Of a stretch of DNA of 64,000 nucleotides, positions 1-64,000 are shown in pieces. Source of the stretch: an uncultured Planctomycetota bacterium (GTDB lineage: Bacteria; Planctomycetota; PLA2; JAEUHO01); the NCBI GenBank assembly GCA_963752285.1, contig CAVVXN010000001.1:96001-160000 (forward strand). The letters are read 5' to 3'. Each line of letters opens with the position of its first letter. The first letter of the stretch is position 1. Under the pieces are notes generated by a model. The model did no database searches. It had not been told where the DNA came from and saw only the letters and a list, made by a program, of their open reading frames with translations. A program made the translations under genes and the position numbers.

Positions 1-1361
1 TGCCAGCGGGGGATCCCGCTCCCGGGCTCGGAGGGCGCGGGCTCCTCCACCGGCACCGGCCGCGGCTGCGGCTGCGGCGGCTCGAAGCCCGGGAACCGCT
101 TCTGCTCGATCTGGCGGTTGATCAGCTTCTCGATGGACGTCAGGAAGGGGCCGTCGTTCGGGGTGACCAAGGTGACGGCCCACCCCTTTTCCCCCATCCG
201 GGCGGTGCGACCGACGCGGTGGACGTAGTCCTCGGGGTTCTCGGGGATGTCGTAGTTGAAGACGTGGTCCACGCCCTGGATGTCGAGGCCCCGCGCGGCG
301 ACGTCGGTCGCCACGAGCAGCTCGAGGCGCCCCTCGCGGAAGTCCGCGAGGATCGCCTCGCGCTGCCGCTGGGGCAGCCCGCTGTGGATCTCGTGCGCGT
401 CGAAGCCCTCGCGCGAGAGGGCGTACGCGACCCGGTCGGCGGTGAAGCGGGTGCGCGTGAACACGATCGTGCGCCTCGGCTCGCGCTGTCGGAGGATGGC
501 GATCAGGAGCTCGCGCTTGCGGTCGTGCGGGACGACGTAGAAGACCTGGTCCACCTCGTCCACGGTGAGGGTCCGGCTCTCGATCTCGACCCGATCGTGC
601 TCCTGGAGGTGGCGGCGGATCAGGGCCTCCACGTCGTCGTTGAGCGTCGCCGAGACGAAAAGGCTCTGCTTGCGACCGCTGCACGCGCGGAGGATCCGGT
701 CGATGTCGTCCCGGAAGCCGAGGTCGTACATGCGGTCCACCTCGTCCAGCACGAGGCGCTCGACCTTCCCCGCGTCGAACGTGCCGCGGCCGATGTGGTC
801 GAGGAGCCGACCCGGGGTACCGACGACGACGGCGGCCTTGGGGATCCGCACGAAGTCGCTCCGAAGGCGCGTCCCGCCGTAGATGCAGGCCACGCGGAGG
901 GGCAGGTGCTTCGCCAGCCGTTCGGCCTCGCCGGCCACCTGCATGGCGAGCTCGCGGGTGGGCACGACGACGAGCAGGCGCACGGGTCCGTGCGGCGGCG
1001 TCGAGGCGGGGGCCCGGGCCTCGTCGAGGAGGGCGAGACAGGGAAGGAGGAAGGCTGCGGTCTTGCCCGTTCCGGTCCGCGAGCGCGCGACGACGTCTCG
1101 CCCCTCGAGGGCGAGGGGGATCATGCGGGCCTGGACTTCGGTCGGGGTCGTGTAGGCGGCCTCGTGGACCGCGAGATTCAGGGGCCGGGGGAGGTCGAAC
1201 TCGTCGAAGCCGGACGTCTCGGGGTCGCCGGAGGGTTCGGCGGCCGGCACCGGCTCGGGCCGTCCGGCGCCGGTCCCGCGCCGGCGACGACGCCGGCGAG
1301 ACCGCCCCGAGGATCCGACGTCCTCCGTCTCCCGGCCTTCGGGAAGCGGATCGGATGTCAT
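1..1361 (-). CDS. DEAD-box ATP-dependent RNA helicase (3' end outside window)
   Basis: Hand translation: Q motif (YTTPTEVQ), SRTGTGKT, PTRELAMQV, GTPGRLLDH, VLDEVDRM, SAT, HRVGRTARMG. ATG at 1361. Not in the ORF track because it has no stop in the window. Confidence 0.95.
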   Translation of the reverse strand, partial: MTSDPLPEGRETEDVGSSGRSRRRRRRRGTGAGRPEPVPAAEPSGDPETSGFDEFDLPRPLNLAVHEAAYTTPTEVQARMIPLALEGRDVVARSRTGTGKTAAFLLPCLALLDEARAPASTPPHGPVRLLVVVPTRELAMQVAGEAERLAKHLPLRVACIYGGTRLRSDFVRIPKAAVVVGTPGRLLDHIGRGTFDAGKVERLVLDEVDRMYDLGFRDDIDRILRACSGRKQSLFVSATLNDDVEALIRRHLQEHDRVEIESRTLTVDEVDQVFYVVPHDRKRELLIAILRQREPRRTIVFTRTRFTADRVAYALSREGFDAHEIHSGLPQRQREAILADFREGRLELLVATDVAARGLDIQGVDHVFNYDIPENPEDYVHRVGRTARMGEKGWAVTLVTPNDGPFLTSIEKLINRQIEQKRFPGFEPPQPQPRPVPVEEPAPSEPGSGIPRW

Positions 1362-1396
1362 CGGGGCCGATCGTACCCGGAGCGGAGTAGGGCAGG

Positions 1397-1405
1397 TGGT
1401 ATAAG
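1397..1405 (+). promoter_or_regulatory. Possible extended -10 element for the tRNA gene
   Basis: TGGTATAAG about 26 bp upstream of the tRNA, in otherwise GC-rich DNA. Confidence 0.4.
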
Positions 1406-1430
1406 GGCCGCCCCGACCGAAATCCGCCGC

Positions 1431-1520
1431 GGAGAGGTGGCAGAGCGGTCGAATGCACCGGCTTGCTAAGCCGGCGTACCCGTCAGGGTACCCCGGGTTC
1501 GAATCCCGGCCTCTCCGCCA
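1431..1520 (+). tRNA. tRNA-Ser (anticodon GCT)
   Basis: GGAGAGG/CCTCTCC acceptor stem, CCGGC-TT-GCT-AA-GCCGG anticodon arm, long variable arm, GGTTCGAATCC T-loop, encoded CCA. Confidence 0.97.
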
Positions 1521-1720
1521 CTCCTTCGACTCCCGACCCGGATTTTCGCTGTTCGCCGCGCGCGGACCGTGCGCGCGGGCACGGCAAGGGGAGTTGGGGC
1601 CTACCTCCCCCGCACCCCTAACTCCTTCGACTCCCGACCCGGATTTTCGCTCTTCGCCGCGCGCGGACCGTGCGCACGGGCGCGGCAAGGGGAGTTGGGG
1701 CCTACCTCCCCCGCACCCCT
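1520..1720. repeat. Two-copy tandem repeat, 101-bp period, abutting the tRNA 3' end
   Basis: 1520-1619 and 1621-1720 are nearly identical. Each unit has the ACTCCCGACCCGGATTTTCGCT motif, a CCGTGC..GCACGG-type palindrome and a GGGGAG..CTCCCC stem. Confidence 0.95.
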
Positions 1721-1743
1721 CACGCGCCCCTCGGGGAGGGGGC

Positions 1744-2550
1744 TCAGCGACGTTCGACCCGTAGCACGTTGTGCGTCTTGAACGGCCGGTCGTCCGTGCC
1801 CGCGGCGTCCCAGCCCCGGTCGCTCTCGATCCAGAGCTCGACCGCGCCGTTCGTGACGAGGCCGTCCTCGCGGGAGAGGACGAAATGGGCCTTCACGCTC
1901 GTCTTGGCCTCACGCACCCAGTCGGCGACCGCCTGCGCCTCCGGCTCGACCTGCGGGATGACCACGGCGCCCGTGCCGGAGAGCACGACCTCCTCGGAGC
2001 GCACGGCTTCCACGTGCAACGTGAGCATCAAGCCCAGTGGCATCGGCAGGCCGTCGAGGGCGTCCGGGACGTCCCAGGTCGCCGCGGCCTCGGGGATGTC
2101 GCTCTCCGAAAGAGGGCGAAGACGCGCCGCGAGCCACGCGGCCGGGGAGACGAGGTCACCTGTTCCTACGCCGCCGCGACGCACCTGGTAGCCCACGGGG
2201 CTGACGAAATCCGACACGTCGTCGATCCGCCCGTCCGCTCCGAGGGTGAAGGTGAACGTGCTCTCCTTCACGCCCGGGGACGTCGGCAGGCGTTTCCACA
2301 CCACGCGTCGGCCGCCGTCCCCAGCGGCCGTCGCGGTCAACGAGACGTCGGCGGTCCACGAGAGCTCGCCGTGCTCGCTCGGTCCGCGCCGGCTCTCCTG
2401 CTTCCAGTCGAGGTGGTAGGTACGGACCGCGCCGTCGGGAAGGGAGACGGGCAGGCGGAGGAACGGCGCGGGGGGAGGCGTGGCACGACCACAGGCGGGC
2501 AGGAGCAGCGCGAGCAGGAGTGTTCCCATTGCAATCGATCGGTGGTGCAT
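1744..2550 (-). CDS. Hypothetical lipoprotein
   Basis: MHHRSIAMGTLLLALLLPACG has a lipobox-like LPAC. GC3-rich codons. The upstream part of the tracked ORF is repeat DNA. Confidence 0.75.
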   Translation of the reverse strand: MHHRSIAMGTLLLALLLPACGRATPPPAPFLRLPVSLPDGAVRTYHLDWKQESRRGPSEHGELSWTADVSLTATAAGDGGRRVVWKRLPTSPGVKESTFTFTLGADGRIDDVSDFVSPVGYQVRRGGVGTGDLVSPAAWLAARLRPLSESDIPEAAATWDVPDALDGLPMPLGLMLTLHVEAVRSEEVVLSGTGAVVIPQVEPEAQAVADWVREAKTSVKAHFVLSREDGLVTNGAVELWIESDRGWDAAGTDDRPFKTHNVLRVERR

Positions 2551-2597
2551 ACCGCGATCTCCCCTGCAGCGCGTAGGGGACAGAGGGTAGGCGCGTC

Positions 2598-2834
2598 CGA
2601 CTCCCGACCCAGATTTTCGACATTCCCCACGAGCACGATCCATCCGCCCTTCCCCCGATCCCCTCCCAAGCCGGAATCTTGCTCTTCGCCGCCGGGGCCC
2701 CCACGCGTTCCCCGCCTTGGGATCAGGCTCTCCAGGCGTCGCAGTCCTCGCGGAGAGCCGCGTGCAGGACCCGTGCCGACCGCTCGGCGTAGAGCCCGTC
2801 CTCCCCGAGCCGCCGCACGGGGAGCCGGGCCCGC
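2598..2834 (-). mobile_element. Degenerate copy of the RAYT gene 3' end plus its downstream repeat cluster
   Basis: Aligns by eye with 6784-7046. 2723-2834 encodes RARLPVRRLGEDGLYAERSARVLHAALREDCDAWRA*, matching the RAYT C-terminus. Confidence 0.92.
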
Positions 2835-2839
2835 TTCGA

Positions 2840-2995
2840 TTGGGGCGTGGCGGCGGTGCTGGGTCACGTAGCCGCAGAGACCGTCGGTCCCCACGATCAT
2901 CACCGTCGCCGTGTTCGTGCCGCCTCCGCCGCCGCAGCCCGCCAGGGCGAGGCCGGCACACAGTCCGAGCCGAGCCCGAGCAGCGTACTCCGCAT
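2840..2995 (-). pseudogene. 5' remnant of a lipoprotein gene
   Basis: GAGAGG RBS + ATG 2995. MRSTLLGL-(1-bp shift)-LGLCAGLALAGCGGGGGTNTATVMIVG contains a LAGC lipobox, then runs into the RAYT tail remnant. Confidence 0.55.
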
Positions 2996-3507
2996 GTGCC
3001 TCTCGCGGCAGGCGGCATCGACGTGGCCGCGTTCCGCCGCCCCGCCGAGGCGGCGAGGATGCGGGGGCAGCCGACGTACCGTCAAGGGCAATCGGCCGTC
3101 GCCGTCGGAGGGTGCGCGGGGTACGGAGGCAGGCACCACCGGCGCGGGCGCCGTGTGGCTCTCGAACCGCGTCCGCACTCTCGCCGATCCCACCCGGAAG
3201 GCCTTGGATCCCGAAGCACAGATCGCCGGCTCCGGCTCCCGGCTTCGTGCCCGTGTGGCGTGCTGGTGAAGGCTGCGTTCCGGCGCGCAACGCAGAGAGC
3301 TGCACCTCGACTCCGTCCATTCTGGTGGGGACCTCTCGCCTCCGCGGCAGATCCCGGAGTGCGTCGGTCGGGCGCGCGCCGAGGCGGTGCCCTGGTCACG
3401 CCGCCTCGTCGTCTCGGCGCCGGGACGGACCGGCGCCGCGGGCGGGAGAGACGCCCAGGATCGGAAGGACGGGTCGGGAGCCGATGGGCGGGCGCTTGCG
3501 GAGTGGA

Positions 3508-6500
3508 CTACCTCTTCGCCTGCTCCAGGCACCACCGTTTGTTCTGCTCGAAGAGGCGCACGCCGGGGAAGCGTTCGATCGCGTGGTCGTAGACGGCGAT
3601 CGCGCCGTTCCAGTCCTTGGCGTCCGAGAAGGTCTTCGCCCACCGGTCCCAGATCGCGATGGCGTTCCCGCTCAACCGCCGGCTGTCCGGCGCGGCCGCG
3701 ATCCCGGCCGCGTACACGTCCACGGCTTCCTGCCAGTGGCCGGCGTCCGACAGGCTGCGGGCCCAGGTGTCGTAGAGCGCCTCGGCGGCCTCCCGGTGGG
3801 CCGCCGCGTCCGGGAGCAGGTCGGCGGCGCGGGCCAGGAAGGCGACGCCCTCTTCGCCCTTGCCCTGCGACGCCAGGGTCGCGAGCGTCTGCTGCACGCG
3901 ATTGCGCGCGGCCCGCTTCACGCCCTCGTCGTCGGGAAAGCGCTCGCGCATGGCCTGCAGGGCGACCAGCGCGGCTTCAGGGTCCGCGGCCTGCGCGGCC
4001 CACTGCTGCGTCAGCCAGGCGACGTTTCTCACGAGCGTGCGCTCGCCGGGGACCTTCTCGAGCCCCTTCACGTACACGTCCGCGGCCTGCTCCCAGTGCC
4101 CCGCCGACATCTCGGCGCGGGCCCACGCGTCGTAGACGAACGCGTAGAGGTCCGTGGCGTCCTTGGCCTTCGTGAAGAGCGCGCGACCGCGGTCGAGCGC
4201 GTCGATGGCCTCCGCATGCTTGCCGGCGCGGACGAGGTCGTTCACCTGACGCCTCAGCTCGTTGGCGCTGGTGCTGGCGACGCGGTCCATGTCGGGGAAG
4301 AGCTGCTTCAGCTTCGCCTGGACCTCGGCGGCCTCGTCGGCCCCGCCGTGCGCGTAGGCGGCGCGCGTCCACTCCTGGGCGAGGTAGGCCGTGTTCTGGC
4401 GAAGGAGCCGGTCCTGGGGGAAGCGCCCCAGCGCGCTCGCGTAGACCTGGGCGGCCTCCAACCACGCTTTGGCGGCCATCTTCCGTTTCGCCCAGAGGTC
4501 GAACACGTTCACCGCGAGCGCGTCGCGATCCTTCCCCGCGGGCAGGAGGTCGCCGGCGGACTCGATCACGGCGAGCGCCTCCTCCTCCTTCCCCTCTTTC
4601 GCCAGCGCGAGCGCCACGCGCTGCACGTGGCTCGCCCCCACCAGCGCGATCGACGGCACGGCCGGGAAGCGTTCCCGCAGCGCGCGCAGCAGGTCGAACG
4701 AGGCGGCGGGGCCGCTCTGTCTCGCGCGCGCCCGGGCCCACTCCTGGGCCAGGTAGCCGGCGTTCTGCCGCAGCGCCGCATCGTCGGGAATCGCCGCCAG
4801 GCCCTGCTCGATCACCTGCGCCGCCGCGTCGTAGTGGCCCTGCCGCACCTCGGAGGTGAACCAGCGCGCGTAGAGCGAGGACCGCCACGACACGATCTCG
4901 TCCCGCGCTCCGCCCTCGAGACGATCCAGGCCGGGAAGCGCCGCTGCCAGCGCCTCGGTCCAGTGCGACTCCCTCACCAGCTTCTCGGCGCGCTTGAGGA
5001 AGACCCAGGACCGCAGGTCGCCGAATCCGGCGTCGGGCACCGCCCGGGCGGCACGGCCGAGGATCGCGAGCGCGTCGTCCACGTGGCCGGCGTCGATCGC
5101 GTCGTTCGCCCATCCGCTCCAGATCGCGCGCTGGTTGTTCCGAAGCAGCGCGTCCTCGGGCGCGAGGGCCAAGCCCGTTTCCACCACCTCGAGCGCCTGC
5201 TCGTACTTCCCGCCCTTCTGGAGCTCGACACCCCAGTTCGCGAGCACGGCCAGGGCATTCTTCACCGCGGAGCCGAACTCCTCGTCGAGGCTCATCGCGC
5301 GGAAGTACTCCATCAGCGCCTCGTGGTAGCGCTTCTCCTGGCCCAGCCTGACGCCGTGGTTGTAGTAGATGATCGCGGCGAGGCCTGCCTCCCGCACCTC
5401 GCGCCGCTGGTCCCGGTGCGCGTCCGGGATGTAGCGGAAACCGGTGAGCGCCTGGACCTTCGCGGCGACGGCCGGATCGCGTGCGGGGTTGAAGCCCTGC
5501 GGCGTCGTCGTCTCCACGTCCATGTGATTCGTGCCCTCGTAGAGGATCGAGAACGCGTGCGTGGGCACCTCGATCGCCCGGGCGTCGAGCCCCAGGCCCA
5601 GGGCGAGGACGTTGAAGAGCGTGGCGGACGAGACGCAGTTGAAGGTGCCGGTGTCGAGCACGGTGGAGAGGTCGGTCTGGTTCGCCACGTAGCCCTTCGA
5701 CATGGGGCCCGCGTGCATCCACTTCAGCAGGGCCTCGCCCTTCGCCGCGGGCGTCTTCGCGGAGGCGACGGCCTCCCTCGCCTGCTCCTCCAGCTCGTCG
5801 AGCCGCGCGACGTAGGCCTTCCGGCGCGCGGGGTCCGTCACGCCAGATGCGAGCAGCGCCGCCTCCTCGAAGAGCGCGCGATCCAGGCGACCCTGTCGCG
5901 CGCGATCGAAGAGCGCTCGCTCGTCGGGCGCGATCGAGGGGTGCAGCGATGTCGTCTTCTCCAGGCGGGCGAGGACGTCGAACGCGCGGGCCGGGGACTC
6001 GCCGAAGGCGTACCGGCTCTTCGGCTCCCCCTCGAACCCGAGCACCTCCACCTCGGCGGCGGCGACGCGGGTCGCGCCGGCTGCCGGCGTGAGCCGCACG
6101 AGGATGAATCGCGCGGCGATCGGCGGGAAGGGGAAGAGCCTGGGCCGTCCGGCGGCGTCCAGCGGGTCCGCCCGCACCGAGGTGAAGCCCGCGTGCGCGG
6201 AGACCGTCGAGACCAGGACCTCGACCCGCGCGGCCGGCGCCTGGGAAGCCCTCGCGTCGGGAAGCGTCACGCGCACGCCTTGCGGCGCGACCTCTGCGTC
6301 GCCGAAGCCGTAGACGACGTCGAGCGTCGTGCCAGGCGCGACGGCGACCTCGGCGACCGTGTCGGACTTTCCGTCTGCCAGCGCGGCGACGGAGGCCGCT
6401 TCGCCGCCGAACGCCGTGGTCGCGACGACCGAGGCCGCCGGCAGCCTGAGGAGGTCGACCGGCTTCTCCTCCTCCGCGCGCGCCGCACGCGGCAGCAGGC

Positions 6501-6567
6501 TCAGGAGCGCGAGGGCGAGCGCCGCGCCCGGCAGAACGAGACGAGCCCGGGCCAGCACGCGGATCAT
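3508..6567 (-). CDS. Secreted transglutaminase-like (Cys-His-Asp/Glu) and TPR-repeat protein
   Basis: Signal peptide ending AARA/EE; GTFNCVSSATLF...PTHAFS...DVETT; long TPR-like helical C-terminal region. Confidence 0.8.
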   Translation of the reverse strand: MIRVLARARLVLPGAALALALLSLLPRAARAEEEKPVDLLRLPAASVVATTAFGGEAASVAALADGKSDTVAEVAVAPGTTLDVVYGFGDAEVAPQGVRVTLPDARASQAPAARVEVLVSTVSAHAGFTSVRADPLDAAGRPRLFPFPPIAARFILVRLTPAAGATRVAAAEVEVLGFEGEPKSRYAFGESPARAFDVLARLEKTTSLHPSIAPDERALFDRARQGRLDRALFEEAALLASGVTDPARRKAYVARLDELEEQAREAVASAKTPAAKGEALLKWMHAGPMSKGYVANQTDLSTVLDTGTFNCVSSATLFNVLALGLGLDARAIEVPTHAFSILYEGTNHMDVETTTPQGFNPARDPAVAAKVQALTGFRYIPDAHRDQRREVREAGLAAIIYYNHGVRLGQEKRYHEALMEYFRAMSLDEEFGSAVKNALAVLANWGVELQKGGKYEQALEVVETGLALAPEDALLRNNQRAIWSGWANDAIDAGHVDDALAILGRAARAVPDAGFGDLRSWVFLKRAEKLVRESHWTEALAAALPGLDRLEGGARDEIVSWRSSLYARWFTSEVRQGHYDAAAQVIEQGLAAIPDDAALRQNAGYLAQEWARARARQSGPAASFDLLRALRERFPAVPSIALVGASHVQRVALALAKEGKEEEALAVIESAGDLLPAGKDRDALAVNVFDLWAKRKMAAKAWLEAAQVYASALGRFPQDRLLRQNTAYLAQEWTRAAYAHGGADEAAEVQAKLKQLFPDMDRVASTSANELRRQVNDLVRAGKHAEAIDALDRGRALFTKAKDATDLYAFVYDAWARAEMSAGHWEQAADVYVKGLEKVPGERTLVRNVAWLTQQWAAQAADPEAALVALQAMRERFPDDEGVKRAARNRVQQTLATLASQGKGEEGVAFLARAADLLPDAAAHREAAEALYDTWARSLSDAGHWQEAVDVYAAGIAAAPDSRRLSGNAIAIWDRWAKTFSDAKDWNGAIAVYDHAIERFPGVRLFEQNKRWCLEQAKR

Positions 6568-6785
6568 CGGATTCCCCCCGTCTCGGCCACCTCGCCAGGG
6601 CCGAGGTCGCGCGGGAGGCCGCGGGCTCCCGGCCCGGTCCGTCGCAAGGGTCGCCGGCCCGTCCGGACGAGGACCGACCTGCCCCCGCCGAACGGGCCCG
6701 ATCCTACGTCGTGGCCCCACCGCCCACCAGGGCCAGCCGAGGGCGGACTGCCGTGCGCGCGCGAGTCGTCGCCCCTTCACCTTCG

Positions 6786-6899
6786 ACTCCCGACCCAGAT
6801 TTTCGACATTCCCCACGAGCACGATCCATCCGCCCTTCCCTCGATCCAATCCCAAGCCGGAGTTTCGCGCTTCAATCCCAAGCCGGAGTTTCGCGCTTC
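6786..6899 (+). repeat. Cluster of three 26-bp RAYT-associated motif copies
   Basis: ACTCCCGACCCAGATTTTCGACATTC (6786-6811), then exact tandem AATCCCAAGCCGGAGTTTCGCGCTTC x2 (6848-6873, 6874-6899). Confidence 0.9.
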
Positions 6900-6934
6900 G
6901 CCGCCAGGGCCCCCACGCATTCCCCGCCTTGGGA

Positions 6935-7900
6935 TCAGGCTCTCCAGGCGTCGTAGTCCTCGCGGAGAGCCGCGTGCAGGACCCGGGCCGACCGCTCGGC
7001 GTAGAGCCCGTCCTCCCCGAGCAGCCGCACGTGGAGCCGGGCCCGCCTCTGGACGGTCGAGACGGAGGCCCGCACGCCGTGGGCGATCTCCCGGATGGAG
7101 AGTGCACACGCGTGGCGTAGGAGCCCGACGCGAAGCACCTCCCACGCGTCGATGCTCCGGCGCCCGGGCGCCACGCGCCAGAGCGGGGCCTCTTCCTCGG
7201 CGCGGTCCAGAGCGCGTTTCAAGGTCGCGGGAAGTACCAACACGCGCGCGGCGAGCACGCCGTCGGCACGGCGGGCTCTGTCCCCGAGCCAGCGTTGGAC
7301 GTGAGCGGGCTTCGCCAGCAGCAGCTCGTCGAGGTCGACTTCGTCTGGCGTCGGGGAGCGAAGCCAGGCTCGCACCAGACGAATCGGAACGGTTCGGCCA
7401 TTGCGAACCGCCGGATCGAGTCGTTGGCCGAAGTCGCGGGCGAGCCAGGGACGTCCTCTTCCGCGGGCGTAATCACGAGCACTCGAGAAGGGATAGGCTT
7501 CGGCGTCCGTGACGATGCCCGCTCGGACCGGGTTGTCGTGGATGTAGCCGATCACCGCACGACGATAGGCTTTCGTTAGGATGAGCTTCGCCCGGAACCT
7601 GCCACGAAAGAGCGGGCCGTCGCGATCGTGACGCAGGTTGAACCACCGGGCGTAGGCGTCTTCGATGCGCTGCAATGCGGCCGAGATGTCGCCGTGCGGG
7701 CTACGCACGAGCAGGTGGAAGTGATTGTCCATCAAGCAGTAAGCGTGGATCTCGAGTCGCTCTCGCCGGACCGAGCAGGCAAGTAGGGCCAGGAAACGCA
7801 GGAACTCGTGGCGGGACTCGAAGATCGCCCGCTGGGCGACCCCGCGGTTCGTGATGTGCCACCAGGCCCCCTCGAAGTCCCGTCGCAGGCGTCTCGGCAT
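6935..7900 (-). mobile_element. REP-associated tyrosine transposase (RAYT, Y1/HUH family) with C-terminal HTH
   Basis: MPRRLR..WHITNRG..AIF; AYCLMDNHFHLL (HUH); LFRGRF; YIHDNPVRAG (catalytic Tyr); YPFSS; C-terminal LSIREIAHGVRASVSTV HTH. Confidence 0.92.
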
Positions 7901-8075
7901 GATGTCTGCCTCCGAGGGGGGATCGCCCGACCTCCCGTCCTGGTCACAGGCGGGCGGTCGCGGATCACTCCCGGTGGGGGTCGCCGGCCGGAACCAGCCG
8001 CCGCGCGGGGCCGCACCGGTGGGGGTCAACCGATCCGGTCGGCCAAGTCGAGGTCGTCAGCCGCCGGCCCGGGGC

Positions 8076-8180
8076 CCGGGCGGTGCGGGCCTGAAGAGCG
8101 AAAATCTGGGTCGGGAGTGGATCGATCGGGCCGGGCGGTGCGGGCCTGAAAGTCGATAATCTGGGTCGGGAGTCGATCGA
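8076..8180 (-). repeat. Two-copy tandem repeat (55-bp period) carrying the 26-bp motif in inverted orientation
   Basis: Reverse complements of 8093-8118 and 8148-8173 are ACTCCCGACCCAGATTTTCGCTCTTC and ACTCCCGACCCAGATTATCGACTTTC. Confidence 0.9.
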
Positions 8181-10069
8181 TGCGGATGCGGGTGGTTGTT
8201 GTCTTTCTGCTCGTTCTCGGGGCGTCCGGTGCGGCCGGTGCGCCCGACGGCTCGCCGGTGGGCGCGCGCCTGTCGGTGTTCGGCGAGGGCGGCGGTCCGG
8301 CGGTCGAGGGCGACGTCTTCCACCTGCTCGACGCGGCGAAGTCCCCGCGGCAGTCGAACGCGCTGGCCTTCGACCGCGCCGACGAGGGCGCGCGGGACCG
8401 CGTGACCCTCCGGTGCCGGATGCGCGTCCTCGCGGGGGGTGACGGCGGCTCGTACCTCTTCCTGAACACGGCGGAATACGGCGTCCGCGGCCCCGCGCCG
8501 TTCCTGCCGAGCGTCGTGGAGCCGAACCTCCGCCGCTCGTTCGCGGTGGGTATCGACGTCCACGACCCGCCGAGCCAGGAGGTGTTCACCCCGTGGGGCA
8601 ACTACCAGGACCTCCCGCAACGCGAGGTCTCGCTCCACTGGGACGGGCGCGAGATCGTGAAGCGCGTCTCGCCCGAAGAGTTCCGCGGCGACGACGCGGA
8701 GGTGGAGATCACGCTCCGGATGGTCGTCGGCGGGGCCGAGGCGACGGTGCGAATCGGCGAGGGCACCGTCTACGACGCCTACTTCGTGCCCGGCGTCACG
8801 CCCTACGAGACACGCCTCGCGATCGCGGCCGGCACGCGTTCCGACGCCACGACGACCTTCGACGTCTCCGACGTGGCGTTCACCGTCGGGGCGCCGGCGC
8901 GGCCGACACGCCGGCCGCACCACGTCGCGGTCTTCAACCACGTCCTCACGGACAACCGGAAGACCGCGTTCGACGAGGAGGTCACGCTCCCCCCCGCGGA
9001 GTTCGCGTTCGGCCGCGTGCTCATGACGATCGACATCCACGACGCCGGACCCGACTGGGACGAGTGGGACCGGAACGGCGAGGTCTCGGTCTGGACGAAG
9101 GACGGCGAGAAGCTCCCGATCGTCTCCTTCATCACGTCGTACCGAACGCCGTGCCACTGGGTGGTGGACGTCACACACCTCCGCCCGCTCCTCTCCGGCA
9201 CGACCCGACTCGAGATCGCGGCGGGGACGACCTTCTACAAGAACCGCGGCTTCATGATGAGCCTGGCGCTCGATTTCTGTCCCGGCACCGCGGACCCCGA
9301 GCCCTGGCGCGTGGTCCCGGTGTGGGTCGGGACCGCGCACCATGGACCGCCGGACAACCACTTCCAGGACTTCTTCGTCCCGCGGACCGTCGCGATCCCC
9401 GCGGAGGCGACGGCGGCCCGGCTCGTCGTGACGACGACGGGCCACGCCCAGGTCGGCGAGTTCACGCCCTCGCGCCGCACGATCGTCTTCACCCCCGACG
9501 TCGCCGCCTCCCCATCGGTCGAGCGCCGCTTCGAGAGCGCCCTCTGGAAGACCGACTGCTACCTGAACCCGAACCGCCCCCAGTTCGGGACCTGGCAGTT
9601 CTCGCGCGCCGGGTGGGCCCCGGGCGACGTCGTCCGGCCGTGGTGGATCGACCTGGCGCCCGACCTCCAGCCGGGCAAGGAGGCCGGGCTCCGATACGAG
9701 ACCCAGGCGTACGACTTCTCGGGGCAGGACGAGAAGCCGACGGAGAAGCAGGTCGCCGAGGCCTCACAGGTGGTCCGCGCGTACCTGATCCTGTACCGCG
9801 CCCCCTCCGCGCAGGTCACCCCCCCCACCCTCCTCGTCGCCGACGTGGCCAGGGGCAGCCACGCCGAGGGCGCCGGCGTACAGGCGGGGGACTACCTCTC
9901 GTCGTACGACGGGAAGCCCGTGGACTCGCTCGACGACCTCCGCGCTGCGCTGAAGGCCGCGGAGGCCGCGGGAGAGAAGGAGGTCCGGATCGTGCTCTAC
10001 CGCGGCGCCGAGCGGGTGGAGCTGACCCTGCCACCGGGCCGCATGGGCGTCAGCCTCACGGGGGAATGA
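8180..10069 (+). CDS. Secreted PNGase F-like protein with C-terminal PDZ domain
   Basis: Signal peptide; WDEWDR, FITSY, TTGH..GEF, SRAGWAPG motifs; C-terminal PDZ-like segment (GSHAEGAGVQAGDYLSSYDGKPV). Confidence 0.8.
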   Translation: MRMRVVVVFLLVLGASGAAGAPDGSPVGARLSVFGEGGGPAVEGDVFHLLDAAKSPRQSNALAFDRADEGARDRVTLRCRMRVLAGGDGGSYLFLNTAEYGVRGPAPFLPSVVEPNLRRSFAVGIDVHDPPSQEVFTPWGNYQDLPQREVSLHWDGREIVKRVSPEEFRGDDAEVEITLRMVVGGAEATVRIGEGTVYDAYFVPGVTPYETRLAIAAGTRSDATTTFDVSDVAFTVGAPARPTRRPHHVAVFNHVLTDNRKTAFDEEVTLPPAEFAFGRVLMTIDIHDAGPDWDEWDRNGEVSVWTKDGEKLPIVSFITSYRTPCHWVVDVTHLRPLLSGTTRLEIAAGTTFYKNRGFMMSLALDFCPGTADPEPWRVVPVWVGTAHHGPPDNHFQDFFVPRTVAIPAEATAARLVVTTTGHAQVGEFTPSRRTIVFTPDVAASPSVERRFESALWKTDCYLNPNRPQFGTWQFSRAGWAPGDVVRPWWIDLAPDLQPGKEAGLRYETQAYDFSGQDEKPTEKQVAEASQVVRAYLILYRAPSAQVTPPTLLVADVARGSHAEGAGVQAGDYLSSYDGKPVDSLDDLRAALKAAEAAGEKEVRIVLYRGAERVELTLPPGRMGVSLTGE

Positions 10070-10133
10070 CCTCTCCCCGCGTGGCGTTCCGCCTCTCGCT
10101 TTGGACGTACACTCCTTTGCCGAGGAGGCACCC

Positions 10134-10583
10134 ATGTCGAAGCTGCCGCGCCCCAAGGGGCACCACACGATCACGCCGGGGTTCGCCGTCGAGCACGCCT
10201 CCGACGTGCTCTCGTTTCTCCAGAAGGCATTCGGGGCGAAGGTCGTCGATCGCTACGACGGGCCGGGCGGCGCGATCATGCACTGCGAGGTCATGCTCGG
10301 CGACTCCTCCGTGATGTTCGGCCAGGCGATGCCGGGCTACGACCCGATGCCCGCCTCGCTCTCGTACTACGTCGACGACGCGAAGGCCGTCGATGACACG
10401 TACGCGCGGGCGATCGCCGCCGGCGCCCAGTCGGTCATGGCCCCGAAGAACCAGTTCTACGGCTACCGCTCCGCGACCGTGAAGGACATGGGCGGGAACA
10501 AGTGGACGATCTGCGCCGTGATCGAGCAGCTCACGAAAGAGCAGATCGAAGAACGCATGGCCGCCATGCCGAAGGGCGACTGA
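10134..10583 (+). CDS. VOC/PhnB-like glyoxalase family protein
   Basis: GHHTITP..AFGA..IMHCEVMLGDS..QFYGYRSATVKDMGGNKW; GAGGAG RBS. Confidence 0.9.
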   Translation: MSKLPRPKGHHTITPGFAVEHASDVLSFLQKAFGAKVVDRYDGPGGAIMHCEVMLGDSSVMFGQAMPGYDPMPASLSYYVDDAKAVDDTYARAIAAGAQSVMAPKNQFYGYRSATVKDMGGNKWTICAVIEQLTKEQIEERMAAMPKGD

Positions 10584-10609
10584 CGCGCGGCCGAGCGTGG
10601 CGTGCCGGC

Positions 10610-11559
10610 GTGACCCTCGCACCCCTCCCGCCCGCGGTCCCCGTCTTCGGACGGCGGCGCGCGGGCTGCTCGTACCGGTCCCGGCCCTCCGCGTACGCCC
10701 TGCTGCGGGACCGTGAGGGGCGCATCGCCGTGGTGGTCACGCCGCGGGGCGTCCACCTCCCCGGTGGAGGATACGAGGGCGGGGAGCGCGCCGAGACGGC
10801 GGTGGTTCGGGAGGTGAGGGAGGAGGCGGCCTCTTCGTCGAGGTCGTCCGGCCGCTCGGCCGGGCCGTCGAGCACCTCGAGGCCGAGCGCGAGGGACGGT
10901 TCTCGGTGGACGCCCGCTACTTCGAGGTCCACCGCGTCGCGGCCCGCGCCGACGCTCCGACCGAGCCGGACCACGCGACCTCGTGGCTCCCCGCGGGCGT
11001 GGCCATGCGTCGCGTGCTGCGGCGGAGCCACGCCTGGGCGATCGCTCGGTTCGCGATGTCGCCCGTCGCGGCGATCGGAAGAGACGCGCGTCCCCCGACG
11101 CACGTGCGTGCCTTCACACACGACGACGCGCCCGCGTGCGAGGCGGTCCTCCGCGCGCTTCCGGAGTGGTTCGGGATCGAAGAGGCGCTCCGCGGGTACG
11201 TAGAGGCCCTCGATCGCCCGCCGGCCCGGGTCGCGGAACGAGACGGTTCGATCGTCGGCTTCGTCCAGTGGACGCGCGCGCGGGAGGAGGACGCCGAGAT
11301 CCACGTCCTCGCGGTCCGGCCCGAATGCCGCGGCTCGGGGGTCGGTCACGCGCTGCTCGTGGCGGCGGAGGCGGCGCTCTCGGCCGAAGGCGTGCGGACG
11401 CTTCGCGTGAAGACGCTCGGCCCCTCCCGCCCGGATGCCCACTACGCCCGCACACGCAGCAGCTACGAGCGCTGGGGCTTCTTCGCGACGGGCGAGTCGC
11501 GCAGGGAGTGGGGGCCGGAGAATCCCTGCCTCACGATGGAGAAGTCGCTCGAGCGCTGA
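10610..11559 (+). pseudogene. NUDIX hydrolase-GNAT acetyltransferase fusion with a 1-bp frameshift near 10829
   Basis: Nudix box [22 protein letters not shown]. Adding one G gives [14 protein letters not shown], continuous with ORF 10906-11559 ([21 protein letters not shown]). Confidence 0.75.
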
Positions 11560-11663
11560 CGGCGATCGGACCCCTCGTCGCCGTACTTCGACATCGACGG
11601 CCGGCGTCGCCGGTATCCTCGGTGTCCTACCCCCTCGGGCCCGGACGGCCCACGGCGAGCCCC

Positions 11664-12389
11664 ATGGGACGGATCTTCGAGAAACGCAAGACGACGATGT
11701 TCGCCCGGTGGGACCGGGTGTCGAAGCAGTTCTCCCGCATCGCGAAGGAGATCGCCATCGCCGTCAAGTCGGGCAGCGCCGACCCCGTCGCGAACCCGTC
11801 CCTCCGGCGCGCGATCCAGAACGCGCGCGCCGCGAACATGCCGAAGGACAAGATCGAGAACGCGATCCGCCGCGCGTCGGGCCACGACGGGGTCGCGTAC
11901 GAGGAGATCCTGTACGAGGGCTACGGCCCCCACGGCATCGCGATCCTCGTGGAGGCCGCCACCGACAACCCGACCCGCACCGTCGCGATCGTGCGCAGCG
12001 CGTTCAAGGCCCACGGCGGAAACCTCGGCGCGACGGGCAGCGTCGGGTTCCAGTTCCAGCGGATGGGCGTCTTCCGTGTCGATGCCCACGCCGTCGAGGA
12101 CGCCGACGCACTCGAGCTCGACATGATCGACCACGGGCTGGAGGAGATGCGCGAGGGCGAGGGAGAGAAGGGCGAGCCCCAGCTGATCCTCCGTTGCGGC
12201 TTCGGCGACCTGGGGAACCTGCAGAAGGCGCTCGAGGAGCGCGGCATCCACCCGGTGTCGGCGGGCTCCGAGTACCTCTGCCGGAACCTCATCGAGCTGC
12301 CCGGGGACCAGGCGAACGAGGTCCTCGCGCTGGCGGACGCGCTCGAGCAGGACGACGACGTCCAGCACGTCTTCACCGCGCTCGCCTGA
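11664..12389 (+). CDS. yebC: YebC/PmpR family protein
   Basis: [57 protein letters not shown]. Confidence 0.93.
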
Positions 12390-12428
12390 CCGCGAGGGGA
12401 ACGCGACGCGCGTGCGCGGTCCCCGCGA

Positions 12429-14204
12429 CTAGTCGAGCACCTCCCCGTCCGCGTCGGGGAGGTGTCCCCGGTCCGAGCTCATCGGCGACGACTCCGCAGC
12501 ATCGAGCAGGACGTCCACGACGAACGGGCCCTTGGCCGCCAGCGCCCGCTCGAGCGAAGGGGCGAGATCCGTCTCCGACGTGACCGTCGCACCATCCGCG
12601 CCCAGGCTCCGCGCGAACGCGACGAAGTCCGCTCGCGGGATCTCCGTCTCCCCGGGCGCGGAAACGTCCGCGCGGACGCTCGTCGCGGAGGCACGCCGAC
12701 GGGCCTCGTTCAGCACGATCCACACGGCACGCGCCCCCGCGCCGAGGGCCGTCCGGATCTCCTGCCCCTCGAGCATCGAGCGCTCGTCCACCACCGCGAC
12801 GGCCGGGCCACCCCGGCCGAGGGCCGCGCCGACCACGCCACACGCCATGCGTCCTCGCGAGCCGGCTGTCGCGCCCGCGCGGTAGCGCCGCGGTCGATCG
12901 AAGCGGAGGTGATGGTTCGCCCACGCGAACGCGGGACCCGACTCGGACAGCACGACCGCGTCACTGCGCTCGACCACGACGTGCTGCACCGCATCCATCA
13001 ACGCCTGCGGTCGGACCGCGCCCTCCTCGCGGAGATCGACGGCGAGAGGATGGACCGGGAGGGAGGACCGCGGCGAAGGCCCGGCCTCGCGAAGACACGG
13101 CAGGAGCTCCCGCAGGAAGGCGCTCACGTCCGCCTGGATCCCGAACGTGGGTACGTGCGGGTAGGCGGCGCCGAACACCGCCGGGTCGAGGTCCACGTGC
13201 ACGACGCCGCCGGGCGGGACGCGCCGGCGATCCCACTGCGACGTGAGCTCGCCGAGCCGCGTACCGAGAACGAGCAGGCGTCCGGGCCGCTCCCGTTCCA
13301 GGAACGAGAGGGCCGACGCATGCCCGCCGACTCCCGTGACCCCCACGAAGAGCGGGTGGGACTCGGGGAACACGCCCTTTCCGCGCGGCGAGCACATCAC
13401 GCCGGCTCCGGTCCGCTCGGCCACGGACCGCACGAGTGGCGACGCGTCGCGCGCGCCGGCCCCGACCCAGATCGCGAACCCCGCCCTCTGCAGGAGCAGA
13501 GCGGCGCGACGCGCGTCCGCGTGGGCCACCGAGGGAACCGCGACGTCGATCGGCGCGTCGAGCGAGAGGGCCACGCGATGCGCGTCCACGGAACGCGCCT
13601 GGCTCGACGTCGGGACGGAGACGTGGGCGACGAAGCGATGCCGCCCGGCCAGGCCGACGAGCAGGCGTCGAACGACCTCGGGCAGGTCGTCGCCTCCCAA
13701 CACCGGCACGGCGAGGTCGAAGAGGTGCGTGTCGTGAAGCGCCCCCTGGACCGCGGCGTACGGGCTCGTCTCCCCGGCGGCGCCGCGTCCCCACTTCGAG
13801 ACGCCCGTCGAGGACGAGAGCAGGACGAGCTTCGCGCGGTCCGCGCGGGCCGCGGCCACCCCGGGCAGGGCCTCGAGGACACCGTGGTCCGCGGCGACCA
13901 CGACCGCCGCGGGCCTGCCCGTCGCGTGGTGGTGCTCGAGCGCGGCGAACACCGCGCCGCCGGCGTCGCGCAGCGGCACGAAGTCGATCGCCGAGCGCGC
14001 GACCGCTTCGTAGAGCGGGCCGCGCGTCCCGTCCCGGGCCCCGAACACGCGCCCGACCCCTGCGCGGCGCAGCCCCTCGACCAGCGCCGCCGCGACCGTG
14101 ACGGTCCGCGCCGGTGCCCCCCGAGACGGCTCGGCTCGACCCGTCTCCCGTTCCCGGCCTGGCCGCGCTCGCGTATCGAGGGAGTCCGTACGGGTCACCG
14201 ACAT
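12429..14204 (-). CDS. ThDP-dependent acetolactate synthase/ScyA-like protein with degenerate cofactor motifs
   Basis: AIWVGAGAR..VMCSPRGKGVFPESHP..GVTGVGGH..LVLGTRLGE..GPFVVDV. The expected GDG motif reads DERS. Confidence 0.8.
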   Translation of the reverse strand: MSVTRTDSLDTRARPGRERETGRAEPSRGAPARTVTVAAALVEGLRRAGVGRVFGARDGTRGPLYEAVARSAIDFVPLRDAGGAVFAALEHHHATGRPAAVVVAADHGVLEALPGVAAARADRAKLVLLSSSTGVSKWGRGAAGETSPYAAVQGALHDTHLFDLAVPVLGGDDLPEVVRRLLVGLAGRHRFVAHVSVPTSSQARSVDAHRVALSLDAPIDVAVPSVAHADARRAALLLQRAGFAIWVGAGARDASPLVRSVAERTGAGVMCSPRGKGVFPESHPLFVGVTGVGGHASALSFLERERPGRLLVLGTRLGELTSQWDRRRVPPGGVVHVDLDPAVFGAAYPHVPTFGIQADVSAFLRELLPCLREAGPSPRSSLPVHPLAVDLREEGAVRPQALMDAVQHVVVERSDAVVLSESGPAFAWANHHLRFDRPRRYRAGATAGSRGRMACGVVGAALGRGGPAVAVVDERSMLEGQEIRTALGAGARAVWIVLNEARRRASATSVRADVSAPGETEIPRADFVAFARSLGADGATVTSETDLAPSLERALAAKGPFVVDVLLDAAESSPMSSDRGHLPDADGEVLD

Positions 14205-14374
14205 GGCCGTCGCTCCTTTGGAGAAGGACCTGGACCTGCGTCAGGGGGTGGCCGCGGCGCGCGCGGAGTTACCTCGGGGCGACCCGGACGCGCCGTCGGC
14301 CCCGTACAATCGGGCCCGGCCGGCGTCGGGGGCGGCCCGGGGTCGGGCGGGTGGAGGCCGGTGGAGATCGGACC

Positions 14375-15301
14375 ATGGGGCCCCTCGGAGCCTCGGGGCG
14401 CGACGACGACGCCCGACGCGAGACCTTCGCGGCGGGACTTCGCGAGGCGATGTCCCTCTGGGGCCCGTTCGAGCTCCCCCCCGAGCGATTCGAGGAGGAG
14501 GCCACGACGCGGATCCGACGGCGCCTAGAGCGGTCGGGAGCCGACGCGACGTCCGAGGCGGTCCGAGGCGCGCTCGCGCGGACGTCCCTCCCCGACCTCG
14601 CGCTCGCCGTGGCCTGCTCCGACGGCGCTTCCGGATCGTGGGACACCCTGGTCGGCCGGCTCACGCCTCGACTCGTCGGGCTCGCCCAGGCGCGCGGAGC
14701 GTCGGGCGCCGAGGCGCGGGTCCTCGCGGCCGACGTGCTCTCCGAGATGTCGATCCCCGCCAGCGGCGGCCGGGTTCGGAGGCTCATCGACACGTACGAG
14801 GGCGCCGGAAGCCTGTTCGGCTGGGCGGCGGTGATCCTCGTGCGCCGGCTCCACCGAGCGCGGCACCGCGACGCCGCACGGGCCGGCCACGCGACCGCCG
14901 AGGCGACCGGACGAGAGTCTCGAGCTTCCCATGGCGCCGACCCGGCGGCGGTGGCCGCGGGGGCCGAAGCGGTCGCGAGTTTTCGCCGCGCGCTCCAGGC
15001 CGCGTGGACCGCCCTCTCGGGGCGCGAGCGGCTCGCCCTCTCGTGGCGCTACCTCGACGGGATCCCGCAGACCCGGATCGCGACGCTGCTCCGGGTGAGC
15101 GAGCCGCACACGAGCCGCATCGTGACGGGCGCCGTGGCGCGCCTGCGAACCGGCCTCGAGCGGGCGCTCGGCCACGAGGCGAACGGGCCGGAGGGCGCAT
15201 GGCCCGCGCTCGTCGAGGTTCTTCGCGCCCAGATGGTATCCGCGAGGCCCGTGCCGCCACTCCCTACGGGGGAGGCTCCCCCCGCACGAGGTCCCCGATG
15301 A
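14375..15301 (+). CDS. ECF-type sigma-70 factor
   Basis: DLALAVAC..G..W; YEGAGSLFGW (region 2); LSGRERLALSWRYLDGIPQTRIATLL (region 4). Confidence 0.85.
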   Translation: MGPLGASGRDDDARRETFAAGLREAMSLWGPFELPPERFEEEATTRIRRRLERSGADATSEAVRGALARTSLPDLALAVACSDGASGSWDTLVGRLTPRLVGLAQARGASGAEARVLAADVLSEMSIPASGGRVRRLIDTYEGAGSLFGWAAVILVRRLHRARHRDAARAGHATAEATGRESRASHGADPAAVAAGAEAVASFRRALQAAWTALSGRERLALSWRYLDGIPQTRIATLLRVSEPHTSRIVTGAVARLRTGLERALGHEANGPEGAWPALVEVLRAQMVSARPVPPLPTGEAPPARGPR

Positions 15302-16320
15302 CGATCGACGCCGATTCCCGTGACGCGTTCCTGGTGGATCAGGCCACGAGGGCCGACGCCGGTCCCTGCCCCGACGCGAGCGTGGTCGCCGGCCTCGTCG
15401 AGGGGGCGCTGCTCGACGACGAGGGGGAGCGCGTCGCCGCGCACGCGGCCCTGTGCCCGGCATGTCGGGAGGCGATCGTGGTCCTGGCCGAGGCCGGCGA
15501 GGGCGACGTGCGGTCCCGTGCGCCCAGGCCCGCGCCCGCCCCGCGCGCGCGGCCCCGCCCGCGGCGGCTCCCACCCCGCCGGCTCGTCGCGATCGCCGCC
15601 CTCGTCCTCGTCGGGGTCGGCGCCCTCGCGCTCCTCGCCCACGCCCCCACCGAGAGCGACGCGCACGCCGGCACCGACGCCCGCCTCCTCGCCGCCGCGC
15701 GGGACCTCGCGTCGGCCGACCCGGGCCTCTTCGCGCGCTTCACGCCCCTCACGCACGACGAGCGGACCGCGGCCCGCGGCGTCCGCGAGCGCGGCGGGCT
15801 CGTGCTCCTCGGGCCGCGGGAGGTCGTGCTCTCGGACCGCCCCGCGTTTCGCTGGGAGACGGTCCCGGGATCGACGCGCTACGAGGTGACGGTCCTGGGG
15901 GCCGACGACCGGCCGATCTGGACCCGGGCCGCGACCGGCACGAGCCTCCCCTATCCCGACGACGAGCCCGCCTTGGAGGCGGGCACGCGCCACGCGTGGG
16001 CGCTCTCGACACAGGGCGTCCTCGGCGGGCGTACCGAGTCGCGCGCCACGTTCACCGTCGCCTCGCCCGACCAGGCTGACGCCTTCGCGCGCGCCCGGCG
16101 CGCGATCACGGACCGCGCGCCCGCCGATCTGGCCGCGCTCCTCTGTGCGCACTGGGCGCTCCGGCACGGTCTCCTCGACGAGGCCGAGCAGCTCGCGAAC
16201 GCGGCGCTGGCCGACGATCCCGACGACGACGCGCGCGTGGAGACGCTCCGCGCGGTCCTGCGCCGGCGCGGCGCGAGCACCACGGGCGCGGCCCGGGGGT
16301 CCGGGGCGGGAACGCGATGA
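15298..16320 (+). CDS. Zinc-finger (HxxxCxxC) anti-sigma factor with TM helix and extracytoplasmic domain
   Basis: CPD..HAALCPACRE; hydrophobic LVAIAALVLVGVGALALLA; ATGA overlap with the sigma stop. Confidence 0.85.
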   Translation: MTIDADSRDAFLVDQATRADAGPCPDASVVAGLVEGALLDDEGERVAAHAALCPACREAIVVLAEAGEGDVRSRAPRPAPAPRARPRPRRLPPRRLVAIAALVLVGVGALALLAHAPTESDAHAGTDARLLAAARDLASADPGLFARFTPLTHDERTAARGVRERGGLVLLGPREVVLSDRPAFRWETVPGSTRYEVTVLGADDRPIWTRAATGTSLPYPDDEPALEAGTRHAWALSTQGVLGGRTESRATFTVASPDQADAFARARRAITDRAPADLAALLCAHWALRHGLLDEAEQLANAALADDPDDDARVETLRAVLRRRGASTTGAARGSGAGTR

Positions 16321-19289
16321 CGCGCCGCGCGGCCCGGTCCCTGGCCCTCCTCGTCACCGTGGCCCTCGCAGTGCTGGGCGGGCCCCCGGCGGCGGCCGGC
16401 GAGTCTTCGCGCTCCAACGTGAAGCTCGACCAGGCCGCATTCCGGTTCGTGAAGGCCTTCTCGGACGGCGACGAGGACGCGATGCGCGCCGTGGCCGAGG
16501 ACCGCTCGTACGACGCCCGAAGCCTCGCCGACCGGATGCTCGCGCTCTACGAGTACGCGTGGACTCGGTCCTCGCCGCGGCAGAAGGTCATCATGGACGC
16601 GATCGGCGCCTACGCGGAGCGCGCCCGCTCGCGGCCCGAGGTGCGGGGACTGCCCCAGGTCGTCGCGGCCTGGGCCCTCCTCGCGCCGAAGGACCTGGCG
16701 CGAAACCAGTGGTTGCGCGGGATCGTGGACCAGGTGCACCAGGCGGAGGACCGGACGGAACCGGCGAAGGTCCTCGAGATCCTCGCGACGGCGAAGTCCG
16801 CGCTGGCCGTGCAGCCGCCCACCCTGTCGGTGCTCGTGTTGCGCGAGTCCGAGGCCCGCGCCCTCCGGAGCACGGGTCGCCTGGACGAGGCGGTCGCCGC
16901 CTGCGGGCGGGCGAAGGACGTCGCCGAGGCGCTCCGCTCGCCTCGGGACGAGGCCTACTGCCTCGAGCTGCTCGGCCTGGTCCAGGCCCGCGCCAACCGG
17001 ACCGCCGAGGCGGCGGCGGCGTACGAGGAGGCGCTGGCGATCCGGGAGGACTTCGGGCCCCCGAGGAACGCGACGTGGGTGCGGGTCGAGCTCTGCCGCG
17101 CGTGGTCCGAGCTCGGGAGGCTCGCCGACGCGCTCGCGGTCGGCGAGCGTGCGCTGAGCGACCAACGCGACCTCGGCGACCCGGATCTCCTCGGGCGGAA
17201 CCTCTTCGTGCTCGCGTGTGCGCGGCGCGACCTCTTCGATCCCGCGGGCGCGCGGGACCTCTACGAGCGGGCCGCCGCGGCGTACCGAACCGCCAAGGAC
17301 GACCTGGCCTCGGCGACGGCCCTCTCGGGCTCCGCGTGCATGCGCCTGACGAACCCGGCGCGCGACCTCGACGGCGCGAAGGAGCGATACGAGCAGGTTC
17401 TCGCGACCGCGAAGGCCCACGACGACGCGTACCTCGCGCTCCTGGCCACGTACGGGCTCGGCAGCACGGCGCGGGACCGCGGCGACACTCGGGAGGCCGT
17501 CGAGCTCCACGAGCGCGCCCTCGCCATGGCGACCGATCAGCAGAAGCAGGACATCGCCATGTACGTCCTCGCCGCCCTCGGCTCCGACCACCTGGTGCGC
17601 GGCGAGCCGAAGGCGGCCGTGGACGCGCTCGAGCGCGCCATCCGGATCGCGGACGAGATGCACTTCCCCCAGCGACGGCTCGGGATCACGCACCGTCTCC
17701 TCGCGCGGGCCTACCACGAGAGCGGTCGTCCGCACGACGCCGTGGTGGCCGCCGAGGCCGGGCTCGTGCTGCGGCGGGACCGGGCGCGGGAGCTCGGAGA
17801 GGGCTTCAGCGCCACGGAGCAGGCGGGGGTCCGGGCGACCGCGGACACGGGCATCCTGGCCGCCCTCCGCTGGGTCGCGCGCGAGCCGCGGGCGCGCGCG
17901 GACGCGGCCGCCGCCGCCTTCCTCCTCTCCGAGGCGGCGCGCGCCGAGTTCCTCGCCGACCGGCTGATCGACGCGGGCGACCCGATCGAGACGCGGGAGG
18001 AGCGCGCGGAGCAGGAGTCCGCACGCCGGAGGCTCGACGACGCGAGACGGAGCGTCCTCCTCCTCGCGTTCGGCGAGGCGCGGGACGACGCGGCCCTCGC
18101 GGCCGCGAAGAAGGCGTACGAGGAGGCGGGCGCCCGGCTCCGCGAGCTCCGCGCGCGCGCCGACCTGCGTCGCGACACGGCGCGCGGGGGCGCGGACCCG
18201 GTCTCGCTCGAGGAGGCGCAGCGGGCGCTGCCCGAGGGCACGGCCCTCGTCTTGTACCAGGTCACCTACGAGCGGCTCGTGGCCGTGGTCGTCACGCGCG
18301 GGGGCGCGGACCTGGTGGACCTGGGCGAGCCCGCCCCGGTGATCGAGGCGTCGAAACGATGGCTCGACGCGATCGCGTCTCCGGACGGGGAGGAGGGCGA
18401 CCTGCCCGAGACCCTGTACGACGCGCTCGTCGGACCGCTCGCGTCGCGCCTCACGGACGCGCGAACGCTCCTCGTCGGTCGCGACGGCCCCCTCGAGTAC
18501 CTCCCCTTCGAGGCGCTGGTCCATCGGGAGGACGGGCGCCCGCGACGCGCCGTCGAGCGGTGGACGATCTCGTACGTGCCCTCGGCGACCGTCTACGCGA
18601 CGCTCGAGAGCCGTGCCGACTCCGCGCCCCCGCGGGACTCGCTCGTCGCCCTGGGCGACCCCGTGTATCCCGGCGAGACCGGTCGGCCGGACGCGGAGCG
18701 GAGCGTGGCGCGCACGCGCGGGCTCGCGAGCCTCGATCGGCTGTTCGCGAGCGGCGACGAGGTCCGGGCGGTCGCGGCGCGCTTCGCCCCCGCCCGTCGG
18801 ACGGTCCTCCTTCGCGAGGACGCGACGCGTGCGCGCCTCGCCGACGCCGTCCGGGCCGACGGGAACCGGCTCCGCGTCCTCCACCTCGCGTGCCACGGCT
18901 TCGTGGACGAGCGGATTCCGTACGGCTCCGGCCTCGTCCTCTCCGGGGCCGACGTTTTGAGCGTGGACGACGTGTCCCGGATGCGCCTGTCCGCGGACGT
19001 CGTCGTGCTCTCCGCCTGCGAGAGCGGCCGGGGCCGGGCGCGGGTGGGCGAGGGGATCCTCGGCCTGCCGCGCGCGTTCCTCACCGCGGGGGCGACGCGC
19101 GTGGTCGCGGCGGACCGCGCCATCGCCGACGAGGACGCGCGCGACCTCCTGTCCCGGTTCTACGACGCGTATCTCGACGGCGGTCTCGCCCCCGCGGCCG
19201 CCCTCCGCGCGGCCAAGCTCCAGCGCATCCGCGCGGGCGGCCCCGCGGCGCACCCGTACGCCTGGGCGGGCCTCGTGCTCTGGGAGTGA
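16317..19289 (+). CDS. Secreted TPR + CHAT (caspase-like) protease
   Basis: Signal peptide, TPR-like repeats, LPFEAL, LHLACHG, VVLSACESG, GEGILGL, HPYAWAG. Confidence 0.93.
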   Translation: MTRRAARSLALLVTVALAVLGGPPAAAGESSRSNVKLDQAAFRFVKAFSDGDEDAMRAVAEDRSYDARSLADRMLALYEYAWTRSSPRQKVIMDAIGAYAERARSRPEVRGLPQVVAAWALLAPKDLARNQWLRGIVDQVHQAEDRTEPAKVLEILATAKSALAVQPPTLSVLVLRESEARALRSTGRLDEAVAACGRAKDVAEALRSPRDEAYCLELLGLVQARANRTAEAAAAYEEALAIREDFGPPRNATWVRVELCRAWSELGRLADALAVGERALSDQRDLGDPDLLGRNLFVLACARRDLFDPAGARDLYERAAAAYRTAKDDLASATALSGSACMRLTNPARDLDGAKERYEQVLATAKAHDDAYLALLATYGLGSTARDRGDTREAVELHERALAMATDQQKQDIAMYVLAALGSDHLVRGEPKAAVDALERAIRIADEMHFPQRRLGITHRLLARAYHESGRPHDAVVAAEAGLVLRRDRARELGEGFSATEQAGVRATADTGILAALRWVAREPRARADAAAAAFLLSEAARAEFLADRLIDAGDPIETREERAEQESARRRLDDARRSVLLLAFGEARDDAALAAAKKAYEEAGARLRELRARADLRRDTARGGADPVSLEEAQRALPEGTALVLYQVTYERLVAVVVTRGGADLVDLGEPAPVIEASKRWLDAIASPDGEEGDLPETLYDALVGPLASRLTDARTLLVGRDGPLEYLPFEALVHREDGRPRRAVERWTISYVPSATVYATLESRADSAPPRDSLVALGDPVYPGETGRPDAERSVARTRGLASLDRLFASGDEVRAVAARFAPARRTVLLREDATRARLADAVRADGNRLRVLHLACHGFVDERIPYGSGLVLSGADVLSVDDVSRMRLSADVVVLSACESGRGRARVGEGILGLPRAFLTAGATRVVAADRAIADEDARDLLSRFYDAYLDGGLAPAAALRAAKLQRIRAGGPAAHPYAWAGLVLWE

Positions 19290-19532
19290 GCGCGCCGGCT
19301 GCGCCGCGCGCCGCGGACCGCGCGCGTCCCGACGCCGGCATCGACGACCCGACGACGCTGCGTCCCCCCACCGGAGGCGCCTCGCTTGCGACGCCTCGAT
19401 GCACCGGGGCCTCTGCCCGTCGGGGTGAACGGAAGCGGCATTCGGCGCGATCTCGTTCCTGCTGCGGAAGGGCGTCGATGCGGGCACGCAGGCGTGTCTC
19501 ACCGGTGAGGACCGCCGCCCCGGCCGGGTGGG

Positions 19533-20417
19533 TCAACGGTAGAGGATCGAGAGGAGCACCAGGCGCTCCCCGTGGCGCAGAGGCTCTCGCGCGTGGACCA
19601 CCCCGCACTCCATGGCGACGGCGGAGCCCGGCTCGATCTCGTGCCGGTGGACCGCGCCGCGCGGGCCGTACGTCAGGAGCGCCGAGCCCGAGGAAGACCC
19701 GTTCGGCAGCGCGCGGTCCACGCACACGAGCAGGTTCACGGTGAAGCCCGGGTCGTCGGCGTGGGGCCACGTGTGGTCGCGCGGCTTCGTGTAGTAGAGG
19801 TACTTCGCGACGAGACCCGGCGAGACGTCGCGCCCCACGGCGCGGGCTACGGCGCGGCAGAGTCGGGCATCGACGGCGAGCTCGCACCCTCGCCGTCCGG
19901 GCCGCCGGCCACTCGCGACGCGCCCGACGCGAAGGCCCCGCGAGGCGTCGCGTCGAAGGGCGTGGAGCCGCCGCGCGTCGAGCCCGGGGAGCGCGTCGAG
20001 CGGCACGACGGCGGTGGGGTAGCCGATCCCGAAGAAGTGCACCAGCGCGTTCCAGCCCGCGCGCAGCACGGGATCGGTCGGGACGCGACCGTCCGGGGCG
20101 AGCCCGGTCGGCGCGTACTGGAGCAGGATGCGGAGCGGACGGTCCGCGCCGGCCCCGCGACGCTCGATCGTCCGCGCGAGGCGGCGCGCGAGGCGGAGCG
20201 CCGTCCGGCCCCAGGTGGCCCGCGGTCCCGCCGCGCGTCGCCACGCGGCGGCGTGGGTACGGAGGACGCGGACCCGCGGGTCCCGCCGGCCCGAGACGTG
20301 GCGCAGGTTGATGTCGTCCTCGGGCAGGCGGTACGCGAGCTCGCCCGCGGTCAGGAGCAGGTCGAGGAGCGCCCGGGCGGGCGGGTCGTCGCAGAACGCC
20401 TCCCGGGCGCGGGGCAC
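19533..20417 (-). CDS. Putative 2OG-Fe(II) oxygenase-fold protein (start uncertain; ATG 20485 is one base out of frame)
   Basis: C-terminal YLYY..HTWPHADD..VNLL..GVVHAREPL..GERLVL gives HxD...H...R spacing. Confidence 0.65.
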   Translation of the reverse strand: MPRAREAFCDDPPARALLDLLLTAGELAYRLPEDDINLRHVSGRRDPRVRVLRTHAAAWRRAAGPRATWGRTALRLARRLARTIERRGAGADRPLRILLQYAPTGLAPDGRVPTDPVLRAGWNALVHFFGIGYPTAVVPLDALPGLDARRLHALRRDASRGLRVGRVASGRRPGRRGCELAVDARLCRAVARAVGRDVSPGLVAKYLYYTKPRDHTWPHADDPGFTVNLLVCVDRALPNGSSSGSALLTYGPRGAVHRHEIEPGSAVAMECGVVHAREPLRHGERLVLLSILYR

Positions 20418-20497
20418 CGCGTCGCGGAAGGGCAGGGAGTAGCGGATCGCCGCGGTGGGGCGCGCGAGCCGCCCCCGCGGAGCATCGAAGCCTACGA

Positions 20498-20617
20498 CTA
20501 CTGCTCCTGCCCCAGCGAGGCGCGGCCCCCCTTGACCTTGGCGGCGTCCGCCTTGCGAACGGGCAGGTCCTTGGGGCTCTTCGCGGACGCGTTCTTGCTC
20601 GGCTTCTTCGAGGGCAT
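20498..20617 (-). CDS. 39-aa double-glycine leader precursor peptide (absent from the ORF track)
   Basis: GGAGG RBS, then MPSKKPSKNASAKSPKDLPVRKADAAKVKGG-RASLGQEQ, TAG. Almost all codons end in G/C. Confidence 0.82.
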   Translation of the reverse strand: MPSKKPSKNASAKSPKDLPVRKADAAKVKGGRASLGQEQ

Positions 20618-20701
20618 CACCGATCCTCCGGGTTGGGGTGGCGACTACTATGTCAATCCCCGCGGCGGCGGCAAGGCCCTGGGCGTGGAGGTGAGAGGCG
20701 C

Positions 20702-21679
20702 TTGGCCGAACCCGAGCTCGAACCGCCCGCGGCGCTCACGGCCACGGTCTTCGAGATCGCCGGACGGCCGGTCACGGTGCGAGACGTGGTTCGTGCGGCG
20801 GACGCACGAGGGGCCCTCGACGACGCCAAAGGCCGATTCGTCGCGGGCCTCGAGGCCGAGGCGCGGGCCCGGGAGGCCGGGGAGGCCCCCCCCGACGACG
20901 CCGTCGAGGCGCGCGCGAACGAGATCCGGTACGAGCGCAACCTGATCACCGCCGAGGAGGCGGAGTCGTGGCTTTCGGCCCGGGGTCTCACGTACGACGC
21001 GCTCCTCGATCACTGTCGTCGCGAGCTCCTCCGGGAGGCCGAGGCCGCTGTGGCCGACCGCGCGAGAGGCCTCGTACCGCCCGAACGCGAGGCCGACTTC
21101 CTCGCCTACCTCGTGTTCTCGGGCGAGCTCGATGGCCAGGCGCGGGAGCTGGCGCGACGCCTCGTGGTGAGCGACCCGGACGGGGACCTCTCGCCCGACC
21201 GCCTGCGGTCGGTGGAGGCGTCCTACCGACGACACCTGTCGGCGCTCACGGCGGAGCGGGAACGCGAACGCGTCCTGGCCCTCCTGCGCCTCCCCTTGAC
21301 GCGGGTGGACGTCGAGGTCCTCGACGCGCCTTCGCTCGACGCGGCGCGGGAGGTCGTCCTGTGCCTTCGCCAGGACGGCGCCGACACCGCGGCGCTCGCG
21401 GCGGAGACCGGGTACCCCCACGCGCGGGCTTCGCCGTTCCTGGACGACCTCGAGGACGACGTGCGCGACGCGCTCCTCTCCGCGGCGCCCGGCGACGTGC
21501 TGGAACCGGTCGAGGAGCCCCCGCGCGTGCGCGTCTTCCGCCTGCGCTCGAAACGCGAGCCGACGCTCGAAGACCCCGAGGTGCGCGAGCGCGTGGACCA
21601 GCGGATCGTCGACGCGCACTTCGCCGAGCGGGTCGCGCGGACCGTGAGGTGGCGGCTCTCGGACGAGCGGAACCGATGA
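20702..21679 (+). CDS. SurA/PpiC (parvulin)-like chaperone associated with peptide exporters
   Basis: IRYERNLITAEEAESWLSARGLT; AAREVVLCLRQDG; LLSAAPGDVLEPV..VFRLRSKREPTL. Stop overlaps the PCAT start. TTG start inferred. Confidence 0.65.
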   Translation: MAEPELEPPAALTATVFEIAGRPVTVRDVVRAADARGALDDAKGRFVAGLEAEARAREAGEAPPDDAVEARANEIRYERNLITAEEAESWLSARGLTYDALLDHCRRELLREAEAAVADRARGLVPPEREADFLAYLVFSGELDGQARELARRLVVSDPDGDLSPDRLRSVEASYRRHLSALTAERERERVLALLRLPLTRVDVEVLDAPSLDAAREVVLCLRQDGADTAALAAETGYPHARASPFLDDLEDDVRDALLSAAPGDVLEPVEEPPRVRVFRLRSKREPTLEDPEVRERVDQRIVDAHFAERVARTVRWRLSDERNR

Positions 21680-24600
21680 GCGAGCTCCTCCGAGAGAGCC
21701 CCCTCGAACGCACGGTCTTCCGGTTCCTCGGCGCCGGGGCCCGCGCCGCCCTGCTCGAACGGTTCACCCCGTGCCGCTTCGCGTTCGGCGACGTCGTCGT
21801 ACGCCAGGGCGAGGAGGCCGACGCCTACTACGTGATGACGGAGGGACGTGCGCGGGTCCTCCGCACGACCGAGACGGGCGAGGAGATCTCGCTGCGGGTC
21901 CTCCGGACGGGGGACGAGTTCGGCGAGGCCGCGCTCTCGCCCGGCGGCGCGCGGTCGGCCACGGTTCGGTGCAGCAGCCGCGTCGAGGTCCTCCGCCTCG
22001 AACGGACCGCGTTTCTCGCCCTGGCCCACGAGAACCCCGCGATCCGTCACGCGGTCGAGATCGCGGCCCGGTTCAAGACGCTCCACGGGTTCCTGTACGA
22101 GTTCAGCAACTTCGGCCGCCTGTCGGCGCCGTGCGTCCAGCGGTTGGTGGAGAGCCTCGAGCCCGAGCCGCGCGCGCGCGGCGAGGTCTTCCTCCGCGAG
22201 GGCGACCCGCCCGGCCCGATGTACGTGATCCAGCAAGGCCGCGTCCGGCTCTTCACGACCCGCGGCGGTCGCGAGCACAACCTCGCATTCCGGCGGGAGG
22301 GCGAGTTCTTCGGCGAGATGTCCGCCTTGAGCGGCACGCCGCGGTCCGCGTCCGCCGAGGCGACGACCGACACCGTGCTCCTCGCGCTTCGACCGCAGGC
22401 GGTGAACCGCCTCCGGGAGGAGTTCCCGGATCTCGGCCGCCTGCTCGAAGAACGCATCGCCCAGTACCGGTCCGACGAGGCCGCGCGCGTACCGCTCGAC
22501 TTCGCCACCGAGATGCTGCCGGCGGACGCGTCCGTCGAGAACAAGGTCGGCCTGGACCTCGAGGACGAGACGCCCGCCCCCGGTCCCGACGCCGCGGCGG
22601 TGAAGGTCCCGCGCCTGCGGCGTCGGTTCCGGTCCTTCCCCTACGTCGCGCAGATCGACGAGATGGACTGCGCCGCCGCGGCACTCGCCATGGTCTGCCG
22701 CCACCACGGGCGCAAGGTGGCGCTGCCCCGCATCCGCGAGCTGTGCCAGACCTCCACCGACGGCACGAGCCTCAAGGCGATCTGCCACGCCGCCCGCGAG
22801 CTGGGCCTGGCGGCGCGCGCGGCGAAAGTGTCCGCGCGCGAGATCGACGGCCTGCCGCTGCCGGCGATCGCCCATTGGGAGGGGAACCACTGGGTCGTCG
22901 TGCACGCGGTGGACCGCGGCCACGTCCACGTCGCCGATCCCGCGCAGGGCCTCCGCAAGATCGACCGGCGCGCGTTCCTCGAACGCTGGACCGGCTACGC
23001 CGCCCTCTTCGACTACACGACCGCCTTCGAGCACGCCCCCGAGGGCCGGCCGGCGCTCTCCTGGATCTGGCCCTTCTTCGGACGCCACCGCGCGGTCCTC
23101 GTGAAGGTGCTCCTCCTCGCCGGTGTCGTCAGCGCGCTCCAGCTCGTCCTGCCGCTCCTCACGCAGACGGTGATCGACTCCGTGATCGTCGGCAAGGACG
23201 TGAGCCTCCTCGCGACCATCATGCTCGGCATCGGCGCGGCCCTCGTGTTCATGGTCCTCGCGAGCGTCGTCCAGCAGTACCTGCTCGCCTACGCGGCGGT
23301 GCGCATCGACTCGGCGATCCTCGACTTCCTGACGCGCCGGCTGCTCGCGCTCCCGATGCGGTACTTCCAGACCCGGCGCACCGGCGACATCCAGCGTCGC
23401 CTGGACGGCGCGGAACAGATCCGGGAGCTCGTGGTCCAGCACGGCATCGGCAGCGTCCTCGCGATCGTGCTGCTCCTCGGCTGCCTCGGGCTGATGTTCG
23501 CGTACAGCGCGACCCTCGCGCTCGCCTTCCTCGCGGTTGCGCCGCTGTACGGCGTGCTGGTCTGGCTGTCGGTGCGCTTCTTGAAGCCCATCCTCGCCGA
23601 CCTCGAGGCGAGCCGCGGCCGGTACCGGGCGCACCAGATCGACGCGATCAAGGGCATCGAGGCGGTGAAGGCCGCGTCCGCCGAAGGCGCGTTTCGCGAC
23701 GCGATGCTCTCGCAGTTCCTCTCGGTCACCCGGCAGATGTTCCGCGGAACGTTCTTCTTCATGGGCTACGACAGCGCGATCCAGACGCTCAGCGTGGTCG
23801 CGACGGCCCTCTTCCTCTGGGTCGGCGCCCGCCAGGTCCTCTCGGGCGCGATGTCCGTGGGCGGGTTCGTCGCGTTCAACACCCTCGCGATGATGGCGAA
23901 CGCCTCGATCCTCCGGCTGCTCCAGTCGTGGGAGAAGGCGCTCTCGGCCTCCGTCCTCCTCCACCGGCTCGAGGACGTGGTCGCGCAGGAGCCCGAGCAG
24001 GGCAGCGACCACGCGCGGCTCCGGCCCGTCCCGAGCCTCGAGGGCCGGATCGAGCTCCGGGGCGTCGGCTTCCGCTACGGCGGGCCCGAGTCCCCGCGCA
24101 TCCTCCAGGACGTCACGCTGGACGTGCCCGCCGGGCAGAGCCTCGCGCTCGTGGGACGGAGCGGCTGCGGCAAGACGACCCTCGTGAAGCTCGTGGCCGG
24201 GCTCCTCGAGCCGACGGAGGGCACGATCCTCTTCGATCGCATGGACCTCGCGACGCTCGACCACGCCGCGCTCCGCCGCCACGTCGGCATCGTCCTCCAG
24301 GAGAACCACGTCTTCGACGGGTCGATCCGCGACAACATCGCGTTCGGCGATCCCGACCCGGACCTCGGCCGCGTGCTCTGGGCCGCGCGCATGGCGAACG
24401 CCCACGAGTTCGTGATGCGGCTGCCGCTGGGCTACGAGACACGCGTCGGCGAGTCGGGCCTCGCGCTCTCGGGGGGCCAGAAGCAGCGTGTCGTGATCGC
24501 CCGCGCGCTGTACGCCGATCCCGCGGTCCTGATCTTCGACGAGGCGACCAGCGCGCTCGACTCCGAGTCCGAGCGCGCCATCCAGGAGAGCATGGGCCAG

Positions 24601-24774
24601 CTTCTCGCGGGCCGGACGTCGCTCGTCATCGCCCACCGCCTCTCGACGATCCGCGACGCCGACCGGATCGTCGTCCTCGAGCGGGGGAAGATCGCCGAGG
24701 AGGGCACACACGACGAGCTGATGGCGCTCCGCGGCCTCTACTTCCACCTCTCGAGCCAGCAGGCGACGGGCTGA
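21676..24774 (+). CDS. Peptidase-containing ABC transporter (2x cNMP-binding, C39 peptidase, TMD, NBD)
   Basis: GDEFGE..RSATV and GEFFGE..RSASA; QIDEMDCAAAALAMV and HWVVVHAVD; GRSGCGKTT, LSGGQKQR, DEATS, AHRL. Confidence 0.95.
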   Translation: MSELLRESPLERTVFRFLGAGARAALLERFTPCRFAFGDVVVRQGEEADAYYVMTEGRARVLRTTETGEEISLRVLRTGDEFGEAALSPGGARSATVRCSSRVEVLRLERTAFLALAHENPAIRHAVEIAARFKTLHGFLYEFSNFGRLSAPCVQRLVESLEPEPRARGEVFLREGDPPGPMYVIQQGRVRLFTTRGGREHNLAFRREGEFFGEMSALSGTPRSASAEATTDTVLLALRPQAVNRLREEFPDLGRLLEERIAQYRSDEAARVPLDFATEMLPADASVENKVGLDLEDETPAPGPDAAAVKVPRLRRRFRSFPYVAQIDEMDCAAAALAMVCRHHGRKVALPRIRELCQTSTDGTSLKAICHAARELGLAARAAKVSAREIDGLPLPAIAHWEGNHWVVVHAVDRGHVHVADPAQGLRKIDRRAFLERWTGYAALFDYTTAFEHAPEGRPALSWIWPFFGRHRAVLVKVLLLAGVVSALQLVLPLLTQTVIDSVIVGKDVSLLATIMLGIGAALVFMVLASVVQQYLLAYAAVRIDSAILDFLTRRLLALPMRYFQTRRTGDIQRRLDGAEQIRELVVQHGIGSVLAIVLLLGCLGLMFAYSATLALAFLAVAPLYGVLVWLSVRFLKPILADLEASRGRYRAHQIDAIKGIEAVKAASAEGAFRDAMLSQFLSVTRQMFRGTFFFMGYDSAIQTLSVVATALFLWVGARQVLSGAMSVGGFVAFNTLAMMANASILRLLQSWEKALSASVLLHRLEDVVAQEPEQGSDHARLRPVPSLEGRIELRGVGFRYGGPESPRILQDVTLDVPAGQSLALVGRSGCGKTTLVKLVAGLLEPTEGTILFDRMDLATLDHAALRRHVGIVLQENHVFDGSIRDNIAFGDPDPDLGRVLWAARMANAHEFVMRLPLGYETRVGESGLALSGGQKQRVVIARALYADPAVLIFDEATSALDSESERAIQESMGQLLAGRTSLVIAHRLSTIRDADRIVVLERGKIAEEGTHDELMALRGLYFHLSSQQATG

Positions 24775-24885
24775 CGCTCTCCGCCGGCCGTGCCGGCAGC
24801 GACATCGCGTGGGCCCGGGCCTCTCCGGGGTTGCTCCGCGGGCGTCGCCCCGATGGAATGGCCGACCCAGGCTGGAGAGGTCCCC

Positions 24886-25329
24886 ATGGAACCCACGATC
24901 GAGACGCTCACAAAACGACCCCTGCTCGGCATCCGCGCGCACGTGAAGGTCACGCAGATCGGCGAGCGGATCGGCGAGCTGATGCCGCGTCTCATGGCCG
25001 TCGCCGGTCCCCACGTGGCGGGTCCTCCCGTCGCGCGCTGGCACACGTGGGAGAACGACGAGGGCGAGATGGAGCTCGCGGTGCCCGTCCGGACGCCGGT
25101 CGAGGGCCGGGGCGAGGTCCAGGCCTCCACGCTGCCCGGCGGGCGCGCCGCGGTGTTCACACACGTCGGTTCCTACGAGGGCCTGAAGGACGCGTGGGGT
25201 GGCGTCTCCAAGTGGCTCCAGTCGAGCGCCTACCAGGGCCGGGACGCGCCCTGGGAGGAGTACGTGGACGACGGCCGGAGCACCCCGGTCGAGAGGCTCC
25301 GCACGCGGATCGTCTGGCCGATCGTCTGA
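24886..25329 (+). CDS. GyrI-like small-molecule-binding protein
   Basis: GPPVARW..MELAVPV..LPGGRAAVFTHVGSYEGL..PWEEYV..LRTRIVWP. Confidence 0.88.
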   Translation: MEPTIETLTKRPLLGIRAHVKVTQIGERIGELMPRLMAVAGPHVAGPPVARWHTWENDEGEMELAVPVRTPVEGRGEVQASTLPGGRAAVFTHVGSYEGLKDAWGGVSKWLQSSAYQGRDAPWEEYVDDGRSTPVERLRTRIVWPIV

Positions 25330-25415
25330 CGCGCCCGCACGGCGCCGCGCGGGGACGGGCGCCGAGGACCGGGACCGGTTGTCCGGCCTCCGGTCGCCTG
25401 CCATCCTCTCGGCGC

Positions 25416-26063
25416 ATGAAGAAGCTCCTCCAGGGCATCCTCGACTTCCGCCGCCGCCGCCCGGCGGGCTACGCGAAGGCGCTCGCCGAGCTCGCGCTCG
25501 GGCAGACGCCCGACGCGCTCCTGATCTGCTGCTCGGACAGTCGCGTCGCGCCGAACGTCTTCGCGTCCGTCGAGCCCGGTGACCTCCTCGTGGTCCGCAA
25601 CGTCGGGAACCTGGTGCCGCCGCACGACGAGGGCGGGACGTCCGAGACGTCCGTGGCCGCCGCGATCGAGCTGGCCGTCGGCGCCCTGCACGTGGAGGAC
25701 GTGATCGTCTGCGGACACTCGGGATGCGCGGCGATGCGCGCGGTCCACGAGGGCGACCGGGCCTCGGTCGCGCCGCCGCTCGCCGCCTGGCTGAAGCACG
25801 GCGAGCCCGCCCTCCGTGGCCTGGGCCGTCCCCCCCGGGGCCTGACGCACGAGAACCACCTGTCGCAGCAAAACACCCTGCTCCAGCTCGAGAACCTCCG
25901 CACGTACCCGGCCGTGCGCGAGGCCGAGACGATCGGGACGCTCCGTCTGCACGCCTGGTGGTTCGACATCGCGCGAGCCGAGGTACAGCATCACGACGAG
26001 GAGCAGGACGGCTTCGTCCCCCTCGACGACGCCTCGGTGGCCCGACTCCTGATGCGCCTCTGA
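25416..26063 (+). CDS. Beta-class carbonic anhydrase
   Basis: CSDSRV, RNVGN, GHSGCAAM zinc-ligand motifs. Confidence 0.95.
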   Translation: MKKLLQGILDFRRRRPAGYAKALAELALGQTPDALLICCSDSRVAPNVFASVEPGDLLVVRNVGNLVPPHDEGGTSETSVAAAIELAVGALHVEDVIVCGHSGCAAMRAVHEGDRASVAPPLAAWLKHGEPALRGLGRPPRGLTHENHLSQQNTLLQLENLRTYPAVREAETIGTLRLHAWWFDIARAEVQHHDEEQDGFVPLDDASVARLLMRL

Positions 26064-26267
26064 CCGTCCTGGCCGTCCGGCGGAAGGACGACGATCCTCC
26101 CGGCACCGTCCGCGAACGGGCTCGGCCAGGCCTCCCGCGAGCCCACCCGGGGCGAAGGTCGCCCGGCGAACGCGGCGTCCCGCCCCGCCGACCGGGCGGC
26201 GCCGTCGCACCGGTCGCGGCCGACTCGGACGCGTGCTCGAGCTCCGTACGCGTACACTCGCGCGCCC

Positions 26268-27194
26268 TTGGATCCCGGGTCGTCCGTTCCGCTCCTGCCG
26301 TACCGTGAACCGCGCTGGGAACGCTCGGTCGCGAGCGTGGAGATCGACGACGAGAGAGGGCGCGCGCTCCTCGCGGCGTGGCCCGAGCTCGTCGGGCGGC
26401 CCTGGCGGCATCTCGAGGGCGGCCTTCGGTCGTCCGGTTTCCGGGTCGGCGACGACCTCGTGCTGCGCGTCGCGTCGTCCCCCGAACAGGACCTGGAGCG
26501 GGAGGCCGCGCTCCACGAACGCATGGCCGGGCGCGTCCGCGTGCCCCGCGTGCGGGGTCGCGCCCCCGGCGCGCTGCTCTTGGAGCACGTCCCGCACGCC
26601 GAGCTGCCCGACACGGCGGCCGCCGGTGGCGCCGCGGGACGCGCCGCGGCGCGAATCCACGCGTTCGGGTACGAGCGGAGCGGGTTCCTCGACGCGCACC
26701 TCGACGTCGTCGATCCGTTCCCCGACGCGCTGACCGGGCTCCTCGGGTGGACGACGTCGTGTCTCGCCGGGCCGGCCGGGCGGACCCTCGGCCCGCGTGT
26801 CGCGCGCGTCCGTGACGCGTGGCAGGAGGCGCACGCGGCGCTCGTCCGCGCCACCGAGCGACCCGTCCTCCTGCACGCCGACTTCAAGCCCGCGAACGTG
26901 AAGTGGCTGCCCGGCGAAGGGGACGTGGTCGTGTTCGACTGGGAGTTCTCGTGGGCCGGCCCCGCGCTGATGGACGTCGGACAGATGTTCCGTTGGGGCG
27001 CGTCGGCGGAGTTCACCTCGGCCTTCGCGTCGGCGTACCGGGCCGAGGGGGGAACGATGTCCGAGGGGTGGGCGCGGACCGCGGCGCTCCTGGACCTCTT
27101 CAACCTGGTCGGCCTCCTCGACCACCTCGAGCCGATGCCGCGCCGCGACGGCGACCTGCTGGACGCCGTGGATCGGACCCTCGGGACGCGGTAG
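26268..27194 (+). CDS. Aminoglycoside phosphotransferase (APH)-family kinase
   Basis: LLHADFKPANV and DWEF motifs; start codon uncertain. Confidence 0.85.
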   Translation: MDPGSSVPLLPYREPRWERSVASVEIDDERGRALLAAWPELVGRPWRHLEGGLRSSGFRVGDDLVLRVASSPEQDLEREAALHERMAGRVRVPRVRGRAPGALLLEHVPHAELPDTAAAGGAAGRAAARIHAFGYERSGFLDAHLDVVDPFPDALTGLLGWTTSCLAGPAGRTLGPRVARVRDAWQEAHAALVRATERPVLLHADFKPANVKWLPGEGDVVVFDWEFSWAGPALMDVGQMFRWGASAEFTSAFASAYRAEGGTMSEGWARTAALLDLFNLVGLLDHLEPMPRRDGDLLDAVDRTLGTR

Positions 27195-27286
27195 CCCCGC
27201 CGACGTCGAAGGCCGACGGCGTGCGGGACGCAGGCGGGGCGGGTACGCTCGCGCCCCCAGGGCACGGAGGCGGGAGGAGCGTCGGG

Positions 27287-29035
27287 ATGGCCGCCGACAC
27301 GAACCGGGTCGCCGGGATCGACCTCGGGACCACGAACAGCTCGATCGCCGTGTTCGAGGACGGACGCGTCCGCGTCCTTCCGAACGCGCTGGGCGAACCC
27401 CTCACGCCCTCCGTGGTGGCGTGGGACGAGCGCGAGCGGCGCATGCTCGTCGGCCGCACGGCGAAGGACATCTGGGCGCTCCACCCGGACCGTGGCGCCG
27501 GCCTCTTCAAGCGCGCCATGGGGACGAACCGCGTGTACCGGGTCGGACCGCAGCTTCTGACGGCGATCGAGCTGAGCGCGCTCGTCCTCCGGGATCTCAA
27601 GGAGAACGCCGAGCGCTCGCTCGGCGAGATCGTCGAGCGGGTCGTCATCACGGTGCCCGCCTACTTCAACGAGGACCAGCGCCTCGCGACGCGGCAGGCC
27701 GGCGAGCGCGCGGGATTCTGCGTCGAGCGCATCCTGAACGAGCCCACGGCGGCGGCCATCGCGCACGGGCTCCACCGGCGCAAGAGCGAGGCGGTGCTGC
27801 TGGTGTTCGATCTCGGCGGCGGCACGTTCGACGTGTGTGTCATGGAACGCTTCGAGGGGAACCTCGAGGTCAAGAGCGTCGCGGGCGAGAGCATGCTCGG
27901 CGGCGAGGACTTCACGCGTCGCATCGCCGGCGCGGCGCTCGAGCGCTTCGGGCTCCCCTTCGAGATCGCGGAGATGGAGGATCCGGAGGCGCTGGCCCTG
28001 CTCGTCAAGCGGGCCGAGCTCCTGAAGCGCGGTCTCGCCGGCGCGACGACGGGGAGCCCCCCGCCCGCCCTCCGCATCCCGCCGTTCGGCACGCGTCTGA
28101 AGGAGGAGCAGTCGGTCCCGGTCGGCGCCGCGATCCTCGACGACGCCTTCGCGCCCCTGCTCTCCCGGCTGACCGGGCCCGTGCGCACCGCGCTCCGGAG
28201 CGCGCACCTCACGCGCACCGACGTGGACGAGCTGATCCTGGTGGGCGGCGCCACGCGGCTGCCGCAGGTCGTCCAGCTGGTCTGCGAGCTCCTGCCGGTC
28301 GCTCCGCACGACGGCGTGGATCCCGACCTGGCCGTCGCGTACGGCGCGGCGATCCAGGGCGCCCTCTACGCCCGCGAGGAGGCGGTCTCGGACCTCGTGG
28401 TCACCGACATCGCGTCCCACAGCCTCGGCGTGGACACGTGCAAGGTCTTCGGCGCCGAACATCGCGGGGGCTACTTCTCCCCGATCATCCACCGGGGAAC
28501 GGTGATCCCCACCTCGCGCGCGACCACCTTCACCACGATCGACGCGAACCAGACGGTCATGGTCCTCGGCGTGTACGAGGGCGAGGCGCGGCACGTGAAG
28601 GACAACCGGAAGATCGGCGAGCTGCGCGTGAGCGGCATCCCGAAGGGACCGCCGGGTAAGGGCGTCGAGGTCACGTTCACGTACGACCTCGACGGCATCC
28701 TCCAGGTGGACGCGCGGGTTCGCGACACGGGCGCCACGTTCTCGAAGGTGTTCCACCGCACGGGGCGAGAGCTCGACGCCGACGAGGCCGCGGCGGCGGC
28801 CGCCCGCCTCGCGGAGCTCAAGGCCGACCCGTGCGAGGCGCCCGCCGTGCGCGATCTGATCGCGCGGGCCGAGCTCTTGCTCCGCGACGTGAGCGCCGAG
28901 GAACGACGGCAGCTCGAGCAGGGGCTCGACGCCCTCGAGCACGCGCTCCTCGACCGCGACGCCGCGCGCATCGAGGAGGCGCGCGCCCACCTCGAGTCGC
29001 TCTGCCAGGAGCTCGACGGCGGGGACCGCTGGTGA
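27287..29035 (+). CDS. Hsp70 family chaperone, HscC-like
   Basis: GIDLGTTNS, VITVPAYF, NEPTAAA, DLGGGTFD, LVGGATR; FTYDLDGIL and a short C-terminus, as in HscC. Confidence 0.92.
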   Translation: MAADTNRVAGIDLGTTNSSIAVFEDGRVRVLPNALGEPLTPSVVAWDERERRMLVGRTAKDIWALHPDRGAGLFKRAMGTNRVYRVGPQLLTAIELSALVLRDLKENAERSLGEIVERVVITVPAYFNEDQRLATRQAGERAGFCVERILNEPTAAAIAHGLHRRKSEAVLLVFDLGGGTFDVCVMERFEGNLEVKSVAGESMLGGEDFTRRIAGAALERFGLPFEIAEMEDPEALALLVKRAELLKRGLAGATTGSPPPALRIPPFGTRLKEEQSVPVGAAILDDAFAPLLSRLTGPVRTALRSAHLTRTDVDELILVGGATRLPQVVQLVCELLPVAPHDGVDPDLAVAYGAAIQGALYAREEAVSDLVVTDIASHSLGVDTCKVFGAEHRGGYFSPIIHRGTVIPTSRATTFTTIDANQTVMVLGVYEGEARHVKDNRKIGELRVSGIPKGPPGKGVEVTFTYDLDGILQVDARVRDTGATFSKVFHRTGRELDADEAAAAAARLAELKADPCEAPAVRDLIARAELLLRDVSAEERRQLEQGLDALEHALLDRDAARIEEARAHLESLCQELDGGDRW

Positions 29036-29934
29036 GCGAGGTGGACGCAGCGCTCCTCGACGCGGTGCGACACGCGCCGGACGCCCCGGCGGCGCGACGC
29101 GCGGTGGCGGCGGCGATGGCGGCGACGCCGGACGCCGCGCCCGGACGCGTCCGAATCCTCCGTCGCGCGCTGGCGCGTCGTCTCGCGGAGCTCGAGCGCG
29201 CGCGCGCGCCCCGGGCGACCGGCGGCGCGGCCGCACCGGCGGTCGAGGCGCGCCCCGGGATCGGGAGCGCGGGCGACTGGCGCCGCGCGTGGCTCGACCC
29301 GACGACCGACCCGCACGCCCTGTCGGCGTGGCTCGACGACCTCTGGTCGCGGGACGCGGACGCCGCGGAGCGCCTCGCGCGGCTCCTCGACGCCCGCGAG
29401 GAGTGGTTCGCGCTCCACGCCGCGGGCGGGCTCGGCGACGCCGTGGGGTCGGTCCTCGAGCGCTGGGTCCGTACGGGCAACACGCCCGGCGCGCGCGAGG
29501 CACTCCGGCGGACCCTTCCGGCGGGTCGCAAGATCCTCGACCGGATCGAACGCGAGGCCCCGCGACTCTTCGCCGCCGAGGAGACGCTCCTTCGTCCTCT
29601 CGTGGACCGCGCGTACGCGAAACGCCTCGCGCGATCGTCCGTGCGGCGGCGCGCGACGCCGCGACGGACGGGCGGCGTCTTCGCGACCGTCTTGGTGACG
29701 CTGTGGCTCCTGAACCAGTGCCGGCGTGCGGGACCCGTGGCCCCGCACGACGCGGCGACGCCCCCGACGACGTCGTCGGAGGACGCGCGCGGGGACGTCC
29801 ACGAACGGCAGGGGCCGGTCCCCCGGGACGCGGAGGGCCCGGAGGGGCTCCCCGGAACGCCGGCGGCCGCGGCACCGGGCGCGGAGCCGACGACCGCGCC
29901 CCCGGCGTCCGACGCGCCGGGGGGCGAGCGTTGA
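29032..29934 (+). CDS. Hypothetical membrane-anchored protein in the Hsp70 operon
   Basis: GTGA and TTGA overlaps with both neighbours; one hydrophobic segment (VFATVLVTLWLL). Confidence 0.6.
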   Translation: MSEVDAALLDAVRHAPDAPAARRAVAAAMAATPDAAPGRVRILRRALARRLAELERARAPRATGGAAAPAVEARPGIGSAGDWRRAWLDPTTDPHALSAWLDDLWSRDADAAERLARLLDAREEWFALHAAGGLGDAVGSVLERWVRTGNTPGAREALRRTLPAGRKILDRIEREAPRLFAAEETLLRPLVDRAYAKRLARSSVRRRATPRRTGGVFATVLVTLWLLNQCRRAGPVAPHDAATPPTTSSEDARGDVHERQGPVPRDAEGPEGLPGTPAAAAPGAEPTTAPPASDAPGGER

Positions 29935-31442
29935 CGAACGACGACGCCCTGCCTGCGACCGAGGACCCGTTCGAGCTCCTGGGCCTCCCGCGCACCGCGG
30001 ACGAGGTCGAAGCGCGGCGCGCGTACGTCCGGCTCGCGAAGCGGTTTCGCCCCGAGACGCACCCGGTCGCGTTCCGGCGCGTCCGTCGCGCGTGGGAGGA
30101 CGTGCGGGACTGGATCCGGTGGGTGCGGGGAGCGGACGCTCCCGAGCACGACGAACCCGGGGACCGACGCGCCGCTCACCTCGCCCGCGCGGAGGCCGCG
30201 CGGTCCCGTGCCCACCCCCTTTGGGCCGACGCGGCGCGTGGCGACGTCGGAGCGGCCCGCGCGCGGGCCCGGGCCTGGGTCCGCGACGAGCCCGCATCCG
30301 AGGAGGCCTGGACGCACCGCTACCTCCTCGAGGACGTGTTCGTGTCCCGCGAGGCCGCCACGTCGGTCCTGGAGGAAGCGTTCGCCTCGACGGCCGCCCC
30401 CGCGAGCGTCGCGCTCCGCCTGCTCGAGCGCTCCGAGCGCGAGGCCGTGGCGCGCGGACCGGAATGCGCGTGGGAACGGCTCTCGCGATGGACGGACCGG
30501 AAGGCCGCCCTCGCGTGGATGGGCCTCCGTGTGAGCGTCGGCCTCCGCGACGGTCGCGCCGGAGCGCTGGCGGAAGAGGTGCTCGGCCCGGCCTTCGAGG
30601 ACGACGCGCGCGACGACCCCGCCCTGGAGCACCTGGCGTGGGTCGTGATGGTCGGCGCGGCGCGGGAGGCCCCCGAACGGGCCGCCGAGATCGCGAAGCG
30701 CTACCCGCAGGTCGCCACGCCCGGCGGCTGGACCCCGTGGGAACAGCTCGAGGTGGTGCGCGAGGTCGCCGCCGGCCTCTCCCGCTGGGCCGGCGACGAC
30801 CCGCACCGTGGGGAGCTCGCCCGCTTCGTGGCGGTCGCGGGCGTCCTCGACATCGCGACGGTCGCGCCGTGGGCCTCGCGCCTCGCGCGCGACTTTCGCG
30901 CGCGCCCCGAGCTCTGGTTCGACGACCTCCTCGACCTCGACCGCGAGGCGAAGGACGCCCTCGGTCTCTTCTCGCGGACGATCCGCAACGAACCGCTGCT
31001 CCCGCCCGGCCCCCTGTCGGTGAGGCGCGTCCTCGCGGTGCTCCACGGGGTGGAGGACCGCGTGCGTCGCTGGAAGCGTCGTCGCTTCCGCCGCGCGTAC
31101 CTCGTGGCCATCGTCCTCGTCGGCGCCGCGCTCGGGGCGGGCTTTCGGGGCTGGGCGATGCCCGTCGCCATCGTGTCCATGATCGCGCTCGACCTCTCGC
31201 GAGCCCGACGGCGGTACGAGAAGCTCGTGCGGCGGCCCCTGCTCCGCCTCGTGCTCGAACACGCCGTTCCCCCCGAGCGGCTCTCCCCGCTGATCGAGCG
31301 GAACCGGCGCACCCTCGACGCGCTTCACGACCTGCAGGAGCTCGTGCGGGAGGACGAGGCCCTCGAGGCGGTCTACTGGGCCCGCCGCATGGCCGAGATC
31401 GCGCCCGCCCACCGCGCCGCCACGCCCGACGAGACCGGTTGA
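29931..31442 (+). CDS. J-domain membrane protein (DjlB/DjlC-like)
   Basis: DPFELLGL..RRAYVRLAKRFRPETHPVAFRRVRRAWE; two C-terminal hydrophobic helices. Confidence 0.8.
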   Translation: MTNDDALPATEDPFELLGLPRTADEVEARRAYVRLAKRFRPETHPVAFRRVRRAWEDVRDWIRWVRGADAPEHDEPGDRRAAHLARAEAARSRAHPLWADAARGDVGAARARARAWVRDEPASEEAWTHRYLLEDVFVSREAATSVLEEAFASTAAPASVALRLLERSEREAVARGPECAWERLSRWTDRKAALAWMGLRVSVGLRDGRAGALAEEVLGPAFEDDARDDPALEHLAWVVMVGAAREAPERAAEIAKRYPQVATPGGWTPWEQLEVVREVAAGLSRWAGDDPHRGELARFVAVAGVLDIATVAPWASRLARDFRARPELWFDDLLDLDREAKDALGLFSRTIRNEPLLPPGPLSVRRVLAVLHGVEDRVRRWKRRRFRRAYLVAIVLVGAALGAGFRGWAMPVAIVSMIALDLSRARRRYEKLVRRPLLRLVLEHAVPPERLSPLIERNRRTLDALHDLQELVREDEALEAVYWARRMAEIAPAHRAATPDETG

Positions 31443-31545
31443 GGCGCCCGGCGGCGGACGGCGAGCCGTGCGGGGTCGGTCCGGATGGCCCTCGCGACGC
31501 AGGGTCGATATCCTCCCCCTTCTGTCGTTCGTCCGAGGAGGTGTC

Positions 31546-33573
31546 ATGCGGTCCCGCCTTCTCTTCGTCGCGACCGCGCTCGCCGTCCTCCTCACGGTAC
31601 CGGCGCGCGCGCGGGGCGGCGACGCCTCGCCCCTCACCGAGGCCGACCAGCGGGCCTTCGCCTGGTTCGACGGGATCGGCCTCCCCTCCACCGCGGGGAA
31701 GCCGTACGTCCGCGTCACCTGGACGAACGCCGCCGCCGGGGAGGACGCGCCGCGGGACGAGCGCGTGTGGGAGGTGGACGGGTTCCTCATCGACGAGAAG
31801 GACGGCACGATGACGCTGCTCGACGCGGACGGTTGGCCCCGTCGCGTGGAGCGGAGGGGCCTCGGTGCCTGGTCGGGGCGCGTGGACGAGCTCGACCTCG
31901 CCCGGGTCGCGGCGGAGGTGTCGGCGCGCCTCCGCGCGTTCGCCGAGGACCCGGCTTCCGTCGAGCCTGCGCGCGTCGTGTTCCGTGGCGTGCGGGGTCT
32001 GGTGGGGACCGCCTCCCAGTCGCTCCTCTTCGCCCGTCACGTCGCGGAGCACCATCTCGACGCCGCCGCGCACGAGATCCTCGAGGCGGCGCGCGCCCTC
32101 CCGGCGACCGACCCGTCGACGACCGCGCCGGCGCCCATCGAGGAGACGGCACGGCGCCAGATGGCCGACGCCGTGATCTGGCGCATCGTCTTCGACTTCG
32201 CCGAACGGGATGTCTCGCGGGCGCGCCTGCTCGAGCGCTACCGCGGATGGCAACGGAGCTTCCCGAAGAGCGAGCACCAGGAGCGCGTCGCCGCGGCGAT
32301 CCGGGTCCTCGAGCCGATGGTGAAGGAGGACGCGACCCACCCGGGCATCTCCGACGAGGCCCTCGGGACGCTCTCCCCCGACCTCCAGGCGCGCGAGTGG
32401 GTGTTCCGGCTCCGCGACCAGGGCGGCGACGTCTCGGTCGGACGGGCGGGCGTTCGTCTCGAACCCGACGAGGACGACACGCCGCTCGACCACCTCGTCT
32501 CGCTGGGCCTCGTGGCCGCGCCCGCGCTCGTGGACGCCCTCACGGACGCGCGATTCACGCGCGCGGTCCTGTTCCGCTTCGACGCGGACTTCGCGCGCCA
32601 GCACGTGGCCCGCGTCGGCGACATGGCCGAGGTCGCGCTCGAACGGATCACGCACCAGAGGAACTGGGAGCCCACGGCCGACGCGCCGTCGATGTTCGAC
32701 GCCGGCGCGGCGGAGGGCGTCCAGGAGAGGTGGCGCGCCTGGCTCGCCCGCGCGACCGACCTGACCGCCGCGCTCGTCGCGCTCGCGGCGGAGAAGGACC
32801 CCGCGCGGCGTGTCGAGATGGCCCGCGCGCTGCCCGATCGCGGCGCGGGTCCCCTCGGCGGCGCCCCGCGCGCGGTCTGGGGGACGAGCAGCTTCACGCG
32901 CGCGGTCCCCGGGCTCGACGACGCCGCCGCGAAGGACCTCCTCGAGGTGGTCCTCGCCAACGCCCCGAGCCCGCGCATGCAGACGCTCGCCGCCTGGGCG
33001 CTCCTCGACCTCGGCGACGAGCACGCCGTCGAGGCCGTGATCGACATCTGGAACGGCCTCGACGACGAGGAGCGTGCGGACCCGGAGCAGGGCGGGACCG
33101 TGGCCTCGTTCCTCGCCGCGTGCAACGACCCATCGGCGGTGAGCGCGCTCGCGAACGGACTCGACGCGCGGCCCCCGGCCGTGCGCGAGATCGCGGTCCT
33201 CGCCTTCCTGGGCGAGGGACTCGGCGCGGTGCGGGGCTTCTCCGCGGACCCGCCCGCCGGATGGCGCACGGACTGGGCGCTCGAGGGCGCCGCCGCGGAC
33301 GCCGCGGAGGACCTGCTCGGCGCGCGTCTCGCCGACCTCGACGTCGAACCGCTCGGGCGGATCCCGCGACAGACGCCGCTCGCGGACTTCGACCCCTCCT
33401 TCGACGCCGGCCGTCGCATCGCGGACGTCGCGATCCGCGTCCTCGGCGCGCACTGGTCGTCCGTCTATCCCCTCGAGTCCGCGCCCGTGCGCACGGCCGA
33501 CGAGTGGGAGACGCTCCGCACCCGCTTCGAGAAGGCCTGGCACGACGCGGCGGCCCGTCGGGCCCCGCGCTGA
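31546..33573 (+). CDS. Secreted hypothetical helical (HEAT-like) protein
   Basis: GAGGAGG RBS, signal peptide ending PARA, HEAT-like segments (AAPALVDALTD; AAWALLDLGDEHAVEAV). Confidence 0.75.
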   Translation: MRSRLLFVATALAVLLTVPARARGGDASPLTEADQRAFAWFDGIGLPSTAGKPYVRVTWTNAAAGEDAPRDERVWEVDGFLIDEKDGTMTLLDADGWPRRVERRGLGAWSGRVDELDLARVAAEVSARLRAFAEDPASVEPARVVFRGVRGLVGTASQSLLFARHVAEHHLDAAAHEILEAARALPATDPSTTAPAPIEETARRQMADAVIWRIVFDFAERDVSRARLLERYRGWQRSFPKSEHQERVAAAIRVLEPMVKEDATHPGISDEALGTLSPDLQAREWVFRLRDQGGDVSVGRAGVRLEPDEDDTPLDHLVSLGLVAAPALVDALTDARFTRAVLFRFDADFARQHVARVGDMAEVALERITHQRNWEPTADAPSMFDAGAAEGVQERWRAWLARATDLTAALVALAAEKDPARRVEMARALPDRGAGPLGGAPRAVWGTSSFTRAVPGLDDAAAKDLLEVVLANAPSPRMQTLAAWALLDLGDEHAVEAVIDIWNGLDDEERADPEQGGTVASFLAACNDPSAVSALANGLDARPPAVREIAVLAFLGEGLGAVRGFSADPPAGWRTDWALEGAAADAAEDLLGARLADLDVEPLGRIPRQTPLADFDPSFDAGRRIADVAIRVLGAHWSSVYPLESAPVRTADEWETLRTRFEKAWHDAAARRAPR

Positions 33574-33595
33574 CCGGGAACCGGGAGACCCTCCC

Positions 33596-34960
33596 ATGCG
33601 TCTTCGCCGCGCCCGCCCCGTCGCGCTCGGACTCCTCGTCCTCGGGCTCCTCACACCGCCCGCGGCCCGTGCGGGGGAGGGAGACCTCCCCGAGGCGAAG
33701 CCCGTGCGCGTCGAGATCGCCGACGGGATGCGGCTCGCGGGGACGTTCTGGCCCGCGCGCGCCGCGCACGGCGCCGGCGTGGTCCTCCTCCACGACTTCC
33801 GACGCGACCGGAGCGCGTGGGACCGCGTCCTCCCCGCCCTTCGCGTGCGCGACGTCGCCGTCCTCGTCGTCGACGCGAGAGGCCACGGCGAGAGCGCGAA
33901 GCAGGGCGACGTGGACCTCTCCCTCGCGGTACGGAAGCGCGACCCGAAGGTCTTCGCCGCGATGCACGAGGACGCGATCGCCGCGGTGCGCTGGCTCGCG
34001 AAGGAGGGCGGGTGCGACCCGAGGCGCATCGCCCTGGTCGGCGCGGGGCTCGGGGGGTCGGTCGCCGTGGACGCCGCGCGCCGGCACCCGGACCTCGTCG
34101 CGGCGGTGCTCGAGATGACGCCGAGCGCCCGGTCCCTGGGCCTCGACACCCTCGCGAACGTGAAGGGCCTCCCGGCCGAGACGCCGCTGCTCCTCCTCGC
34201 GCACCGTGCGGACCTCGCGCTCGGAGCGAGCGAGCTCGTCGCGGCGCGGCCCGCGACGCGCCTCGTCGTCTACGACGACAAGGCGCCCGCGCAGGTCGTG
34301 GACGAGCCCACGTGGGCCCGCGGCACGGAGATGTTCGCCGGCATACCGCTCGTCGAGCAGACCGTCGCGAGCTTCGTGGCGGCGAAGACGGGCTCGAAGG
34401 TCGAGAACGTGGTGCTCGACGGCGTCGTCACCCCCGACGGCCCGGACGCCGACCCGTGGCCGGAGGCGATCGACGTCGGCCAGCCGGGCGGGGACGGCCG
34501 CGCCTGGGCCTTCCGGGTCGGGCACCGCGTGCTCTTCGGGGGAACGGCGCACGCCGGCGTCCACGGGCTCCGGTTCGAGGTGCAGACGGGGGACCACCAG
34601 GAGAAGAGCGCGGACGACGAGGACCAGCCGGGCCTCGCCCTCGGGCCGGGTCAGGTCGTGGGATTCGACCTCGACACGGGGCGCGTCCTCTGGTCGTGGG
34701 GCGGCATGGGGTCGGTGCCCGGCTTCCCGGGCATGGACACGTCGAAGCTCTTCGGCAAGACGTACCCGGTCGTGCGCGTGACCCACGACGAGGCGGGGAC
34801 GAGCTTCGAGGGCGAGTGGTACGTCCCGTCGTTCGGGTCCTCGGAGGGAGCGATGGACCTCCGCCTGCTCGTCCGGTTCGACCGGACGGCCCATCCCGGC
34901 CCGCGAGGCGGGATGATGGAGTTCGACCCCGTGCACGCCGTGGACGTCCCGTCGCGGTGA
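33596..34960 (+). CDS. Secreted alpha/beta-hydrolase-fold protein, apparently non-catalytic
   Basis: GVVLLH, DARGHGES, RIALVGAGLGG (no Ser nucleophile). Confidence 0.8.
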   Translation: MRLRRARPVALGLLVLGLLTPPAARAGEGDLPEAKPVRVEIADGMRLAGTFWPARAAHGAGVVLLHDFRRDRSAWDRVLPALRVRDVAVLVVDARGHGESAKQGDVDLSLAVRKRDPKVFAAMHEDAIAAVRWLAKEGGCDPRRIALVGAGLGGSVAVDAARRHPDLVAAVLEMTPSARSLGLDTLANVKGLPAETPLLLLAHRADLALGASELVAARPATRLVVYDDKAPAQVVDEPTWARGTEMFAGIPLVEQTVASFVAAKTGSKVENVVLDGVVTPDGPDADPWPEAIDVGQPGGDGRAWAFRVGHRVLFGGTAHAGVHGLRFEVQTGDHQEKSADDEDQPGLALGPGQVVGFDLDTGRVLWSWGGMGSVPGFPGMDTSKLFGKTYPVVRVTHDEAGTSFEGEWYVPSFGSSEGAMDLRLLVRFDRTAHPGPRGGMMEFDPVHAVDVPSR

Positions 34961-34996
34961 GGGGAGGCGCCTCGCGCCGGAACGAGGGAGAACGCG

Positions 34997-35362
34997 ATGG
35001 CCCGCAACGTCCTCGGTGGCCCGCTAGAGCTCTGCGGCACCGACCCGCCCACCGGCTTCTTCCGGTCGGGTCGGTGCGACACCGGGCGCGACGACCCCGG
35101 GCTCCACTGCGTCTGCGCCCGCATGACCGAGGAGTTCCTCGCCTTCAGCGCGCGGCGGGGAAACGACCTGACGATGCCCCTCCCGGCCATCTCGTTCCCG
35201 GGGCTCGTGCCGGGAGACCGGTGGTGCCTCTGCATCGCGCGCTGGAAGGAGGCGCTCGAGGCGGGCGTCGCCCCGCCCGTCGTGCTCGAGGCCACGCACA
35301 TGTCCACGTTGGAGTTCGTCTCGCTCGAGGACTTGCGGCGTCACGCGGTGGGCCCGGTCTGA
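34997..35362 (+). CDS. DUF2237 family protein
   Basis: NVLGGPLELCGTDPPTGFFRSGRCDT..GNDL..FPGLVPGDRWCLC..PPVVLEATH. Confidence 0.93.
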   Translation: MARNVLGGPLELCGTDPPTGFFRSGRCDTGRDDPGLHCVCARMTEEFLAFSARRGNDLTMPLPAISFPGLVPGDRWCLCIARWKEALEAGVAPPVVLEATHMSTLEFVSLEDLRRHAVGPV

Positions 35363-35393
35363 GGTCCGGCGCGCGGGCGGCCACGGAGGTCCG

Positions 35394-35768
35394 ATGAGAA
35401 CGCTTCAGTACGCCATCGTGTTCGTCTCGGACATGACCCGATCGGTGGCCTTCTACCGGGACGTGCTCGGCCTGCCCCTCCGCTTCGAGTCGCCGGGATG
35501 GAGCGAGCTCGCGAACGAGGGGACCACGATCGCGCTCCATGCGTCGTCGGCCGGCCGGGGCGAACCCGCGTCCGCCGAGGACCGGCCGGGAACGTGCCGT
35601 CTCGGCTTCCAGGTAGAGGACCTCGACGCGACGCATCGCCAGCTCCTCGAGCGCGACGTGACCTGTCTCTCGGCGCCGAAGGCGCAGGCGTACGGGATCC
35701 GGCAGGCCGTCTACGCCGACCCCGACGGCCTGACGTTCACGCTCGCTCAGCGCATGGCCCGCGGCTGA
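35394..35768 (+). CDS. VOC/glyoxalase family protein
   Basis: VSDMTRSVAFYRDVLGL..FQVEDLDA..DPDG. Confidence 0.92.
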   Translation: MRTLQYAIVFVSDMTRSVAFYRDVLGLPLRFESPGWSELANEGTTIALHASSAGRGEPASAEDRPGTCRLGFQVEDLDATHRQLLERDVTCLSAPKAQAYGIRQAVYADPDGLTFTLAQRMARG

Positions 35769-35789
35769 CGCGGCGATCGTCGTTCGGCG

Positions 35790-36209
35790 TCACTCGTCCG
35801 CCTCGCCGGCGAGGCGCGGACGCGCGCCGGGCCGGCGCAGGGTGAGCGCGATCCCGCCGAGGATCGTCGCGCTCGCGGCGACGATCCGCACGGTCGGCGC
35901 CTCGCTGAGAAGGGGGATCGCGGCCGCGGCCGCGAGGACCGGAACGGCGAGCGGCACGACCGCCGCGGGCGTCGCCTCGAGCCGCGGCAGCGCCGCATAC
36001 CCAGCGGCGTAGCCGAGGCCGGACGCGACCGCGCCGGACGCGATGCGCACGAGCGTGAACGTCGCCGGGTCGATGCCCCCGCGCGGCAACGCGTCCCGGC
36101 AGAGGAGGGAGTTGCCCGCGAACGCGACGAGCGCCACCGCGACCCAGGCGTAGGGCGGGGCGTCGCCGCCGGTGCGGGTCGCTTCGCTCGACGGTCGGGC
36201 CCTACCCAT
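35790..36209 (-). pseudogene. Half-length EamA/DMT transporter (probable in-frame internal deletion)
   Basis: N-terminal [25 protein letters not shown] is joined directly to the C-terminal-type VASGLGY..YAALPRL..LLSE. Confidence 0.65.
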
Positions 36210-36268
36210 GCGCGCATTCAAGAATGGTCCGGGGGGCTCGGCCGGAGAGCGACCCCCGGGAGGGCGCC

Positions 36269-37255
36269 GTGCAGAAGATTCGACTGGGAGCGGGCGGTCC
36301 CGAGATCCCCGTGCTGGGCCTGGGTTGCATGGGGATGAGCGAGTTCTACGGCGCCCCGGACGCCGAACGAGCCGTCGCCACGATCCAACACGCGCTGGAC
36401 CTCGGCTGCACGTTCTTCGACACGTCCGACATGTACGGCCGCGGGGAGAACGAGAAGCTCTTGTGCCGCGCCCTCGGGAACCGGCGCGACGAGGCCGTGA
36501 TCGCCACGAAGTTCGGGGTCCGCCGTTCCGCGGATGGCGGGTTCTCGGGCGTCAGCGGGAGCCCCGAGTACGTGCGCCAGGCCTGCGACGGTTCGCTCGC
36601 ACGCCTCGGCACCGACGTGATCGACCTCTACTACCAGCACCGTGTCGATCCCGACGTGCCGATCGAGGACACCGTGGGGGCGATGGCCGAGCTCGTCCGC
36701 GCGGGCAAGGTCCGTCGCCTCGGCCTCTCGGAGGCGGCACCGGACACGATCCGCCGGGCGCACGCCGTGCATCCCATCTCGGCGCTCCAGACCGAGTACT
36801 CGCTCTGGTCCCGCGAGCCCGAGGAGGAGCTCCTGGCCCTCACGAAGGAGCTCGGCATCACGTTCGTGAGCTACAGCCCGCTTGGACGGGGCTTCCTCGC
36901 GGGACGGTTCCACCGCCCCACCGACCTCGACGAGGGCGACGCCCGCCGGCACTTCCCGCGCTTCCAGGCCGGGAACTTCGAGGAGAACCTGAAGATCGCG
37001 GACGCCGTGACGGCGGTCGCGTCCGCGAAGGGCAGGACGCCGGCCCAAGTCGCGCTCGCCTGGGTACTCGGCGGGTCCGACCACGTGGCCGCGATCCCCG
37101 GGACGACCCGGGTCGCACGTATCGAGGAGAACGTCGCCGCGGCCGACCTCGTGCTCACGCCCGCCGAGCGAGAGCAGCTCGAGCGCGCGGCGCCTCCGGG
37201 TCGGGCCGCGGGGACGCGGTATCCCGAGCGCGGGATGCGTACGGTGCACCGGTGA
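36269..37255 (+). CDS. Aldo/keto reductase
   Basis: [54 protein letters not shown]. Confidence 0.96.
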
Positions 37256-37629
37256 CCGGCGCCGCGAACGAGTCGGCGCGGGCCAACCTCGACCGACGCG
37301 GCCGCTGGCTCCGCCTGGGAGCCGGCGTGCTGCTGCTCCCGGCGGTCGCGGGGACGTTCCTCTGGATGGTGGACCGCCACGTGGACCGGGTCGCGCGCCT
37401 CGCGCTCTTCGTGCCGCTCGTCGTCGCGTCGCTCTGCCTGGCGCAGGCGTCCGCCTCGACCTGAGTGGCCCTCGCGCGGCGCGGTCGGCGCGTGGTGGAC
37501 GGCGAGGAGTGTGTGGTCGGGGACGCGGCCGTCGCCGCGGCCCTCCGCGCCCGCGCGGCGCGGATCTGGACCGGATCGCTCCTCGCGGCGGCCGCCGTGA
37601 CGATCGCGCTCCTGCTCGCGCCGGCCTGA
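37252..37629 (+). CDS. Small membrane protein with in-frame TGA at codon 71 (candidate selenoprotein)
   Basis: GTG start overlaps the AKR stop. After TGA 37462-37464 the frame continues 54 codons with GC3-rich codons and a TM helix, ending at TGA 37627-37629 just before the convergent sodC stop. Confidence 0.75.
37465..37507 (+). promoter_or_regulatory. SECIS-like hairpin
   Basis: Upper stem GCGC(37479-82)/GCGC(37488-91) with loop GGTCG; outer pairing CCTCGC(37470-75)/GCGAGG(37502-07). Confidence 0.6.
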
Positions 37630-37633
37630 GGCG

Positions 37634-38260
37634 CTACTCGCTCCGCTTGTTCTCGACCTGCTGGATCACGCCGCAGGCGACGCGCGCGCCCGCGTTGCCG
37701 CTCGGCTGGGTCTTCAGGTCGTCCTCGCCCGCGTGGACGATCACCGCCTTGCCGATGATGGAGTCGGGTCCGTCGAGGCGCATGACCGGGTCGCGCCAGA
37801 CGAGGGTCGCCTTGCCGTCGGCGTCCGCCTCGACGTTCCCCAGGTCACCGACGTGACGGTCCGCCGACGTGCGCGCGCCGTGCTGCTTGTTCGTGGGGTT
37901 GAAGTGGCCGCCCGCGCTCGAGCCGTCCGGCGCGGAGCAGTCGCCCTTCTCGTGGACGTGGAAGCCGTGCTTCCCGGGCGTGAGTCCCGTGATCTCGGCG
38001 CGAACCACCACGACGTCCTTCTCCTGGGAGAAGGTGACGGTGCCCTTTACGTGGTTCCCCTCCGTCGGCTCCAGGTCCGCCGTCGCCTGGAGGCCGGAGG
38101 CCGAGGGGCTCGGCATCGCCTCGGACGGCGACGAGGGCGTCTCGCGCGAGGAGGCCTCGTTTCCGGCGGGCTCGTTCGCATGGTCGGCCGTGTCGGTCCG
38201 ACCGCAGGCGATCAGGCTCGCGAAGAGGACCACCGGCAGGATCGTTCGTGCACATCGCAT
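37634..38260 (-). CDS. sodC: Cu/Zn superoxide dismutase, lipoprotein
   Basis: LIAC lipobox; HGFHVH, SAGGHFNP, HVGDLGN, IVHAGEDD, GNAGARVACG. Confidence 0.96.
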   Translation of the reverse strand: MRCARTILPVVLFASLIACGRTDTADHANEPAGNEASSRETPSSPSEAMPSPSASGLQATADLEPTEGNHVKGTVTFSQEKDVVVVRAEITGLTPGKHGFHVHEKGDCSAPDGSSAGGHFNPTNKQHGARTSADRHVGDLGNVEADADGKATLVWRDPVMRLDGPDSIIGKAVIVHAGEDDLKTQPSGNAGARVACGVIQQVENKRSE

Positions 38261-38637
38261 GGCGCATCGCTCCACATCGTGGGTTCGAAGCCTCCCGGTC
38301 CTGCAAGGCGGGGACCAGCCGGAGCCCGCGACATCCGGGCCCAACCACCGGTCGCGCCGCCCGAATCGGAAGTCCCGCGCCGATCCGCTCGGCTCGCCAG
38401 CCCCGGTTCCGCTCCGCGACGTCCCGGCGTCCGTCGTCGCGCACGGGCAGGTCGGCCGGACGGGGACGTCGTCGGGGTTCTGTGCGGGGGTCGGTTCGCC
38501 GGGCGTCTCCGTCGCCGGGAGGACGCCGTCGTCGTCCGGCAGGCAGTCCACGGGACCGCGCGCGCCCTCCAGACCGACGGCCGGGCCCCCCCTTCGCCGC
38601 GGCCGGTAGGATGCGGAGGCTCGAGCGAGAGGAAGAC

Positions 38638-40101
38638 ATGGGGCGGCTGTGGATCGCGGTCCTCCTGGTGGTCGTAGCGCGCCTCGCCCCCGAGATCGGG
38701 CGGCGCGGCATGCACTTCGACGGCCTCGTGTACGCGGCCGTCTCCCGGAACCTCGCCCACGGCGAGGGGACGGCCTGGGCGCCGCGCGCGAGCGAGACGA
38801 TCTTCAATCCCTTCTACGAGCACCCTCCGCTCTTCTTCTGGCTGGAGTCGGTCCCGTTTCACTGGAGCGACTCGGAGTGGGTCGAGAAGTGCTTCTCGCT
38901 CGCGACGCTCCTGGGCGCGCTCGGGCTGACGTTCCTCCTGATCGACCTCCTCGCGCCGGTGGACCGCGCGACGGCGATCCCGCTGAAGGGCCTCGCGGCG
39001 GTCCCGTGGATCGCCTCGGGACTCACGGCCTGGGTGTACGCGAACAACGTCCTCGAGACGCTGCTCACCCTGTTCGCCCTGGGCGCCGTGATCGCCTTCG
39101 TGGCGGGCGAGCGCACGTCGTCGCGTCCCGCCGCCCTCGCGTGGGGCGCCCTGGGCGCGGTCCTCGTCGCCGCCGCGGTCCTGACGAAGGGGCCGACCGG
39201 CCTCTTCCCCGTCGCCGCGCCGTTCCTCTACGTCCTCGCGACGCGTCCGCGCGCGTGGGCCGCCGGTCTTCGCTCGTCGGTGCTCGCCACGCTCGCGTGC
39301 GGGTCGCTCCTCGGCGGGGTCTGGCTGTCGGTCGGCGCCGCGCGCGACTTCGCGTCGCACTACTGGGCGCAGCAGATCGTCGCCACGGTCTCCGGCGCGC
39401 GGGGCGTGGACCGCACGGGCGCGTCCCTCGTCGTGCTGGCCCGGGCCCTCTTCCACGCACTCTGGCCGGTTGGGGTGCCTTTCGGCGTCGTCCTCCTTCT
39501 CCGGTGGCGCGCGCGCGCGCGGCGCGCCTTCGACCGCGGGCTCGCCCGCGCGGGGGCGTTCCTCCTCCTGGTGGGACTCTCCGCCTCGCTCCCGCTCGCG
39601 ATCACGCCGATCGTGCGCGGTCACTACCTCGCGCCGTCCACGCCCTTCTACGCGGCGGGCTTCGCGTGCCTCGGCGTCGCCGCGTGGCCGTTCGAGGGTC
39701 TCTCCGCCTTCCTCCACCGCCTCGTCGTCCGCGCCGCGGCCGTCGCCCTCGTCGTCGCGGTCGCCGTGGGCTTCGCCGTTCTCTTCCGGGACGGCCCCCA
39801 TCCCGTTCGCGACCGCGCGTCGCAGGAGATGCTCGACGTGTGCGCGCGCGAGGGCCTTCGGGAGGAGCGCCTCGACATGTCGCCGGCGCTCGACCGCGCG
39901 TGGTCGCTCCACGCGTACCTCGAGCGGCACCTCGGACTCAGCATGGTCGAGACGGCCCGTCCGACCGGCGCGTACTACCTCGTCCCGTCCGAGCAGGTCC
40001 GCGCGCTGCCCGACGCGTACCAGGTGCCCGACGAGAACCGCACGTCGCGCTACGCCCTGGCCGTTCGCGCTGGTGGGGCCGGACCGCACGGGGCCCGCTG
40101 A
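38638..40101 (+). CDS. ArnT/PMT-like (GT-C) membrane glycosyltransferase
   Basis: DGLVYAAVSRNLA, FYEHPPLFFW, LTKGP; many TM helices. Confidence 0.85.
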   Translation: MGRLWIAVLLVVVARLAPEIGRRGMHFDGLVYAAVSRNLAHGEGTAWAPRASETIFNPFYEHPPLFFWLESVPFHWSDSEWVEKCFSLATLLGALGLTFLLIDLLAPVDRATAIPLKGLAAVPWIASGLTAWVYANNVLETLLTLFALGAVIAFVAGERTSSRPAALAWGALGAVLVAAAVLTKGPTGLFPVAAPFLYVLATRPRAWAAGLRSSVLATLACGSLLGGVWLSVGAARDFASHYWAQQIVATVSGARGVDRTGASLVVLARALFHALWPVGVPFGVVLLLRWRARARRAFDRGLARAGAFLLLVGLSASLPLAITPIVRGHYLAPSTPFYAAGFACLGVAAWPFEGLSAFLHRLVVRAAAVALVVAVAVGFAVLFRDGPHPVRDRASQEMLDVCAREGLREERLDMSPALDRAWSLHAYLERHLGLSMVETARPTGAYYLVPSEQVRALPDAYQVPDENRTSRYALAVRAGGAGPHGAR

Positions 40102-40271
40102 GGGGCCGGACCGTCGCAGGGCGGCGACCGGCGCCCCGCGCCCTCCTCGGTCGGGACGCCGCCGCCCGCGCCCACGCGATCTCCCTATCCTGTGCGCGGG
40201 GCGGGCGCGGGTCGGGGCGGACGACGAGGTGCGCTTTGGACCACCGTTCCCTCCGGCACCGGGTCGCCCCC

Positions 40272-41432
40272 GTGCCGCTCCGTGTCGCGGGCGTCGTCCT
40301 GGGCTTCGTCCTCGCCGTCCTCGTGAGCGTAGACGCTCCGGCGCGCGGCGCCCCCCCCGAAGCTCCTTCCGGCCCCGCCCCCGCCGAGGTCCGGCGCGCG
40401 CTCGACCGCGGGGCCGACTGGCTCCGCCGGGCGTACGCGGGCGGGTTCCCCGAGTCGTCCTGGCACGACCCGGTCGAGCTCGTCGTCCTCACGCTCCACC
40501 ACGCCGGGGCCGACCGCTCCGACGCCGTGCTCCGCGCGGGGCTGGAACGGCTCGCGTCGGAGGCGCCGCGGTACACGTACCGCGCCTCCGTGCTCGCGAT
40601 GGCGCTGGCCGAGGTCAACCCGCGCCTCTATCTCCCCCAGATCGCACGGGCCGCGCAGTGGTTGGTGGACACGCAGCTCCCCGGCGGCGACTGGGGCTAC
40701 CCCGGCGTCATGTCGGGTCCGGACCGCCAGCCCGTTCCGGTGACCGTGACGCCTCCGACCCTGCCCGGCTCCGCGGAGGGGCCGCCTCCCGAGAAGGTCG
40801 TGATCGAGCGGCGGGCGTCGCCCGAGGGCATGCCGGGCGCGAAGGGCGACTTCTCGAACACGCAGTTCGCGATCCTCGGCCTCCGGGCCTGCCGGGACGC
40901 CGGCGTCGAGATCCCGGCCGAGACGTGGAGGTCGGCGCTCGCGTACCTCGCCAAGCGTCAGAGGAAGGGCGGCGGCTGGGGGTACGACCAGGGCGACCAG
41001 CCGGACCGGACGGCGTACGCGTCGCTCACGGCGGCCGGCCTCTCGAGCGCGGCGATCTGCGTGAACGCGCTCGGAAAGCGACCGGACGACGACCCCGTGG
41101 TCCGACGGGCAGAGCGCTGGATGGACCAGCACGAGGAGGTGGGGAAGAACGTCGCGATCGACCAAAGCTCCGTGATCGGCCCGAGCTCGTGGCAGTACTA
41201 CCACCTCTATTCCGTGGAGCGCGTCGGGGCCGTCCTGCGGCTCGACCGGATCGGCGGCGAGGACTGGTACGCCGCCGGCGCGCGTCGGGTCCTCGCGGAG
41301 CAGGGTGCCGACGGGTCGTGGAAGGACCCGAGCCCCGACGAGATGGGACCCCGCCCGCGCTACCTCGACGTGGCCGACACCTGCTTCGCGATGCTCTTCC
41401 TGGCGCGCCGGACGCCGCCCCTGACCCGTTGA
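40272..41432 (+). CDS. Secreted prenyltransferase/squalene-cyclase repeat protein
   Basis: QLPGGDWGY, DFSNTQFAILGL, QRKGGGWGY, YYHLYSVERVG, QGADGSW, TCFAMLFL; start uncertain. Confidence 0.85.
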   Translation: MPLRVAGVVLGFVLAVLVSVDAPARGAPPEAPSGPAPAEVRRALDRGADWLRRAYAGGFPESSWHDPVELVVLTLHHAGADRSDAVLRAGLERLASEAPRYTYRASVLAMALAEVNPRLYLPQIARAAQWLVDTQLPGGDWGYPGVMSGPDRQPVPVTVTPPTLPGSAEGPPPEKVVIERRASPEGMPGAKGDFSNTQFAILGLRACRDAGVEIPAETWRSALAYLAKRQRKGGGWGYDQGDQPDRTAYASLTAAGLSSAAICVNALGKRPDDDPVVRRAERWMDQHEEVGKNVAIDQSSVIGPSSWQYYHLYSVERVGAVLRLDRIGGEDWYAAGARRVLAEQGADGSWKDPSPDEMGPRPRYLDVADTCFAMLFLARRTPPLTR

Positions 41433-41499
41433 GATCGCACGCCGGTGGCCCGGCACGCCCCCTGCGGAGGGCCGACGCCGGGGCGCGAAAGGACCGGAA

Positions 41500-44229
41500 G
41501 TGACTCGCCCGCATACCACCCCGTTCCTCTTCCTCCTCGTCCTCGCGCTCGGCTCGCGCGTCGGGCGGGCGGACGAGTACGAGGACCGGACGAAGCCCGG
41601 GCACTGCGCGTGCGCGAAGGGGAACGCCACGTGGGAGTACCTGCGGTCCCCCCTCCCCCGGCCGGAGGACCCCGTCCGGTGCGGTCTCCTCCTCTCGGGA
41701 GGCAGCTGCGCGAACGAGCCCCGCCCCGCCGGGACGAGCGCCGCCTGCTGGGGCAGCCAGAAGGTCGAGTGCTTCTGGCGGCGCCACGCCTGGTCGTGGC
41801 ACATCCGCTGCAGCCGGTGCCTGGCCGAGGACGCGTGCGACGCGTGCGACGACCTGCCCGGCGCCCAGGACCCCGAGGCGCGCGCGGTCGTGGCGAAGCG
41901 CGTGGCGGCCGAGTCGGCGAGCATGGACCCCGACATCGTGGTCGCGATCTCGCCGCACTTCTACGTGGTGACGAACGTCCAGAAGCTCAAGCTCCGCAAC
42001 TTCCGGGGCGGGTACGGCTACGCCGACGCCCACGAGGTCGCGCACCTCTACGCGCAGCGCGCGGAGCAGGCGTACGACGACTTCGTGCACGGGTTCGGGC
42101 CGGAGGTGGTCCTCCCCAAACCGATGGCCGTCTACGTGGTCTCGCGGAAACGCGACGCGAACCGCGTCAGCGAGCGTTACTTCGGCGACCACGAGACGCG
42201 CATGAACTACGCGTTCAACTACACGGCCCGCATCGCCGACGGCTTCTGCGGGAACGGTTGCGTCGTCTCCGAGGAGGAGAACCGCGACGACAACGGCATG
42301 CACGGGTTCCTCCGACACCAGATCGGGCACATCCTCTTCTCGTGCTGGCGCATCACGAACGGCTTCGAGGACCACTGCCCGCGGTGGGCGTGGGTCGGAG
42401 CGGCGCACTTCCTGGAGAAGCTTCTGCCCATCCACGAGGACTACGCGACCTTCTGCGCGGGCGAGAGCCGGGTGGGCGAAGGACCGCGAAAGCGCTGGCC
42501 GAAGCGCGTGCGGGACATGGCCGCGCGCGAGATGGAACCCATCGAGACCTTCTTCAACAAGAACTCGCTGAGCGACCTCGCCTACCCCGACCACCTGCGT
42601 GCGTGGTCCGTCATGGACCTGATGCTCCGGGAAGACCGCGGCCCCTGGCTCCGGCTGCTCGCGAAGCTCCGCGACGGCGAGAACGAGGCGCCCGCATTCC
42701 GAGAGGTGCTCGGGCTCTCGCCCGAGGCGTTCCAGGAGCGATGGGTGGAGCGCGTGCTCGGGAAGCGCAAGAGCATGGCGGCGGAGCCGCCGGCGAGCGG
42801 GTCCGCCGAGGCGCCGCCGAGCCCCGATCTCGACCGGCTCACCGAGCCCGGGGACCCGACGGTCCTGGCCGGGCGGATCCGCGGCCTCGACGTCGTGGCC
42901 GACCCGAAGACCGCCGCGGCCCTCCTGCCCGACCTCGCGTCCGACTCGGATCTGGTCCGCGAGACGACGCATCTCGTGCTGCTGAAGACGACGTCCCCCG
43001 AGGTGATGGCGTACCTGCGGACGGAGGGGCTCGGCCACGCCCGACCGCTCGTCCGCGCCGGCGTGGCCCGGGTGCTCGGCGCGCTCGCCGACCGGGCGGC
43101 CCGCGGACGCCTGGAGGCGCTCCTCGACGACCGCGGCTGGCTCGTGCGCGCGAACGCGGCGTGGGCGCTGTCGAAGATCCACGATCCCGACTCGCGTCCC
43201 GTCCTGGAACGGCACCTGGAGGACGGCAACGACAAGGCGTGGATCTCGATCGCGGACGCGTGTGCGTCGTTCGTCGGCCGCTCCAAGGAGGCGACGCGCC
43301 TCCTCGCCGGCCGGCTCGACGACCCGGCTTGGCAGGTCCGTCTGACCGCCGTCGTGGCGCTCCGGAAGATCGGCACGGAGGACGGCCTCGACGCGCTCGT
43401 CCGACGGTTCCAGGAGGAGGACGGCCGCCTCGCCCGCGAGCTCCATGCGACGCTCGCGGTGATCGCGCGGGACGACCTCGGCCCGAACCCCGAGTCGTGG
43501 CGTTGGTGGTGGAAGCACCAGAAGGAGACGTACGGAGGGCTCCCGCCCGACCTGCCGGCGATGCCCACGAACCCCGCGGACGAGAGGTACGGGCTCCCGA
43601 AGGACGCTCCGCCCGACGAGCCGCACTACTACGGACGGCGGTTCTTCTCGCGAAGCGTGTGCTACGTCCTCGATACCAGCGCCTCGATGAAGTACACGAT
43701 GAACATCGTCGCGGACCAGGCGAAGGAGCTGGGGAAGATCCCGACGACCGGATCGCGCATGGAGATCGCGACGAGCGCGCTCGTGGACTCGCTCGAGCAC
43801 CTCGATCCGCGCACGCGGGTCCGCCTCGTCTTCTTCTCGACCGGGGTGACGCTGCGGCGCCCCGACCTCTTCGTGGCGTCGTCGGGCAACGTCGCGGCCG
43901 CGGTCTCCGACATCCACCGGATCCGGCCCGACGGCGAGACGAACTTCCACGGGGCCCTGAAGGCGGCGCTGGGGACGTACGGGGCGCCCTCCCTCGGACC
44001 CGATCTCGCGCCGAGTCCGGACACGGTGTTCTTCCTGACCGACGGGCGGCCGACGCGGGGCGAGATCACGTCGATGCCGGAGCTCCTGTCCTGGCTCGAG
44101 TACGTGAACCGGTTCGCGAAGGTCCGGCTCCACGTGATCGCCCTGGGAGAGCTCAACGTGGACATCGACTCGCTCCGCGCGCTCGCGAAGGCCGGGGGTG
44201 GCGAGGTGATCTGGGTCCGGGAGCGCTGA
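41500..44229 (+). CDS. Secreted Cys-rich / peptidase-like / HEAT repeat / VWA protein
   Basis: Signal peptide; Cys-rich N-terminus; HEAT repeats (VRAGVARVLG, VRANAAWALS); MIDAS-like DTSAS..T..LTDG. Confidence 0.85.
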   Translation: MTRPHTTPFLFLLVLALGSRVGRADEYEDRTKPGHCACAKGNATWEYLRSPLPRPEDPVRCGLLLSGGSCANEPRPAGTSAACWGSQKVECFWRRHAWSWHIRCSRCLAEDACDACDDLPGAQDPEARAVVAKRVAAESASMDPDIVVAISPHFYVVTNVQKLKLRNFRGGYGYADAHEVAHLYAQRAEQAYDDFVHGFGPEVVLPKPMAVYVVSRKRDANRVSERYFGDHETRMNYAFNYTARIADGFCGNGCVVSEEENRDDNGMHGFLRHQIGHILFSCWRITNGFEDHCPRWAWVGAAHFLEKLLPIHEDYATFCAGESRVGEGPRKRWPKRVRDMAAREMEPIETFFNKNSLSDLAYPDHLRAWSVMDLMLREDRGPWLRLLAKLRDGENEAPAFREVLGLSPEAFQERWVERVLGKRKSMAAEPPASGSAEAPPSPDLDRLTEPGDPTVLAGRIRGLDVVADPKTAAALLPDLASDSDLVRETTHLVLLKTTSPEVMAYLRTEGLGHARPLVRAGVARVLGALADRAARGRLEALLDDRGWLVRANAAWALSKIHDPDSRPVLERHLEDGNDKAWISIADACASFVGRSKEATRLLAGRLDDPAWQVRLTAVVALRKIGTEDGLDALVRRFQEEDGRLARELHATLAVIARDDLGPNPESWRWWWKHQKETYGGLPPDLPAMPTNPADERYGLPKDAPPDEPHYYGRRFFSRSVCYVLDTSASMKYTMNIVADQAKELGKIPTTGSRMEIATSALVDSLEHLDPRTRVRLVFFSTGVTLRRPDLFVASSGNVAAAVSDIHRIRPDGETNFHGALKAALGTYGAPSLGPDLAPSPDTVFFLTDGRPTRGEITSMPELLSWLEYVNRFAKVRLHVIALGELNVDIDSLRALAKAGGGEVIWVRER

Positions 44230-44264
44230 CGGGCCGGCCCGGGCCGGGTGCGCGAGCCCGAGGA

Positions 44265-44648
44265 TCAGCGCTCGAAGAGCGCGAGAACGGCGCCGGCCGG
44301 GTCACGCACGACGCAGAACGTCTTCGCGCCCATCGGGCGCGGACCGTCGAGCACGGCGCCGCCCAGTTCCACGCAGCGCCGGGCGCGACCCGCGACGTCG
44401 TCCACGGCGACGTAGAGGAGCCAGTGCGGCGGCAGGTTCGCGTTCTCTCCGCGGGCGTGGCAGATGCCCGCGACGGTCCGGCCGGTCTCCGGCGAGACCA
44501 TCTCGAAGTCGGCGTACGCCCCCATGTCGTGCGGCTTGGACGTCCAGCCGACGACCCCCTCGTAGAACGCACGCACGGTGTCGGCGTCGGGGACCGTGAG
44601 GTCCTGCCAGACGATCGTGCCGGCGGCGGTCGGCTTCGCTTCGCTCAT
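44265..44648 (-). CDS. VOC/glyoxalase family protein
   Basis: [34 protein letters not shown]. Confidence 0.92.
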
Positions 44649-44784
44649 GTCACGTCTCCCGGCGTCGCGCCGCTCACCACAGAACGGGCTCTCGCGAGAG
44701 CGGCGAGACGCGCTCGTCGGGGCCAAGGATGCCCCGAGAGCCGAGCGGATCGCAAGCCGCGACATCGAGCCTCGGCCCCGGCGA

Positions 44785-45010
44785 CCGGCGCCCACCTCGC
44801 GGAGCAGGGTCACGGCCTCGGGCGAGGCGTCGTGCTCGCCGTCGAAGCCGGCGACGAAGCGCCCGCCACGGACATCGCCTCGAGGCTCGAGGAGACGCCG
44901 GGCGCGGCGAGGTCGCGCCACGGCACGGGGACTCGCACCCGCGAGACGGTCTTCCGGAACACGACGGCCGTGCGCCGGAGGAGCCCGCGCGCGACCGTCT
45001 CGGGCGCGGG
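44785..45010 (-). pseudogene. C-terminal fragment of an Lhr-family helicase
   Basis: [29 protein letters not shown](shift)[36 protein letters not shown] resembles the Lhr C-terminal motif ([20 protein letters not shown]). Confidence 0.7.
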
Positions 45011-45053
45011 CGGGCGAGCGTCCGGGCGGGCTCGGGGCGGGGTCGGGGCGAGG

Positions 45054-46841
45054 TCAGGGTGAGGTCGCCTGGAGCGCCCGGAGGTGCGACTGGATCTCCT
45101 CCGTCTGGAGGAACGACTGGTACGTGGGAGACCGCTGCGCGAGGTCCTCGTGCGTTCCCTGGTCCGCCGGTCGGCCGTCCTCGAGCACGATGACGCGGTC
45201 CGCCCGGCGGATCGTGGCGAGCCGGTGGGAGACCACGACCACCGTCACGCCGGGGAAGGCCTCCGCGAGGGCCGACCAGAAGCGATCCTCGTTGTCGGCG
45301 TCGAGCGAGGCGGTGCAGTCGTCGAGGAGGAGCAGGTCGGGACGTCCGAAGAGCGCCCGCGCGATGGCGATGCGCTGGCGTTGCCCGCCCGAGACGCGGG
45401 TGCCGCCGCGGCCGAGGCGCGTCGAGACCTCCGCCGGCATCGTCGCGAGGTCCGGCGTCATCTGCGCCACGTCGAGGCACCGGCGGAGCCAAACCTCGTC
45501 GCCCTCGCGCCCGAACGACACGTTCTCCGCGACGGTGTCGGAGAAGAGCTGGGCGTCCTGCGGCACGTAGCCGATCCGCGACCGGAGGGTCGGCCACGTC
45601 CAGGCGTCGAACGGCTGCCCGTTCACGAGGACCGCGCCCTCGGAGGGGGTGAGGAGCCCTGCGAGCGCGCGGACCAGCGTGGTCTTGCCCGAGCCCACCG
45701 CGCCGACGACGGCCACGCGCTCGCCCGCGCGCATCTCGATCGCGTCCACGCGGAGGGCGGGCGCACGGTCCCCGCCGTACGCGAGCGTCGCGCCCCGCAG
45801 CCCGACCGACTCGATGCGCGCCGGGCCTTCGCGCGTGCCGCGCCGTTCGACGACGGCCGGGTCGCGCAGCACTTCCTCTTCCCGGTCGATCGACACGAAC
45901 GCCTGCTTGGCCGTCACGAGCAGGTTCGGTAGGTCGATCATCGGGTGGATGAGCTGGTCGAGGTAGAGGTAGATCGCGTAGAGGGTGCCCAGGGTGAGCG
46001 TGCCGTCGAGGAAGCGGAGCCCGCCCAGAAGCACGACGAGTACCTGTCCGAAGCGACCGGCCGCCTCGTCGAGCTGGTGGATCAGCACGTTCAGCCGCGC
46101 GAGGCGGAGCTGGATCCGGATGCGCTCCTCGAGCACCTCGCCGAGCCGGTGCTCCTGCCCCGGAGCGGCGTTGAAGGCCTTGACGATCCGGATGCCGGAG
46201 AACGCGGACTCCAGCACGTCGTTCGTCCGCGCCACGGACTCCTGCTGCGCCTGGTACGTCTCGCCCATGGCGCGGCGCGCCATGTAGAAGACGTACAGCA
46301 TCACCGGGACCGGGAGGAGCGCGAGGAGGGTCAGGTTCACGTCGAGGAGGAGCATCGCGACGATGCAGAACGCGAACCGGGACATGGAGTCCACGAACCG
46401 GAACACCCCCGAGCAGGCGAACCACCCGATCCGGGGGTAGTCGGTGATGTCGTCGGTCAGACGGGTTACGAGATCGCCCGTGCGGAACCGGGAGAAGAAC
46501 GACGGGTCCTTCCGGAGGATCGACCCGAAGACCCGCGCGCGCACGGCCATCTCGATCCGCTGGTTCACCCAGGCGCGCACGCTCGGGTAGAACCCCGCGA
46601 GGACCCGGCCGAGGGCCACCGCCCCGAGCAGGAGCAGGATGCCCGGGAGACGCCCCGCGAGGACCTCGCGACCCGTGCCCATCGCGTCGAGCGCGCGCTG
46701 GAATACGAGGGGGTACGCGATCGTGACGGCGGTCGAGACCGTGGTGAGGCCGAACAGGAGAAGGAGGAAGCCGCGGTTCGGACGCCAGACGGCGCGCAGG
46801 AACGCGAGGTGGTCGCGAAGGGGGAGCGCGGGCGTGCTCAC
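45054..46841 (-). CDS. ABC exporter TMD-NBD half (degenerate Walker B)
   Basis: RTGDLVTRLTDD, GAVGSGKTT, VSGGQRQR, LLLLDDC; GTG start overlaps the upstream stop. Confidence 0.93.
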   Translation of the reverse strand: MSTPALPLRDHLAFLRAVWRPNRGFLLLLFGLTTVSTAVTIAYPLVFQRALDAMGTGREVLAGRLPGILLLLGAVALGRVLAGFYPSVRAWVNQRIEMAVRARVFGSILRKDPSFFSRFRTGDLVTRLTDDITDYPRIGWFACSGVFRFVDSMSRFAFCIVAMLLLDVNLTLLALLPVPVMLYVFYMARRAMGETYQAQQESVARTNDVLESAFSGIRIVKAFNAAPGQEHRLGEVLEERIRIQLRLARLNVLIHQLDEAAGRFGQVLVVLLGGLRFLDGTLTLGTLYAIYLYLDQLIHPMIDLPNLLVTAKQAFVSIDREEEVLRDPAVVERRGTREGPARIESVGLRGATLAYGGDRAPALRVDAIEMRAGERVAVVGAVGSGKTTLVRALAGLLTPSEGAVLVNGQPFDAWTWPTLRSRIGYVPQDAQLFSDTVAENVSFGREGDEVWLRRCLDVAQMTPDLATMPAEVSTRLGRGGTRVSGGQRQRIAIARALFGRPDLLLLDDCTASLDADNEDRFWSALAEAFPGVTVVVVSHRLATIRRADRVIVLEDGRPADQGTHEDLAQRSPTYQSFLQTEEIQSHLRALQATSP

Positions 46842-48637
46842 GTCGCCGCCCCCGCCTCGCGGAACTGGAGGTCGAACAGGTCGCGGTACACGCCGCCCCG
46901 GACGTAGAGCTCGCGATGCGTCCCCTCCTCCACGAGCCGCCCCTGGTGGAGCACCAGGATCCGGTCGGCACCGACCACGGTGGCGAGCCGGTGCGCGACG
47001 ATCAACGCCGTGCGACCGCGGAGCAGGCGATCCAGCGCGTCCTTCAGCCGCCGCTCGGTCGCCGGGTCCACGGACGACGTCGCCTCGTCGAGCACGAGGA
47101 CGTCCGGATCGTGGGCGAGCGCCCGCGCGAAGCAGAGGAGCTGCCGCTCCCCCATCGAGAGGTTCGCGCCCCGCTCGTGGAGGATCTCGTCGTAGCCGCC
47201 CGGCAGGCGCCCCAGGAGGTCCTGGATCCCCGCGACGGCGACGGCGCGGTCCACGGCCTCCCCCGGGACGTCCTCGGCCAGCGCGCAGAGGTTCTCGCGG
47301 ACGGTGCCCGGAAAGAGGTGGATGTCCTGGAGCACGAGGCCGAGCCGGGATCGCCACGCAGCGATGCGCCACGCGCGGATGTCGTCGCCGTCGAGAGCGA
47401 TGCGGCCCTCGGTCGGGTCGTGGAAACGGAGCAGCAAGCTCGTCAGTGTCGTCTTGCCGCCCCCGGAGAGGCCGACCAGCGCCACCTTCTCTCCCCGCCC
47501 GATGGTGAAGGAGACCCCGTCGAGCGCGCGCGTCCCGCCGTCGTACTCGAAGGACACGTCCTCGAACCGGAGCGCCTTCCAGTCGTCGGGGACCTTCGGC
47601 CTCGCGTCCGGGCGGTCGCGGGTCAGGGACCGGGTGTCGAGCACCTCGAAGACGCGGTCGGCCGAGGCGAACGCGCGCTGCACCTGGCCGAGCTGCTCGG
47701 AGAACGCGATGAGCGGCCGGAACGCGCGGCGCGTGTACTCGAGGAAGAGCACGAAGACGCCCGGCGTCATCGCCGCGCCGAGCGTGTCGCCCGCCGCGAT
47801 CCACAGGATCAGGATCACGGCCACGACCTCGACCGCGGAGAGCGCGCCCCAGAACCCGTAGTCGAGCAGCGCGGCCCGCCGCTCGGCGACGAGCTTGTCC
47901 TGGTTGAGGCCGGCGAGGCGCGCCTCGGCCCGCACCTCGTAGCCGAAGGCCCGGAGCACGGGCACGCCCTGCACGAACTCCGACACGAACGCCGAGATCC
48001 GGGCGTAGAGCGCCCGGACGCGCCGATAGAGAACATGCATCCAACGGAAGAAGAACACCGTGGCGAAGATCACGGGCACGGCCAGCGCGACGACCGCCGC
48101 CGCGATCTGCCACGCCGTCGCGAACATCACGACGAACATGCCGAGGACGAGCAGCAGCGTCCGCAGGAGCGAGACGCCCACCTCCGAGAAGAGCGCCTGG
48201 AGCCGCTCCGTGTCGGACTCGACGCGCGCGAGCAGCTTGCCTGGGCTGTTCTCGTCGAAGTACGCCATCGACAGGCCGAGGAGGTGGTGGAACAGCGCGC
48301 GCTTGAGCGTCGTGACGATCGCGAGGCCCATCTTCGCGAGGAGGACCACCTGGACCCACGCGGCCAGGCCGGAGCAGGCGAAGAGGAAGGCGAGGAGGGC
48401 GGCCGACGCGTACAGCGCGTGCCTCGACCCGCCGACCAGCCCCGCGTCGATCAGGTGACGCAGCGCGAGCGGTCCGGCGAGCTCGGCGCCGATCCCGACG
48501 AGCATGGCCAACGTACCGCCGAGGAGGAGCCGGGCTTGCGGCCGCACGAGCGGGACGAGACGGCGCACCATCTCGCCCAGCCGGAGCCGGCGAACACGGC
48601 GTTCCTCCTCGACCAGCTCCTCCGGCGCGAACGGCAT
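46838..48637 (-). CDS. ABC exporter TMD-NBD half (heterodimer partner)
   Basis: GLSGGGKTT, LSMGERQ, LVLDEATSSVD, AHRL. Confidence 0.94.
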   Translation of the reverse strand: MPFAPEELVEEERRVRRLRLGEMVRRLVPLVRPQARLLLGGTLAMLVGIGAELAGPLALRHLIDAGLVGGSRHALYASAALLAFLFACSGLAAWVQVVLLAKMGLAIVTTLKRALFHHLLGLSMAYFDENSPGKLLARVESDTERLQALFSEVGVSLLRTLLLVLGMFVVMFATAWQIAAAVVALAVPVIFATVFFFRWMHVLYRRVRALYARISAFVSEFVQGVPVLRAFGYEVRAEARLAGLNQDKLVAERRAALLDYGFWGALSAVEVVAVILILWIAAGDTLGAAMTPGVFVLFLEYTRRAFRPLIAFSEQLGQVQRAFASADRVFEVLDTRSLTRDRPDARPKVPDDWKALRFEDVSFEYDGGTRALDGVSFTIGRGEKVALVGLSGGGKTTLTSLLLRFHDPTEGRIALDGDDIRAWRIAAWRSRLGLVLQDIHLFPGTVRENLCALAEDVPGEAVDRAVAVAGIQDLLGRLPGGYDEILHERGANLSMGERQLLCFARALAHDPDVLVLDEATSSVDPATERRLKDALDRLLRGRTALIVAHRLATVVGADRILVLHQGRLVEEGTHRELYVRGGVYRDLFDLQFREAGAAT

Positions 48638-48794
48638 CGCGCGTCAAGGTAGCCCATCGACCTCGTCGCGGCTCCATCCGTGTCCGGAGGGACCGGCGCC
48701 TGGCCGTGCCGCCCCGCCTCCGGGACCTCGTCCCGCGCCTCTCCCACCACGGGTCGCCTCCGCGCGGGTGGTAGGATTGGGTTCAGGCTCCAGG

Positions 48795-49961
48795 ATGAAC
48801 GCGATGAACCCCATCACATCCGAGGACCTCGAGCTCCTTCTCACGCGCCGCGCCGGCCCCTGCGTCTCGATCTACCTCCCGACGCACCGGGCCGGTCGAG
48901 AGACGCAGCAGGACCGGATCCGGCTCAAGAACCTCGTGCGGCGCGCGGAGTCCGATCTCGAGCGCGTCGCGATCCGCGGATCGAGCGCCGAGGAGGTGCT
49001 CGCCCCGGCCCGGGCGCTGCTCGGCGAGGGACCCTTCTGGTCCGAGCTCTCCGACGGACTCGGCATCTTCCTCGCGCCGGGTTTCTCCCACGTGCTCCGG
49101 CTGCCGGCGTCGTGCGACGAGCTGGTCGTCGTGTCCGGCGCGTTCCACGTGAAGCGCCTCCTGCCGCTGGTGAGCGGCGACGGCGCGTTCTACGTGCTGG
49201 CGATCAGCCAGAATCGAGTCCGACTGCTCGAGGGAACGCGGTTCCAGGTCGAGGAGCTCCAGGCGACCGGGCTCCCCAAGAGCCTGCGGGACGCGCTCTG
49301 GATGGACAACCCGGAGCAGTCCCTGCAGCACCACACCACGCTCCCGGCGCGCGACGGCGGCTCCGCCACCGTCATGTTCCACGGACACGGCGGCGCGTCC
49401 GAGACCGAGAAGAACCGACTGCTCCGCTACTTCCGGCGCGTGGACGAGGGCGTGCGGGAGCTCATCCACAACGATCACGTGCCTCTGGTGCTCGCGGGCG
49501 TCGAGCACTATTTCCCGATCTACCGCGAGGCGAACCGGTACGCCGGACTCGTCGAGCAGGGCGTGCACGGCAGCCCCGACCAGCTCACGGCTCGCGAGCT
49601 GCACGCGCGCGCGTGGGCGATCGTCGCACCGCGGTTCCGCCGCGCACAGGAGACGTCGATCGAGCGCTTCCGCGACCACGCGGGCCAGGGCAAGACGTCC
49701 GACCGCCTGGAGGACATCGTCGCCGCGGCCCACCACGGACGCGTGGACACGCTCTTCGTCGCGTCCGGACGCCAGTGCTGGGGCGCGTACGTGCCGGGCG
49801 ACGGCGGCACGGTCGTGTTGCACCCCTCCTACGAGCTGGGCGACCAGGACCTGCTCGACGTCGCGGCGGCGGCCACGCTCAAGACGGGAGGTCGCGTGTT
49901 CCCGCTCGCGCCGGACGAGGTCCCCGCGCACGGCTGCGCCGCGGCCATCCTCCGGTACTGA
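48795..49961 (+). CDS. Bacterial archaeo-eukaryotic release factor (baeRF)-family protein
   Basis: CVSIYLPTHR..DRIRLKNL, FYVLAISQNRVRLL, PLVLAG, AAHHGRVDTL, AAILRY. Confidence 0.85.
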   Translation: MNAMNPITSEDLELLLTRRAGPCVSIYLPTHRAGRETQQDRIRLKNLVRRAESDLERVAIRGSSAEEVLAPARALLGEGPFWSELSDGLGIFLAPGFSHVLRLPASCDELVVVSGAFHVKRLLPLVSGDGAFYVLAISQNRVRLLEGTRFQVEELQATGLPKSLRDALWMDNPEQSLQHHTTLPARDGGSATVMFHGHGGASETEKNRLLRYFRRVDEGVRELIHNDHVPLVLAGVEHYFPIYREANRYAGLVEQGVHGSPDQLTARELHARAWAIVAPRFRRAQETSIERFRDHAGQGKTSDRLEDIVAAAHHGRVDTLFVASGRQCWGAYVPGDGGTVVLHPSYELGDQDLLDVAAAATLKTGGRVFPLAPDEVPAHGCAAAILRY

Positions 49962-49999
49962 CCCTGGGCCCCCGTCGGCGCACCTGGCGCGGGAGGGAT

Positions 50000-50941
50000 A
50001 TGCTGATGACGAGGTCGTTGGGCCTGGCCGTCTTGGGGTTCGCCTCCCTCCTCGCGTCGGGGTGCGGGAGCGAGGGGCCGGCGGCCTCGGCTACGAATGC
50101 GCGTCACGCGAAGCCGGTCGTGGCCGTCGTGAGCTATCCGCTCCTCTACTTCGTGGAGCGGATCGCGGGCGAGCGCGTCGAGACGTACTTCCCGGTTCCC
50201 GCGGGGGAGGACCCGGCGTTCTGGAGGCCCACCGACGACGAGGTGCTCCGGTACCAGCACGCCGACCGGGTCCTCCTGAACGGCGCGACGTTCGCCAAGT
50301 GGGCGCTCATCACCTCGCTCCCCGAGGACCGGGTCACGGACACGTCCAAGAGCGTCGCCGATCACTACATCCAGATGAAGCACGTGATCATCCACTCCCA
50401 CGGCCCGGAGGGCCCCCACGAGCACCGGGGGACCGCGATCACCACGTGGCTCGACCCCACCATCGCCATCGTCCAGGCGCAGGCAACGAAGGACGCCCTC
50501 GAGGCGCTGCTCCCCGAGACCGCGCGACCCGACCTGGACCGCGGCCTCGCTTCGCTCGAGAAGGACCTCCACGACCTCGACGCGGCGTTCCGCGCGGCCG
50601 TGGACCAGGACCCGAAGCGGCCCGTCTTCTTCTCGCACCCCGTCTTCCAGTACCTGATCCACCGTTACGCAATCGACGCCGAGGCGGTGCACTGGGAGGC
50701 GAACGAGATGCCCGACGAGAAGGAGTGGACGGGCTTCGAGGCGCTCCTCGAGAACCACCCCGCGAAGTGGATGCTCTGGGAGTCCGCGCCGAGGGACGAC
50801 GTCCGGGAACGCCTCCGGGAGCTGGGCGTCGAGAGCGTGGTGTTCGATCCGTGCTCGAACCGCCCGGCCGAGGGCGACTTCCTCTCCGTGATGCGCGCCG
50901 ACGCGGACGCGCTCCGGACCGCGTTCGGCGCGGGCTCGTAG
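50000..50941 (+). CDS. ZnuA-like metal ABC substrate-binding lipoprotein
   Basis: ASGC lipobox, YPLLYFVERIAG, His-rich HSHGPEGPHEH, TWLDP, SHPVFQY. Confidence 0.9.
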   Translation: MLMTRSLGLAVLGFASLLASGCGSEGPAASATNARHAKPVVAVVSYPLLYFVERIAGERVETYFPVPAGEDPAFWRPTDDEVLRYQHADRVLLNGATFAKWALITSLPEDRVTDTSKSVADHYIQMKHVIIHSHGPEGPHEHRGTAITTWLDPTIAIVQAQATKDALEALLPETARPDLDRGLASLEKDLHDLDAAFRAAVDQDPKRPVFFSHPVFQYLIHRYAIDAEAVHWEANEMPDEKEWTGFEALLENHPAKWMLWESAPRDDVRERLRELGVESVVFDPCSNRPAEGDFLSVMRADADALRTAFGAGS

Positions 50942-51202
50942 CCGGCCCGGGGACCCGGCGGCTCGGCCGGCACCTTCGTCCCCGATCGGTGGACGTCTTC
51001 GTGGACCGCGCGTCGCGCGTCCGAGGCCCGCGCGTCCCGGGTTTCCGGCGATCGGCGCGGGACCGCCGGGCCCGACGCCCCGGGATCTTCGACCCCGCGT
51101 GAACGGTTCCCCCCTTTGCGAGCCCCTATGGGCGTCCGTTGGACTGGGCGTGCCCGGTGGCCCACCGGCCCCGCGGCCATGTCCTTCCAGGGAGAAGCCC
51201 TC

Positions 51203-52111
51203 ATGTCGAACTCGCTACGGATCCCGATGGCCTTTGTCGGCGCGGCCCTCGCCGCGGCCTTTTTCGCGGGCTCGTCCGCGCAGGGCGACGACGCGCCCCC
51301 CCTCACGGCGCCCGGCACCTCGGCCACGGCGCCCGCCGGCCCCGCCGCGACGCCCGCCCCGATCCCGACGAGCCCCTCGGCCGCAAACGTCCCGGCCCCC
51401 GCGGCCGACGTCCCGAGCCCGGCTTGCCGGGTGGAGGTGATCCCGGCCCACACGCGCGAGGTCACGCGGCAGGTCACGCACCCGCCGGTGGTCGGCGAGC
51501 GCCAGGTCCCGGTCTACGCGCAGGTAGATGTCCCGACCTACGAGACGCGGCAGGTGCCCGTGTACGAGACGGTCCAGGTCCCGACGTACGCGACGCGCGA
51601 GGTCCCCGTCTACGACACCGTGCGTGAGCCCGTGTGGGGCGAGGCCGAGGTGCCCACGTTCCGCAAGGTCGAGAAGCCGGTCGAGATCGACCTGTGGAAC
51701 CCATTCGGATGCGACGACCTGACCGTGAAGCTCTGGGACACGACCGAGTGCGTCCCGTGTGGGACCGCCACCCAGTCGGCGGTGGTCGGCTGGCAGGAGC
51801 ATCAGGTCCAGACCGGAACCCGGACGGAGAGCTACGTGTCGGGTACGACCGCCCAGCAGGTGCTCACGGGCTACCGGACGGAGACGACGCAGACCGGAAC
51901 GCACCCCGAGACGCGCCAGAGCGGGTGGAAGACCGAGAGCGTCGTGCTCGCGCCGGCGCGCGTCGAGACCGTGACCGACCGCGTGGCCGTGCCGTGCGAG
52001 CGCGTGACGGTCGTTCCCGACGACCAGCTCGCCAGCGCCGTGCCGCTTCCGGGGACGACCCGGGTGATCGGAGAGACCGAGCTCGTGCAGACGCTCGCCA
52101 CGGCGCGGTAG
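51203..52111 (+). CDS. Secreted repetitive Val/Thr/Pro-rich protein
   Basis: Signal peptide, Pro/Ala linker, VPxY octad repeats followed by GxxT/E octad repeats. Confidence 0.8.
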   Translation: MSNSLRIPMAFVGAALAAAFFAGSSAQGDDAPPLTAPGTSATAPAGPAATPAPIPTSPSAANVPAPAADVPSPACRVEVIPAHTREVTRQVTHPPVVGERQVPVYAQVDVPTYETRQVPVYETVQVPTYATREVPVYDTVREPVWGEAEVPTFRKVEKPVEIDLWNPFGCDDLTVKLWDTTECVPCGTATQSAVVGWQEHQVQTGTRTESYVSGTTAQQVLTGYRTETTQTGTHPETRQSGWKTESVVLAPARVETVTDRVAVPCERVTVVPDDQLASAVPLPGTTRVIGETELVQTLATAR

Positions 52112-52294
52112 CACGCCGGCGCCGGTGGGCGCCACGTGCGGCCACCGGTAGGCGCCCGGGGCGCGGCGGGTCGGCCCGACACGGGCGGGCGGCGGTCGAC
52201 TCGGCCGCCGCCCGCCGGCTCGACTCGGAGGCGTCGATCCGGGTCCGTAGGCCGACACGCCGGGGTCCGCCGGGCTGGGTTCGGACGAATTGCT

Positions 52295-52341
52295 CTGGCT
52301 CCGTATGACTACTGGCTCCGTGGGGATTCGGCTGGCTCCGT
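52295..52341. repeat. Three direct copies of CTGGCTCCGT upstream of truD
   Basis: Exact copies at 52295, 52312 and 52332. Confidence 0.85.
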
Positions 52342-52374
52342 GCGCGGAAGGACGGTATCGGTATCGCCTTCCGC

Positions 52375-53529
52375 ATGAAGGTGAAGCAGGCCCGCGAGGA
52401 CTTCGTCGTCGAAGAGGTGATCGACCTCGCGCCTCGGCCCGACGGCGCCTTCGCGCTCTATCGGCTCGACAAGACGGGCATCGGGACGCTCGAGGCGCTG
52501 CGTGTGCTCGAGCGCGCATGGCGGGTGCCGCGCCGGGACGTCGCGGTGGCGGGCCTCAAGGACCGCCACGGCACGACCTCGCAGACGCTGAGCATCCGGA
52601 ACGGACCGGCGCGCGACTACGAGGGGCGCGGGTTCTCCGTCCGGCACCTCGGCCGCGCCGCGCGGCCCGTCGGTCCCGGCGTCCTCGCCGGAAACCGGTT
52701 TCGCATCGTGCTGCGCGACCTCGGCGAGCGCGAGGCGCGGCGCGCCGTGGAACGCGCGGGGGACGTCCTCCGCCACGGGGTCCCGAACTACTACGACGAC
52801 CAACGGTTCGGCTCGCTCCGGGGCACGGGCGGCGCGTTCGTCGCGCGCGCCCGGCTCGCCGGCGACGACGAGCGGGCGCTCCGGCTCGCGGTCGCGAGCC
52901 CGTCCCCCGAGGACCGCGGACGGATCCGCGCCCGCCGCCGTCTGCTCTCGGAGCGCTGGGGCGCGTGGGGAGACCTGGCGCGGCGCCTCGAGCCCTCGCT
53001 CGAACGGAAGGTCGCCGAGCACCTCGCGCGCGGCGCGACCTTTCTCGACGCGTACGCGCTCCTCGACAGGAACCTTCGCGCGCTCCACCTCGGCGCGTGG
53101 CAGGCCCACGTGTTCAACGAAGGGCTCCGCCGCCACGTCCCGCCGGGTGGACCCTCGTCGCCGGGCGCCGACGGCCCGTACGCGTTCTACGACGGACCGC
53201 CCGGCGCCCTCGCGACGGAGCGCGTCCCGCTCGCGCACACGCGCGCCGAGTCGCACCCCTGGCTCGACGAGGTGCTCGCCTCGGAAGGCGTGGACCGCGC
53301 GGCGCTCGCGCGCCTCCCCTTCCGGCGCGGGCTCCGCGCGGCGGTCCTCGTGCCCCGCGAGGTGGAGACGGGCGCGCCGATTCCCGACGACCACAACCCC
53401 GGGCGCCTCGCGCTCTCCCTCGCGTTCGTGCTCGGTCCCGGCTCGTACGCGACGATGATCGTGAAGCGGCTCACGTTCGACGTCCCTCCGCGCGGTCGCG
53501 CGCGTCGTCGGCACGGCCGGGGCCGCTGA
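52375..53529 (+). CDS. truD: tRNA pseudouridine(13) synthase TruD
   Basis: EDFVVEE, AGLKDRHGTTSQ, GNRFRI, PNYYDDQRFG, GSYAT. Confidence 0.95.
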   Translation: MKVKQAREDFVVEEVIDLAPRPDGAFALYRLDKTGIGTLEALRVLERAWRVPRRDVAVAGLKDRHGTTSQTLSIRNGPARDYEGRGFSVRHLGRAARPVGPGVLAGNRFRIVLRDLGEREARRAVERAGDVLRHGVPNYYDDQRFGSLRGTGGAFVARARLAGDDERALRLAVASPSPEDRGRIRARRRLLSERWGAWGDLARRLEPSLERKVAEHLARGATFLDAYALLDRNLRALHLGAWQAHVFNEGLRRHVPPGGPSSPGADGPYAFYDGPPGALATERVPLAHTRAESHPWLDEVLASEGVDRAALARLPFRRGLRAAVLVPREVETGAPIPDDHNPGRLALSLAFVLGPGSYATMIVKRLTFDVPPRGRARRRHGRGR

Positions 53530-53531
53530 CG

Positions 53532-54773
53532 ATGGACGTGTGGATCGTCCTCGCGCTCGGGGCCCTGGCGGCCTGGGTGTTCCTCGCCCTCGATCCCGGC
53601 CGGCGCTGGCCGCGCGCGTGGCCGCAGCGATCGCTCGAGCCGGAGCCCCCCGAGGGGGAGGACGTCGCGGCGATCCTCCCCGCGCGAAACGAGGAGGAGA
53701 TGCTGCCGAAGACGCTCCCGAGCCTCCTCGCACAGTGGCCGCCGCTCCGCCGCGTGGTCGTCGTGGACGACCGCTCGTACGACGAGACGCTCCACGTCGC
53801 GCGCGCGATCGCGAGCCCCCGCGGCCCGGTCCGGCCGGAGCTGAGCGGGATCCGTCGTGAGGACGACCTCCCGGGATGGGCGGGAAAGGTCGCGGCCCAG
53901 GCCGCGGGACGCGCCGCGCTCGAGCGGGGTTGGTGCGCGCCGCCGGCTTCGCGCTGGATCCTGCTCGTGGACGCCGACATCGCGCTCGGCCCCTGCGTCG
54001 TGGACGACCTCGTCGCCCGCGCCGAGAACGGCGAACGCGACCTGGTGAGCGCGATGGCCCGGCTCCGGACGGAGTCGTTCGCCGAGAAGCTCCTGATCCC
54101 GCCCTTCACCTGGTTCTTCCACCACATGTACCCCTTCCGGCGCGTGGCGGACGCGCGCTCACGCGTGGCGGCGGCGGCGGGCGGGCTGATCCTCGTCCGC
54201 GCCGAAGCCCTCGACCGCGCGGGCGGCTTCGAGGCGTGGCGCGACGCCCGGATCGACGACCTCGCGCTCGCCCGCGCCGTGAAGCGGTCGGGCGGGGCGC
54301 TGGAGCTCGGGTTCCACGAGGGCGTCGTCTCGCGGCGCGCGTACCCCACGTACCGATCAGTCGCCTCGATGGTCGAACGCTCGGCGTCCGAGGCGCTGGG
54401 CCACCGCCGCCTGCTCGTCGTGCTGGTGTGGCTCGCCCTGCTCTTCCTCTTCGTCGTCCCGCCCGTGCTGACCGGGCTCGGCGCGGCCCGAGGCGACGTC
54501 GCGCTCGCCGCGACCGGCGCGGCGGCGTGGGCGGTCGAGACGCTGCTCGTCCTTCCCGCGACGCGATGGCACCGGCTCCGGTGGGCGTGGGCCCTCTCGA
54601 TGCCGCTGGCGGCGATCCTCTACGCGTGGATGACGGCGGTCTCGGTCTACCGCCACGCGGTCGGCCGACCGGTACCCTGGCGACCCGGCGGGGAGGCCCC
54701 GCACCGCGAGGGGCAGCGGCGGGTTCCAGGCCGGGGCACCCGCAGCCGGGCGCGCCCGAGGAGCCGCACGTGA
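53532..54773 (+). CDS. GT2 glycosyltransferase, HpnB-like
   Basis: PARNE, DDRSYD, WAGK, DADI, AAAAGG, IDDLALARAVK. Confidence 0.85.
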   Translation: MDVWIVLALGALAAWVFLALDPGRRWPRAWPQRSLEPEPPEGEDVAAILPARNEEEMLPKTLPSLLAQWPPLRRVVVVDDRSYDETLHVARAIASPRGPVRPELSGIRREDDLPGWAGKVAAQAAGRAALERGWCAPPASRWILLVDADIALGPCVVDDLVARAENGERDLVSAMARLRTESFAEKLLIPPFTWFFHHMYPFRRVADARSRVAAAAGGLILVRAEALDRAGGFEAWRDARIDDLALARAVKRSGGALELGFHEGVVSRRAYPTYRSVASMVERSASEALGHRRLLVVLVWLALLFLFVVPPVLTGLGAARGDVALAATGAAAWAVETLLVLPATRWHRLRWAWALSMPLAAILYAWMTAVSVYRHAVGRPVPWRPGGEAPHREGQRRVPGRGTRSRARPRSRT

Positions 54774-56725
54774 AGACGACCCGAACGCGCCTCCTGCCAC
54801 TCCTCCTCGTCGCGCTCGCCGGCGTCCTCGGCGTACGGTCCGCCGCGCCCGTCTGGGCGGCGCCGCCGCGTCCGGACGTGGCGACCGAGGTCCAGAGGGA
54901 CCTCGTGTACGCTCGCGTCGGCGAGACGGACCTCCACCTCGACCTGTACCGGCCGGGCCGCGCCGAGGGACGGCCGCCGCTCCTCGTCTGGGTGCACGGA
55001 GGAGGATGGGTCCATGGCGCGAAGGCCCCCTGCCCGATCGCGTGGCTCACGAGCGCGGGCTACGCCGTCGCGAGCGTCGAGTACCGGCTGACCGACGTCG
55101 CGATCTTCCCGGCGCAGATCCACGACGTGGAGGCGGCGATCCGCTGGCTCCGCGCGAACGATCGACGCCTGGCGATCGACGCGCGGCGGATCGGCGTCGC
55201 GGGCGCGTCGGCCGGCGGGCACCTCGTGTCGCTCCTCGGCACGGGCGCGGGCGTGGCGGCCCTGGAGGGGACCGAGGGGGACGCACTCGGCACGTCGGAC
55301 CGTGTCCAGGCCGTCTACGACATGTTCGGCCCGGCGGACATCGTGGACCTCGGCTCGAAGGCGCGCCCCGCGACCCCCGTGGCGCTTCGCGCGGTGTCGA
55401 TGCTCCTCGGCGGCGACGTCTCGTCCAAGACCGAGCTCGCGCGCCTCGCGAGCCCTCGGACCCACGTCTCGAAGGACGACGCGCCCTTCCTGATCGTCCA
55501 CGGCGGGAAGGACCCGCTCGTTCCCCTGGACGAGAGCCGTCGCTTCGACGCGGCGCTCCGCGCGGCGGGCGTCGAGAGCCGCCTCCACGTGATCGAGGGC
55601 GCGGGCCACGGGGGACCGGGGTTCCGGACCGCCGACGTGCTCGACGAGATGCGGGCGTTCTTCGACCGCCACGTCCGGCTCGCCGGCGCCGAGACGCCGA
55701 CCGGCGTCGCGCCGGGGAGCGCGCCGCAGCCGACGTCCCGGGGTGCGCCCGAGTCCCCGCCGCCGGCAGCGGAGGCCCGCGCGCGCGCGCGCGTCCGCAC
55801 GGCCGAGGCGCCGGGCCCGTACGAGACCGCACGGGCGAACAGCGCGCTCGAGGACGCCGCGCGGCACAAGACGCTCCCGCTCGCCGTGACCTTCCCGAAG
55901 GCGGCGGGCCCCCACCCCGTGATCGTCTTCTCGCACGGCGCGTACGGCTCGAAGGACGCGTACCGTCCGCTCGCCGAGCACTGGGCGAGCCACGGCTACG
56001 TGGTCGTCCAGCCGACGCACGAGGACTCCCTCTCGCTCGGGAAGCCCGTTCGCCGGCTGCTCGGGAACCCCTTCCGCTTCTGGCGCTCCCGCGTGGACGA
56101 CGTGCGCCTCGTGCTCGACCACCTCGACCTCGTCGCCGCGGGCACCGCGGGCCTCGAGGGCACGCTCGACGCCTCGCGGATCGGGGTCGGCGGCCACTCG
56201 TTCGGCGCGCACACGGCCCAGCTCCTGGCGGGCGCCACGACTACCGAGGGCCGTGGACCGCGCGAGAGCCACGCCGACGCGCGGCCGAAGGCCTTCCTCC
56301 TGATCTCGCCGCAGGGCCGCGGCGACCTCCTCGACGCTTCGTCGTGGCAGGACGTCCGGCGCCCCCTCCTGGTCATCACGGGCACGAACGACACGGGCCG
56401 GGGCGGCCAGCCGTTCGTCTGGCGGATGGACCCGTTCTCGCTCTCGCCCCCGGGCGACAAGCTCCTCGCGCTGGTCGTCGGCGCCTGGCACGGCTTCGGC
56501 GGGATCACCGGCAAGACGCCGTTCCCCGGCTCGGGCCCGAAGGACCCGGCCGAGGTCGAGGCGGTCGAGGCGCTCTCGCTCCTCTTCTTCGACGCGTACG
56601 TGGACGGCGACGCGTCGGCCCGGGCGGCCCTCGCGACGCCCCCCCTCGCCGGCGTCTTCGGCGACCTGGTTCGTTTCGCGTCGAGACCGGAGCCGGACGC
56701 GACCCGGCCCGGCGGGACGAGGTGA
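54770..56725 (+). CDS. Secreted tandem alpha/beta hydrolase (esterase-like + PAF-AH/chlorophyllase-like)
   Basis: Domain 1: HGGGW, GASAGG, HGGKDPLV, GAGH. Domain 2: FSHG, GHSFG, GTND, WH. Confidence 0.88.
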   Translation: MKTTRTRLLPLLLVALAGVLGVRSAAPVWAAPPRPDVATEVQRDLVYARVGETDLHLDLYRPGRAEGRPPLLVWVHGGGWVHGAKAPCPIAWLTSAGYAVASVEYRLTDVAIFPAQIHDVEAAIRWLRANDRRLAIDARRIGVAGASAGGHLVSLLGTGAGVAALEGTEGDALGTSDRVQAVYDMFGPADIVDLGSKARPATPVALRAVSMLLGGDVSSKTELARLASPRTHVSKDDAPFLIVHGGKDPLVPLDESRRFDAALRAAGVESRLHVIEGAGHGGPGFRTADVLDEMRAFFDRHVRLAGAETPTGVAPGSAPQPTSRGAPESPPPAAEARARARVRTAEAPGPYETARANSALEDAARHKTLPLAVTFPKAAGPHPVIVFSHGAYGSKDAYRPLAEHWASHGYVVVQPTHEDSLSLGKPVRRLLGNPFRFWRSRVDDVRLVLDHLDLVAAGTAGLEGTLDASRIGVGGHSFGAHTAQLLAGATTTEGRGPRESHADARPKAFLLISPQGRGDLLDASSWQDVRRPLLVITGTNDTGRGGQPFVWRMDPFSLSPPGDKLLALVVGAWHGFGGITGKTPFPGSGPKDPAEVEAVEALSLLFFDAYVDGDASARAALATPPLAGVFGDLVRFASRPEPDATRPGGTR

Positions 56726-56728
56726 ATC

Positions 56729-57526
56729 GTGCTCGTGAAGCTCGTCTCCCGTCTCCTCCTGCCGCCCGGAGGGCTCCTCCTCCTCTTCGCCGCGGCGTTG
56801 GTCCTCGCGTTCCTCGGGCGGCGTCGCCTCGCGCTCGTCGTCGCGGGGGTGGCCGGCGCCGCGTTCTGGATCCTCTCTACGCCGATCGTCGCCGACCGGC
56901 TCGTCCAAGGGCTCGAGGGCGAGGTCGGGGCCCGCACGATCGCGGATCTCCCGGTCGCGGACGCGATCGTGGTCCTCGGCGGCGGGATCGGTCCCGCGCT
57001 CCCGCCCCGCACGGTCGCCGACCTGTCCGAGGGCGCCGACCGCGTCCTCTTCGCCGCGCGCCTCGCCCGGGCCGGCAAGGCGCCGCTCGTCGTCGCGTCG
57101 GGGGGCTACCCCGCCTGGGTCGGCGCGCCGACGTCGGAGAGCGCGGAGACGAAGGCCCTCCTCGTCGAGTGGGGCGTGCCCGCCGACCACGTGCTCCTCG
57201 AGGAGAGGTCCCTCGACACGCTCGAGAACGCGGCGGACACGGCCAAGCTCCTTCGCGAGCGCGGCCTGACGAAGATCCTGCTGGTGACGTCGGCCCTCCA
57301 CATGCCGCGCGCGCTCGAGGCGTTTCGCGCGACGGGCCTCGACGTGACCGCCGCGCCGACGGACTACGCGGGCGTCGAGAACGCGCACCACACGGTGCTC
57401 GACTACGTGCCCACGGCGACGGCGTTCGAGCTGAGCGTCCGCTCGCTCCACGAGCACCTCGGACGACTCTGGTACCGGCTCCACGGGCTGCCCCGCGCGC
57501 CCGCGGACGCGCCGAGCGGCCCCTGA
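56729..57526 (+). CDS. YdcF/ElyC (DUF218) family protein
   Basis: DAIVVLGGG, SGG, SLDTLENA, LVTSALHMPRA, HEHLG. Confidence 0.93.
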   Translation: MLVKLVSRLLLPPGGLLLLFAAALVLAFLGRRRLALVVAGVAGAAFWILSTPIVADRLVQGLEGEVGARTIADLPVADAIVVLGGGIGPALPPRTVADLSEGADRVLFAARLARAGKAPLVVASGGYPAWVGAPTSESAETKALLVEWGVPADHVLLEERSLDTLENAADTAKLLRERGLTKILLVTSALHMPRALEAFRATGLDVTAAPTDYAGVENAHHTVLDYVPTATAFELSVRSLHEHLGRLWYRLHGLPRAPADAPSGP

Positions 57527-57570
57527 CCGGGTCGCCGCCCGGACGACGGCACGCTCCCGCCAGGACCGGG

Positions 57571-57879
57571 TCAGTCGAAGAGGAGCGACCACCAGCCGAA
57601 GAGCGCCCCGCTCATCTTCCCGCTGCGGCGCGCGGACGACACGTCGGAGCTCCTCCGCGCGGTCAGCCGCGACTCGAGCCGCATGAGGATCTGGTCGAGC
57701 TCGCCCCGGTCGAGCCACATGCCGTGCTCGTCGCACACGTCCACCGAGACGCCTCGGCGCGACTCGACGCGCATCGGCTTCTGGCAGAGGGGACAGGGCA
57801 GCTCGCGCGCGGGCTCGCCAAGCCCGCGCCCCCACTTGTCCGAGCTCCCCGGGAAATCCGAACCGATCTGGTCCTGCAT
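57571..57879 (-). CDS. zf-TFIIB zinc-ribbon domain protein
   Basis: CPLC..M..VDVCDEHGMWLDRGEL; GGAGG RBS. Confidence 0.85.
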   Translation of the reverse strand: MQDQIGSDFPGSSDKWGRGLGEPARELPCPLCQKPMRVESRRGVSVDVCDEHGMWLDRGELDQILMRLESRLTARRSSDVSSARRSGKMSGALFGWWSLLFD

Positions 57880-57966
57880 CGCCACCTCCCGCGAGGAGTG
57901 TAGCGACGCGTCTCTTCCCCCGGAACGGGCGCTACCGAAACGGGGACGAAGGGGTATCAAGGAGGG

Positions 57967-59532
57967 ATGCGACGCTGGCTCCTCCTCGTCGCCGTGGCCC
58001 TCCTCGCCTCCCCGGCCGCACGGGGAGACGCGGGTTCGTTCGTGGCGCCCTTCGAGCGGGGGACCGGTTTCGTCCCCGTGAACGACGTGGACGCGTGCGT
58101 GCTCGCGGGTCTCGCCGGCGCGGGGATCGAGCCGTCGAACCCGTGCTCGGACGAGGTGTTCCTCCGGCGTGTGTTCCTGGACCTCACCGGCACGCTTCCC
58201 GACCCGGAGCGCGTCCGGCGGTTCCTGGCGGACCCGCGGCGGGAGAAGCGCGAGCGGCTCGTGGACGCGCTGCTCGCGTCGGACGAGCTCTCCGACTACC
58301 TGACGCTCAAGTGGGGCGACCTCCTGCGCGTGAAGTCGGAGTTCCCCATCAACCTCTGGCCGAACGCCGTCCAGGCGTACGACCGCTGGATCCTCGAGGC
58401 CGTCCGCTCGAACCTCCCCTACGACCAGCTCGCGCGCGCCCTCCTCACCTCGAGCGGAAGCAACTTCCGGGATCCCGCGGTCAACTTCTATCGCGCGGTG
58501 CAGGCGAAGACGCCCGAGGCGGTCGCCGCGGCGGTCGCCCTGACCTTCATGGGATCCCGCTTCGAGCGCTGGCCCGGGGACCGCCAGAAGGGCATGGCCG
58601 CGTTCTTCTCGCGCATCGAGTGGAAGCGGACGCTCGAGTGGAAGGAGGAGATCGTCCTCCCCGACCCCGCGCCGGCGGGTCCGCTCTCCGCCACGTTCCC
58701 GGACGGCCGTGCGGTCACGATCCCGGCCGACACCGACCCGCGGCGCGTGTTCGCCGACTGGCTGCTCTCGCCCGGGAACCCGTGGTTCGCGCGCGCCATC
58801 GCGAACCGGGTATGGTCGTGGTTCTTCGGGCGCGGCGTGGTGGACGAGCCCGACGACCTTCGTGACGACAACCCGCCGTCGAACCCCGCCCTCCTCGCGT
58901 GCCTCGCCCACGACCTCGTGAAAGACGGCTACGACCTGCGGAAGCTGTTCCGCCGCATCGTCCTCTCCCGCACGTACCAGGGGTCGCCGATCCGTCGGAG
59001 CGACGCTTTGGAGGCCGCCGGGCTCTTCGCGTACTACCCCGTGCACCGGCTCGACGCGGAGGTGCTGATCGACGCGCTCTGCCGTCTCGACGACGTCGGC
59101 GAGGACTATGCGAGCACGGTCCCCGAGCCCTACACGATCCTCCCGAACACGTTGCGGACGATCACGCTCTCCGACGGGACGATCACGAGCGCGTTCCTGC
59201 AGATGTTCGGCCGCCCGGCCCGCGACTCGGGACTCGAGTCGGAGCGTGACCGCGACCCGACCGAGGCGCAGCGGCTGTACCTCCTGAACTCGAGCGACGT
59301 CCAGCGCCGGCTCGCCCGGAGCCGGTGGATCTCGCGCCTGGTCGCGACCGCCCCGGACCGGAACGCGATCGTGGAGGGCCTCTACCTGGCCCTCCTCGAC
59401 CGCTACCCGCTGCCCGACGAGGTGGAGGCGGCCTCCGTCTACCTCGACCGGGCCGACCTGACGACGCGTGAGGTCGCCCAGGACCTCGCGTGGGCGCTCT
59501 TGAACTCCAAGGAGTTCCTGTACCAACACTGA
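57967..59532 (+). CDS. DUF1549/DUF1553 domain protein
   Basis: CSDEVFLRRVFLDLTGTLP, NPWFARAIANRVW..GRG..EPDD..NPPSNPALL, DLAWALLNSKEF. Confidence 0.93.
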   Translation: MRRWLLLVAVALLASPAARGDAGSFVAPFERGTGFVPVNDVDACVLAGLAGAGIEPSNPCSDEVFLRRVFLDLTGTLPDPERVRRFLADPRREKRERLVDALLASDELSDYLTLKWGDLLRVKSEFPINLWPNAVQAYDRWILEAVRSNLPYDQLARALLTSSGSNFRDPAVNFYRAVQAKTPEAVAAAVALTFMGSRFERWPGDRQKGMAAFFSRIEWKRTLEWKEEIVLPDPAPAGPLSATFPDGRAVTIPADTDPRRVFADWLLSPGNPWFARAIANRVWSWFFGRGVVDEPDDLRDDNPPSNPALLACLAHDLVKDGYDLRKLFRRIVLSRTYQGSPIRRSDALEAAGLFAYYPVHRLDAEVLIDALCRLDDVGEDYASTVPEPYTILPNTLRTITLSDGTITSAFLQMFGRPARDSGLESERDRDPTEAQRLYLLNSSDVQRRLARSRWISRLVATAPDRNAIVEGLYLALLDRYPLPDEVEAASVYLDRADLTTREVAQDLAWALLNSKEFLYQH

Positions 59533-59544
59533 GGGAGGCACGCC

Positions 59545-60906
59545 GTGTCCCGGAATCGGTCCTCGGCCCGGATCGGTCGCCGCGAGGTGCTCGCGAGGGC
59601 GGCCCTCGGCGCGGCGGGTCTGACCTTCGTCGGCCGCGCGGCCCGGCGCGTCTTCGCCGAGCCCCGCGAAGCGGCGCGCCGAGGGGCGCCCGCGCCGCGC
59701 GCCACCTCCGTGATCGAGCTGTGGATGTCGGGCGGGCCCTCGCACCTCGACACGTTCGACCCGAAGGCGGAGGCGGGCTCGGACTTCTGCGGCCCCCTCG
59801 CAAAGCCCATCTCGACGAACGCCGACGGCGTCCGGATCTCGGAGCTGCTCCCGCTGCTCGCGCAGCAGGCCGACAAGTACTCGATCGTCCGCACGATGTC
59901 GCACGGCATCGACGCGCACGAGACGGCCACGTACGCGATGCAGAGCGGCCGCCGGTCGAGCGAGAACGGGCTCGTCTACCCCGCCTTCGGTGCGGTCGTG
60001 TCGTCTTTCAAGGGCTACGGCCACGGGTACGAGGGCCGGATCCCGCCGTACGTGGTGCTCACGCAACCCCTCGGCCGCTTCGCGGTCGAGGGATTCCTCG
60101 GCCTCGACCACAAGCCCTTCGTGACCGGCGGCGACCCGCGGCAGGAGCGCTTCGCGGTGGAGGGCATCGTGGCCGAAGGCGTCTCGGACGCCCGACAGGC
60201 GGCGCGCCGTCGCCTGCTCCACACGCTCGACACGCTCGGCCGCGCCCTCCCGGGCGACCCGTCGTTCGAGAAGCTCGACCGCGCCGAGGCGTCGGCCTAC
60301 GAGATGATCCTCGGCGACGCGGGCCGGGTCTTCGACCTCCAGCAGGAGACCGCGGCGGTGCGTGACCGGTACGGGCGCACGACGTTCGGCCAGTCGTGCC
60401 TCGCGGCGCGCCGGCTCGTCGAGAAGGGCGTGCCGTACGTCGTCGTGAACTCGGGCGGGTGGGACACGCACAAGCGAAACTTCGAGACGATGCGCACGAA
60501 GCTGCCGGACCTCGACCGCGGGATGTCGGCCCTGCTCGAGGACCTCGCGCAGCGCGGCCTCCTCGACCAGACCATCGTCTGGTGGAGCGGCGAGTTCGGG
60601 CGGACGCCCCGCGTGCAGTGGGAGGAGCCCTGGAACGGGGGCCGCGGCCACTACGGTCGCTGTTTCTCGGCCGTCGTGGCCGGCGGCGGCTTCGAGGGCG
60701 GCCACGCCGTCGGGACCTCGAATCCCCAGGGCACCGACGTCCGCGAGCGGCCCGTCACCCCGCGGGACCTGCACGCGAGCATGTACACGCTCCTCGGGAT
60801 CGATCCCGACGGCCCGCTTCCGAACCCGCGTGGCCTGGACGTGCCGGTCCTCCCCGCGCCCGACGGCCCGAAGGGGTCCGGGCTCCTCTCCGAGATCATG
60901 CCGTGA
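59545..60906 (+). CDS. DUF1501 domain protein (Tat-like signal)
   Basis: GRREVL, GGPSHLDTFDPK, FGQSCLAARRLVEKGV, GWDTH, GEFGRTP, GRGH. Confidence 0.95.
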   Translation: MSRNRSSARIGRREVLARAALGAAGLTFVGRAARRVFAEPREAARRGAPAPRATSVIELWMSGGPSHLDTFDPKAEAGSDFCGPLAKPISTNADGVRISELLPLLAQQADKYSIVRTMSHGIDAHETATYAMQSGRRSSENGLVYPAFGAVVSSFKGYGHGYEGRIPPYVVLTQPLGRFAVEGFLGLDHKPFVTGGDPRQERFAVEGIVAEGVSDARQAARRRLLHTLDTLGRALPGDPSFEKLDRAEASAYEMILGDAGRVFDLQQETAAVRDRYGRTTFGQSCLAARRLVEKGVPYVVVNSGGWDTHKRNFETMRTKLPDLDRGMSALLEDLAQRGLLDQTIVWWSGEFGRTPRVQWEEPWNGGRGHYGRCFSAVVAGGGFEGGHAVGTSNPQGTDVRERPVTPRDLHASMYTLLGIDPDGPLPNPRGLDVPVLPAPDGPKGSGLLSEIMP

Positions 60907-63248
60907 GCCGCCTCCTCCTCGCCTCCGGGCTCCTCCTCCCGCTCCTGGCCCTCTTCGCGGGGGTCGTCACGGCGGGCGAGGGCCCCCAGCGGCCGAACGA
61001 CCCGCACATCGGCTACGTCGTGCCCGCCGGGGGACAGCAGGGCACGGTCACCCGGATCGTCGTGGGCGGCCAGAACCTCCGCGGCGTGAAAGGCGTCCAC
61101 CTGACGGGCACGGGCGTCACGGGACGCGTCGTGCTCTGGATCCCGCCGTTTCGTCCCCTCGATCGCGAGGAGTCGATCGAGCTCCGACGCCGCCTCGTCG
61201 AGGCACGCGACCGCCGGCTCGCGGAGGCCGCGGGCCGCACGGCGTCGAAGCCCCCCGCGCCGGCGCCGGCCGGGGAGGACGGCGGGAAGGACGGCGAAGC
61301 GAAGCCCCGCGCGAAGCTCCCCGACCACCCCCTCCTGGAGAACCTCGACGCGAAGAGCCTCCAAGAGCTGAAGGAGATCGCCGCCTTCTTCTTCCGTCGT
61401 CGCGATCCGACGCAGCAGAAGCGCGCGATCGCCGAGACCGTCTGGATCGACCTCGACGTCGCGGGCGACGCGGAGCCCGGCGAGCGCGAGCTCCGCCTCG
61501 TCACGCCGCAGGGTCTCTCGGACCCGCTGCGGGTCCGGGTGGGCCTCGTACCCGAGACGACGGAGCAGGAACCGAACGACGCGACCCCGCCCGCGAAGGA
61601 CGCGGCCGACCTCCCGATCGTCTTCAACGGGCAGATCCTGCCGCGGGACGTGGACCGGTTCCGCTTCCACGCGAAGCGCGGACAGCACCTCGTGGCCCGG
61701 GCCGAGGCCCGCCGCCTCGTGCCGTACCAGGCGGACTCCGTCCCCGGCTGGATGCAGGCCACGATCACGCTCGAGGACGTGAGCGGTCACGAGCTGGCGT
61801 ACGGAGACGACTACCGGTTCGACCCCGACCCCGTGGTCTTCTACGACGTCGAGAGGGACGAGGACGTCGTCCTCGTCGTGAAGGACGCGCTCGCCCGCGG
61901 CCGCGAGGACTTCGTCTACCGCGTCACGGTCGGCGAGCTTCCGTTCGTCACGAGCGTCTTCCCCCTCGGGGGCCGGGCCGACGTCGCCACGGTGGCGGAG
62001 GTGTCGGGCGTGAACCTCGACCTCCGGCGCGTGCCCCTGGACACGCGCGCGGGCCCGCTCGCCCTGCGGCGGGCGTCGTGGCGGCTCGGGCCGGCGATGT
62101 CCAACCCGGTCCCGTTCGCGGTCGGCGACCTGCCCGAGATCGTCGAGACCGAGGACGCCGAGGCCCCCGGCCCGACGCCGATCACGCTGCCCCTGGTCGT
62201 AAACGGCCGGATCGACCGCCCCGGCGACGTGGACGCGTACGCGTTCCGCGGGCGCGCGGGACAGACGATCGTCGCTTCCGTCGCGGCGCGCGCGCTCGGC
62301 TCGCCGCTCGACGGCGTGCTGCGCCTCGTGGCGGACGACGGCACGGTGGTGGCGTGGAACGACGACCATCCCGACCCCTCCCTGGGCGAGGTGACCCACC
62401 AGGCCGACCCGTGGCTCGAGACGCGCCTCCCGAAGACGGGCACGTACCGCGTCGTCGTGACCGACGGCACCGCGCACGGCGGTCCGGCGTACGCGTACCG
62501 GCTTCGCGTCAGCCCGCCGCGGCCGGACTTCGACGTGCTCGCGAGTCCATCGAGCCTCGACGTGCCGACGGGACGCGCCACGGTCGTCGCGCTCCACGTC
62601 GTGCGAAGGGACGGCTACGACGGGCCCGTGGACGTGACGCTCGACGGCGCGCCGCCCTACCTCACCCTCGCGGGCGCCCGGATCCCCGCGGGCCGGGACC
62701 GCGTCCTCGCCACGCTCTCGACCTCGGCCTCCGCCCGGACCGAGCCCGTCACCCTGCACCTCGTCGCGCGGGCCACCGTGGACGGGCGGGAGGTCGCGCA
62801 CGCCGTCACCCCGGCCGACGCGCAGATGCAGGCGTTCGCCACGTGGCACCTCGTAGAGCGCGAGGTGCTCGTCGCGTGCGTCGTCGGACCGGGCCGCGGC
62901 GGCGCGCCGATCACGCTCGAGGACCCGGTCCCCGTGCGCCTCGTGCGCGGGGGCACGGCGCGCGTTCGCGTTCACGTCCCGGGGCGCCCCGACCTCTCCG
63001 AGATCCGGTTCGTCCTCTACGAGCCGCCGGCGGGCGTCTCGCTCGACGCGCCGACCTCGGCCCGGGGCGAGCTCGTCCTGCCGATCCGCGTGGCGAAGGA
63101 CGGTCCCGCGCCCGGCGCCGAGGACAACCTGATCGTCGAGGCGTTCACGGAGCGCGAGGTCCCCGGTCGCGACGGCCGGCCCGCACAGACCCGCCGCGTC
63201 TCCCTCGGCGTGCTGCCGGCGATCCCCTTCCAGGTCGTGCGACGGTAG
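60903..63248 (+). CDS. Secreted PPC (pre-peptidase C-terminal) domain protein
   Basis: PAGGQQGT, EQEPND, NGQI..DVDRFRF, NGRIDRPGDVDAYAF, NDD..ADP..LPKTGTY. Confidence 0.88.
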   Translation: MSRLLLASGLLLPLLALFAGVVTAGEGPQRPNDPHIGYVVPAGGQQGTVTRIVVGGQNLRGVKGVHLTGTGVTGRVVLWIPPFRPLDREESIELRRRLVEARDRRLAEAAGRTASKPPAPAPAGEDGGKDGEAKPRAKLPDHPLLENLDAKSLQELKEIAAFFFRRRDPTQQKRAIAETVWIDLDVAGDAEPGERELRLVTPQGLSDPLRVRVGLVPETTEQEPNDATPPAKDAADLPIVFNGQILPRDVDRFRFHAKRGQHLVARAEARRLVPYQADSVPGWMQATITLEDVSGHELAYGDDYRFDPDPVVFYDVERDEDVVLVVKDALARGREDFVYRVTVGELPFVTSVFPLGGRADVATVAEVSGVNLDLRRVPLDTRAGPLALRRASWRLGPAMSNPVPFAVGDLPEIVETEDAEAPGPTPITLPLVVNGRIDRPGDVDAYAFRGRAGQTIVASVAARALGSPLDGVLRLVADDGTVVAWNDDHPDPSLGEVTHQADPWLETRLPKTGTYRVVVTDGTAHGGPAYAYRLRVSPPRPDFDVLASPSSLDVPTGRATVVALHVVRRDGYDGPVDVTLDGAPPYLTLAGARIPAGRDRVLATLSTSASARTEPVTLHLVARATVDGREVAHAVTPADAQMQAFATWHLVEREVLVACVVGPGRGGAPITLEDPVPVRLVRGGTARVRVHVPGRPDLSEIRFVLYEPPAGVSLDAPTSARGELVLPIRVAKDGPAPGAEDNLIVEAFTEREVPGRDGRPAQTRRVSLGVLPAIPFQVVRR

Positions 63249-63266
63249 CGAGGGCCACGGCCCTCG

Positions 63267-63761
63267 TCAGAAGACCGACTCGTCGGCGGACGGGCCGTAG
63301 ATCGACGGCACCGGCACGTCGCGAAGACGCAGGTAGACCGCGAGCTGCGCCCGGTGGTGGATCAGGTGGCTCAGCACGAAGCGCCGCAGCACCGCGGACC
63401 GGGGCAACGTGAAGAACACCTGCTCGCCGTGACGGAGCGACCACCCGCCCCGCAGCCGCTCGTCCGAGACGCCGGCGATCTTCCCGTGGCCCGCCGCCAC
63501 GTTCCGGTCGAAGAGCGCGAGGATCTCCGACCGCGTCGCGGCCTTCGGAGGCTCGAACGGTTCGGCGAGGTCGATCCCGTCTCCGTCCACCGTCGCGGCG
63601 ACCCACGACGGGATGTTCGCGACGTGCGTGGCGAGGTCCCCCATGGAGAAGGACTTGTCGTGGGGCTTCCAGGAGAAGGCGTCGTCGGGCACCCGCTCGA
63701 GGACCTTCCGTGTGGTCGCCATCTCCTGGTCGAACTCGGGCAGCAGCGTATCGGACGTCAT
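63267..63761 (-). CDS. DinB family protein
   Basis: TRKVLERVP, WKPHDKS, LATH, HLIHHRAQLAVYLR..VPSIYGPSADE. Confidence 0.93.
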   Translation of the reverse strand: MTSDTLLPEFDQEMATTRKVLERVPDDAFSWKPHDKSFSMGDLATHVANIPSWVAATVDGDGIDLAEPFEPPKAATRSEILALFDRNVAAGHGKIAGVSDERLRGGWSLRHGEQVFFTLPRSAVLRRFVLSHLIHHRAQLAVYLRLRDVPVPSIYGPSADESVF

Positions 63762-64000
63762 CGTTCGCGTTCTCCATGCCCTCGGACGGGGTCCGGCCGG
63801 GCGCCCGGGGCGCGCCGTACTACCGGGGGAGGCGTCCCTCCGTCAAGCGACGGCCGAGCGCAGGTCGGGCCCTCCGCGGCCGGGTACGACACGCAAAACG
63901 CGGTCGAGGGAGCGGACATGGGAACGTGCCGGACGCACGCGGCCGTCCTGTCGGGTCCCGGGGAGCCGCGGTCGTGAGCGAGGCCCTTCTCACGCGCCTC

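What the first reader, a model, noticed from the sequence alone, without database searches (positions are those of the whole stretch)
19533..24774. Candidate undescribed RiPP system: hidden GG-leader peptide, 2OG-Fe oxygenase, PpiC-like chaperone and cNMP-domain PCAT
Seen: a 120-bp ORF missed by the track (20617->20498, GGAGG RBS) encodes MPSKKPSKNASAKSPKDLPVRKADAAKVKGG|RASLGQEQ. Directly downstream on the same strand is an HxD..H..R oxygenase-like gene. Divergent from them is a translationally coupled PpiC-like gene and a C39-peptidase ABC transporter with intact Cys and His. Known: C39 PCATs cleave after double-Gly leaders and export the core, and 2OG-Fe(II) oxygenases act as RiPP tailoring enzymes. 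Inference: an 8-aa core, RASLGQEQ, is oxidatively modified and exported, possibly as a signal. No Lan, YcaO, radical-SAM or ATP-grasp enzyme is present, so I cannot place it in a class I recognise.
Basis: partly seen in the sequence, partly recalled or inferred. Interest (0 to 1): 0.88.

Follow-up and report, generated by a model that had tools for sequence, protein, structure and literature searches.

The report
Hidden exported peptide with its own oxygenase
A tiny conserved gene encodes a leader-bearing peptide that sits beside a previously unclassified iron oxygenase and a peptide-cleaving exporter, which looks like a rare, undescribed system for making and secreting a very short modified peptide.

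Summary
The 39-codon ORF (20498-20617, minus strand) is a real gene. It has a GGAGG ribosome-binding site and coding-type codon composition. Twelve further family members in other DNA share a near-invariant leader, [KT]DL..[KR]K..A.KVKGG, followed by a 6-11 residue core. In 3 of 3 loci with DNA available it lies directly upstream of the same oxygenase.

That oxygenase matches no Pfam or NCBIfam model. It folds confidently (pLDDT 95.7) into a prolyl-hydroxylase-like 2OG-Fe(II) domain with an invariant HxD...H triad, preceded by an N-terminal helical domain whose first ~75-100 residues only close relatives share.

The divergent operon is conserved in a second genome. It encodes a SurA/PpiC-like protein whose stop overlaps (ATGA) the start of a transporter with two cNMP domains, a C39 peptidase and ABC domains.

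The export half is a known kind: the cyanobacterial "long-type" transporter with SurA, as in HetC, whose substrates are mostly unknown. The peptide family and the oxygenase subfamily appear undescribed.

Modification of the peptide by the oxygenase is inferred from gene linkage only. The chemistry, the product and its role are unknown.

I rate it a new variant of a known kind, interest 0.62. The scan had noted this ORF before on this same DNA (e1-4928122).

The parts
20498..20617 (-). Precursor peptide gene (39 aa plus stop). It has a Lys-rich N-terminus, the conserved leader KDLPVRKADAAKVKGG and an 8-residue core, RASLGQEQ.
   Evidence: ORF and sequence. Codon-position GC 0.61/0.49/0.98: with control. 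13 family members, this peptide included. Third-position changes dominate between three DNA copies.
20625..20629 (-). GGAGG ribosome-binding site, 7 nt upstream of the peptide's ATG.
   Evidence: Equivalent GAGGAG and AGGAG sites precede the peptide gene in L002 and L007.
19533..20417 (-). It has an N-terminal helical domain (residues 1-132) and a double-stranded beta-helix domain (133-294) with H219, D221 and H275.
   Evidence: No Pfam or NCBIfam hit. 255 representatives at E<=1e-3. Invariant triad. AF2 pLDDT 95.7. Foldseek and VIA-align hits to P4H/PHD-type and other 2OG oxygenases.
20618..20701 (.). 84-bp divergent intergenic region between the peptide ATG and the PpiC-like TTG. It holds both ribosome-binding sites. 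No promoter could be assigned.
   Evidence: The promoter/terminator scan found nothing and there was no Rfam match.
20702..21679 (+). SurA/PpiC-like protein (325 aa) with no N-terminal hydrophobic segment, so predicted cytoplasmic. Its stop overlaps the transporter's start (ATGA).
   Evidence: PF13145 at E 7e-4, below the cut-off. 5 of 15 family members hit Rotamase_2 weakly. Atlas neighbours carry Rotamase/SurA_N. The family profile finds true Rotamase+SurA_N_3 proteins next to C39 transporters. Hydropathy. ATGA overlap.
21676..24774 (+). Peptidase-containing ABC transporter (1032 aa): two cNMP-binding domains, a C39 peptidase (about 22636-23013), a transmembrane domain and an ATPase.
   Evidence: Pfam. 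NCBIfam best hits are HlyB and NHLM transporters, below their cut-offs. Catalytic residues aligned to PCAT1, ComA and LahT. Only C39 domain in the genome.

Best explanation
This is a four-gene cassette that makes, probably oxidises, cleaves and exports a very short ribosomal peptide.

Shown or directly read from sequence:
- A 39-aa precursor with a basic, conserved double-Gly leader and a 6-11 residue core is encoded immediately upstream of a dedicated oxygenase.
- The oxygenase has a prolyl-hydroxylase-like 2OG-Fe(II) core with an HxD...H iron triad, plus an N-terminal helical domain whose first ~75-100 residues only close relatives share.
- A predicted cytoplasmic SurA/PpiC-like protein is translationally coupled to a transporter with two cNMP domains, a C39 peptidase and ABC domains. 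The C39 catalytic residues are intact.

Inferred:
- The oxygenase uses its helical domain to hold the conserved leader and hydroxylates, or otherwise oxidises, a core residue.
- The only nearly invariant core feature is a Gly at position +5, usually followed within two residues by Glu or Gln.
- The SurA-like protein keeps the precursor competent for, or hands it to, the transporter.
- The C39 domain cuts after KVKGG and the ABC part moves the core across the inner membrane.
- The cNMP domains gate the transporter in response to a nucleotide, as ppGpp binding does for HetC.
- No membrane-fusion gene is adjacent, so delivery may be to the periplasm.
- The product is too short for a typical bacteriocin, so it is more likely a signal or small effector.
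For: Peptide is real and conserved:
- 13 members with an invariant D-L...A.KVKGG.
- Synonymous-type changes dominate between three DNA copies: third-position differences 5-6 against 1-3 at positions 1 and 2.
- A ribosome-binding site is present in all three copies.

Linkage to the oxygenase:
- The peptide gene lies directly upstream of the oxygenase in the window, in G003 and in metagenome locus L007, 3 of 3 readable loci.
This is an inferred co-location.

Distribution:
- Peptide and close oxygenase occur together, and only in G000 and G003, among the 40 genomes of the class.

Module conservation:
- The full module, including the ATGA coupling and the cNMP N-terminus of the transporter, is conserved in G003 with different flanking genes.

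Oxygenase identity:
- AF2 pLDDT 95.7.
- VIA-align Z 14-15 to 6n1f, PHD2, Trichoplax PHD with HIF peptide, and PPHD with EF-Tu.
- Foldseek E about 1e-5 to 1e-6.
- H219, D221 and H275 invariant in 80 sequences.

Transporter:
- Catalytic Gln/Cys/His/Asp are intact.
- It is the only C39 domain in the genome, and this is the only peptide of the family in the genome.

Analogues:
- The same SurA-like protein plus C39 transporter pairing sits beside other hidden GG-leader peptides in Planctomycetota, in L048 and L053.
- HetC precedent: a cNMP domain that binds ppGpp, an unknown exported peptide and no adjacent membrane-fusion gene (PMC10986499, passages).
Against: - No experiment or computation here shows that the oxygenase touches the peptide.
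- Gene context is known for only three loci. One of them (L007) lacks the divergent SurA-like/transporter pair on its 1.8-kb contig.
- The context of the KDLKVKK...GP subgroup (P0164-P0167) is unknown.
- No core residue with a reactive side chain is invariant, so no target site can be named.
- The canonical 2OG-binding Arg position is not conserved. It aligns to Leu against PolD, so 2OG use is inferred from fold and triad only.
- The oxygenase has no recognisable RiPP recognition element.
- No canonical start codon precedes the homologous N-terminal residues of the oxygenase in this genome.
- No HlyD-type partner lies nearby, and none in the genome reaches the TIGR01843 cut-off. Export beyond the inner membrane is therefore unsupported.
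- Expression is untested.
Confidence: 0.55

Rival explanations
1. The peptide is an unmodified double-Gly substrate of the transporter, either a class-II-like secreted peptide or a signal. The oxygenase works on something else, such as a small molecule or a cellular protein, and is merely co-transcribed.
For: Structural neighbours include small-molecule enzymes (HalB, PolD, AviO1, TlxI). Distant family members in Planctomycetota are HalD-like and sit in unrelated contexts without transporters, in 7 of 7 loci inspected. Other planctomycete SurA-like/transporter modules carry GG peptides without any oxygenase. No invariant modifiable core residue exists.
Against: The peptide-then-oxygenase order with a short spacer (28-90 nt) is kept in 3 of 3 loci across about 50% protein divergence. 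The first ~75-100 residues of the oxygenase are covered only by the close subfamily, the one whose members lie next to the peptide in all 3 readable loci. The two genes share the same patchy distribution.
Confidence: 0.2
2. The product is an antimicrobial (a microcin- or bacteriocin-like weapon), not a signal. Otherwise the biosynthesis is the same.
For: C39 transporters classically export bacteriocins and microcins. The patchy, probably horizontally acquired distribution (1 of 40 relatives) and the variable cores are typical of conflict systems.
Against: Cores of 6-11 residues without Cys or hydrophobic stretches are far shorter than known class II microcins. No immunity-like small membrane protein gene was seen in the cassette. 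The genome has a single precursor copy.
Confidence: 0.15
3. The functional part is the conserved basic N-terminal fragment, which stays in the cell after cleavage and acts as a regulator. The short C-terminal piece is only an export or cleavage handle. This is the working model proposed for the unknown HetC substrate.
For: The leader is far more conserved than the core. A model of this kind is discussed for HetC (PMC10986499, discussion passage).
Against: Leader conservation is equally expected from recognition by the peptidase, the oxygenase and a chaperone. The core keeps a near-invariant Gly and a length limit, which implies selection on it as well.
Confidence: 0.07
4. The short ORF is only a translated upstream ORF that controls expression of the oxygenase, and its GG motif is incidental.
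For: It lies 28-90 nt upstream of the oxygenase on the same strand in all three loci.
Against: Amino-acid-level conservation of a specific 16-residue motif ending in GG holds across 13 sequences. The peptide lies next to the genome's only C39 peptidase. No RNA family or terminator-like structure lies between the genes.
Confidence: 0.03

Closest known systems
HetC of Nostoc PCC 7120 and the cyanobacterial 'long-type' C39 ABC transporter + SurA (+HlyD) bacteriocin gene clusters, groups I/II/VI of Wang, Fewer and Sivonen 2011 (PMC3140520; PMC10986499)
   Same: The transporter has an N-terminal cNMP/CAP_ED domain, a C39 peptidase, and ABC transmembrane and ATPase domains. It is paired with a rotamase/SurA-type protein. 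As for hetC, no membrane-fusion gene is adjacent. Precursors are basic rather than acidic, as noted for the HetP and DUF37 candidates in those clusters.
   Different: This transporter has two cNMP stretches, and its SurA-like partner is highly divergent (below the Pfam cut-off) and lacks a signal peptide. A clear GG-leader precursor lies 1 kb away, whereas the HetC substrate is unknown and group I clusters averaged 0.35 precursors. A dedicated oxygenase is attached. Orthology to HetC was not tested.
Protein/peptide prolyl-4-hydroxylases of the PHD/P4H type (PHD2, Trichoplax PHD with HIF peptide, Pseudomonas PPHD with EF-Tu, viral collagen P4H)
   Same: Double-stranded beta-helix core, HxD...H triad, Z 13.9-14.5 with rmsd 3.0-3.5 A over 150-156 residues. 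A weak profile match to 4iw3 (E 0.004).
   Different: 12-20% identity. No Pfam 2OG-FeII_Oxy_3 hit for the window protein. An extra 130-residue helical N-domain is present. The usual 2OG-binding Arg position is not conserved. The leader Pro is replaced by Arg or Lys in 6 of 13 peptides, so proline is not an obligatory target.
RiPP pathways with Fe/2OG tailoring or cleavage enzymes: ThoJ in thioamitides, the cinnamycin/duramycin Asp hydroxylases (recalled), and the alpha-KG HEXXH enzymes PflC/PosC that cleave the backbone oxidatively to leave an amide
   Same: A ribosomal precursor with a leader and an iron/2OG-type oxygenase encoded next to it. ThoJ appears among the structural hits (6zyk/6zyl, Foldseek E 5e-5, Z 11.3). 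Oxidative backbone cleavage by a 2OG enzyme has precedent (PMC12636437, abstract).
   Different: In those pathways the oxygenase accompanies a class-defining enzyme (lanthionine synthetase, YcaO/TfuA, MNIO). Here it is the only candidate modifying enzyme. PflC/PosC are HEXXH proteins, a different fold.
NHLP/Nif11 and other double-Gly leader families with dedicated C39 transporters
   Same: A GG cleavage motif with hydrophobic residues at -4, -7 and -12, next to a C39 ABC transporter. The best NCBIfam transporter hits include TIGR03796 (527 bits).
   Different: The transporter scores below the TIGR03796 cut-off (853 bits). The leader is short and Lys-rich and matches no NCBIfam precursor model (0 of 12 peptides at E<=10). 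The core is 6-11 residues.

Membership tests
2OG-Fe(II) oxygenase superfamily | Double-stranded beta-helix (jelly-roll) fold | tested here: met
   AF2 model at pLDDT 95.7. Residues 133-294 align to many 2OG oxygenases at Z 11-15. Foldseek gives 232 PDB matches at E<=0.001 and every listed top match is a 2OG/non-haem iron enzyme or a homologue, apart from one uncharacterised protein (2rg4).
2OG-Fe(II) oxygenase superfamily | HxD/E...H iron-binding facial triad | tested here: met
   H219, D221 and H275 are the only invariant columns in 80 aligned homologs. They align to the HxD and distal His of PolD (9blq).
2OG-Fe(II) oxygenase superfamily | Basic residue (Arg/Lys) binding the 2OG C5 carboxylate | tested here: inconclusive
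   The Arg of PolD aligns with Leu in this family. R285 is variable (R/H/K/S/Q). R277, two residues after the distal His, is invariant in 13 close homologs. Its role could not be checked without model coordinates.
Pfam 2OG-FeII_Oxy_3 (PF13640) / Asp_Arg_Hydrox (PF05118) / HalD (PF23169) | Score at or above the Pfam gathering threshold | tested here: not met
   The window protein has no such hit even at E<=10. The G003 homolog hits PF05118 at E 0.019, 15.2 bits against 22.6. Of 55 relatives, 2 gave sub-threshold hits.
Peptidase-containing ABC transporter (PCAT/AMS) | N-terminal C39 domain with catalytic Cys and His (plus the Gln and Asp) | tested here: met
   PF03412 at E 3.7e-37. The residue-by-residue alignment to PCAT1 shows Gln, Cys, His and Asp conserved. 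The numbering of the PCAT1 residues is recalled.
Peptidase-containing ABC transporter (PCAT/AMS) | ABC transmembrane domain plus ATPase in the same polypeptide | tested here: met
   PF00664 at E 2e-38 and PF00005 at E 2e-33.
Peptidase-containing ABC transporter (PCAT/AMS) | Cleaves a double-Gly leader substrate during export | not testable with these tools
   A candidate substrate with a GG motif lies 1 kb away. Cleavage itself needs an assay.
Long-type (cNMP) PCAT + SurA cluster, HetC type | cNMP/CAP_ED domain N-terminal to the C39 domain | tested here: met
   PF00027 at E 4e-42 with 2 stretches. The same N-terminus is present in G003.
Long-type (cNMP) PCAT + SurA cluster, HetC type | Adjacent rotamase/SurA-type gene | tested here: inconclusive
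   The window protein hits Rotamase_2 at only 20.8 bits against a cut-off of 27, and 5 of 15 family members hit weakly. The family profile does retrieve proteins with above-threshold Rotamase and sub-threshold SurA_N_3 matches next to C39 transporters.
Long-type (cNMP) PCAT + SurA cluster, HetC type | Adjacent HlyD-type membrane-fusion gene (present in every cyanobacterial group per PMC3140520) | tested here: not met
   None was found among the ORFs scanned from 3.5 to 37 kb of the window. No genome hit reaches the TIGR01843 cut-off. HetC itself also lacks one nearby. HlyD is present in the related loci L048 and L051.
[quoted passage not shown] | Gene-encoded precursor with a leader and a core | tested here: met
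[quoted passage not shown] | An enzyme that modifies the core peptide | not testable with these tools
   Only genetic linkage is available.
Established RiPP classes (lanthipeptide, YcaO-dependent, radical-SAM, ATP-grasp) | Presence of the class-defining enzyme in the cluster | tested here: not met
   No such Pfam domain occurs in the four cluster genes or in the flanking ORFs scanned.
Known double-Gly precursor families (NHLP, Nif11 and other NCBIfam precursor models) | Match to the family model | tested here: not met
   0 of 12 peptides match any NCBIfam model at E<=10. The window peptide has no Pfam hit.

The most novel reading that the evidence does not exclude
The cassette defines a new RiPP class. 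A prolyl-hydroxylase-like 2OG oxygenase, carrying its own helical leader-binding domain, attacks the one nearly invariant core residue, Gly +5, at its alpha-carbon. The resulting alpha-hydroxyglycine breaks down and leaves a C-terminally amidated tetrapeptide (for this genome the first four core residues). A nucleotide-gated HetC-type transporter releases that tetrapeptide as a diffusible signal. If so, hidden GG peptides of this kind would also be the long-sought class of substrates of the widespread cNMP-transporter/SurA modules.
Probability: 0.07. Interest if true: 0.9.

Novelty: new variant of a known kind. Interest (0 to 1): 0.62.

Why it matters
There are three reasons.

1. It gives a concrete, testable substrate for a HetC-like cNMP-gated peptidase transporter. 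In cyanobacteria the substrate of this transporter type is still unknown, and most clusters of that type have no recognised precursor.

That would be a minimal ribosomal-peptide pathway and possibly new peptide chemistry.

3. It shows that such precursors are small enough to be overlooked. I found further unannotated GG-leader peptides next to the same transporter/SurA-like pair in other Planctomycetota, so the phenomenon may be broader than this one cassette.

Tried and rejected
- Complex prediction of the oxygenase (80-row alignment) with the peptide (12-row alignment): no verdict, ipSAE 0.01 in both runs, controls not run. It says nothing either way.
- First structure prediction with 6 sequences: unusable, pLDDT 49. 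Repeated with 80 sequences.
- Sequencing runs: no RNA holder listed. The 8 DNA runs each held only a small share of the words (0.05-0.14), and I did not lay reads.
- The search for related loci with the broad alignments A2 and A3 failed for lack of a conserved stretch. With A1 it found only one genome locus (the G003 contig) and one 1.8-kb metagenome contig.
- Profile-profile comparison of the oxygenase family with the SurA-like family, to test for a shared leader-binding domain: no relation, probability 0.2%.
- SurA-like family profile against PDB sequences: no hit, best E 1.7.
- Promoter/terminator scan and Rfam on the cluster: nothing.
- A search for more family peptides or 'DL..KK...GG' peptides in the window's genome found none credible.
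- The phylum hit in G157 (E 0.007, inside a 530-aa open frame) was judged spurious.
- Peptide hits P0168-P0171 (E 1-6) were dropped as not significant.
- The 50-residue C-terminal fragment upstream in L007 matched nothing in the held loci or the genome.
- Literature: four full-text searches found no paper describing this peptide family or oxygenase subfamily. That library lacks most subscription journals.

Full report
**What is there**

The window is part of contig 1 of a 4.64-Mb, roughly 75% GC genome that is 89% complete. A relative's record title places the lineage in Planctomycetota.

- At 20498..20620 on the minus strand lies a 40-codon ORF (GTG) with an internal ATG at 20617. From the ATG it encodes MPSKKPSKNASAKSPKDLPVRKADAAKVKGGRASLGQEQ, and GGAGG lies 7 nt upstream.
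- Eighty nucleotides downstream on the same strand is a 294-codon gene, 19533..20417.
- Divergently, after an 84-bp spacer, a 325-codon gene starts at the TTG at 20702, with GGAGG 10 nt upstream. It ends in an ATGA overlap with a 1032-codon gene, 21676..24774.
- Flanking genes are unrelated: a convergent TPR-CHAT protein, a GyrI-like protein, a beta-carbonic anhydrase, a phosphotransferase, an Hsp70-like protein and others.

**Is the short ORF a gene?**

In a 75% GC genome a 40-codon ORF means nothing by itself, so I tested it three ways.

1. Composition. GC by codon position is 0.61/0.49/0.98, the pattern of true genes here. Only 20 of 3,490 ORFs of 35-50 codons in all six frames of the genome reach GC3>=0.95 with GC2<=0.50.
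2. Conservation of position. The one relative among 40 that has the downstream gene (G003, another genus of the same family) has a 44-codon ORF in the same place, MAKNDKSSPKDAPAPKPVKDLPVRKTEADKVKGGAASAGHEKLR. A 1.8-kb metagenome contig (L007) has MAKEGKEKNKKAVATKVKVKDLRLRKEHADKVKGGTTNLGEEPLT directly upstream of its homolog. All three have a Shine-Dalgarno site, and over the 16 leader codons third-position differences (5-6) exceed those at positions 1 and 2 (1-3 each).
3. Wider family. A profile of the three peptides found 13 family members at E<=0.04 among 5.8 billion proteins (nine at E<=4e-7); four further hits at E 1-6 were dropped.

All 13 peptides share a Lys-rich N-terminus. In the 12 I aligned, D-L, A and KVKGG are invariant ([KT]DL[PRK][VL][RK]K-x2-A-x-KVKGG). 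After GG there are only 6-11 residues. The cores are RASLGQEQ, AASAGHEKLR, TTNLGEEPLT, MSAGHRTLP, RTAMGVERV, RGAAGSEVLR, AIMGGENPPLR, AVMGWEKPPLR, AGNAGEQHLR, AASLGPQQ, ASTLGPA, ASSLGPLD and AITLGP.

The only nearly fixed core feature is a Gly at +5 (+4 in one peptide). It is preceded by a small or hydrophobic residue and is often followed within two residues by Glu or Gln. The leader has hydrophobic residues at -4, -7 and -12, as double-Gly leaders do; that consensus is recalled, and a version is quoted in PMC3140520. No NCBIfam or Pfam model matches the peptides.

**The oxygenase**

The 294-aa protein hits nothing in Pfam or NCBIfam, even at E<=10. A word-based search found only 4 relatives. 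A full HMMER search of 1.84 billion representatives with a 6-sequence profile found 255 at E<=1e-3 and 23 at E<=1e-30. Of 55 of these scanned against Pfam, 53 had no hit and 2 had sub-threshold hits, to HalD and 2OG-FeII_Oxy_3.

In an 80-sequence alignment the only invariant columns are H219, D221 and H275. With that alignment AlphaFold2 gave pLDDT 95.7 and pTM 0.92; the first try with 6 sequences gave pLDDT 49.

- Residues 133-294 are a double-stranded beta-helix. VIA-align against 48,161 chains gives Z 14-15 for a Burkholderia 2OG oxygenase (6n1f), Trichoplax PHD with its HIF peptide (6f0w), human PHD2 (2y33), HalB, PolD, AviO1 and Pseudomonas P4H with EF-Tu (4iw3). Fifty entries, nearly all 2OG/Fe enzymes or homologues of them, score above Z 11.
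- Foldseek agrees (E 3e-6 to 1e-4, TM on target 0.5-0.59) and includes the thioamitide RiPP hydroxylase ThoJ.
- By sequence profile the best solved relatives are PolD (E 3e-4) and P4H 4iw3 (E 4e-3).
- Residues 1-132 form a helical domain that the fold searches did not cover. Only the close relatives cover the first ~75-100 residues.

Two caveats apply. The position of the usual 2OG-binding Arg is not conserved, and an invariant R277 two residues after the distal His may replace it. In this genome the residues homologous to the relatives' N-terminus lie upstream of the GTG, with no canonical start codon.

**The transporter and its partner**

The 1032-aa protein has two cNMP_binding stretches (E 4e-42), Peptidase_C39 (4e-37), ABC_membrane (2e-38) and ABC_tran (2e-33). 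Its C39 domain aligns to PCAT1, ComA and LahT150 (E 1e-15 to 1e-20), with the Gln, Cys, His and Asp in place. It is the only C39 domain in the genome.

The upstream 325-aa protein matches Rotamase_2 only weakly (E 7e-4, 20.8 bits against 27). Five of 15 family members do so, and language-model neighbours include Rotamase and SurA_N clusters. None of the 15 has an N-terminal hydrophobic segment, so unlike SurA it is predicted cytoplasmic.

In G003 the same pair is present, with the same ATGA overlap and a cNMP-type N-terminus before the 4.5-kb contig ends. The flank beyond the oxygenase differs: a methyltransferase-like ORF instead of TPR-CHAT. The four genes therefore behave as one cassette.

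**Distribution**

- The close oxygenase and the peptide occur together, and only in G000 and G003, among the 40 genomes of the class.
- The peptide was found in no other genome of a 400-genome sample of the phylum; one E 0.007 hit inside a 530-aa frame was judged spurious.
- The broad oxygenase profile hit 7 of 400 other genomes, all distant (E 1e-8 to 4e-15). I fetched all 7 loci and scanned 58 of their 85 ORFs of 90 codons or more, leaving out those farthest from the hit. Four hits are HalD-like, and none is next to a C39 transporter. So the linkage belongs to the close subfamily, not to the superfamily.
- Equal contig length and source suggest, but do not prove, two more peptide/oxygenase pairs (P0163/P0004 at 2148 bp; P0161/P0187 at 3826 bp) and one peptide/SurA-like pair (P0160/P0173 at 2341 bp).

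**The export half is a known kind**

- Wang, Fewer and Sivonen (PMC3140520; passages read) classified cyanobacterial bacteriocin clusters. They reported that groups I, II and VI combine a 'long-type' C39 ABC transporter bearing an N-terminal CAP_ED domain with a rotamase-domain SurA protein and HlyD. [quoted passage not shown]
- HetC of Nostoc is such a transporter. Its peptidase and ATPase residues and its cNMP domain are needed for heterocyst differentiation, and the domain binds ppGpp in vitro. No membrane-fusion gene lies nearby and its substrate is unknown (PMC10986499; abstract and passages).
- A profile of the SurA-like family hit 16 of 400 other Planctomycetota genomes. I fetched 8 of these loci.
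  - In 6 of the 8 a C39-domain transporter gene is adjacent. Five of those have cNMP domains and two have HlyD.
  - The other two (L049, L054) showed none: L049's contig ends shortly downstream, and L054's hit lies 317 bp from its contig start.
  - L048 carries tandem unannotated peptides with a related leader...VADLKTKKDPKGG followed by VESLRIKLVRCEFKV or VENHNSSRSNKTN, each with a ribosome-binding site. They are followed by transporter, HlyD and the SurA-like gene. A profile search found a third copy 1.8 kb upstream and none in the other 400 genomes.
  - L053 has a classical leader (MPRTELKDLAQELSQDEMEALTGG) on an Arg-rich peptide, divergent from the SurA-like/transporter pair.
  - None of these loci has the oxygenase.

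The general module is thus 'hidden GG peptide + SurA-like protein + cNMP transporter'. The oxygenase is an accessory specific to the KVKGG peptides.

**Mechanism**

Shown: the gene order, the conservation, the fold and metal triad, the intact peptidase residues and the translational coupling.

Inferred:
- The oxygenase recognises the conserved leader through its extra domain and oxidises the core.
- The SurA-like protein acts as a cytoplasmic holder or adaptor.
- The C39 domain cuts after GG during export.
- The cNMP domains gate transport.
- With no HlyD nearby, the product may end in the periplasm.
- A 6-11 residue product suggests a signal rather than a toxin.

What the oxygenase does chemically cannot be read from the sequences. 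The leader Pro is not invariant (7 of 13), and no reactive core side chain is fixed. The conserved Gly invites the idea of alpha-hydroxylation and amide-forming cleavage, for which a 2OG-dependent precedent of a different fold exists (PMC12636437, abstract). I give this a low probability.

**Rivals and limits**

Rival readings are:
- an unmodified exported peptide with an unrelated oxygenase;
- an antimicrobial rather than a signal;
- a functional leader fragment;
- a mere upstream ORF.

They are weighed in their own sections. The main limits are that DNA context is available for only three loci, there are no expression data, there is no structure for the SurA-like protein or test of the oxygenase N-domain, and literature coverage is restricted to the held library.

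**Verdict**

The cassette is a new variant (new precursor family, new oxygenase subfamily) of a known kind of system, the HetC-type peptidase transporter clusters and RiPP-like peptide export. An earlier first-stage note of this scan (e1-4928122) flagged the same ORF on this same DNA.

Noticed in passing
window 20418-20450 (minus strand): The oxygenase frame is open upstream of its GTG. There it encodes residues (…AAIRYSLPFRDAV) homologous to the N-terminus of relatives that start MS[VI]RL..PFRA, but no ATG, GTG or TTG is available. This could be a non-canonical start, a slightly truncated protein or an assembly error.
   Followed up: partly
L007 260-472 (+) and 2-154 (+): The metagenome contig has a second GG-type ORF upstream of the KVKGG peptide (…LADLIPRKDPKGG followed by a Gly-rich 40-residue tail). 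Before it lies the C-terminal 50 residues of an unidentified protein that matched nothing in the held loci or the genome.
   Followed up: partly
L048 (G239:C8) 1587-1688, 3380-3517, 3654-3785, then 3974-9892: Three unannotated peptides with a …VADLKTKKDPKGG leader and 13-15 residue cores precede a cNMP-C39-ABC transporter, HlyD, a full-length homolog of the window's SurA-like protein and a 1,942-aa FG-GAP repeat protein.
   Followed up: partly
L053 (G312:C235) 4482-4745 (-): An ORF with a textbook double-Gly leader (…LSQDEMEALTGG) and a 63-residue Arg-rich tail lies divergent from a SurA-like gene and a cNMP-C39-ABC transporter. Its reality is untested; GC3 is 0.83.
   Followed up: no
L049 (G225:C193) about 2740-2846 (+): A candidate peptide …MPLDQAAGADVKGG followed by an acidic, Gly-rich 20-residue tail lies directly upstream of a SurA-like homolog. 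The ORF downstream of the SurA-like gene gave no Pfam hit, and the contig ends.
   Followed up: no
L020 (G236:C2) 7947-12811: A distant HalD-like relative of the oxygenase lies next to a radical-SAM protein, an S8 subtilase and, some 2-3 kb away, an ECF sigma factor and an ABC ATPase. This may be another peptide-modification cluster.
   Followed up: no
window 16317-19289 (+): A 990-aa TPR-CHAT protein (CHAT E 3e-55) converges on the oxygenase gene. It is absent from the equivalent position in G003, so it is probably not part of the cassette.
   Followed up: partly
window 26819-29035 (+): An Hsp70-family ORF lies a few kb downstream of the cassette, after GyrI-like, beta-carbonic anhydrase and phosphotransferase genes. 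The long ORF may begin upstream of the true start. No link to the cassette was seen.
   Followed up: no

What the first reader, a model, noticed from the sequence alone, without database searches (positions are those of the whole stretch)
37252..37629. Candidate selenoprotein: membrane protein with in-frame UGA and an fdhF-like SECIS
Seen: a GTG start coupled to the aldo/keto reductase stop, two TM-like helices, ..[29 protein letters not shown].., then 54 more coding-like codons with a third helix. The stop falls 4 bp before the convergent sodC stop, so the read-through ORF fills the gap. After the UGA, a GCGC/GCGC stem carries a GGUCG loop whose GGU is the 7th codon after UGA. Known (recalled): in the E. 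coli fdhF SECIS the apical GGUC sits at that same offset. I also recall small membrane proteins with QA..T/F-C-VALA.RG, i.e. Cys at this position; this is unverified. Inference: a Sec-containing redox membrane protein between two redox genes, which normal annotation would truncate.
Basis: partly seen in the sequence, partly recalled or inferred. Interest (0 to 1): 0.85.

Follow-up and report, generated by a model that had tools for sequence, protein, structure and literature searches.

The report
New membrane selenoprotein family gene
This is a small three-helix membrane protein gene whose internal TGA almost certainly encodes selenocysteine; it belongs to a widespread bacterial protein family that is absent from current selenoprotein lists and that routine annotation cuts in half.

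Summary
ORF 37252-37629 (+) has a GTG start overlapping the reductase stop, an in-frame TGA at 37462-37464 and 54 more codons. I collected 106 homologues with a TGA at exactly this codon (30 by protein search in the window's phylum, 76 non-duplicate by a DNA-pattern scan, titled as at least 10 other phyla). Cysteine sits there in all 35 Cys forms aligned. It is the only invariant column of a 141-sequence alignment. A hairpin with an apical GGU 17-19 nt after the TGA is conserved, covaries, and drives rare-codon use: GGT at Gly78 in 23 of 30 genes, against 10% of Gly codons elsewhere. It is missing from 7 of 7 Cys forms. The genome has selA, selB, tRNA-Sec and a Sec-containing selD. No Pfam or NCBIfam model matches, and none of the 119 families in a 2026 inventory fits. 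AlphaFold gives a confident three-helix membrane fold (pLDDT 95.5) with no PDB match. Caveat: the window's own hairpin folds no better than shuffled sequence, so the case is comparative. Function is inferred only: a selenol centre at the cytoplasmic membrane face. 8 of 80 homologues are extended; the one read in full is fused to DedA plus a Sec-rhodanese.

The parts
37252..37629 (+). Selenoprotein gene: 125 codons plus stop, read with TGA-71 as Sec
   Evidence: Homologues span both halves. Same-frame GC3 is 0.97 before and 0.94 after the TGA. dN/dS of the part after the TGA is below 1 in 10 of 10 close pairs.
37252..37255 (+). GTGA: GTG start overlapping the TGA stop of the upstream aldo/keto reductase
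   Evidence: It is the only ATG/GTG/TTG between 120 nt upstream and 45 nt downstream of the start of homology.
37462..37464 (+). In-frame TGA = selenocysteine codon 71
   Evidence: The only invariant column (U/C, 141 of 141) in alignment A5. TGA in 106 homologues, TGC in Cys forms.
37466..37505 (+). SECIS-like hairpin. The family-conserved core is GCGC 37479-82, loop GGUCG 37483-87, GCGC 37488-91. The MFE fold uses a 2-nt shifted register, 37479-83 paired with 37489-93.
   Evidence: One search gives the fold, which is not above shuffles on its own. Searches give covariation. One search gives the synonymous-codon bias. applies the bSECIS constraints.
37483..37485 (+). Apical GGU (Gly78 codon), 18 nt after the UGA
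   Evidence: Same offset as E. coli fdhF. GGT in 23 of 30 and 48 of 76 TGA forms, against 10-12% of other Gly codons in the same genes and 0 of 7 Cys forms.
37294..37374 (+). Helix 15-41 (TM1)
   Evidence: AlphaFold2 model, pLDDT 95.5. Membrane placement is inferred from hydrophobicity.
37387..37455 (+). Helix 46-68 (TM2), carrying near-invariant Gln65 and ending 3 residues before Sec71
37525..37617 (+). Helix 92-122 (amphipathic start, then TM3)
37627..37629 (+). True stop (TGA), 4 bp from the convergent sodC stop
   Evidence: Homologues end 0-10 codons after the matched region.
36224..37255 (+). Upstream aldo/keto reductase, translationally coupled. The neighbour is not conserved.
   Evidence: An AKR neighbour also occurs in 2 other loci, L076 and L101.
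37634..38260 (-). Convergent Cu/Zn superoxide dismutase. The neighbour is not conserved.

Best explanation
The ORF is a real selenoprotein gene and a member of an undescribed family of about 120-residue integral membrane proteins.

Decoding (inferred from the standard bacterial mechanism): when the ribosome reaches UGA-71, SelB carrying Sec-tRNA(Sec) binds the hairpin just downstream, whose apical GGU lies 18 nt after the UGA. It inserts selenocysteine, and translation runs 54 more codons to the second UGA.

Protein (model plus inference): N-terminus in the cytoplasm, two transmembrane helices, and Sec71 in the loop right after TM2 at the cytoplasmic face. A short helix, a beta-hairpin and a third transmembrane helix follow. 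Sec71 lies close in sequence and topology to the near-invariant Asn12, Arg21, Gln65 and Gly78.

Function (my estimate about 0.3): this cluster is a selenol-based redox or sulfur/selenium-transfer centre acting at the membrane surface, in some lineages together with rhodanese and DedA-type membrane proteins.

Shown: the conserved TGA/Cys pair, the conserved and covarying hairpin, the Sec machinery, and the confident fold.
Inferred: actual Sec insertion, topology and chemistry.
For: 1. TGA/Cys pair.
- With the read-through protein, 17 places in 61 genomes scored E<1e-3, each spanning both halves with exactly one TGA. The next hit (G021) has Cys.
- A profile search found 19 TGA and 1 Cys places in 40 genomes of the order. 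In a 401-genome phylum sample it found 11 more TGA and 7 more full-length Cys forms.
All 80 fetched translate to family members.
- In the 141-row alignment, U/C71 is the only invariant column.
- 15 of 15 full-length database relatives fetched have Cys there.

2. RNA element.
- For a 7-bp helix in the 30 pattern-free genes, 80.0% of cells pair against 73.6% shuffled (0 of 500 shuffles reach it). Covariation is 0.220 against 0.120 (0 of 500). Five of 7 pairs show double changes, and all slid registers score lower.
- The 80 pattern-scan genes behave the same way.
- 27 of 30 TGA forms keep 4 or more contiguous inner pairs; 0 of 7 Cys forms do.
- 85 of 106 meet all four published bSECIS constraints with the ungapped stem alone, against 387 of 2120 codon-shuffled controls. 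Spacing is 17-19 nt in 103 of 106 (constraints from PMC13188914, Fig. 2 legend).
- Gly78 is GGT in 23 of 30, against 32 of 318 Gly codons elsewhere in the same genes. Arg77 is CGC in 26 of 27 Arg codons, against 130 of 279 elsewhere.

3. Machinery.
- tRNA-Sec scores 70 bits. selA, selB and selD with its own in-frame TGA are present.
- selA is found in 27 of 28 TGA-form genomes. The two 99%-complete genomes without selA carry Cys forms.

4. TGA is otherwise the ordinary stop: 1153 of 1558 long ORFs end in it.

5. The downstream half is under purifying selection: dN/dS 0.09-0.73 in 10 of 10 pairs.

6. Fold: pLDDT 95.5, pTM 0.85.

7. Functional hints.
- 8 of 80 pattern-scan loci run on at least 140 residues past the Sec. 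Read in full in one of them (L197), the extension is a DedA/VTT domain plus a rhodanese that carries a second TGA at the known CxU selenoprotein position.
- All 35 Cys forms hold at least one more Cys, against 58 of 106 Sec forms.
Against: - For this window alone the hairpin is no better than chance in a 74% GC context (z -0.29; 73 of 200 shuffles as good). Its ungapped upper stem (-6.7 kcal/mol) misses the -7.5 threshold unless the lower stem is counted.
- The stem is built from the codons of a conserved A-R-G-x-R motif, so protein and RNA constraints are partly confounded.
- Three TGA forms (L022, L036, L065) lack the standard register.
- One TGA-form genome (G005, 92% complete) showed no selA.
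- The 76 pattern-scan genes were selected by part of the element (CGCGG), so only their 3' arm and outer pairs are independent.
- No selenium incorporation data exist.
- On function: no conserved gene neighbourhood, no family or fold match, and no access to model coordinates, so the Asn12/Gln65/Sec71 cluster is not measured.
Confidence: 0.9

Rival explanations
1. The TGA is a real stop. The locus encodes a 70-residue two-helix protein and a separate 54-residue one-helix protein that restarts at the GTG right after the stop (TGA-GTG coupling). The hairpin is only a by-product of the conserved A-R-G-x-R codons.
For: GTG follows the TGA in the window and in many homologues. Gene callers report the 64-70-aa product. 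The window's hairpin is not above shuffles.
Against: The codon after the TGA is GTC, GCC, ATC or GTA, none of them a start codon, in 10 of 30 pattern-free genes. Cys forms are single uninterrupted ORFs with TGC at that codon. A split would not explain GGT and CGC codon selection, covariation, or loss of the stem in Cys forms. It would also not explain why selA-negative genomes carry Cys forms.
Confidence: 0.04
2. The TGA is read through without selenium, by near-cognate Trp/Cys/Arg insertion or local recoding.
For: No labelling data exist. One TGA-form genome showed no selA.
Against: Homologues without the TGA have Cys, never Trp or Arg (35 of 35). The element meets the bSECIS model at the fdhF offset. 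The full Sec machinery is present. TGA is the main stop in the genome.
Confidence: 0.04
3. Pseudogene or sequencing/assembly error at one base.
For: Nothing specific. This is the default for any in-frame stop.
Against: The same TGA stands at the same codon in 106 independent genomes. The downstream half is under purifying selection.
Confidence: 0.01

Closest known systems
E. coli fdhF selenocysteine insertion element (bacterial SECIS)
   Same: The hairpin lies inside the coding sequence directly after the UGA. The apical GGU starts 18 nt after the UGA, as the 7th codon, in both. The element fits the published bSECIS constraints for loop, stem, leading G and 16-37 nt spacing.
   Different: The stem sequence is unrelated (GC-only GCGC arms). 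The loop is mostly 5 nt (GGUCA, GGUCU or GGUCG) rather than GGUC. No bulged U was looked for. SelB binding is untested.
YgaP-like transmembrane domain (PF11127 / DUF2892), the two-helix membrane anchor of rhodanese YgaP
   Same: Similar layout: a short polar N-terminus with N/S-[ILV]-[DEG]..R..R...G, two transmembrane helices, and a conserved Cys just after the second helix. Both are associated with rhodanese (fusion in L197; an MBL-rhodanese-YgaP_TM gene lies next to L065).
   Different: No detectable homology. Pfam gives no hit and hhalign between the two alignments gives probability 2%. This family has an extra beta-hairpin and a third helix. The resemblance was first recalled and then tested.
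Known membrane or transport-related prokaryotic selenoproteins listed in PMC13188914 Table 1 (for example the putative mercuric transport protein PF02411, YeeE/YedE PF04143, the SO_0444 Cu/Zn efflux transporter NF033936, and rhodanese form 3 CxU NF041203)
   Same: A Sec/Cys pair, a bacterial SECIS, and a membrane location or chalcogen/metal handling. The NF041203-type rhodanese is physically fused to this module in one lineage.
   Different: None of their models matches this protein. The Sec context T-U-V..A.RG is not among the listed motifs.
Glutathione peroxidase catalytic centre (Sec with Gln and Asn; recalled, not tested)
   Same: The near-invariant polar residues around the Sec are an Asn and a Gln. 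Many Sec forms have no second Cys (48 of 106), as expected for a Sec that is recycled by an external thiol.
   Different: There is no sequence or fold relation. This is a helical membrane protein, not a thioredoxin fold. The spatial proximity of the three residues was not measured.

Membership tests
Bacterial selenoprotein gene (Sec-decoding UGA) | In-frame UGA aligned with Cys in homologues, with homology on both sides | tested here: met
   106 TGA forms and 35 Cys forms. U/C71 is the only invariant column of 141 rows.
Bacterial selenoprotein gene (Sec-decoding UGA) | bSECIS: 3-9 nt apical loop, 4-16 bp upper stem, G in the first two loop positions, 16-37 nt from the UGA, MFE <= -7.5 kcal/mol (PMC13188914, Fig. 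2 legend) | tested here: met
   Family: 85 of 106 meet it with the ungapped stem alone, against 18% of codon-shuffled controls; spacing is 17-19 nt in 103 of 106. Window: 4-5 bp stem, loop GGUCG or GUCGG, spacing 18-19 nt, region MFE -14.6 to -21.6. Its upper stem alone is -6.7, and the fold is not above shuffles.
Bacterial selenoprotein gene (Sec-decoding UGA) | Selection on the RNA element independent of the protein (covariation, synonymous codons, loss in Cys forms) | tested here: met
   (0 of 500 shuffles reach the observed covariation). (GGT in 23 of 30 against 10% elsewhere). (0 of 7 Cys forms keep the inner stem).
Bacterial selenoprotein gene (Sec-decoding UGA) | selA, selB, selC and selD present in the genome | tested here: met
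   All are over the curated cut-offs.
Bacterial selenoprotein gene (Sec-decoding UGA) | Selenium actually incorporated at the UGA | not testable with these tools
   Needs 75Se labelling or mass spectrometry.
Any of the 119 listed prokaryotic selenoprotein families (PMC13188914 Table 1) | Match to the family's Pfam or NCBIfam model | tested here: not met
   Nothing over any curated cut-off for the module. The window protein had no hit at all at E<=1 (Pfam) or E<=10 (NCBIfam). Cys homologues at E<=10 (14 in Pfam; the same 14 in NCBIfam) and 13 diverse TGA forms at E<=0.01 gave only scattered sub-threshold hits. Families listed only by cd or PTHR ids (Trx-like, CopZ-like, BtuF, Fe-S oxidoreductase) could not be scanned, but they are soluble folds.
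YgaP-like_TM (PF11127) | Sequence or profile similarity to the domain | tested here: not met
   No Pfam hit. hhalign of A5 against 18 PF11127 domains from relatives gives probability 2%.
DUF4395 (PF14340) | Pfam score over the gathering threshold | tested here: not met
   One Cys homologue (P0030) scored 18.1 bits against a cut-off of 24.5. None of the others hit.
Any solved fold | Structural match of the AlphaFold model | tested here: inconclusive
   Foldseek against PDB: best E 1.7. VIA-align wide: best Z 7.1, generic helical bundles only.

The most novel reading that the evidence does not exclude
This is a widespread, hitherto unlisted integral-membrane selenoprotein. Its Sec, held by invariant Asn, Gln and Arg residues at the cytoplasmic face of the membrane, would relay sulfane sulfur or selenium (or reduce peroxides or disulfides) at the lipid interface. 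It would work with rhodanese and DedA-type proteins. That would make it a membrane component of chalcogen trafficking or selenium delivery, for which no dedicated prokaryotic system is known (PMC13188914, section 4 passage).
Probability: 0.2. Interest if true: 0.85.

Novelty: new member of a known kind. Interest (0 to 1): 0.72.

Why it matters
Few of the families listed for bacteria are membrane proteins, and most known families are soluble thioredoxin-fold enzymes. This family has no Pfam or NCBIfam model and no structural relative. It has 3339 clusters at 50% identity in the protein universe at E<=0.001. Its Sec forms occur in MAGs titled as Gemmatimonadota, Myxococcota, Methylomirabilota/Rokubacteria, Planctomycetota, Chloroflexota, Ignavibacteria and others.

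Every Sec form seen in the databases was annotated as a 64-70-residue fragment, so the family is systematically mis-annotated. Adding it would correct selenoproteome counts for soil and sediment phyla. The fusion to DedA and a Sec-rhodanese gives a concrete, testable lead on membrane-associated sulfur or selenium handling.

Tried and rejected
- Homology to the YgaP-like TM domain was my own recalled lead. It was tested by hhalign and rejected (probability 2%).
- Conserved operon context: 82 neighbour ORFs around 37 loci and 114 flank fragments around 76 loci gave no recurrent partner. AKR occurs next to 3 loci, an AhpC/TSA redoxin in one genus, and esterase PF00756 in one family.
- Single-sequence folding as evidence: rejected, z -0.29.
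- Rfam on 37100-37800: 0 hits.
- Fold searches: nothing specific. ESM Atlas: only unnamed clusters.
- The search for related loci with alignment A1 failed because no stretch was conserved enough. I replaced it with a DNA pattern scan.
- The search of earlier findings by place and by sequence: nothing.
I read Table 1 of PMC13188914 (section 7, parts 1-2) and passages of PMC12013277, but no supplements.
- Not used: sequencing reads, expression data and complex prediction.
Full report
**1. The observation**

The window is 72-78% GC. It lies at G000:C1:96001-160000 in a 4.64-Mb, 5-contig genome.

- A GTG at 37252 overlaps the TGA stop of an aldo/keto reductase (PF00248, E 3e-76).
- Seventy codons follow, then TGA at 37462-37464.
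- Fifty-four more codons follow, then TGA at 37627-37629.
- That stop is 4 bp from the stop of a convergent Cu/Zn superoxide dismutase (PF00080).

The two halves have the same strong coding signature in one frame. GC at codon positions 1/2/3 is 0.79/0.54/0.97 before the TGA and 0.87/0.63/0.94 after it.

GGT is the 7th codon after the TGA. It sits between two GCGC tetramers.

I fetched E. coli K-12 fdhF to check the recalled comparison. It reads TGA CAC GGC CCA TCG GTT GCA GGT CTG, so GGT is the 7th codon there as well.

**2. Is the organism able to decode Sec?**

Yes.
- ARAGORN and Rfam RF01852 find one tRNA-Sec at C1:658182-658276 (70 bits; gathering score 47).
- selA (507 bits), selB (317 bits) and selD (356 bits) are all over their curated cut-offs.
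- selD itself carries one in-frame TGA, at C1:736103. The system is therefore in use.
- TGA is otherwise the ordinary stop of this genome. It ends 1153 of 1558 long high-GC3 ORFs.

**3. Homologues**

The read-through protein was searched against 60 relatives plus the genome itself.
- It gave 17 places with E<1e-3. Each spans both halves and each has exactly one TGA inside.
- The next hit (G021) has none.
- Translation showed one pattern throughout: (C)N(I/L)(G/D)..R.R, two hydrophobic helices, ..Q A . . . T-U-V . . A . R G . R .., an acidic stretch and a third helix.
- The ORFs end 0-10 codons after the match.
- G021 has Cys at the U position.

A profile of 17 sequences (A1) widened the search.
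- In the 40 genomes of the order it found 19 TGA places and 1 Cys place: 18 of 28 genomes in the window's family and 0 of 11 in the sister family.
- In a 401-genome sample of the phylum it found matches in 37 genomes. These included 11 further TGA forms in four other families and 7 full-length Cys forms.

The protein databases hold two kinds of entry.
- Full-length Cys forms of 118-160 aa. All 15 of 15 fetched have Cys at the position.
- Fragments of 64-70 aa that stop right before the TGA, including the window's own predicted product.
- All carry the name 'hypothetical protein' or no name.

A profile search of 1.84 billion cluster representatives found 3339 proteins at E<=0.001 and 1780 at E<=1e-10.

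I then scanned 185,579 species genomes with a 19-specified-base pattern taken from the alignment. The pattern matches 18 of my 30 TGA forms.
- All 80 fetched loci translate into clear family members.
- By record title they are:
  - 31 Gemmatimonadota
  - 9 Methylomirabilia/Rokubacteria
  - 8 Myxococcales/Polyangiaceae/Nannocystaceae
  - 8 'Deltaproteobacteria'
  - 4 Planctomycetota
  - 4 Chloroflexota/Anaerolineae
  - 3 Ignavibacteria
  - 3 Binatia
  - one each of Latescibacterota, Verrucomicrobiia, Zixiibacteriota, Blastocatellaceae, Thermoanaerobaculaceae and Spirochaetaceae
  - 4 unspecific
- Four of the 80 duplicated loci already in hand and were dropped from later counts.

In the final 141-row alignment (106 Sec forms, 35 Cys forms) the Sec/Cys column is the only invariant one. 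Asn12 (138 of 141), Arg21 (140), Gln65 (140), Ala66 (128) and Gly78 (138) come next.

**4. The RNA element**

On this window alone the hairpin proves nothing. Window 37462-37506 folds at -21.6 kcal/mol, but 73 of 200 dinucleotide shuffles do as well (z -0.29). The evidence is comparative.

(a) Pairing and covariation. I tested a 7-bp helix (alignment columns 24-30 with 36-42, loop 31-35).
- In the 30 genes found without any DNA pattern, 80.0% of cells pair against 73.6% in shuffles (0 of 500 reach it).
- The covariation score is 0.220 against 0.120 (0 of 500).
- Five of 7 pairs show changes on both sides.
- Every slid register is worse. The best, at -2, reaches 69.5%, because GCGC repeats.
- The first 16 genes and the 80 pattern-scan genes give the same picture.
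- In the 80-gene set the 5' CGC and the GG were fixed by my pattern. The free 3' partners nevertheless pair in 80 of 80, 80 of 80 and 80 of 80 cases.
- Pair 27-39 keeps pairing through 7 double changes.

(b) Examples of compensatory change. These include ACACGC..GCGTGT, TTGCGC..GCGCAA, TCACGC..GCGTGA and TCCCGC..GCGGGA. Some alter the amino acids on both arms.

(c) Sec forms against Cys forms. 27 of 30 TGA forms have 4 or more contiguous inner pairs. None of 7 Cys forms has. The three exceptions (L022, L036, L065) all have CAG instead of CGC at codon 77 and form shifted or displaced hairpins.

(d) Synonymous codons.
- Gly78 is GGT in 23 of 30 pattern-free genes, against 32 of 318 Gly codons elsewhere in the same genes.
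- In the pattern-scan set it is 48 of 76 against 87 of 724.
- In Cys forms it is 0 of 7.
- Arg77 is CGC in 26 of 27 Arg codons, against 130 of 279 elsewhere.

(e) Published bSECIS constraints. These are a 3-9 nt loop, a 4-16 bp stem, a G in the first two loop positions, 16-37 nt spacing, and MFE <= -7.5 kcal/mol (PMC13188914, Fig. 2 legend, passage seen).
- Using only an ungapped upper stem, 85 of 106 genes meet all four.
- Codon-shuffled controls meet them in 387 of 2120 cases.
- The spacing is 17-19 nt in 103 of 106.
- The window's ungapped stem (-6.7 kcal/mol) falls just short. With its lower stem it reaches -14.6 (30 nt).

Rfam has no matching family.

The A-R-G-x-R protein motif and the stem share the same bases. 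Arg80 is present in 101 of 106 Sec forms but only 12 of 35 Cys forms. This suggests the RNA constrains the protein in the Sec forms.

**5. Co-occurrence with the machinery**

| Genome group | selA found | Not found in |
|---|---|---|
| Other TGA-form genomes searched (28) | 27 | G005 (92% complete) |
| Cys-form genomes (8) | 6 | G401, G205 (both 99% complete) |
| Family-level genomes without the gene (10) | 9 | G008 (57% complete) |

**6. Rival readings**

- Stop plus restart at the following GTG fails. That codon is GTC, GCC, ATC or GTA in 10 of 30 genes, and Cys forms are uninterrupted.
- Read-through without selenium does not explain the element or the Cys-only replacement.
- An error or pseudogene is excluded by conservation. 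dN/dS of the 45 codons after the TGA is 0.09-0.73 in 10 of 10 close pairs. This is a rough estimate from ungapped, short segments. The N-terminal part is below 1 in 8 of 10 pairs.

**7. What the protein is**

- The window's protein had no hit at all at E<=1 in Pfam or E<=10 in NCBIfam.
- Fourteen Cys homologues in each library and 13 diverse TGA forms gave only scattered hits below the curated cut-offs.
- The nearest miss is DUF3040 at 23.7 bits against a cut-off of 24.7, in P0004. DUF4395 scored 18.1 bits against 24.5, in P0030.
- AlphaFold2 on the 141-row alignment gives pLDDT 95.5 and pTM 0.85. The model has helices 15-41 and 46-68, Sec71 in the following loop, helix 72-76, a beta-hairpin at 79-88 and helix 92-122.
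- Foldseek finds nothing in the PDB (best E 1.7).
- The exhaustive VIA search gives only generic helical bundles (best Z 7.1).
- The ESM Atlas gives unnamed clusters.
- I suspected a relation to the YgaP-like TM domain (PF11127), whose layout is similar. A profile-profile comparison with 18 such domains from relatives gave probability 2%. I do not file the family there.

A 2026 inventory of 119 prokaryotic selenoprotein families (PMC13188914, Table 1; I read section 7, parts 1-2) identifies each family by a Pfam, NCBIfam or cd model.
- None is a small domain-less membrane protein.
- None of the scannable models matches.
- Full-text searches found no paper on this family. I did not see supplements.

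**8. How it probably works**

The decoding step follows the standard SelB/SECIS mechanism. This is inference from the features above.

Topology is inferred from charge distribution and was not computed. The N-terminal N-I-G-P-R-x-R-K-R segment and the Arg-rich segment after TM2 are cytoplasmic. That puts Sec71, Asn12, Arg21 and Gln65 together at the cytoplasmic membrane face, with the C-terminus outside. I could not read model coordinates, so distances are not measured.

The chemistry is open. The hints are:
- All 35 Cys forms have at least one other Cys. 29 of 35 have one within 6 residues before Asn12, and 6 of 35 have a C-x8-C arrangement.
- 48 of 106 Sec forms have no other Cys. This fits a Sec that is recycled by an external thiol.
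- 8 of the 80 pattern-scan loci continue for at least 140 residues after the Sec. I read one of them, L197, in full.
- There the extension is a DedA/VTT domain (PF09335, E 1.4e-14) and a rhodanese (PF00581, E 1.6e-12). The best NCBIfam match of the rhodanese is NF041203, 'rhodanese-related (seleno)protein', at 78.9 bits, below its cut-off of 115.
- That rhodanese carries a second in-frame TGA at the listed CxU position.
- One relative (L065) has an MBL-rhodanese-YgaP_TM gene next door. One genus has an AhpC/TSA redoxin gene just upstream.

Otherwise neighbourhoods vary.

I commit to a selenol-based redox or sulfur/selenium-transfer centre at the membrane surface, at about 0.3. The identity as a selenoprotein gene I put at about 0.9.

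**9. Verdict**

It is a new family within a well-known kind: a bacterial selenoprotein with a SECIS and Cys homologues. The family is widespread, systematically truncated by annotation, and of unknown chemistry.

Noticed in passing
L197:1486-2850 (G419:C226), and 7 similar loci among L078-L157 (L082, L087, L092, L107, L124, L146, L149): Eight loci run on at least 140 residues past the Sec. In L197, the only one read in full, the protein appears to carry two selenocysteines. It consists of the new Sec module, a DedA/VTT domain and a rhodanese with a second TGA at LYCS-U-PNE. A third TGA is the likely stop.
   Followed up: partly
G000:C1:734626-736999 (outside the window): selA and selD are adjacent. 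selD has its own in-frame TGA at C1:736103, so it is itself a selenoprotein.
   Followed up: partly
Alignment A5, window residue 80 (37489-37491): Some Cys forms have a second Cys nine residues after the first (C-x8-C, 6 of 35). Sec forms have Arg there (101 of 106), encoded by the 3' arm of the hairpin. Five Sec forms keep Cys (TGC or TGT, pairing through G-U).
   Followed up: partly
P0174, P0154 (database Cys forms): Two relatives carry an N-terminal extension of about 70 residues with CPxCG...CxKC, which looks like a zinc ribbon.
   Followed up: no
G009 (L024 and L060): One relative has two TGA-form paralogues on different contigs.
   Followed up: no
L037, L058, L059 (one genus): An AhpC/TSA-redoxin gene lies immediately upstream of the family member in three genomes of one genus. 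One has the Cys form and two the Sec form. L058 also has a multicopper oxidase nearby.
   Followed up: partly
L065:1610-3040: The gene downstream of the family member encodes a metallo-beta-lactamase-rhodanese-YgaP_TM fusion, a persulfide dioxygenase-like architecture.
   Followed up: no
L150: The C-terminal 25 or so residues diverge from all relatives and the ORF is shorter (44 residues after the Sec). This may be a frameshift or an assembly error in that record.
   Followed up: no
window 1431-1520: tRNA-Ser (GCT) is the only tRNA in the window.
   Followed up: no
G000 whole genome: ARAGORN reports several odd 'tRNA-???' calls with 2- or 4-base anticodons (for example C1:302135, C1:875285, C5:1089802). 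These are probably false positives in GC-rich DNA.
   Followed up: no
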